Counted from the stretch's first letter, positions 1 to 34,576 are shown. The stretch is 34,576 nucleotides of DNA from Jimgerdemannia flammicorona (GCA_003990765.1 RBNJ01000271.1:1-34576); one strand, 5' to 3'. The notes: a model not told the origin generated them from the letters alone. Made by a program: numbers and translations.

Positions 1-180
1 AATGCTATGCTAAATCGGGGTATTCGATTTGGATAATGTCTAAAATTTAGACAATGTCTAAGAAATTAGACAATGTCGAAATCGAGGACTGCTAACTATA
101 AGGCTATACTACTTTGGGAATGGGTGCGATCAAGTGTCTATTCCCTATTTCCTTCTTCCAAATTCGGCTGTACCGTTACA
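1..180. mobile_element. Probable end of a younger LTR element, truncated by the window edge
   Basis: Ends ...GTACCGTTACA at 180 (reverse complement TGTAACGG, a typical LTR terminus). It retains several CpGs and abuts heavily decayed DNA. No partner LTR is visible. Confidence 0.4.
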
Positions 181-555
181 ACAGAGTAATTTAGTAGTTT
201 CCTTCTTGAGTAGCAGACAATCTCTATATAGTATATAATCTCTAAAAGTATGTGATTTCTATATAATAATATTTATGTTATATAGACAATTTGGCAGTAT
301 TTCTTAATAAACAGATTGGCAGTTTGGTAGATAACTTAGTTTTTAATAGATGATATAAGTTCTTCTTAAATCAGCAGATTTCTTAAATAACTCAGATAGT
401 ATAGATTTTTTCTGAATTGATAGACTTCTCAAATAATAATAAAGTTCTTAAGTAAAGTTATATATTAAAGACTGGCTACATTTATATGAGATTGTATTAA
501 GAGATTAGCTTCACTATAAAGTTGTATCAAATAGACTGGCTTTGTAATAAGATTC
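181..555. repeat. Heavily mutated relative of the LTR-like element at 17476-19018
   Basis: Shares blocks with ~17730-18310 in the same orientation: GTTTCCTTCTTGAGTAG, AACTCAGATAGT[A/G][T/C]AGATT, AAAGACTGGCT and AAGTTG[T/C]ATCAAA. It carries many C>T and G>A changes. Confidence 0.65.
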
Positions 556-1077
556 TAATGATGAATTTCTTTTAATATAACTAAAAGTAAGTATATGGTA
601 TATGATACTTTTAAGATATCTAAAAATCCTCTTAATAATACTTTAATGTAAATTATCATAGTAGGAGGAATACTGTACTATCTTAATTATAGTATATAAT
701 ATATTGAATCTCATTTCTAGTATAAGATATATAAGAGAACTGACTGCTTGCTAATAGGGAATATTTTTATTATTGTTTTTAATAATGTTTTTGGTAGATA
801 TATTATTGTCATTCTCAGATATAGTGTCTGGCTTCCTTAACTTTATGGAAGTCTCTAATGGAATATCAACAGACTTGTATTCACTTATATTAAATCTCTC
901 TAGAATAATTTTGGTATAAGTTTCTTATAAGAGATATATAATATATGTATTTCTATCATATATAATAGATATCTCCAAATGGAAGGATAAATTACCCATA
1001 TCTGTCATCTTGAATTCTTAGTATAGGGCTTCTTTAACTCCATTAAGTCTATTCTTGCTAGCAATAATAATGATGTC
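556..1077 (-). pseudogene. Ty1/copia reverse transcriptase, C-terminal half (decayed)
   Basis: Manual minus-strand translation gives DIIIIASK...KEALY*EFKMTDMGNLSFHLEISI, then Y*QAVSSLIYLILEMRFNI (consensus YQxAVGSLMYLxxxTRPDI), then H*SIIKRIFRYLKS (HWxAVKRIFRYLKG). Confidence 0.85.
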
Positions 1078-2055
1078 TTTCTCTCATATACTAATAAATA
1101 CTACACCACTATTGTTATAATACTAGATATATATATATAGTTCAGAGAAAAAGGAAATCAAGAATTCTATATAGATGTACCTATCTGGATTTCTACATTC
1201 TAGTCAGTGTAAGTATAATAATTAATACTAGTTTGCCAACTATCATCTACCTCTTCAGCAGTCAATCAAAATTATTTTCAACTACTATATATACCTGAGT
1301 CAGAGTTATCTAAGCTAAGAATAATGGAGATCCAAGATATAGATGACAGTGAACTCTCTAGTAATGAGGGATTCTCTATAAAGAGTAAGCAAAAGTACTC
1401 TAATATTTACTAAGAAACTTATTCTGATTTAGAGAATTATTAGGATATATATATCAGTAAGTCCTAGATAGTAATGTACAGACCATATAAGCTATACTGA
1501 AGTATATAAATATATATATATCATAACTTTCAATAAGCCAAATATATATAATGAAGCTATAACTAGTTCTGATAGTAAGAAATAGAAATGAGCCATAGAT
1601 GAAGAATATGATTTACTCATTGAAAATAGTATATGAGATCTCATACCTCTTCTACCAAATTACTAAATAATTGAATCCAAGTAGATATATAAGATAAAGT
1701 ACAATACTGATGGAAATGTAAAGTAGTATAAAGCTTATTTTGTTACTAAGAGATACTTACAGAATTATGGTATAGATTATGATCAGATATTTTTATCCAT
1801 ATTTAAGTTTATATTACTTAGAATACTTCTTGTAATTGATATGATATATAATCTTAAAATCTATTAAATAGATATAAAGACAGTATTCATGAATAGTAAT
1901 ATAGATATTGGACTATATATTTATTAACTGCAAAGATATGAAAATGGTGAGCTTGTATATAGATTATATAAGAGACTATAAAGTATCAAATAAGTAGTAT
2001 AGTTATAGAGTAAAAGGATTAATAAATATCTTCTTAATAATAGATTCACATATTG
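1078..2055 (+). pseudogene. Ty1/copia post-integrase linker plus RT N-terminal half (decayed)
   Basis: From ~1580: *K*AIDEEYDLLIENSI*DL...SK*IYKIK...YKAYFVTKRYLQNYGIDY...IY*IDIKTVFMNS...RLYKRL*SIK. These match copia motifs WxxAMxEE, KWVYKxK, KARLVAKG, QMDVKTAFLNG and LYGLKQ. The frame resumes after the gypsy insertion at 17424. Confidence 0.9.
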
Positions 2056-3545
2056 TGTAAGAGGATTACTTGTTAGAGTAACTGTTATGTAGTTCTGGAA
2101 GGGTTTTCTGGAAGTTCTGAAAGACTATTTTCTTAAGATCAAGATCAATTTCATATAGAGTACATCCTCTGTACTTATTGATTTCAAGATTAGATTGATA
2201 TCTCAACCAAAGTCCCTTTTTGGACCAGTTCTGAATGTTCAGTATTTTCTATATTTCAGGAAGTTTAAGAAACTAAGACCAGCTTAGTTGAATCAGCATA
2301 TTGCTGCAGACAATACCCAATTAGGAAATTTTATGATGGGGTTAGGAGTGGGACCTAATAGAGAGTAGATTTACTTAAGAGTGATTTATAGGTTATTAAA
2401 TAGGTTTATTTACTATTTATGATATTGCTATATTAAGAGTAGTTATATGAAGGGATATTGTGGGGAAGTGTTCAGAAGTTGTGTTCAGATTGTTCTTGTC
2501 TGAGATTCTGAGGTCTGAGAGAGGGAGTATTTATACTAATAGGAGGCTATCTAGTCTATACTAAATATGGGTATAGCACTTAGTACTTTGCTGAGTTGAA
2601 ATGTGGTCATGTAGTATAAGTGTGAACTAACATATCAAGAGATTATCCCACTGCTGAGTCAGTTTGCAGTCATGTCATACAAGGCTAATCTATTTATACT
2701 AATGACAGCTAAGCTATTTATAGATTTAGACACTGTCTAGGTAGTCTTTGATGATATCATTATTGATGACATCATCTCTAATAAAGTCTGAGCAGTTTTC
2801 TGACTTCTGATATCATCAGTTTCAAAGATATCATCACTCTTATAAAATTAAAGCTATTCTCAGTGACAGTGGTTGTACAAGAATAACAGGTCTTGGTTCT
2901 CTTTTTTTTGGGAACTGCTGGTACATTTGTAAGGACTAGCTATTCTTATCTAGGGCAAGGGCTCCCATTGTCATAGCTGGGAGTTCAAACCTCTTGGAAA
3001 TGATATTTTCAATAATCTGAGACAATTTCTAGTAGTAATATCTATCATGTAGATAGACTTGAGATTGGTTTCAACAATGTTGGCTTTCTTGAGTTTCAGA
3101 TAAAATATCTGTCATTCTTCAATAGAGATAATACAGATAGAGTAAATAGAGTTGTTCAAATGCATTTTGCTGTTGCTAAGTAATAAGGTCTTGTATAGTT
3201 GCAGTGTATCTTGGTCTTGAGTTGATAAGTATGGTTTGTGAATCTTTGATAGATGAGATAGAGTTCTTCTCATTCCAGTTTGAGTTTAGTACTTCAGTTT
3301 CCTTTTATAATAGTACAGTATACTAAGACTGATTATCTTAATGAGTAGAGATTCAGGGTCAGTCTTATGGTTGTAGTACTTCTTTTGGTATTCTTGTGTC
3401 TTGAAGTAAGTTCTCATGCTTGCTGATATATTTTGCATAACCAGGTGATCTTTTCAGTAACTTGTTTTGTAATCTTATATGTGGTTTCTGAATTGGTTCT
3501 GAGGGTGATATGTGATTTCAGTGGCTTAGAGATTATATACTTACA
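2056..3545 (-). repeat. Gypsy 3' LTR
   Basis: Termini TGTAAG...CTTACA. Collinear with 15938-17423. Minus-strand TATAAATA at 2528-2535. Confidence 0.95.
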
Positions 3546-3558
3546 ACTCTCCCCTTCC
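3546..3558 (-). promoter_or_regulatory. Polypurine tract of the gypsy element
   Basis: GGAAGGGGAGAGT lies immediately before the 3' LTR on the minus strand. Confidence 0.85.
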
Positions 3559-4014
3559 TAGCTTTTGATGTCCTCATTGAGCTCTTCTAATATTGGTCTA
3601 GTATTATTATACTGTTTGGATGATCAAAAGTCTAGTAATATCCATTTTTCTCAGAAAGTGGCATGCTTGTAGTACAGTTGCCTAATATATTGGATTCATA
3701 TATTAAAGAGTCACATGTTTGATGCTATGTGCCAGAAGTGATTCTGACATCATTCACTGCTGGAGAATTTCCTCTAAGGAATCTTCTTAAATGTCTATAC
3801 CTCATTTCCCACCAGTGATACAGAGAGAATAGGCTGGCTTTCAGTTTTACTATTTTTCTAAAGAGTCAGTATTCTTCTGTCTTGGCTTTGCTGAGTTCTT
3901 GATTTTATTCATAATAATTATAAGGGTACTTAATATTTGGGAGAGGTAATATATGATAGATACTGGAGTGTTCAGTCTAAGTTGTTCAAAAAATCATATT
4001 CTTGAACTAGGTTA

Positions 4015-4157
4015 GTAGTATTCTGAAGATTGGTCTTGGGTTCCTTCCTATATTGTATTATAAATTAGATAACCTTTCTATTTGACAAGGTATTCTAGAT
4101 AATTCTTGTAGCCAAATATGTTGAGGATTTGTTCAACTTCATATTCTTCTGTAATAT
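4015..4157 (-). pseudogene. Chromodomain at the integrase C-terminus
   Basis: EEYEVEQILN...EYLVK*KGY...T-I*E...NLQN matches chromodomain YEVExI...YLVKWKGY...TWEP..NL. It is in frame with integrase across the LINE insertion (PLIYVT|EEYEVE). Confidence 0.85.
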
Positions 4158-4319
4158 TCAGGTTATACAACCTTTGGGTAACACTCACAATATTATTTTT
4201 GGAGAAAAGAGACTAGTAATATGGTTACTGACAGACATTCTGAGATATATACTAAGCAGGGTGGCTCAAGTGCATTCAACTGGCAGCATGTGGAGAGGGG
4301 TCCTGGCTTGGGGGGAAGC

Positions 4320-6230
4320 ATGAGGGGTCTGCTAGTGAGAGGATATATGTAGAAGGAGAGGGAGCTGAGTTGGTGGACAGAAGATAGGAAGAGTAAGCTT
4401 TACAGATATAGTGAAGGGGGAACAGCTGGCATCTGAGCTGGAGGGCTGGCTGAGGAAGGGTAAGGAGGCAGTGAAGACTGCAGGGTATGGATGAGCAGCT
4501 CTTAGTAGTGGAGGCAGTGGAGCTAGGGGTATAGGGGCTGAGGTGAGCATGATGGCTGATGGCAATAAGACTGTCAATCTGGAAAAAAATCCAGATGTAA
4601 CTACTGATGGTAGGGCTGAGAGGATGGGTCTTAGATAGATAGGGGATCTGGTGGATGGTATGTATAATAGACCTAGCAGTGGCCTTGTTACTCAAGAGGT
4701 TGATCTTAGAGTTCATAGTTACTTTGTGCTTCCAGGGCTTAGCAGTAATGGTAAAAATGGAGCTGGGACTGATTGCTAAGCAGGTGGCTAGAGCAGTATC
4801 CATGAAGTTTCTGAAGGGTTTAGAAGGAGTAAAGGTGGGCTTTGAGGAGACTGGGCCACTGGAGAATGCACTGAAGACTGGGCTGACTGTTGGGAAGGTG
4901 TGCATCCCAATGGCACACTGCTTGAGATAGGACCCCAGGGTGGTGCAACTGCTGGTAAAAGGGGTGCCCATGGTAATTGCTGTGGAGATGAAGAGGAGAG
5001 TTGTAGAAGTCATGGCCAAGTATAGAGAGGTGATGGATATTGGGTTCTGGGTCTGAGAAGGGATCTCATTTAGGACCAGAGATATTGATATCAGGATTTG
5101 GTTAGCAGGGAGGGAAGCTACCAGGAAGGCTAGAGACTGACCCTCAGTGATGGTCTGGGGGACATTCTTGTGCAAATTAATGAGGGTGAAGAGGAGTAAG
5201 AAGGAGGAAGAGGATTTGTTGGAGGCACTAAAGGAGCTGAGTAGTGTAGTGGAGCAGAGGGTGAAGGCATGGAAGATATATATGAATTGATACATTTGGA
5301 GGTAGTAGATAGGAAGCAGATCTAAGTAGATAAGGGACTGTAGGAAAGATCCCAGAGATACAAGAGATAGAGAGAGCTGCTGGTAAGCCTGGAGAGTAGG
5401 GCAAAGAAGGATGCTAGTGAAATTGAGGATGAAAGAGATACCAAAGTGAATGTCTGAGCTAGTGAGGATAGAGGGAATGTGGGGAAGGGACAAGGAGAGG
5501 ACAAAGAGGTGACTGATAATGACTCATATGCAGATAGTACATTTGAGGTCTGGGAGGACTTCCCTACTCCTACTTCTCTTATCAGGTGAGATCCAGCTTC
5601 AAGGAGGGTGGTAGAGGATGTGCCCATGCAGGGGGTCCAGCAAGTACACTTTGGAGTTTCTGAGGTGATAAAAGGGAGACAAGTGGTGGCAGCTGGTGAG
5701 GATGAGCTGGTGGATATCTCTGAAGAAGAGTGGGATAAGATGGAGAGTATAGGAGCAGATATAGCAATACTGGGTAGAGGGCAGCCAGCAACTCCTGAGG
5801 GGAAGGAAGTGAGAAACCTACTGTAGATGTACCAGATAATGAACAACTTTGCAGCTGAGGAGCTGGAAGAAGTGGACCTAAGAGTAATGAGTGATGAGCA
5901 GTGGGTAAGGATCTTATATAGTAATGGAGTAGTGGAGGCATTGAAGGCAGAGATACTTGCAGTTTTTCTGAAGGAAGAAGGGTATGAGGTTGATAAGGAG
6001 AGAGAGGCTGAGTTGGCAGTTGCTGCTGGTGAGTGGGCCACCTACTGCTGGGCAGAGTATTATGGATTACAGTTCTGGCAGGAGGCCTGCCTGGAGTATC
6101 AAGAAAAAGGAGGATGGGGTAATGACTGAGCTACTGGATAGATTGGAGGCACAAGGGCTGAAGAGGAGGAGGTGTTTGCTGAATACAACCTGGACTTGGT
6201 ACAAGAGGAGATGAATATGAAGCAGTAGAG
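4320..6230 (+). pseudogene. LINE ORF1 (nucleic-acid-binding protein, broken)
   Basis: Fragmented plus-strand ORFs upstream of ORF2 (4655-4930, 5608-6129). They are conserved with copy 2 (21873-22280). Boundaries are approximate. Confidence 0.6.
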
Positions 6231-6259
6231 GATGTGCTTAATATTAAACATCTTTCCTT

Positions 6260-9200
6260 ATGAACAGTACAACCAATATTTTTTCTTTGAATGTGAATAG
6301 ACTATGGAGTTTGTTTCAATATAGGAATATTTTTGCTTGACTGAAGGGATTGGAAGCCAATCTCTTGCTTTTGCAGAATATCTGATGTGAGGATGATTTG
6401 AATAGACTAGAGTGGATGAAGGAATGGAGAGGTGAGGCAGTTTGGAAGGACAAGATTGGGATTCTAGTCCAGAGAGGCAGAGGGGAGGTATGGGATATAA
6501 GGAGTTGGAGAGACAGGCAGGTTTGGGGAGAGTGAATATGAACAGGATGGGAGCTGGTTATAGTGGGATCCTGTTATTGTCCTGCTGTGCAGAGTGAGTG
6601 TGTGGATTGGGTGAAGGGTCTTCAGGAGAGTGGGGCCCTCACAGAGGCTGGAGTGGATATACTTGGTGGGGACTTTAATATGGTCAGAGATGTACTGGTG
6701 AATAGAACTGATGAAGAGAGGGGGGCTGAGAGTAGGAGTGGAGGTCTGGAGACATAGGAGGAAGTAAAGAGGCTGAGTGTACTAGTGGATGCAGACAGGA
6801 GATTGTAGGGTAATAAGAGAGTGTATATGCACTAGGTGAGTGGACTGGGGACAAGGATTGACTAGGTTTTAATGACAAACTGCTGGGGCTTAGATGTTTG
6901 GAAGTCACTAGCAGTTGAATAGTGTCTATGGTCTGATCATTGGGGGTTACTGGGACAGGGGCATTTTGGGGGGAGTGAGGATGGGCCTGGACATTGATAT
7001 CTTAATTTCTCTTTGTTGGACAATAAGGTGCTGTAGAACAAGTAGGCTGAGGATATTTGACAGAGAGTGAAGTGTTGGATACAGTAAGGTCCTCTGGTTG
7101 ATATCAGGTAGATGAGATTGAAAGAGGCTGCTAGAGTCTATTGAGATGAGGCTGATAAGGTGGCCAGAAGACAGCCAAGGAGGATGGTGATGTGGGCTTC
7201 TGCTAGACTGGCTAGGCTTCTGAAAGATTGGGCTGATCTATTGGCCCTGGAGGGGGTGGAGGACTGGAGATTACTGCAGACAAAAAAGGAGATTGGGTGT
7301 TGTGGGAGGAGAAGGAGGCTCAGGTATAGAGTTTGGTGATATGGTTATATTGGCAGGGGCTGGAGGAAGGAGAGAGGCCCTCTAAGTTTCTCATGAGGGC
7401 CCTTCAGGCAAGGAGAGTTAAGCAGAGGTAGGAGGGGGTACTGGATGCTGATAGTCTACTGGTGCATAGTATACAAGATATTCTTGGATTCTTGAAGGAG
7501 AGGTGGAGTGGTTTGTGGAGTAAGGAGGAGGGTGGGGCTAATGCTGCTACTATTGACTATGTTTTGGAGGATTGGCATCTGTCACAAGTTGAAGGGCTGG
7601 GCAACTTGGTGATGCCAGTACAGAAGGAGGAGATTCACCAGGTTCTTGCTGCAACCACACTGGGCATAGCACCAGGGGAGAATGGTCTGCTCTAGGACTT
7701 TTGGAAGAAGATGGTGGGAGTCTCTGGAGTGCTGGGAGAGTTGATGGCACTTTGTGACTTAGTACTACAGTCAGAGAGATGGGTGGGTGAGCAAGATCTG
7801 GGGCTGGTAGTATTGCTTTATAAGAACAAAGGCAGGAGAGAGGACTGGAAGAACTGGTGGCTGATCATGCTACTGGACATAGATAGAAAGTTGATTACTA
7901 AGGTGATGGTGGCAAGACTGCAGAAGGTGGCCCAGCAGGTCTTGGGGGAGGAGTAGTGGGGTTTTGTAGGAGGCTGACTCATTAGGGATGTCACAGCTTG
8001 AGTATATGATATTATTGAGGGGGCATGAGCCTGTGGACTGGATGGGTACCTGGTTTTTCTGGATCAGAAGAAGGCATATGACTATGTTCAGTAGGTCTGA
8101 TTGGTGAAGGTATTGGATAGGATTGGCATCCCTCAGCAGTTCCAAGTGGTAATGGTCAACCTACTGGAAGAGACTAGAGCTGTGCTCATGTATAATGAGC
8201 ATCAAGGAGTGGCTTTCCCTCTGGATAGGGGTATTCTCCAGGGAGACCCACTGTCTTCTATTCTGTATACTCTTTCATTGAAGCTCTTGTTGATAGGATC
8301 TGGCAGAAGATAGTTAGGCTTTCAGTATTTGGCATTGAGTGGAAAGATGGAGCCTTTGCAGATGATATAGTGATTGGTCTGAGATCAATCACTGATGTTG
8401 AGAAACTCAAGGCAATAGTGAAGTGGTATGAGGTACATTTTGGAGCTAAACTCAATCAGTACAAGTATGAGATAATGGTGTTAGGCAATGGTCTGGTGGG
8501 AGGAGATGTCATTGGAACAATTGTCCCTGCTAGAGAGGTAGTGAGATACTTAGGTATCTATCTTTTGGTATATGGGTCAGTCTTGCTGAGAACTTGGTGA
8601 GTGCAGTAAGTTGCAATATGAAGGGAGGCCCTGTAGAGTTGGGTGACCACCACTTGTCTCTGATAGGGCATGTGTCTATTTTGAATGTCTACTGGCTTCT
8701 AAAGCTATAGTATTTGGCTTATCATCTGGACTTTTTAGCCTGGGTGATGAGGAGATTGTTGAAACTGGCCAAAGGGTATATTTGGACTGAGAGAAGAAGT
8801 CAGATTAGCTGGGAAATCTTGTCTTTGCCAGTAACTAAAGGAGGTTTTGGACTAGTTGACTTTCTGAAGAGGTTGCACTGCCTGAGAGCATGGTGGCTGA
8901 AGAGAGCAGTGGAGCTGAGAGGTGGTGGCTGGGTTCCCTTGATGAAGAAGATCTGGAAGATGAGGTCCTCGCTGAGAGGCTCTACTGGTGACTACTCTCC
9001 TTGATTGGGCTTCAGAACAATGGGCATATATAGTATAAGGGCTTCTGGTGGGGGGTAGTGGATAGGGTACACTGTATTGGAATTTGCTGGCAGAGTGATG
9101 AAGGTGAGTTGCCTTAGGGCCTAGCAATGTAGAGATGAGACCATATATTGTTAGGGGGCATTCTCTTAAATGACTTCGATATTAGTGATGGAGTCAAGTG

Positions 9201-9842
9201 CCAGAGAGAGTTAGGACAGGATCTGTGGCCTGATAGATAGCAGCTGGCAGATATCAGAAAAGAGTGAGACTGGAATGGAGCCTGTGTCTAGAGTGCTAAG
9301 GTTAGGCAGTAGTTGCTACTGAAGTATTAGGTGATCTGATAGCATATATTGCAGAGAAATATCATGCTCAACTTTCACTCAGGCCACCTTGTTGCAGGGA
9401 GTAGCTTTGACTGTGAGGAGTACTATAATGTAGAACAGGATGGGGGTTTTGTGCAGATACCAGAATATTGGCTAGGAGAGTGCAAGGTGCTTGGCAACTT
9501 CTGGCTAGCAGTTGGAAATTGATTGGGAGTTGTATATTGGAGAGATAGTGTGAGGGGTTGATGGGAGGATTTGTGAGATATATTGGTAGGGGGGGTTGGA
9601 AAGGAGTGGCTTACTTTAGATTGAGTATTAGCTGTATAAGTGGAGTTGGCAGATCACTGGTTGTTTGTTTTCAAGGATGGAAGGTGTCTAGGCTTGAGGG
9701 TGCAGCTGCTGAGATGAGAAGGGTTTATGGAGGACATCTTGACAGGCTGGTGGCTTGGTTGGGGTCTGCAAGGTGGTTGGTAGCATTATTTGGTGAAGAA
9801 AATCTATGGGCAGAGTGGGGGGAGAGTTGGGGTAGTAGGTGA
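6260..9842 (+). pseudogene. LINE ORF2: AP endonuclease plus reverse transcriptase (broken)
   Basis: Endonuclease motifs IFSLNVN, GGDFN and SDH. RT-region motifs GERPSKF, APGENG, DRKLITK, LDQKKAYD, RGILQGDPLS, AFADD, RYLG and LPVTKGGFGL. Confidence 0.92.
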
Positions 9843-9960
9843 TAAGGTGATTTTTAAGTATAAAGTTATAGAGGGAACTCCCTTAAAGGGATTGAGTAGT
9901 GGGAGGAGATACTGTAACTATATTAATAGACTGATAATAAATGGCAAAGTCCAAGAGATT

Positions 9961-10030
9961 ATAAAATAAAATAAAATAAAATAAAATAAAATAAAATAAA
10001 ATAAAATAAAATAAAATAAAATAAAATAAA
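9961..10030 (+). repeat. (TAAAA)n 3' tail of LINE copy 1
   Basis: 14 perfect pentamers, directly followed by the TSD. Confidence 0.95.
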
Positions 10031-13000
10031 GTAACATATATAAGTGGTTCTGCAGTTCAGTTTGAGAATAGCTCATCATCATTTTCATTATATTACTTGA
10101 GACATTGGACATTGAAGACTGGGTGAATCTTAATAGTATCTGGTAGCACCAATTTGTAGGAAGTTAGAGAGACTTATATAATGACTTTGAATGGTCTAAT
10201 GAATTTGCTATTCAGCTTTGTAGATAGTCTGTACTTGAGATTGTCAACTCAGTATCCTCAGATGTCTAGTAAAACTTTTTCTACAATATCAAAGATTTCT
10301 TCTCAGTAGTGCTAGTTGATATACTGTGACTATTGTTCTTGAGCTTGGAATAAGTTTTCAATTACAATCTGACTCAAATTGTATATTTGGAGTAAGAATT
10401 CTTCAATGGCTTTAACAGTAGAGGGTTCATCAGTGGTTCTGATAAGTATCAGAGAGGTGTTTGGATTTTGTTCAGTATTGGTGAAGAATGGGGCCATTCC
10501 AAGAGAGGCTTGTTTGCTGTTGTTATAGATAAACTCAACTACAGTGAGGTGTTCATGCCAATCATCTTATCTATAGGAAATATAGTTTCTTAGCATTTGT
10601 TCTAGAGTTTGGTTCATTCTTTCAGTTTGATCATCAGTTTCAGAGTGAAAGGCTGTGGATAGTGTAAGTTTTATTCCATGGTGTATATAGAGGGCTTTTT
10701 AGAAATAGCTAGTAAACTTTAGATTTTAGTTACTAACTATAATCTTAGAGAGACCATGATATTGTCAAACAAGAGTGTAGCAATTTCAGGTGCTGTTGCA
10801 GTAGTAGTAGTAGGAACAAAATGGGCCTGTTTACTAAGATAGTCTATGAAGACAACAATTGTATTTTTCTCATTCTTGGTTTGGAGTAGTTGTATAATAA
10901 AGTCTATAGAGATTTTTTTCCAATTAGTGAATAGTACTAGGATAGGGTGGAGTAGGCCAGGTTTTACTAGTGTTGAGAACTTGTTGTATTAATAGACATC
11001 ATAGGAAGTAATATAGGTCTTTAGCTAATCTACCATGTAGGACCAATAGAAGTTTCAGGAAATAACTTTATAGCATTTATCAAATCCTAAATGTCTGGCT
11101 GTAGGGGCATTATGACATTCAAATAGGATAGTCCTTCAAAGATCTTGATTGTAATCTGTTCTTGTAGTAGATAGCATTATCCTTTAGTTAGTATTAATAA
11201 TATCAGATATGCTTATCAATATTGTCACTACTCAAGATTTCTCAGAGTGCTTGAGCTTCTTTGTCATTGACACATACTGTGATAATTTATTCTATTATGA
11301 AGTTGGTAACCAAGGTGAGAGTTTGGATAACTTCTTCAATTAGTGGTCTGGAGATTACATCAGTAACAATATTCTCCTTACTAGGGTGATACTGGATTTT
11401 ATAATCAAAATTGGTGAGAACTTTCATCTATCTGGCTTGCTTTTATGAAAGGGTAGCTTGGGTCTTGATGTTGACTAATGATTTGTGGTCTCTCAGCACT
11501 GTGAAGTGTGTTCCTTTAAGATAAGATCACCATTTAATCAAAGTATCTACAATGGCTAGCATTTCCTTCTCATGGATTGTATAGTTGATTTTAGTATCAT
11601 TGAACTTATGGGAATGATAGGCCACAGGGTGTCCTTCTTGCATAAGCACTGCTCCAAGAGCTAGGTCAGAGGCATTAGTGATAACTTTATATGAGAGAGT
11701 AGAGTTTGCTGCTTGAAGTACTAGAGTGATTATTAAGGTATCCTTTAGAGCATAAAAGGCTGTATCTTGTTCAGGTCCCCAATTTACAAGATTTTTGAAG
11801 TCTTTTTCTTGCTTTGTGGTCCAAGACTGTTCTTCTTTCTTGCTATACTTAGTCATTTGGATCAGGGCAGTAGCAATCTTGGCAAAATTGGCAACAAATT
11901 GCTGGTAATAATTTGCTAGTCCCAGGAATGACTGGAGGTCCTTCAACTTCTTAGGTCTGGGCCATTTCTTGATCATAGAGATTTTGCTGGAGTCCACTTT
12001 GATTCTATTGGGCATGATAATGTATCTAAGGAATTGAATTTTCTTTAGGAAGAATTCACACTTGCTGAGTTTTGCAAAGAGTCAGTTTTCTTGGAGCTTC
12101 AGTAGTACTAGTTTAAGATATTCCAGATGTTCCTCTAGGGTTTTGCTGAAGACCAGGATGTCATCAATGTAGACAACAATAAATTTGTCTAGGTATTGGT
12201 GCAGGATGGTATTCATCAGTATCTGGAAGATTTCAGGAGCATTAGTTAAGCCAAAGGGCATAACCAAGAACTTGAAATGTCCATAGTAAGTTCAGAAGAC
12301 AGTCTTGTAGATGTCTTCTTCTTTCATGGCAATTTGCTAGTAACTATTTCATAGATTGAAAGAGCTCATAAATTGTAGATTGGTAAGTCTATCAAATATT
12401 TCATCAATTCTGGATAATGGGTAACAGTTCTTAATGGTCTGTTCATTGAGGTCATGATAATCAATGCACATTCATAGGTCTTCTTCTTTCTTGATAATAA
12501 AGAGGACTGGTGCTCCATAGGGTGATATATTGAGTCTAATGAATCCTTGTTCTAGGAGTTCATCAATTTCTTTCTTGAGTGCATTAATTTCTCTTGGAGA
12601 CATGTGATAGATTGACTTGAAGGCTGGCTTGGCATCTGGGATGGTCTTGATGGCATGGTCTACTACTCATTTAGGTGGTAGGCCTTTTGGGAGTTTCTTT
12701 GGAAATATATCTTAGAATTTCTAGAGTAAGGGTCTAACACAGCTATCAACTTTGGAAAAGTCTTCTTCAAGGTTCTTGGGTTCTCCTTTGGAAGGTCAGA
12801 TGGAGATAGCAAAGAGAGGGTATTTCTTGGCCAATTTCTTAAACTGTAGCTTATTGATGCAGGTGATCTTTGATCTAGGGTCACTAGAACTGAGTAGGTC
12901 TCTTTTATCTTACAGTTTGAAATTGTGACATCTCTTCTTAATGGTCAGAGAATGGTTTACCCAATCAATCATAAGGTTCTCCTGTTTTAACCATGGAGTT

Positions 13001-13380
13001 CCAAGGATGATTTCATTGTCAGAAAGTGGTATAATCTGAAGTGTAATATGTTCTCAGTAGTTACTAATTCAGAAAAGTAGGTTGTAGACTTCCTTACTAA
13101 TGATATGTGAGGTTCTATTAGCTGTAACAACTGCTTAAGTCTGTTGTACCAGTGATGTCAGGACCTTTAGTCTATTAGCTGTCTCTTTATTGATAAAGTT
13201 GCCTGAGGTACTACTGTCTATCATAATCTTGACAGATGCTTGATTGATAAAAGCTTGGAGTGTAAGCAGTTTGTCTGATCCAATGATAGTGATTTCAGTT
13301 GTAGGAGCTTTCCTTCTGTTAGTTCTCATTTGGGCCAGTTTATTGATACAAAAGAAGCAATTATCAATCATTTGAGAAGA
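10031..13380 (-). pseudogene. Gypsy pol: protease, RT, RNase H and integrase (broken)
   Basis: PR: IMIDSSTSGNFI (13135-13371). [12 protein letters not shown] and YIDDILVFS (12082-12267). RT/RH: LQSFLGLANYY, TNASDLALGAVLMQ and NYTIHEKEMLAIV (11527-12015). Integrase tail: KFIRPFKV...IHPVFNV (~10110-10215). Confidence 0.95.
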
Positions 13381-13899
13381 GCATATACTAATGTCATGGG
13401 AGTATCAGCCACTTGGAATAAATCTATCTTCAATTTTCTTTTAGAATTGTTCTTCCTTATTCATGATGGGTTGAGCTGGAGCCTTGTTCAATGAGCCAAA
13501 TCCTCTGGATCCTCAGATAGTAGGCAGTAGTTCAGGGACTTCCTTGACTGTCAGAGTTGATTCAATTTTTTCAAATAGGATCTGGATGATACAGAAATTA
13601 ATAGGGATCTTGAGTAGTGTCCAACTATGGTTTCAGATAAGGACAATGATTTCATCTATATAATCTTTGTCAATGACTCCTCCTCCTACTGAGAGTCCTT
13701 TCAATATTAGGCTGCTATGATAGCATATTCTTCTAATATATCCTTCAGAAATTTGAATGCTAATTCCTGTATAGACTTGCTTGACTTCTTGGTTGGAAAC
13801 TATAGCTTCTTCAGCTATATATAGATCATATCCAGCTGCTTTTTGACTTCCTTTGGTTGGGGCCTTGGCAGTTGGCCTTAACTTGACAAAGTCTAGTGT

Positions 13900-15890
13900 T
13901 TTGGTAGTCAGATTGTTGAGGTGATACAGAGTAGTAACAGTTGCTCAGGTTGCTGTTCAGGGTTTTTAGTTAGGACAGACACTGGTTATATATCCTGTCT
14001 TTCAACAATAGAAGTATGCTCTACTTCTACAAAGTTCATTTCTTTCTCCTTCAGTTAGTTTCTTAAAGGTACTCAGCTGGGTAGGTTTATAATTTCAGAG
14101 TATCCATGAGGTGGATATAGAGAGAGCTCAGGATGCTTCATGCTTGGGTTCTTCTTTCTTGGGTTCTTCTTTCTTGGTCCAAGTCTTTTTCTTGTTATTG
14201 AACTGTCTTTGAGATAGAATTGGTCCAGCTGTTAGAATTCACTTAACTATAGTCTGGATTTTTACCAGGCACTATTATTGATAATCACAACCAACTGGGC
14301 ATCTTTGTTCTCAAATTTTTCTTGTAAGCCATTTGGATAGTGCATCAAATAAATAGTCTGCTCTTATACAATTTTGTGCTTCATCATTAGCAATATATCT
14401 TAGGCCAATGGTATTCAGGAGTAACTCAAGTTTTGTACAAAAGGTTTTGAATTTCTCCTTATCATATATATTAAATTTGAAACTATGAAGTTTTACTCAG
14501 GATTCAGCAATCAGAATTTTGCTGTAGTATTGAGCAATCGTGAGTTGTTTGAGTCCAGGGATTACAAGATGGTCTCCATATCCTAGAGTATTATTTACTA
14601 TATTTTGTCCAACTACTGCAGATTGGATATCCTATGTGAGGGATTTTTTAAGAAGAATTTGCCACCATTCTTTGGCAGGTCCTTGGAAGAATATAACAAC
14701 TTGATGGATATATACTATAGTAGTAGCAAAGAGTTATTCCAGAGTGTGGTCTTGATTGTTTATCAGAAGGTAGTCAGCAACTTGCTTGTTTGTCAATTGG
14801 TTGGCTTTGAAGTTAGTATTAATTATATTAATGAAGCTTTGGACTTCTTATATAGTACTATTAAAGATAGGAAGGCTCAGACTTTTTGTTGGTCTGGCTT
14901 GTTCAGTTAAGGCAGTAATGGTTGCTACCATTATGGCTATCTGGGCTATAAGATCTAGAATCTGTTGGTTTACCATGTTGTTTACTGGAGGCAGTTGGAC
15001 TACTAGTAATGGTATTACTGATATGACTTGAGGTACTGGTACAAAGTGTGATGGTGTTCTTTGAGTCTGTGAAAGCTGCTGGAGCAACCGCTGCGGGTCT
15101 GGAGTAAGGGCTTAATAGATAGCTGTCTCTTGCTGTATAGATGTATTTTGTTCTGATAGAGGTATATCTCCTTTGGTAGTATACCCAGAATCGAATTCAC
15201 TGAGATACTCCTCCTCCTCTTGGCTTTGATCCCCATGTAATTGAGTTTGCTCAGTATCGAAGTAGATAGTATCAGTTGTATATTGAATTTCAGATGGGCT
15301 TAATTCAAGAGTTTTATCTGGTTCAGTATTGGTTTTGGTTTTGAGTAGGGCTGTAGCTAGGCCTACTTCTGGTTTGGGATCAGATTGTTGACAAAGAGTT
15401 TCTCTTGCTTCTTCTTTAAGAATATGGTGGACCTTGCAATTCTGGAAGTGGTAGTATAAGGTGGCCTGGTCCTTATACAGTGAAAATCAGTAAAGTTGAG
15501 CCACTTGGCCATGGAGGCTTGGGCTTTGTATAGAACTAAGACTAGAAAGACTGCTGCTGGTTATCCTAGGTTGCTCAGATTTGTAGAGCTGACAAAACTC
15601 TTATTGAGAAGAGTAAAGAAGACTTCTATAAGACCTTCTTCATCTTGACTTATGGGGTATAGAGCAAGGAGTTCAGTATATAGGGTTTCACCTATCTGCT
15701 GATTTAATTAGAGTACTTCTTTTAGTTGATGAAGTCTGTTCTACTTATTGCAGGTGTGGAGGTCAAATTGTCCTTATATATCAGATTCAATTCTCTTCAG
15801 ATTGTCAGATAGTTTGAGATAAATTCCAGTTCAGAGGTTGGGCTTTATACCAACTTGTAGGAATTCTTGTAGAGGTTTATAACAGGATGA
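13900..15890 (-). pseudogene. Gypsy gag with long N-terminal region (broken)
   Basis: Decayed CCHC knuckle YFYC*KTGYITSVCP at ~13972-14020 and capsid-like FQGPAKEWW at ~14660-14690. Coding-like sequence runs almost to the PBS. Boundaries are approximate. Confidence 0.7.
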
Positions 15891-15922
15891 GGAAGTATCT
15901 TGAAGCAGAATTGAATTATAAA

Positions 15923-15934
15923 CCACTGCTACCA
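15923..15934 (-). promoter_or_regulatory. Primer-binding site, tRNA-iMet-like
   Basis: TGGTAGCAGTGG lies 3 nt downstream of the 5' LTR on the minus strand. TGGTAGC is complementary to the 3' end of initiator Met tRNA. Confidence 0.8.
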
Positions 15935-15937
15935 AGT

Positions 15938-17423
15938 TATAAGAGGGTTACTTGTTAGGGTAACTGTTACATAATTCTGGAAGAGTTTTCTAAAAGTTCT
16001 AGAAAACCATTTTCTTAACATCAAGATCAATTTTATATAGTGTATGTCCTCTATGCTTATTGATTTCAAAATCAGATTGACATCTCAACCAAAGTCCCTT
16101 TTTGGACCAGTTCTGGATGTTCAGGATTTTTGTATTTTAGGAAGTTTAAGAAACTAAGACCAGTTTAGTTAAATTAGTATATTGCTGTAGACAATACTCA
16201 ATTAGGAAATTTCATGATGGAGTTAGGAGTAAGACCTAATGGGGAGTAGATTTACTTAAGAGTAGTATGTGGGTTATTAAATAGATTTATTTACTTTCAT
16301 AATATTATTAGTTGTGTGAAGAGATATTGTGGGGAAGTGTTTAGGAGTTATATTTGGATTGTTCTTATCTGAGATTCTGAGGTCTGGGAGAGGGGGTATT
16401 TATATTAATAGGAGGCTATCTGGACTATGCTAAATATGAGTATAGTACTTAGTACTTTGCTGAGTTAGAATATAGTCATGTAGTATAAGTGTGAACTGAT
16501 ATATCAAGAGATCATCTGACTGCTGAGTCAGTTTGCAGTCACATTATATAAGGTTAATCTATCTATACTAATGACTGCTAAGCTATTTATAGATTTTGAC
16601 ACTGTCTGGATAGTCTTCAATAATATTATCATTGATAATATTATCTCTGATAAAGTCTGAGCAGTTTTCTGACTTCTGATATCATTAGTTTCAAAGGTAT
16701 CATCATATCTGCCTCTTGTAAAATTAAAGCTATCCTCAGTAGTAGTGGTTGTACAAGAATAACAGGTCTTGGTTCTCTTTTTTTTTTGAACTACTGGTGC
16801 ATTTGTGAGGACTGGCCATTCTTGTCTAGGGTGAGGGCTCCCATTGTTATGGCTGGGGGGTTCAAACCTCTCAAAAATGATATTTTCTATAATCTGAGGT
16901 AATTTCTAGTAGTAATATCTATCATATGGATGGACTTGAGATTGGTTTTGACAATGTTGGCTTTTTTGAGTTTCAGATAAAGTATCCATCATTCTCCAAT
17001 AGAGATGATACAGATAGAGTGAATAGAGTTATTCAAATGTATTTTGCTTCTGCTAAGTAATGAGGTCTTATATTGTTGTAGTGTATCTTAGTCTTGAGTT
17101 AATAAGTATAGTTTATATACCTTTGATGGATGAGATAGGGTTCTTCTCATTCTAGTTTGAGTTTGGTACTTCAGTTTTCTTTTATAATAATATAGTATAC
17201 TAAGACTGGTTATCTTAATGAGTAGAGGTTCAGGATTGATCTTATAGTTATAGTACTTCTTTTGATATTCTTGTGTCTTGGTAGTAAGTTCTTGTACTTG
17301 CTGACATATTTTATATAACCAGGGGATCTCTTCAGTAGTTTGTTTTGTAATCTTGCATATGGTTTCTGAATTAGTTCTGAGGGTAACATGTAATTTCAGT
17401 AGTTTAGAGATTGTGTACTTATA
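15938..17423 (-). repeat. Gypsy 5' LTR
   Basis: Collinear with 2056-3545. Termini have decayed to TATAAG...CTTATA. Minus-strand TATA box at 16397-16404. Confidence 0.95.
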
Positions 17424-17475
17424 TATTGCAAAGTAGATAATTATATATATGTATCATATAAAATAACTATTATAA
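17424..17475 (+). pseudogene. Continuation of copia RT after the gypsy insertion
   Basis: Joined across the TSD the sequence reads FTYCKVDNYIYVSYKITII (consensus GFxRxxxDxCVY). It stops just before YVDD. Confidence 0.75.
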
Positions 17476-19018
17476 TGTGCCCAGCTCAATAGAGGCAAAT
17501 TACAAGGTTGGGGGTTGATATAGTCTGGCTTGAGCCCACAGTTACTTTGTCAAAAAGCAACAAAATGTTCTAAGATTCCTGAGGTCTTTGGTGTTTAGTG
17601 GTATAATAGTCAAAGCTGGATATCTGCAAGCGATTTCCTTATTGGGACAGTTCTCTGGGTGAAGCAGCGATTTGTATGTCTTTTCCTTCTTGAGTCAACT
17701 GGAAATGGCAGAATTTGTATGTAGCATGAGCGGTTTCCTTCTTGAGTAGTGGGTGATTTCTGTGTAGCGCGACGATCTTGTGTGTGATGGTCTGGCAATT
17801 TTAGTAGTTCTCTTTATGCGATTTCTGTGTGACAATCTTGTGTAGCATGACAATCTCCAAAAGTATGCAGTTTCTGGCAGATAGCTCGATTTGGCTCACT
17901 GGGAATAGTATGGTGTGGATTCTTCTTTACTAGGCTCACTGAGAACAAATAATTCAGATGTCGCAGATTCGGCAAGGTTCTCTGGGAATGTGGATAACTT
18001 GAAGACAGCGGATGATGCAGATTCTCCTGATTTGGCAGACTTCTTAAAAACGGCAGCTTAACTGGGAATTAACTCAGATAGTGCAGATTCATCCTGAATC
18101 AGCTGCTTCAACTGGAAATACGGCGGATAACTTAAAAATGGTGGATGACGTGGATTCTTCCTGAATCAGCTGCTCTTCTGGGAATACAAACAACTGGTGG
18201 CATTCTTTGGAAAAGGGTCTCTTGGCAAAGTTACATCAAAGACTGGCTTCGTTTGCACAGGGTTATGTCATAGACTGGCTCTACTGTGAAGTTGCATCAA
18301 AAACTGGCTTGAGCAAGGCGGCTTTCTTGGGAAGGTGGAGGATAACTTGGAAATGGCGGCTTATTCCTTAAGTGGCGGGTTACTCAAAAGGTGGCGAAGT
18401 TCTTCTTGAACTTAGGTGGCAAATCTTCAGGCTTATCTGGTAAGTGAACCAATCAATCTTTGTATTGGAAAGTGGACCGAAGTGGGAATAAGGGGACCAA
18501 TTGCTCAATCTTTAGAGGCTTCTTTGGTTTGCACTTCAATTCGGACTAAGGTTTATTCACTCTTGTCTCTGGGGTAATTTATATAAGTTGGTTGCTATCT
18601 GGTTACTATGTAGCTAACTATAGATTTGCTATCTCTGGTAATATTTGGGTGTGTCCTCTGGGTATAGGTGTGTCCACAGGACATGAGTGTGTCTGCAGGA
18701 CATGAGTGTGTCCGCAGGACATGAGTGTGTCCTCAGGACACAGGTAAACAATCCTGATCTGGTGTCTTGGCTAATTATAAGTGTGGCAGGCATGGGTAAC
18801 TATGATATACTGGAAGTCACATTATGCTGAGTAAGTATGCTAATTGTTCACATCATCTGGCTAAGTTATAATTCAGGTGATACATTTTGGTCTATTATAC
18901 TATATATCAGTTGTATGGATTCCAGAGTTAATATATCTTGCTAGAATACTCTAGAAGCATATTTTTGCTTATCTTAAACTTGAATTTATATCAGTTAATA
19001 TTGCTTTTATTAAGGACA
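17476..19018 (-). mobile_element. Solo-LTR-like element (~1.54 kb), relatively CpG-rich
   Basis: Termini TGTGCC...AGGACA and no recognisable coding motifs. Minus-strand TATATAA followed by AATAAA near 18550-18587. Sharp compositional boundaries, but no matching TSD. Confidence 0.6.
18668..18742. repeat. Tandem 19-bp palindromic repeat GTGTGTCCnCAGGACATGA x4
   Basis: Read directly. Units contain a TGTCC-nCA-GGACA hairpin (one is TGTCT). A degenerate unit precedes the array. Confidence 0.9.
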
Positions 19019-21040
19019 TATGTATATATTATATCTAAATATATATAGATGTGATATATTGGACTTGGTTCTACTCCATAATTCTTCAGAAATAAGATTA
19101 TCATCTCTGAAACACTTATGTATTACTATTGCTGAAATTCTTACTTAGTGACTGAGATATATATTAATTATATATATATATATAGTATTGATTACTTCTA
19201 TATAGTGTGAATATTCTAATCTAATAGTATTGATTATCATATATATTATTTCTATAGTCATATAGTTGAATCACTTGGCCATACTATCCTGCTAAGATAT
19301 ATATAGAGCCATTATTTGATAATATATACTATATTTTTTTAGGAACTACTTGAATGCATTATTAATATATTTATGTCTATTATCTGAGTATATAGTACAT
19401 ACTCTATATCCTGTCTTATTCTCAGTAATTACTTTGAATTCTTTGAATTTGTTCAAGACTTCACTCTTTACTGATAGGAAGTATATATATACTTTATATA
19501 TATAATTATTAATAAATATGATAAAATATTTCTCATCAAAATATGATAGGATATATATGAGACCACATATATCAGTATGGATAAGATCCAGAATCCCTGA
19601 AATATACTTCAATCATTCTTCAAATGAGTGCTGAGATACTTTATTTTTTATATATACTATACAGAAATTATTTCTAGAGTATATGTTTAGCAATCTGCTG
19701 ATAGATCTACTCCTTATCATATATTCAAAACTTATCTTACCAATATGTTCTAAGTATTAATATTATATGTTAGATATATCAGATATAGTTGTCACATATA
19801 CAGAGCTTGTTATACTATTTGGCATACCATTAATTATATAAAGATTATCTTGTTTTGAGGCTATTATTAGCTTATTGTTATCTAAATTATATACTATTGT
19901 ACTCTTTGAATATATATATCTCTTCATTACTGCAGGACATCATCTTGTTATTGAAAAGAGATTTTTACTGATTTCTGGAATATATAATATATCTAAGAAG
20001 ATACTGGTGGGTTCTATAATATTGTTATAGAGATATATCTCTATATTTCTCTTTTCTTGAGTATAGATGATATTGTTATCTCTCAGTTTGCTAGATACAG
20101 AGTGCTTGAAAGGCTCATATATAGAAAACTATTTCCTGTATAGTATTAAATATTGTGTTGCTCCTAAATCTATAAGCTAGATACATATTATTATTATTAG
20201 CTATATTTGTAATATATTTATCAGATATATGGCTAGGTATACTGCTCACTCTGTTGGTAATGTTGATATTATTACCACTTTTTAGCTCAAAAGTGTTTTG
20301 CTGTCTGAGATTTATGGATAATAGGTTGGTAGATTTGGCAGTGGAACTGTCATCTATATGTATTACTTATATGAAGAATATACTACCATTTTCATCTATT
20401 TTGACAGTATTTGTATTATTATATTTCTCTTTTCTTGATAGTTCTTTCTACTGCTCCCATATTGCTAATACTGATTTCTATATTGTTACTTATTTTTATT
20501 ACTCTTTTTATATTTTCTCAGTAATAATATTAGTACTTTCTGTACTCATACTTACTACAATATTCATAGTAACAATCATACTTAGTTGATTGACTATTAT
20601 TATACTGATTTTGGATTTGGGTTTAATGGTCTTATTATCTGTACTTTTGATAACATTTTCTATCCTATCTGTAGAACTCATAGAAGATATTTTCATCATT
20701 ATCACCACTATGTTCTTAGTATATTTCCTCATTTATAAAGCATGTTATTATATAGGTATAGTCTGTAAGTCTCTTACTTTCATGTATAGCTATAACAATA
20801 ATATTATATATATCTAGAAGTCCTCTTACAAGTGCTATAACCTTATCTTCATTACCAATATAATCTGCAGACACACTGAGAGAATTCACTTGATTCACCA
20901 GATTATTGATATGATTGACATATTCATAGATGCTGTTCTTAGATTTTATTTGTAGATTAAATAGCTGAGATTTCAGATGAAATTGATTTGATATAAATAC
21001 TTATATATGATGATTGCATAGAGTCTCCCATAGCTCATAA
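19019..21040 (-). pseudogene. Ty1/copia gag-protease-integrase (decayed)
   Basis: PR: *LIDLGATQY...DILYIPEISKNLFS (~19960-20185). Pre-integrase: I*Y*YLEHIG. Integrase core: LDLIHTDICG...KSEV...YSDN (19346-19612). Ends SEELWSRTKSNISHLYIFRYNIY (consensus TPxExWxGxKPxxSHLRxFGCxAY). The gag part is assigned by position only. Confidence 0.88.
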
Positions 21041-21297
21041 GTTATAATAGTATATATTACAAGCTTTGTTTGAGAATTTAATAATATAAATATGATCTTA
21101 GTAATTATTTATAGTATTATAATCTTGAATTTACCCTTGTGGCTTCATATACTCTATCAAGTCACATTTGTTAAGGAGATTCATTATACAGAATATCTAG
21201 ATTATATAATCTTTCCTATTGAAGATCAGGATACATCTCTTGGCTATATTTATACTTATAACTGAGACTATATTTCTCTACCAGACATCTTTCTCCA
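21025..21297 (-). repeat. Possible copia PBS and remnant 5' LTR
   Basis: Minus-strand TTATGAGC near 21033-21040 resembles the GGTTATGAGCC half-tRNA-iMet PBS of Ty5/copia-type elements. No partner LTR is in the window. Confidence 0.3.
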
Positions 21298-22281
21298 GTA
21301 ACATTCAGATTACACAACCTTTGGGCAATACTCACAACATTATTTTTAGAGAAAAGAGACTAGTAACATGGCAACTGATAGGCATTCTGAGGTGTGTACT
21401 GGGTAGGGTGGCCCTAGCATATTTGACTGGCAGTATGTGGGGAGAGACCCTGGCTTAGGGGGAACTATGAGGGGTCTGCTGGCAGGAGGATATGGAAGGG
21501 AAGAAAGCTGAGTTGGTGGATAGAGGACAGAGAGGACAAGCTTTACAGATATGGTGAAGGGGGGACAGCCAGCATCTGGGCTAGAGGGCTGGCTGAGAAA
21601 GGGTAAGGAGGTGGCAAAGACTGCAGGGTGTGAGAGAGCAGCCCTTGGTAGTGGGGGCAGTGGAGCTGTGAGTATAGGAACTGGGGTGTGTGTGATGGCT
21701 GATAGCCAATCTGGAAAAAAATCCAGATATGACTACTAATGATAGGGCTGAGAGGATAGGGCTTAGATGGATAGGGGACCTGGCAGATGGTGTAATGGGC
21801 CTGGTGGTGGCCCTGTTACTCAAAAAGTCAATCTCAGAGTTTGTAGTTATATTGTACTTCTAGGGCTTAGTAGTGATGGTGAAAATAGTGCTAGGGCTAA
21901 TTGCTAAGCAGGTGGCTGGAGCAGCATCTATGAAGTTTCTGAAGAGTTTGGAAGAAGTGGAGGTGGGCTTTGAGGAGGCTGGGCTACTGGAGGATATGCT
22001 GAAGACTGGGCTGACTATTGGGGAGGTATATGTCTCAATAGCATGCTGCTTGAGATAGGACCCCAGGGTAGTACAACTGCTGATGAAAGGAGTGCCCACA
22101 GTGACTGCTGTGGAGATGAGGAGAAGAGTCAAGGAAGTCATGGCTGAGTATAGAGAGGTGGTGAATGTTGGGTTCCAGATCTGGGAAGGGACCTCATCCA
22201 GAACTAGAGATGTTGATGTCAGGATTCAGTTGGCAGAGAGAGAAGCTACTGAGAAGGCTAGAGACTGGTCTTCGGTAATAG

Positions 22282-22616
22282 TGGAGAAGGAGGGCCCAGT
22301 GAGAGTCATGAGAGCAAACCCAGAGCCAGTATTAAAGTGAATGGAAGATATGTGGAAGAGCATGTATAAGGAAGATGAACAAAGAACATAACCAAAAATA
22401 CATCAGCCATTTATTGCCATGTAAAAATGAAGTCCTTATATACAAAATATGATATCCCAAAAGAGAGGATGTGCCACAACTCAGAGCAAACCAAATTAGG
22501 AACTATATGACTACCAGAGATAAGTAGAGATAAAGAGAGAGCCAATCCCAGTTGCAGGATAAAACTCACAAATAAACACAAATAAAACAAATCTAAATTG
22601 AGATTAAAAAACATCC
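22282..22616 (-). repeat. Inverted partial pLTR
   Basis: Reverse complement of 22768-23102 and 26406-26740. Starts TGGAGAAGGAGGGCCC. Confidence 0.92.
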
Positions 22617-23102
22617 TTGTCCCCTCTGGGGTCTTGCACTCACTCCAGGGTCTCAGCCTTACTCTGCTCCCCTCTGCTGCCTTCAGCCCCTTGCTTCACT
22701 CAGGCTCGCTGTGGCTTACTCCATTTCAGCCTCACTCCTCACTTGCACTCACCCCTCTAGGGTCTGCAGATGTTTTTTAATTTCAATTTGGATTTGTTTT
22801 ATTTGTGTTTGTTTGTGATTTTTATTCTGCAACTGGGATTGACTCCCCCTTTATCTCTGCTTATCTCTGATAGTTATGTGGTTGCTAATTCAGTTTGCCC
22901 TAAGTTGTAGCATGTCCTCTCTTTTGGGACATCATATTTTGTATATAAGGACTGCATTTTTATATAGTAATAAACAGCTAATGCATTTTTGGTTATATTC
23001 TTTGTTTGTCCCTGTTATATACATACTTCTATATATCTTCTATTTGCTTTGACACTGGCTCTGGGTTTGCTCCCATGGCTCCTGCTGGGCCCTCCTCCTC
23101 CA
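22603..23102 (+). repeat. 5' pLTR of the PLE
   Basis: Direct repeat of 26241-26740. Contains TATATAAG, AATAAA and the first codons of the ORF (ATG at 23075). Confidence 0.92.
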
Positions 23103-26082
23103 CTGCTATACCATCTGTCCTCAGGGTCTCTGCCTCTATTGACAAGGTTATGGACAAGGTTCTTTCTCCTCCTCCTCCCCTTGCTTTCATCTCTGCCACT
23201 GTCTTATTCAAGACCTATGTCTTATCTGCCATCCTTTCTCTCTCCTTGGATCTTTGTCCTTTTGGTCATCCACTCTTCTCTCAGTTCCAGTTAGTCCTTG
23301 CCCTCTCTGCCAAGGAGGTTTATCTCTGCTATAATGTTGATATTGTCACTCTATCTGCCATCTGCTACTCTGTTCTCCCTGAGGCCCATTGCCAAGCCCT
23401 CTTTAAAGAGGTTTGCACCACCACTGCTGCTGCCAAGCTTGTTGTCACTGATGCTGCCACTACTTCCACCACCACTGCTTCTACCTTCTTTCACTATGCC
23501 TGTGCCATTTTCATGACCTTTGCTTTCTCTCACCTTGCAGATACTGCTCCTTTCTGTGACTTTGTCATCCAAGACATTCTCTCTGCCACTACCAACATTG
23601 ACACTATTCATCACTTCCTCCTTGCTGGAACCTCTTTTGTTACTTGTCTTCACAAGCAGGAAATGTCATATGCTGCCACTGCTGCTTGCACTACCACCAC
23701 CACTCCCTTGCCTACCTCCCCTGAGATTTCAGTCTCTGAGGCCATCCATGCCAAGGCTTATGCCACTGCCCACACTTAAGTCCATTTCTTTGTCACTGCC
23801 ACTGCCAAGGCTCTCACCAAGACCCCCACTAATTCCAACCAGGCTTTGTCAGCTTCTTCTCAGTCCCCCTCCCCTGCTAAGGCTTCCTCCTCCATTTCTC
23901 TCACCCCCAAGCATGGCCACCAACTTGGTTCTTGCCCTGTCAGGGCCTGGCCCTATGCTGTCTGCTCTGGTCACCTCCACCATACCTACTGGTGCCTGGC
24001 TAAGTCCATCTGCCCCCATGGTGGTGTCTTTTGTACTGCTGTCTCTTCTGCTGCTTACTCTCCTTCTGCCTCCTCCACTAGCTTCTCTACCTGTGCCCCC
24101 AAATGTAAGGGCTGCACAAAAGCCTGTGGCCACAAGGTCTGGCACTCTGACAGAGTGTGCTTCTGTTTATCAGGCTTGCTACCTTCAAAAAAAGTCAGAG
24201 GGAAGGGGAAGGCCTCCCACTCTTAAACTTCCCCCTAGCATGGTTCTCCCCCAGTGTCCCCATCCCTTCTCAGATTCCATTGTCACTTCTGGTATACTCT
24301 GAGTGGTTCCTCATACTGTCTCCCCTTTGTCTTTCCCCAGTTACTCATCCTGAATTTTCAGGTTTATTCTTCTCTTGGAATACTTTTGTCTCCTCCTTTT
24401 TCTTCAGCTGACTGCTCTCTTTCTTCTTTTCAAGTCTTTGCCTTATCTTTGGGTCCTCACTTTGTTTTTCCTGCAACTCTCTTATAATTCTCCTTCACTG
24501 ATCTGACTTATCTTACATGTTTTTGTCATACTCTTGACCTTGTCATCTTCTTTGAGGATCATAGTGAGATGCTCTCTCACTATTATATTTCTAGCAATTG
24601 GGTTCCTGCTCTCAATATCTCTTCACACTGTGTATTCCTTGATATGGCTTACTCACTATCTATTTCTGGACATGCTCACTCTTGCTTGATTTCAGACTGT
24701 ACCATATGTACTATGCTTAAATTAGTCAAGCAATTGTCTTTATATTTGCTCACAGTCACTGATAAGAATCAAGATTTTGCACTGATTTCTAAGTCACTCT
24801 ACCTTGATGGCCTTTCTGCCCTCCTTTGAGCTGTGGCTTACAAGCCTAGCACTCTTGGATTGGATGAGGTTCTTGCTCTCCTTTGGGTTTCTCTAGCTCA
24901 TGCTAGGTTACTTTCAGATTCTCCTTTTGTAAACTCCATTTTTAACTTCTTCCAGGACTCTTTGTCCTCAGTAGACATTTGTCTTCTGGTTTTTTATGCT
25001 CTTCCTAAAGTCCACAAGTCTACTTTGGCCTGTGTTCCATTATGGCTGCTTATTGCTCTCCTATCACTGAGATTTCAAAGTGGTTATCCTGCTTCTTCCT
25101 CTCTTGGATGACTCTTTTTTAATACCATCTTGGGCCTAAGTATACAATTCTTCATGACACTCAGGAGCTCACCCTTCTCTGCTCCACCATTGTGCCTATT
25201 TAACATTTTTTCCATTTGGCCTCTAGTGACTTCTCTTCCTTCTACACTGCTATTCATTTTGATGAGATTGATGATTGTCTTTGCTTCTTGAGTTCTATTG
25301 TCTTCTCTTTGGATTCCCCAGTTTCATTGGCTTCTATCATTGATCTTATACTTTTTGTCTGTAGCTCAAATTATTTTGAGTTGGTCCTTAGCTCCTTTTA
25401 CCAGACTTCTGGTATTACCATGGAAATGAATTGTGCCCCCACTCTTGCCAACCTCATTGGCCTGACTCATGAACTTTGTATGATATGTAATCCTTCTTCA
25501 CCTCTTTCTATTATGTCCTGGGCTGGGGATATCTTCTTTTGCCAATACATTGATGACTTCATTATTCTTGCTGTTGCTGGTGTTGATATTTCTATTGTAT
25601 TCTGTGGTATCTACCCTCTCCATCATTCCATTACTTGGGTATATGGTATAATTAGTATTTTCTTTTTGGACCTATCTATTTCTCTTTCCTCCTTTTGAAC
25701 TATTGTTTATTCTCATTTTTCCCATTCCCAACAGTTCCCTGGCTTCTATTCCAATTATTCTCATTGCACTCTTCTTGAATGTATTTGTGGTGAGGTTCAT
25801 TATCTTACATTATGCTGCTCCCATCATTCTGATTGGGTGTCTGCTGTTCAGGTTCTTGGCAACTTCATGGTCTATCATCATGCCTACCCTATTTCTATTA
25901 TTTGTGATCTGCTTGCTTCTATTGAATGGTCTGTTGTTCACTCTTCCCCTCTCTCTCCCCTTTACCCCCCCTTCCTTCCCTCTCTCCCCTCTTATCCCCT
26001 CTGTACCCCCTCTTCATTCCCACTTCTGAATCTTGTCATATGTACTATTCAATCATGCTTACTGAGTCACTTAATGCCCTGA
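23075..26082 (+). pseudogene. PLE polyprotein (~1000 codons): N-terminal extension plus Penelope-type RT and thumb
   Basis: ORF pieces starting 23006, 23846, 24254, 24569 and 24833 share one frame, with one shift before 25216. Motifs: LSLGPHF, VTDKNQD (DKG region), FYALPKVHK, DFSSFYTAI, YQTSGITMEMNCAPTLANL, QYIDDF and FLDLSI, plus thumb GEVHY...CCS...YP. Confidence 0.88.
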
Positions 26083-26240
26083 CACCATCCTATGCTCTTC
26101 TCTTTCATACCATAGACTTTTGTCTCTTTCTTGATACTCTCTGATAGCTCATTTGCATCTTCCTTCTGTTTCCTCTTTAATTCATCACTCTCATTTTGTG
26201 TTTTTGTCATCTTTTGGTATCTCCAGCTCTGCTGGAGAGG

Positions 26241-26740
26241 ATTAAAAAACATCCTTGCCCCCTCTGGGATCTTGTGCTCACTCTGGGGTCCCAGCCTTAC
26301 TCTGCTCCCCTCTGCTGCCTTTGGCCCCTTGCTTCACTTGGGCTCACTGCAGCTTGCTCTGTTTCAGCCTCACCCCTCACTTGCACTCAACTCTCTAGAG
26401 TCTGTGGATGTTTTTTAATTTCAATTTGGATTTGTTTTGTTTGTGTTTATTTGTGATTTTTATCCTACAACTGGGATTAGCTCCCCCTTTATCTCTGCTT
26501 ATCTCCAGTGGTCATGTGGTTCCTAATTTGGTTCACTCTAAGTTGTGGTGCATTCTCTCTTTTGGGATATTATATTTTATATATAAGGACCACATTTTTA
26601 CATGGCAATAAATGGCTGATGCATTTTCAGTTACATTCTTTGTTTGTCCCCTTTATACATGCTCTTCCACATATCTTTCATTTGCTTTAACACTGGCTCT
26701 GAGTTTGCTCCTATGGCTCCTGCTGGGCCCTCCTCCTCCA
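26241..26740 (+). repeat. 3' pLTR of the PLE
   Basis: Direct repeat of 22603-23102. Confidence 0.92.
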
Positions 26741-27074
26741 CTTTTATATATAAGGACCACATTTTTACATGACAATAAATGGCTGATGCATTTTCAGTTA
26801 TGTTCTTTATTTATCCCCCTTATACATGCTCTTCTACATGTCTTCCATTTGCTTTGACACTGGCTCTGGGTTTGCTCCCATGACTCCTGCTGGGCTCTCC
26901 TCCTTCACTTTTGTATATAAGGACTACGTTTTTACATGGCAATAAATGGCTGATGCATTTTTGGTTATGTCCTTTGTTCATCCCCCTTATATGTACTCTT
27001 CCACATATCTTCCATTCACTTTGACACTGGCTCTGGGTTTGCTCCCATGGCTCCTGCTGGGCCCTCCTCCTCCA
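26574..27074 (+). repeat. Three tandem 167-bp copies of the pLTR 3' end
   Basis: Units end at 26740, 26907 and 27074. Each runs from TTTT[A/G]TATATAAGGAC to (approximately) GCCCTCCTCCTCCA. Confidence 0.95.
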
Positions 27075-30000
27075 TAGATAAAGGAATGGGGAGGTGAGGC
27101 AGTTTGGAAGGGCAAGGTTGGGATTCTGATCTAGAGAGGCAGAGAGGAGGTATGGGATGTGAGGAGCTGAGGAGATAGGCTGGTTTGGAGAGAGTGGATA
27201 TGAACAGGATAGGAGCTAGTTACAGTGGGATCCTATTACTGTTCTGCTGTGTGGTGTGAGCATGTGGATTGGGTGAAGGGTCTCCAGAAGAGTGGGGCCC
27301 TTGCAGAGGCTGGAGTGAATGTGCTCAGTGGAGACTTTAATATGGTCAAGGATATACTGGTGGATAGAACTGATAGAGAGAGGGGGGCTGAGGGTTAGAG
27401 TGGAGGTCTGGAGGCATGGGAGGAGGTAGAAAGACTGAGTGCACTAGTGGATGCAGGCAGGGGATTCCGGTAATAGAAGAGTGTACATATACTGGGTAAG
27501 TGGACTGGGAATAAGGATTGACTGGGTTTTGATAGTGAACTGCTGGGGCTTAGATATTTGAAAGTCACTAGCAGTTGAATGGTGTCTGTGGTCTAATCAT
27601 TGGGAGTTACTGGGACAGGGGCATTTTGGGGGAAGTGGGGATGGGCCTGGACATTGGTACCTTAATTTCTCTTTGTTGGACAATAAGATACTATAGGACA
27701 AGTGGGCTGAGGACATTTGGCAGAGGGTGGAGGGTTGGATACAGGAAGGTGCTCTGGTTGGTATTAGGTAGATGAGATTGAAAGAGGCTGCTAGAGTCTA
27801 TTGAGGTGAGGCTGGCAAGGTGGCCAGAAGATAGAGGAGGAGGAGGGTGATGTGGACTTCTACTAGACTTGAAAGGCTTCTGGAAGATTGGGCTAGTCTG
27901 TTGACCCTGGAGGGGGTAGAGGACTGGAGATTGCTGTGGGCAAAAAAAGAGGTTAGAGAGCTATAACAGGTGTTATGGGAAGAGAAAGAGGTACAGGTAT
28001 AGAGTTTGGAGGCATGGTTACATTGGCAGAGACTGGAGGAAGGAGAGAGGCCCTCTAAGTTTCTCATGAGGGCCCTTTGGGTGAGGAGAGTTAAGCAGAG
28101 GTGGGAGGGGGTACTGGATGCTGATGGTCTACTGGTGCACAGTATACAAGACATTCTTGGATTGTTGAAGGAGAGATGGAGTGGTTTGTGGAGTGAGGAG
28201 GAGGGTGGGGCTGATGCTGCTATTATTGACCATACTTTGGAGAATTGGTACCAACTACAAGTGGAATGGCTGGGCAGCCTAGTGGTACTAATACAGGAGG
28301 AGGAGATTCACTAGGTTCTTTCTATGACTATATTGGGTATAGTATCAGGGAAGGATGGTCTGTCCTGAGACTTTTGAAAGAAGATAGTGGGAGTCCTCAG
28401 AGTGCTGGAGAGCTGATGGCACTTTGTAACTTGGTACTACAGTCAGAGAGATGGGTGGGCAAGCAGGATCTGAGGCTGGTGATGCTGCTTTATAAGGATA
28501 AAGGCAGGAGAGAGGACTGGATGAATTGGTGGCTATCATGCTACTGGACATGGATAGAAAGTTGGTTATTAAGGTGATGGTGACAAGGCTGTAGAAGGTG
28601 GCCCAGCAGGTCTTGGGGGAGGAGCAGCAGGGCTTTGTAGAAGACTGGCTTATTAGAGATAGTACAGCTTGGGTGCATGGTGTTATTGAGAGGGCACAAG
28701 CCTGTAGACTGAATGGGCACCTAGTTTTTCTAGATCAGGAGAAGGTATATAACTGTATTTGGCAGATCTGGTTAGTGAAGGTATTGGATAGGATTGGCAT
28801 TCCTCAGCAGTTCTGAGTAGTAATGATCAATCTACTGGAAGGAAGTAGAGCTGCACTCATGTATAATGGGCATCAAGAGGTGGCTTTCTCTCTGGATAGG
28901 GGTATTCTCCAGGGGAACCCACTGTCTTTTATTCTGTATGCTCTTTTATTGGAGCCCTTGTTAGATAGGATCTGGCAGAAGATAGTAGGGCTTTCAGTAT
29001 TTGGGATTGGGTGGAAAGTTGGAGCCTTTGCAGATGATATAGTGGTTGGTCTGAGATTGATCACTAATGTTGAGGAACTCAAGGTGACAGTGGGTGGTAT
29101 GAGGTGCATTTTGGGGCTAAACTTAATTGGCACAAGTATGAGATGATGGTGTTAGGCAATGGCCTGATGGGAGGGGATGTCATTGGAACAATTGTCTCTA
29201 CTGGGGAGGCAGTAAGATACTTAGATATCTATCTTTCAGTATATAGGTCAGTCTTGCTGAGAACTTGGTGGATGCAGTGAGTTGCAATATGGGGGAAGGC
29301 CCTGCAGAGTTGGGGTGGCTGCCACTTGTCTCTAGCAGAGTGTATATCTATTTTGAATGTCTACTGACTTCCAAAGCTATGGTATTTGGCTTATTAACTG
29401 GACTTCCCAGCCTGGGTGGTGAAGAGATTATTGAAACTGGTCAAAGGGTAGATCTGGGCTGGGAGAAGGTGTCAGATTAGCTGGGAAATCTTGTCTTTGC
29501 CAGTAGCTAGAGGGGGTCTTAGACTGGTTGACTTTCTGAAGAGGTTGTACTGCCTGAGAGCATGGTGGCTGAAGAGAGCAGTGGAGCTGAGAGGTGGTAG
29601 CTGGGTTCCCTTGATGAGGAAGGTCTGGGAGATGAGGTCTTCACCAAGAGGCTCTATAGGAGATCTACTCTCCTTGGTTGGACTTCAGAACAATGAGTAT
29701 ATGTGGATAAGAGCTTCTGGTAGAGGATAGCAGATGGGGTATACTGTATTGAAATTCGCTGGCAGGGAGATGAAGAAGAGCTGCCTTGGGGCCTAGCTAT
29801 GTAGAGATGAGACCATATATTGTTGGAGGGAGTCCCCTTAAATGACTTTGATATTAGTGATAGAGTCAAATACCAGAGGGGGGTTAGGACAGAATCTGTG
29901 GCCCAGCAGATAGCAGCTGGCAGATATCAGAGAAGAGTGGGACTAGAATAGGGTCTGGGCCTGGATTGTTGAGGTTAGACAGTAGTTGCCACTAAAGTAT

Positions 30001-30209
30001 TAGGTGATCTGGTGGCATATATTGTAGAGGAATATCATGCTCAACTTTCACTCAGGCCACCTTATTGCAGGGAGAAGCTTTGACTATAAGGAGTGCTATA
30101 ATATATGTAGAACAGGAAGGGGGTTTTGTATAGATATCAGAACATTAGCTAGGAGTAGTGCTCCACAAACCTGACTCGATTAACCTGAAACCCGATCTGT
30201 AACACAGCC

Positions 30210-30500
30210 AACCCAGAATTAGACGTCACCCATCTTTAACCCAACCCAGAATTATATGTCACCCATCTTTAACCTGACTCAGAATTATACATCACCCATC
30301 TTTAACCTGACCCAGAATTGTACATCACCCATCTTTAACCCGACCTGGAAAGATACATTACCCATCTTTAACCCAACCTGGAAATGTATGTCACCCGACC
30401 CATTATTTACCCTTAACCTAAACCTGAACCCAACCCCTGAACCTGACCCTGAACCTGACCCCTGAACCCGACCCTGAACCTGACCCTCTGAACTCTGCTC
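30210..30500. repeat. hAT subterminal repeats: 33-bp unit x~5.5, then AACC[C/T]G-type hexamers
   Basis: Unit ~AACCCAGAATTATACGTCACCCATCTTTAACCC at 30210-30400. GAACCT/GACCCT-like hexamers at 30410-30500. Confidence 0.85.
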
Positions 30501-30534
30501 TGAAAAAATGATTCAGAAAATATTTTGATAATAT

Positions 30535-32901
30535 TCAGAGCAATTGAAAGTAAAAAATATCTGAAGACCACCAAGAATCCAAACACATGTATGCATGAAT
30601 TGTATTTACACACAAGCTGTTTTGACATTCAGTCACTAGCTCACCAGCAATAGAAAAAATACATTCAGATGGAACAGATGTCACCAAAATAGCAAGATAA
30701 TCACAAGCTATTTGTGAAAGATTAGAATATACTGACTGATTTCACTGCCACCAATCTAGTATATCTATACAAGAATTAGCTGGATTCTCTGACAAATAAC
30801 TGAAACAGAGAAATATGAGTGAAAATTAACCAAGCCTACCAAAAAACATAAAAACAACACCCATCATTCAAGCTCATCATTCACATCGACACGCTGTTTC
30901 TTCTCATATATTGAGTTGATAAAATCATCGACATCATGAGATATTGAGAGTATAATGATAGCATTAACAGGCTTATACTCTTTTTCCCAGATACATTCCA
31001 TCTGATTCTTCCATTCATCAATTAAGGATTTTTTCCATTGCTCACAATGGAAATAATGCATATTGATACATGGATCTAAGGCCGAAGCTATGCTGTATAA
31101 TGGTGTCATCTTACAGTAATACTTTAGAAGTTTCATACATATGTACATTCTCAGCAGCAGTAAGCATTATCTATAAAAAATAAAAATATACACATATTAC
31201 TTCCCAATTACTTACTAAATTAGTTCCTAAATTCACAAATAAAATTACTTTCAAAATCATATATATACCTGATTAAAATGTTCACCAGTTTGATATATAT
31301 CGATGACATCTTTGAGATGATCACATATGTAGCCAATTAAATAGTGGGATAACAGCTGCTATTGTAGGATACTTCGAAGCTGACATTACAGTTGTTACTT
31401 TGGCAAAAGACTCGAGAAATTGGCAAATCAATTCAAATTATTGCCATGCATCTTCAGATATATCACTTATTTGCTTATCCATGGTACACAATATATCCAA
31501 GCCCTATTTGGATGTAATATCAATTTATTTAGTACCAAAATACTTCCAAATTGTATTCCAAAATCTATACAAATAGATTCAAAATCTTACCTTATGAATC
31601 TCCAGAGCATGTGCTAACATTTCATGTGTAGAACTCCATCTCATTGTAATATCTAAGAGAGGCTTCAAAATGGGAATTCTGGAGGATTCACAGACCTTTG
31701 CCAGTTGTGCTTGTCATTGTGCTGAATTTTTGATCTTCTTTATCAACTCCCATAGCTTTCCAATGGGCTCGCTAAGAGAACCAAGAGCATCATGAACAAC
31801 AAGATTCAACACATATCCAAAACAGCATACATGAGCAAGCGGATGATAGAGATTCTCAAACAGAGTATCATTGTTACTAGCATTGTCACACACAACAGCA
31901 ATAATTTGATTGTCACTAGGCAATAAATCATCTATTACCAGCTTCAGACTTTTCACAAGATTGGCACCCATGTATATTATTTTGCTGATATTCACAAAGT
32001 CTAAGATAATGTCATACATCTTTTAATCACTGTCAATCCAATGGGCTGTTATTCTAAGGAAGACCTTGATGTTAACGTCTGATGTCTAACAATCAAGTGT
32101 AAGTAACACCTTTGACTTGAGCCCTGCTAGCCTTGCTTTCACTTGAGTCTGCAATAGTTCGAATTCCTTTTGAATAACTTGCAAAATTGTATCAGCTGAT
32201 GGAAGGGCCAGATCAGGGTGTAATATGTGAAGGAGATACTTGAAGCCAGCATTTTCGATAGTAGAGAATGGCTGATATCCAGTGACAATGAAGTTGGCAA
32301 TTAACTGACAGAAATTTTCATCACTTAAAGTCTTGCTAGTGTGTTCCTATTTATAATAATAAAATTTGATCAATTATTTTTCTAATAACCTCCTAAGTAC
32401 TCCCCAAATTCCATTCTATCTATACTCACAATATCATCTTTCTTAGACTAGCGAGGATTCTCAGCATACTGGAGAGATAAGAGCATGGCATTGTGATGCT
32501 TCCAGAGATATTGTTTAAGATTGTTGATATTGCCATCCTTCGATATATAGCTCCAAGTTGTGCAATAGTTGCAACTGATGAGCTTACTTTGTAAATTCTA
32601 TTTGAATAGAGAGATATGAGACTGTATTAGAACCTCAACCACTTACAACCAACCACCCACCCTTACGACTAATGAGACCAATCACCCCTATGAATTCAAC
32701 TATTAGCACAATGTATAAAACTACCTTTGTGGCATGATTCTACACCCAGCTATCACCAGGTTTTATTTTTATTTTTATTCTCGTGCTCATTGGTGATAAC
32801 AAACTAGTGGAGATATCTGATATATCCTCCGATATATCCTCCGATATATCATCCGATGGTTCCGAGATTTTTCCTAAATGTACTTCTTGATCTTTAGACA
32901 T
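30535..32901 (-). pseudogene. hAT transposase with BED zinc finger, at least 4 introns, in-frame stops
   Basis: ATG at 32901. BED finger: SWV*NH and CNYC...GNINNLKQYLWKHH. Core: QPFSTIE, TLDC*TS, ITAHWID, VCDNASNN, HVCCFGYVLNL, MRWSST and ASALDP. Dimerisation domain: ILDWW...YLAI...SVPSECIFS. GT-AG introns at ~32598-32724, 32347-32429, 31171-31268 and 30800-30860. Confidence 0.92.
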
Positions 32902-33244
32902 TTTGAATGTTTGATGATGGTGGGGACTGGGAGCTTGAGTGGGAGGCCGAGAGCTAGAAAGTGGCTAGGAAGTGGGGAGCTAGAGAGTGGCGAACTGGGA
33001 AACAAGCTGGGGGGACAGTGAACTAGAGAGCAGAGAGTTGGGGGGAGGCAGCAAGCAGCGGGAAAAGTCAGGAACTGTGGGGCCTGGGACAGGAGTCAGT
33101 GAGCTAGGGGGTAGCAAGAGAGAGAGCAGTGAGGTAGTATGCGATAGCCAATGATCAATTGTAGACAGAGGATGGATGAATAAATACGCATGGATGGTGA
33201 ACTGGTACCCATCATGCAACTGCAAACAGCAAACATACTTTGAA

Positions 33245-33626
33245 GATTCAGCGTATTCTGTGTTGAGCAAGGTTTGCAATGACGTTTGAGCGAGGTTTGT
33301 GGTGTATTTGAGTGAGATTTGCAGCGAGGTTCGAGCAAGATTTGCAAGCGAGATTTGCAAGTGAGATTTGCATGTAAGATTAAAGCGAGATTTGCATAAG
33401 CCAGGCTTTGCAAGCCTTACACTTGCAAGTCTGGACAAGCTCAGTCACAAGCTGATATGACATATATATAAGCTGATATCACATGATATCAGCTATTAGC
33501 TGAGCTTGCAAGTACAAGGCTTGCAAAGCCTGGCTTATACAAATCTCGCTCGAACCTTGCTGTAAATCTCGCTCAAATGCACCACAAACCTTGCTCAATC
33601 GGGGCTTACGCAGAACCCGCTGAATC
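33245..33626. repeat. Long imperfect inverted repeat (foldback 1)
   Basis: Termini GATTCAGCG...CGCTGAATC. Inner arms ATAAGCCAGGCTTTGCAAGCCTT / AAGGCTTGCAAAGCCTGGCTTAT. Confidence 0.9.
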
Positions 33627-33627
33627 A

Positions 33628-33853
33628 TGCAGAGAGGAGTGGAATACAGTGAGGAAAGCTCCAGATTGCAAGCGTAAGCATAAGTATAAGCATAAGTATA
33701 AGCTTTGCTCCACTCAGTCTGACAAGCTGATAATAAGCTAATATTATGTAATATCAGCTATCAGCTGAGCAGAGCAAAGCTTGTGCTTGCACTTATGCTT
33801 ATGCTTACACTTGCAATCTGGAGCTTTTCTCACTGCATTCCACTCCTCTTGCA
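33628..33853. repeat. Long imperfect inverted repeat (foldback 2)
   Basis: Arms GAGGAGTGGAAT...AAAGCTCCAGATTGCAAG / CTTGCAATCTGGAGCTTT...ATTCCACTCCTC. Confidence 0.9.
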
Positions 33854-34261
33854 TTCCACTCCTCTTGCATTCCACTCCTCTTGCACAACCCTCACATATT
33901 CCTCCACCTCCCTCACCCTCATTCCTCAGATTGCAAACAACATGCAATTTAGAAATGGGTTTCGAAAGAGATTTCGAAGAGATTCAGAAAGAGCTTCTGA
34001 AAGAGATTTTGGAGAGATTCCAAAAGAGCTTCTGAAAGATGTTATAGCTTTTGAACATTTAAGATATTGAAAGCTTACTTTTGCCTCTCATTCTTTTCAC
34101 CTCATCCTTCACTTTGTCTCATCCTTCGCTTTGCCTCACTTAATTCACTGCTATGTTGAGAAAACGTGGATATGACTGTCTGGCCAATAAGTATTTACTT
34201 GGCCCCCCCCAAGCTCGATGTGCTTCAGCTCACCATCCCAAAGCTTGGTACCCTAAAGATG

Positions 34262-34415
34262 CCCAGCTTGCTGACACCCAGCTGCTGAGCTTGCTGACAC
34301 CCAGCCTGCTGAGCTTGCTGACACCCAGCCTGCTGAGCTTGCCGACACCCAGGTTGTCAAGCTCACCAACTCCCAGCTTGCTGACCCTCAGCTCCCTGAT
34401 CTCCAGCTTGACCGC
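34262..34415. repeat. ~24-bp tandem repeat AGCTTGCTGACACCCAGCCTGCTG, degenerating rightward
   Basis: Read directly: about 4 clear units plus degenerate ones. Confidence 0.85.
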
Positions 34416-34576
34416 CAGCTCACCACTAGTCTGCAAGCACAAGGTCCCCCACCAGATCCCAATAATGCAGCTCGAAAAAGTTAGTTTTTTTTTTTTTTTT
34501 CTTTTTAAATCAATGTCTGAATTTTTTTCCTAATAACATTCGAAATATACATATCCTCTCGCTTCTAAGCCTGGGC

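Follow-up and report, generated by a model that had tools for sequence, protein, structure and literature searches.

The 34,576-nt stretch of DNA that was analysed (the window) carries two copies of a LINE, both on the + strand. Copy 1 (4144..10038) serves as an internal reference; with stops read through as X, its Pfam matches are RVT_1 (E 1e-10) and a weak AP-endonuclease match (Exo_endo_phos, E 0.062), and it ends in an (ATAAA)n tail at 9961-10038 (TRF). Copy 2 is present in two parts, a 5' part at 21291..22281, corresponding to copy 1 4144-5154 with 82% identity (168 transitions, 10 transversions), and a 3' part at 27075..30161, corresponding to copy 1 6413-9483 with 86.4% identity (377 transitions, 40 transversions). 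Blastn pairs 21291-22267 with copy 1 4144-5139 (80.7%) and 27077-30161 with copy 1 6415-9483 (85.4%), and fine alignment places the limits of homology at ~22281 (copy 1 ~5154) and ~27075 (copy 1 ~6413). Consequently, ~1,258 bp of LINE (copy 1 5155-6412) is absent from copy 2. The lost segment does belong to the LINE; it shares the G-richness of the remaining LINE, the weak Exo_endo_phos match of copy 1 begins within it, at ~6284, and no second occurrence of it was found anywhere in the window. Measured from copy 1, the left and right fragments of copy 2 differ by 1.0% vs 1.3% in transversions and by 17.0% vs 12.3% in transitions, and the equal transversion divergence fits one interrupted LINE copy. 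An origin of the two pieces from different LINE copies, as their identities (82.0% vs 86.4%) might have it, was set aside, since the gap is entirely due to transitions.

The sequence that interrupts copy 2 is a 4,793-bp insert (22282-27074) with the standard layout of a Penelope-like element (PLE), i.e. an inverted, 5'-truncated pLTR, a direct pLTR, an ORF and a second pLTR. The inverted copy (22282..22616, - strand) is the reverse complement of 26406-26741, with 86% identity to the 3' pLTR and, across 166 nt, 90% to the final tail unit, and its outer end is the natural 3' terminus of the element. It overlaps by 15-17 nt (22600..22616, no strand assigned, sequence read directly) with the upstream direct pLTR of ~502 bp (22602..23103, + strand, blastn). 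This overlap is an internal inverted repeat of the pLTR, in which 26240-26254 pairs with 26406-26420 across ~152 nt. The 5' region of the element body (23104..24397, + strand) has no recognisable homology, with no Pfam match in six frames and no tblastn match from 54 relatives, and could be UTR or an unrecognised ORF1. It is followed by a decayed ORF (24398..26079, + strand) and by the downstream pLTR (26240..26741, + strand, repeat comparison). The direct pLTRs are 85.8% identical over 507 nt (22602-23104 vs 26240-26742, blastn), and the repeat unit 23104-26741 measures 3,638 bp. Three tandem 167-nt terminal units (26575..27074, + strand; TRF and alignment) form the tail, the last one closing the insert; TRF returns a period of 167, 3.0 copies and 89% matches. 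Partial tandem pLTR copies combined with an inverted 5'-truncated copy, as in published descriptions of PLEs, were thus found here. The tail has two tandem 167-nt copies beyond the standard PLE layout. A snap-back (hairpin) origin of the inverted arm was considered and rejected; it would not put the outer end of the arm exactly at the 3' terminus.

The ORF was delimited by HMMER, tblastn, alignment, ORF list and translation. It comprises an N-terminal conserved region with TDKNLG, a 'DKN/DKG' motif, an RT core (LPKVHK, YIDDF, FLDLS) and a thumb. Its decay shows in a frameshift near 25039 and in two in-frame stops, one at 25201-25203 and one at 25696-25698. The part at 25204-26079 matches 54 proteins in phmmer at E<=1e-3 (best E 5.4e-46, 39% identity), and these relatives map to 24398-26079 on the + strand by tblastn. 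The only named close relative is a Gigaspora margarita protein, and distant endonuclease-bearing (EN+) PLEs are still matched (P0029 5e-11, P0040 1e-12). The motifs LPKVHK, YIDDF and FLDL, which we take to be PLE-type motifs, align with those of the relatives, and in the tree the insert clusters with PLE-type proteins, the PLE-specific GIY-YIG being present in some of them. Judged by its sequence, the insert is a PLE. Pfam returned no family at E<=1, RVT_1 included, from six frames of the insert with stops as X, and a word-indexed protein search with the 164-aa RT ORF against longer proteins drew 563 candidates, none of which scored. A Ty3-like RNase H ORF neighbours the insert; in the ESM Atlas it matched only generic eukaryotic clusters, most often of Streptophyta or Basidiomycota.

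The left end (22282...) and the right end (...27074) of the insert are reverse complements over 166 nt with 90% identity, and a longer inverted match joins 22276-22616 to 26406-26746 (341 nt, 86%); the repeats of the insert are far beyond chance. Alignment of five copies of the 167-nt terminal unit, all five of which close with ...GGGCCCTCCTCCTCCAC, places both outer ends of the insert at most 2 nt from the natural end of the unit. At the left junction the reverse complement of the element finishes in CCAC and is followed by LINE sequence, and at the right junction the element finishes in CCTCCA before LINE sequence resumes. The outer termini at both junctions are element 3' ends in opposite orientation. 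No TSD is visible in the flanks of the insert, the left junction offering only a 2-nt GT ambiguity, and no telomeric repeat was found at either junction (dodecamer with at most 2 mismatches; 4 matches vs 4.0 expected by chance, all elsewhere). The earlier note had described the same element end at both junctions in opposite orientation, neither TSD nor telomeric repeat at either of them, and copy 1 ~5155-6412 as missing exactly at the insert. These observations were all reproduced, by the inverted match, by flank inspection and the chance-level motif count, and by blastn together with fine alignment.

All repeated parts share 84-91% identity and 0.6-1.5% transversion divergence, and this alike divergence fits a single event. 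A rearrangement after insertion, in which two opposite PLE insertions ~1.26 kb apart were fused by deletion or one insertion was followed by a flanking deletion, could draw on the deletions that old TE nests commonly suffer and on the upstream pLTR, the most divergent of five tail copies (80-86% to the others). However, it needs two or three events vs one known PLE architecture, its flanking deletion must stop at most 2 nt from the element terminus, and the inner junction coincides exactly with the inverted repeat inside the pLTR, just as it does when a PLE inserts in one event. Together with the alike transversion divergences, these features make such a history improbable. We give somewhat less credence still to an assembly artefact, i.e. 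a chimeric join of inverted arm, body and LINE flanks. Tandem and inverted PLE structures are known to be mis-assembled (PMC8557442; PMC3846280), but the two arms differ here by 10-20% and are hence not collapsed copies of one sequence, the flanks belong in collinear order to a single LINE and show equal transversion divergence, and the structure matches a published, PCR-validated architecture (PMC3846280).

No GIY-YIG domain was found in six frames of the insert (Pfam, E<=1), and a PLE-EN profile, which detects 14 of the 99 collected proteins, stayed at or below 0.2 bits throughout all six frames of the window. The three closest relatives (P0004, P0002 and P0056, predicted proteins) have ends at most ~22 residues apart, just past the linker motif and just before the position that GIY-YIG occupies in EN+ PLEs, and none of them gave a Pfam match to GIY-YIG. 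P0004 and P0056 start with M ~190 aa ahead of LPKVHK and have no N-terminal EN. In the insert, only ~160 nt lie between the end of the thumb alignment and the pLTR, too little to accommodate a linker and EN. In an RT tree of 78 rows, which has no named Athena or Coprina reference, the insert pairs with P0002 (SH-aLRT 99) within a 29-row set (SH-aLRT 97) holding no EN+ row, and all 12 EN+ rows fall into one 21-row clade (SH-aLRT 96) with the insert outside it. The insert and its nearest relatives seem, from these comparisons, to belong to an RT-encoding PLE lineage without GIY-YIG endonuclease. As in Athena and Coprina, reportedly described as EN-deficient PLEs by Gladyshev and Arkhipova in 2007, no endonuclease domain was found.

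These results bear on an ordinary EN-dependent PLE integration, with EN supplied in trans (by another PLE or the AP-endonuclease of a LINE) or later lost, with nicks in both strands, and with a chance 1.26-kb deletion such as some EN-dependent LINE insertions bring about. The architecture of the insert is identical to that of EN+ PLE insertions, 15-bp overlap included, and TSDs are also missing from some of the latter (PMC3846280); an EN+ PLE protein is able to cut both strands and to extend them (PMC11167929), and decay has left one frameshift and two stops in the RT region. An endonuclease could have acted in trans. Still, no frame of the window gives an EN signal, the three close relatives stop short of the EN position, the RT lies outside the clade of all 12 EN+ rows and the interval from thumb to pLTR has no room for the domain, and we regard this explanation as unlikely.

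The best reading of the locus is a break-primed insertion, which we give an even chance and which rests on one old, decayed copy. Two DNA 3'-OH ends ~1.26 kb apart in the resident LINE, the sides of a break or gap and not made by the element, would each have acted as primer for reverse transcription starting from the 3' end of PLE RNA, with two re-initiations of the RT on the tail at the right-hand end. The two minus-strand cDNAs would then have paired via the 15-17-nt inverted repeat within the pLTR, each acting as template for the other, and this pairing would have sealed the gap with no TSD and with the intervening LINE sequence lost. Insertion and deletion would accordingly be simultaneous, the 3'-OH ends would have formed without an endonuclease, and the cDNAs would have had each other as partners. 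We infer break repair because EN is absent, TSD is absent and the target is deleted, all at one locus only.

The earlier note had also taken the twin inverted termini as evidence of a break. This part was not borne out, as such termini are canonical in EN+ PLEs (PMC3846280; PMC8557442). Pen2a_Av of Adineta vaga has two direct pLTRs and an adjacent inverted pLTR with a 15-bp overlap with the direct one (PMC3846280), Craig et al. 2021 state that the PLE 5' end 'often' has an inverted 5'-truncated copy (PMC8557442), and the inverted/direct pLTR layout of EN+ PLEs is described as occurring with or without TSDs (PMC3846280). The layout therefore gives no argument for a break and, mirror-image ends being normal for PLEs, the locus offers no more than one possible instance of insertion at a break that already existed. 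Likewise, priming on both strands by a PLE has in vitro support, an EN+ PLE protein having been seen to cut as well as extend the two target strands (PMC11167929); two-strand cDNA priming is therefore a general PLE model and not a signature of break repair. Of the interpretation in the earlier note, the assignment to PLEs, the lack of a GIY-YIG EN in the insert and in the predicted proteins of its nearest relatives, the junctions at element 3' ends, the missing TSD and the loss of ~1.26 kb stand, and the inverted termini and two-strand priming fall away as evidence. Kilobase target deletions accompany EN-dependent TPRT of L1 too, and target deletions give no proof of EN independence.

A further explanation makes copy 2 a chimeric retrocopy, in which RT left the LINE RNA at ~6413, copied PLE RNA or cDNA and returned at ~5154. 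The PLE does replace collinear LINE sequence in the same orientation, and the transversion divergence of the pLTRs (1.0%) is near that between the LINE copies (1.0-1.3%). However, two internal template switches and an antisense PLE template for the inverted arm would be needed, and the full PLE-type architecture arises more simply from the PLE's own machinery; we consider this origin very improbable. Beyond the single locus, break-primed insertion leads to a tentative idea, which we consider less likely than not, namely that an EN-less PLE lineage, perhaps one of arbuscular-mycorrhizal or other fungi, gains interstitial sites by capturing chromosomal breaks at both ends. Each end would prime cDNA on the RNA 3' end, and the cDNAs would cross-prime via the pLTR stem. 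Among the papers retrieved on endonuclease-independent PLEs and double-strand breaks, none seems to report a PLE across an interstitial break.

The known aids of EN- PLEs for the use of DNA ends, telomeric repeats and the hammerhead, were not found in the insert. No reverse-complement telomeric repeats are present at the element 3' end in any of the five copies with their common closing sequence, both junctions are LINE sequence, and there is no telomere array within the 34.6-kb window. At 30409-30493, 3.3 kb downstream, there is a degenerate tract of C-rich hexamers. A hammerhead motif in the pLTR is typical of PLEs but absent in Naiads. Rfam gave no match at the gathering score and no hammerhead among 5 matches at E<=10, and the hammerhead core motif was absent from the sense strand, transitions allowed. 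With CpG o/e at 0.00-0.02, CpG decay could have hidden or destroyed a hammerhead ribozyme. A metagenome scan kept 79 loci, all distant (22-31% identity), none of which has the element 3'-end motif, and they are therefore uninformative on the insertion mode of the insert's family; 3 of the 79 have an EN match, while repeats of 80 bp or more occur in direct orientation in 47 and in inverted orientation in one.

The locus thus presents ordinary PLE architecture in a further EN-lacking PLE, with break repair as a plausible origin. At an internal chromosomal site, an RT-only PLE apparently built the complete inverted/direct pLTR structure. If true, PLE architecture would be independent of the element's own GIY-YIG endonuclease and a product of RT and RNA, contradicting the proposal of Craig et al. 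2021 that the cleavage properties of EN determine the tandem and inverted architecture (PMC8557442). PLE RTs could then act as RNA-templated gap fillers, and EN- PLEs would not be bound to telomeres but could mend internal breaks while sacrificing target sequence, which bears on the use of DNA ends by PLE and telomerase-like RTs. Genome-wide spread of EN- PLEs is already in print for PLE-X (PMC8557442); with that, one decayed copy and a textbook architecture, the locus is a lead for a census and not a finding.

Among known systems, the canonical PLEs (Pen2a_Av, Penelope, Naiad) share with the insert the ORF between direct pLTRs, the inverted 5'-truncated pLTR with an overlap of ~15 bp, the head-to-head arrangement with element 3' ends outermost and the partial tandem repeats (PMC3846280; PMC8557442). 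Unlike the insert, they have a GIY-YIG EN and usually TSDs of 8-10 bp; the insert also differs in lacking a 30-40-bp 'tail' extension and a detectable hammerhead, and in the 1.26-kb target loss. Athena and Coprina resemble the insert in the RT-only ORF, the 'DKN/DKG' N-terminal region, the thumb and the flanking repeats and, as proposed here, in depending on DNA ends not made by the element (PMC8557442; PMC13159263). In contrast, they carry short reverse-complement telomeric repeats together with a hammerhead close to the 3' end, and are described at or near telomeres, whereas the insert bridges two interstitial LINE ends (PMC8557442; PMC13159263). PLE-X of Chara and Selaginella is likewise interstitial without GIY-YIG (genome-wide in Chara, targeted to 28S rDNA in Selaginella), but has a CxC motif and canonical hammerheads and is nested within the N-terminal-EN clade (PMC8557442). 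The N-termini of P0004 and P0056 show no evident CxC motif. EN-independent L1/Alu insertion at double-strand breaks and L1 twin priming, reportedly described by Morrish 2002, Sen 2007 and Ostertag and Kazazian 2001, are said to share with the insert the missing TSD, the target deletion, the pre-existing 3'-OH ends and the priming by two target 3' ends. L1 is of another element class, and in its twin priming the second primer is said to anneal inside the RNA, whereas both cDNAs of the insert would start from the RNA 3' end.

The window holds nested eukaryotic transposable elements, among them a LINE in two forward-strand copies; the analysis draws on this one stretch, on related proteins and metagenome sequences, and on published papers. 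LINE copy 1 (~4144-10038) matches RVT_1 (E 1e-10) and, weakly, AP endonuclease, and has an (ATAAA)n tail, and copy 2, delimited by self-comparison and alignment to copy 1, is split into two pieces (21291-22281 and 27075-30161) by an insert of 4,793 bp (22282-27074). Fine alignment to copy 1 places the junctions at copy 1 positions ~5154 and ~6413. The earlier note had reported positions ~5155-6412 missing exactly here, and the alignment agrees: ~1,258 bp of LINE is absent at the insert, and this segment is found nowhere else within the window. It is real LINE sequence, with the strong G skew of the LINE, and in copy 1 the endonuclease match starts inside it. The two pieces of copy 2 display equal transversion divergence from copy 1 (1.0% and 1.3%). 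A chimeric LINE retrocopy arising via template switching might account for the gap in copy 2, but is given very little credence.

A Pfam search of the insert gave no match in any frame, and PLE-type (Penelope-like element) RT motifs were recognized by eye on the + strand. An index-free HMMER search, queried with 25204-26079 (one stop coded as X), brought up 54 proteins with E ≤ 1e-3, led by P0002 (E 5.4e-46, 39% identity). The relatives map to 24398-26079 on the + strand (tblastn), with a frameshift near 25039 and in-frame stops at 25201-25203 and 25696-25698. The only named close relative is P0056, a 554-aa protein of Gigaspora margarita, a species for which the consulted part of PMC13443276 describes annotated and expressed PLE families. 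Judged from sequence, namely the RT and the flanking repeats (pLTRs), the insert is a PLE, as had been proposed. Pyrimidines strongly dominate its coding (+) strand (23104-26240; A 0.175, C 0.29, G 0.15, T 0.39), which leaves wrong frames open and gives an RT with many S, L, F and C residues; transitions alone cannot produce this 32% purine content. The LINE (4144-9483) is G-rich on the same strand (G 0.34, C 0.13).

The element was further suggested to lack the GIY-YIG endonuclease (EN). The three relatives reaching the C-terminus in the RT protein alignment (P0004, P0002 and P0056) end within ~22 residues of one another, stopping just past the linker motif after which EN-containing (EN+) PLEs carry EN, and none of them has a GIY-YIG match in Pfam. 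In P0004 and P0056 the initial M lies ~190 residues upstream of LPKVHK, and the TDKNLG motif is present with EN absent. A PLE-EN profile built from four EN+ matches recognizes 14 of the 99 collected proteins and scored ≤ 0.2 bits everywhere in the six frames of the window; even distant EN+ PLEs are still matched by the RT of the same decayed copy (1e-11 to 1e-12). The thumb alignment ends at 26079 and the pLTR starts at 26240, only ~160 nt further on. A quick maximum-likelihood RT tree (78 rows, built without named Athena or Coprina references) paired the window with P0002 (SH-aLRT 99) in a six-member clade with P0056, P0011, P0004 and P0034 (93). This clade falls within a 29-row set (97) containing no EN+ row, and all 12 EN+ rows sit in a single 21-row clade (96). 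Together, the relatives' ends, the Pfam and profile searches, the tree and the short gap before the pLTR support the suggestion: the insert probably belongs to an EN-lacking PLE lineage, the absence in the relatives being read from predicted proteins.

The body of the insert (23104-26239, from self-comparison) lies between direct pLTR copies (22602-23103, equal to 26240-26741; 85.8% identity, unit length 3,638 bp). An inverted arm (22282-22616) is the reverse complement of 26406-26741 (86%, self-comparison), and the last 167 nt are tandemly triplicated at 26575-27074 (TRF: period 167, 3.0 copies). The arm, running to 22616, and the direct pLTR, starting at ~22600, share an overlap of 15-17 nt, which corresponds to an inverted repeat inside the pLTR (26240-26254 versus 26406-26420, ~152 nt apart). 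Alignment of the five copies of the 167-nt unit places both outer ends of the insert within 2 nt of its natural end, ...CCTCCTCCAC; consequently both junctions are element 3' ends, as the earlier note had claimed. Its statements on the flanks likewise held: no target-site duplication (TSD) was found at the junctions, where the only ambiguity is a 2-nt GT on the left, and telomere-motif matches in the window are at chance level (4 versus 4.0 expected), none of them at a junction. Hammerhead motifs were not detected in the insert.

The twin inverted termini had also been taken as a sign of break repair, and this did not hold up. Craig et al. 2021 (PMC8557442) state that PLEs often insert as partial tandems, giving rise to pLTRs. 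As described in part of Arkhipova et al. 2013 (PMC3846280), the EN+ element Pen2a_Av has its ORF between two pLTRs plus an adjoining inverted pLTR with a 15 bp overlap with the direct one, a layout which the insert reproduces in detail, including the overlap. The same source records inverted-pLTR copies without TSDs, inverted junctions with palindromes, and a Pen2 copy within a non-LTR element whose insertion was judged TSD-less against a 76%-identical copy. Moreover, a purified EN+ PLE protein cleaved and extended both target strands in vitro (PMC11167929, in the portion consulted). The twin-terminus structure is thus not special: two cDNAs that start at the RNA 3' end, primed from the two target strands, belong to the general PLE picture and are no mark of break repair.

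What the locus does combine is an EN-less element and lineage, no TSD and a ~1.26 kb loss between two priming sites. A break-primed, EN-independent insertion would proceed as follows. A break or gap in the LINE would offer two 3'-OH ends, which would be trimmed back and would each prime on PLE RNA, with possible microhomology of 2 nt at the left junction and none at the right. On the right side, the RT would re-initiate twice on the tail, and the two minus-strand cDNAs would then pair via the pLTR stem, each templating the other. This is the simplest single-event account, and we regard break-primed insertion here as an even call. Against taking it as established, there is a single copy and its architecture is EN-neutral. 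In L1, large target deletions also occur during EN-dependent TPRT, and an endonuclease could act in trans. As a rival, EN-dependent integration or an EN acting in trans is unlikely. The DNA-end devices of known EN-lacking PLEs (reverse-complement telomeric repeats, hammerhead) are not detectable in the insert, and EN-lacking PLEs with a genome-wide distribution have already been described (PLE-X in Chara; part of PMC8557442). More tentatively, RT and pLTR stem alone may build the PLE architecture, such that EN-lacking PLEs patch internal breaks, a generalization that is possible but doubtful.

The repeats of the window are nearly CpG-free (observed/expected 0.00-0.03), and across 4144-9483, 21291-30161 and 22602-27074 nearly all differences between repeat copies are transitions (Ts:Tv counts of 168:10, 377:40 and 61:5, the first two for the left and right pieces of LINE copy 2). 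Among the five tail copies, most derived singletons are C>T (17) or G>A (7), together 24 of 33, and changes occur at CpA, CpC and former CpG, rarely at CpT. This suggests cytosine-deamination hypermutation, which looks RIP-like or methylation-driven. By transversions alone, repeat copies diverge by only ~1%. The repeated parts are 84-91% identical, with transversion divergence of 0.6-1.5%; among the tail copies, the outermost two form the most similar pair (89.8%) and share 3 of the 14 two-versus-three splits, a weak signal. A single event fits these identities and divergences as well as the equal divergence of the LINE pieces. That a later rearrangement produced the structure is distinctly improbable, and an assembly artefact very improbable.

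Elsewhere, the match of LINE copy 2 to copy 1 ends at 30161, ~550 nt before the tail. A 33-nt satellite (30178-30396, ~5 copies) follows. After it comes a degenerate tract of C-rich hexamers/12-mers (CCCTGA/ACCTGA; 30409-30493, start ...CCCTTAACCTAAACC), perhaps the decayed remains of an interstitial telomere-like array, perhaps just a microsatellite. Between the LINE copies, an open 184-aa frame (11530-12081, - strand) with RT_RNaseH_2 (E 3e-22) and RT_RNaseH matches is assigned by these domains to a Ty3/gypsy-type LTR retrotransposon; its Atlas look-alikes are generic eukaryotic clusters, most commonly Streptophyta or Basidiomycota. A dispersed ~1.5 kb repeat pair in direct orientation (2058-3543 and 15940-17421, 85-88% identity) has ORFs with no Pfam match. 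Short inverted repeats (54-85 nt, 87-89%) cluster at 33283-33849 and 33963-34384 with several short tandem arrays (12-48 nt), the only part of the window with weaker CpG depletion (o/e 0.31). Among 79 metagenome loci with distant PLE-type RTs, a PLE endonuclease is detectable in three, pLTR-like direct repeats (≥ 80 bp) in 47 and an inverted repeat (≥ 80 bp) in one (L047); environmental sequences seem to hold many RT-only PLE relatives.

In the literature, judged largely from abstracts, no description of a PLE bridging an interstitial break was found. The insert is not a member of the EN+ PLEs. With Athena and Coprina it has their defining lack of EN in common, but not their telomeric repeats. 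Functionally, it is similar to L1 insertion at breaks without EN, together with the double priming typical of PLEs.
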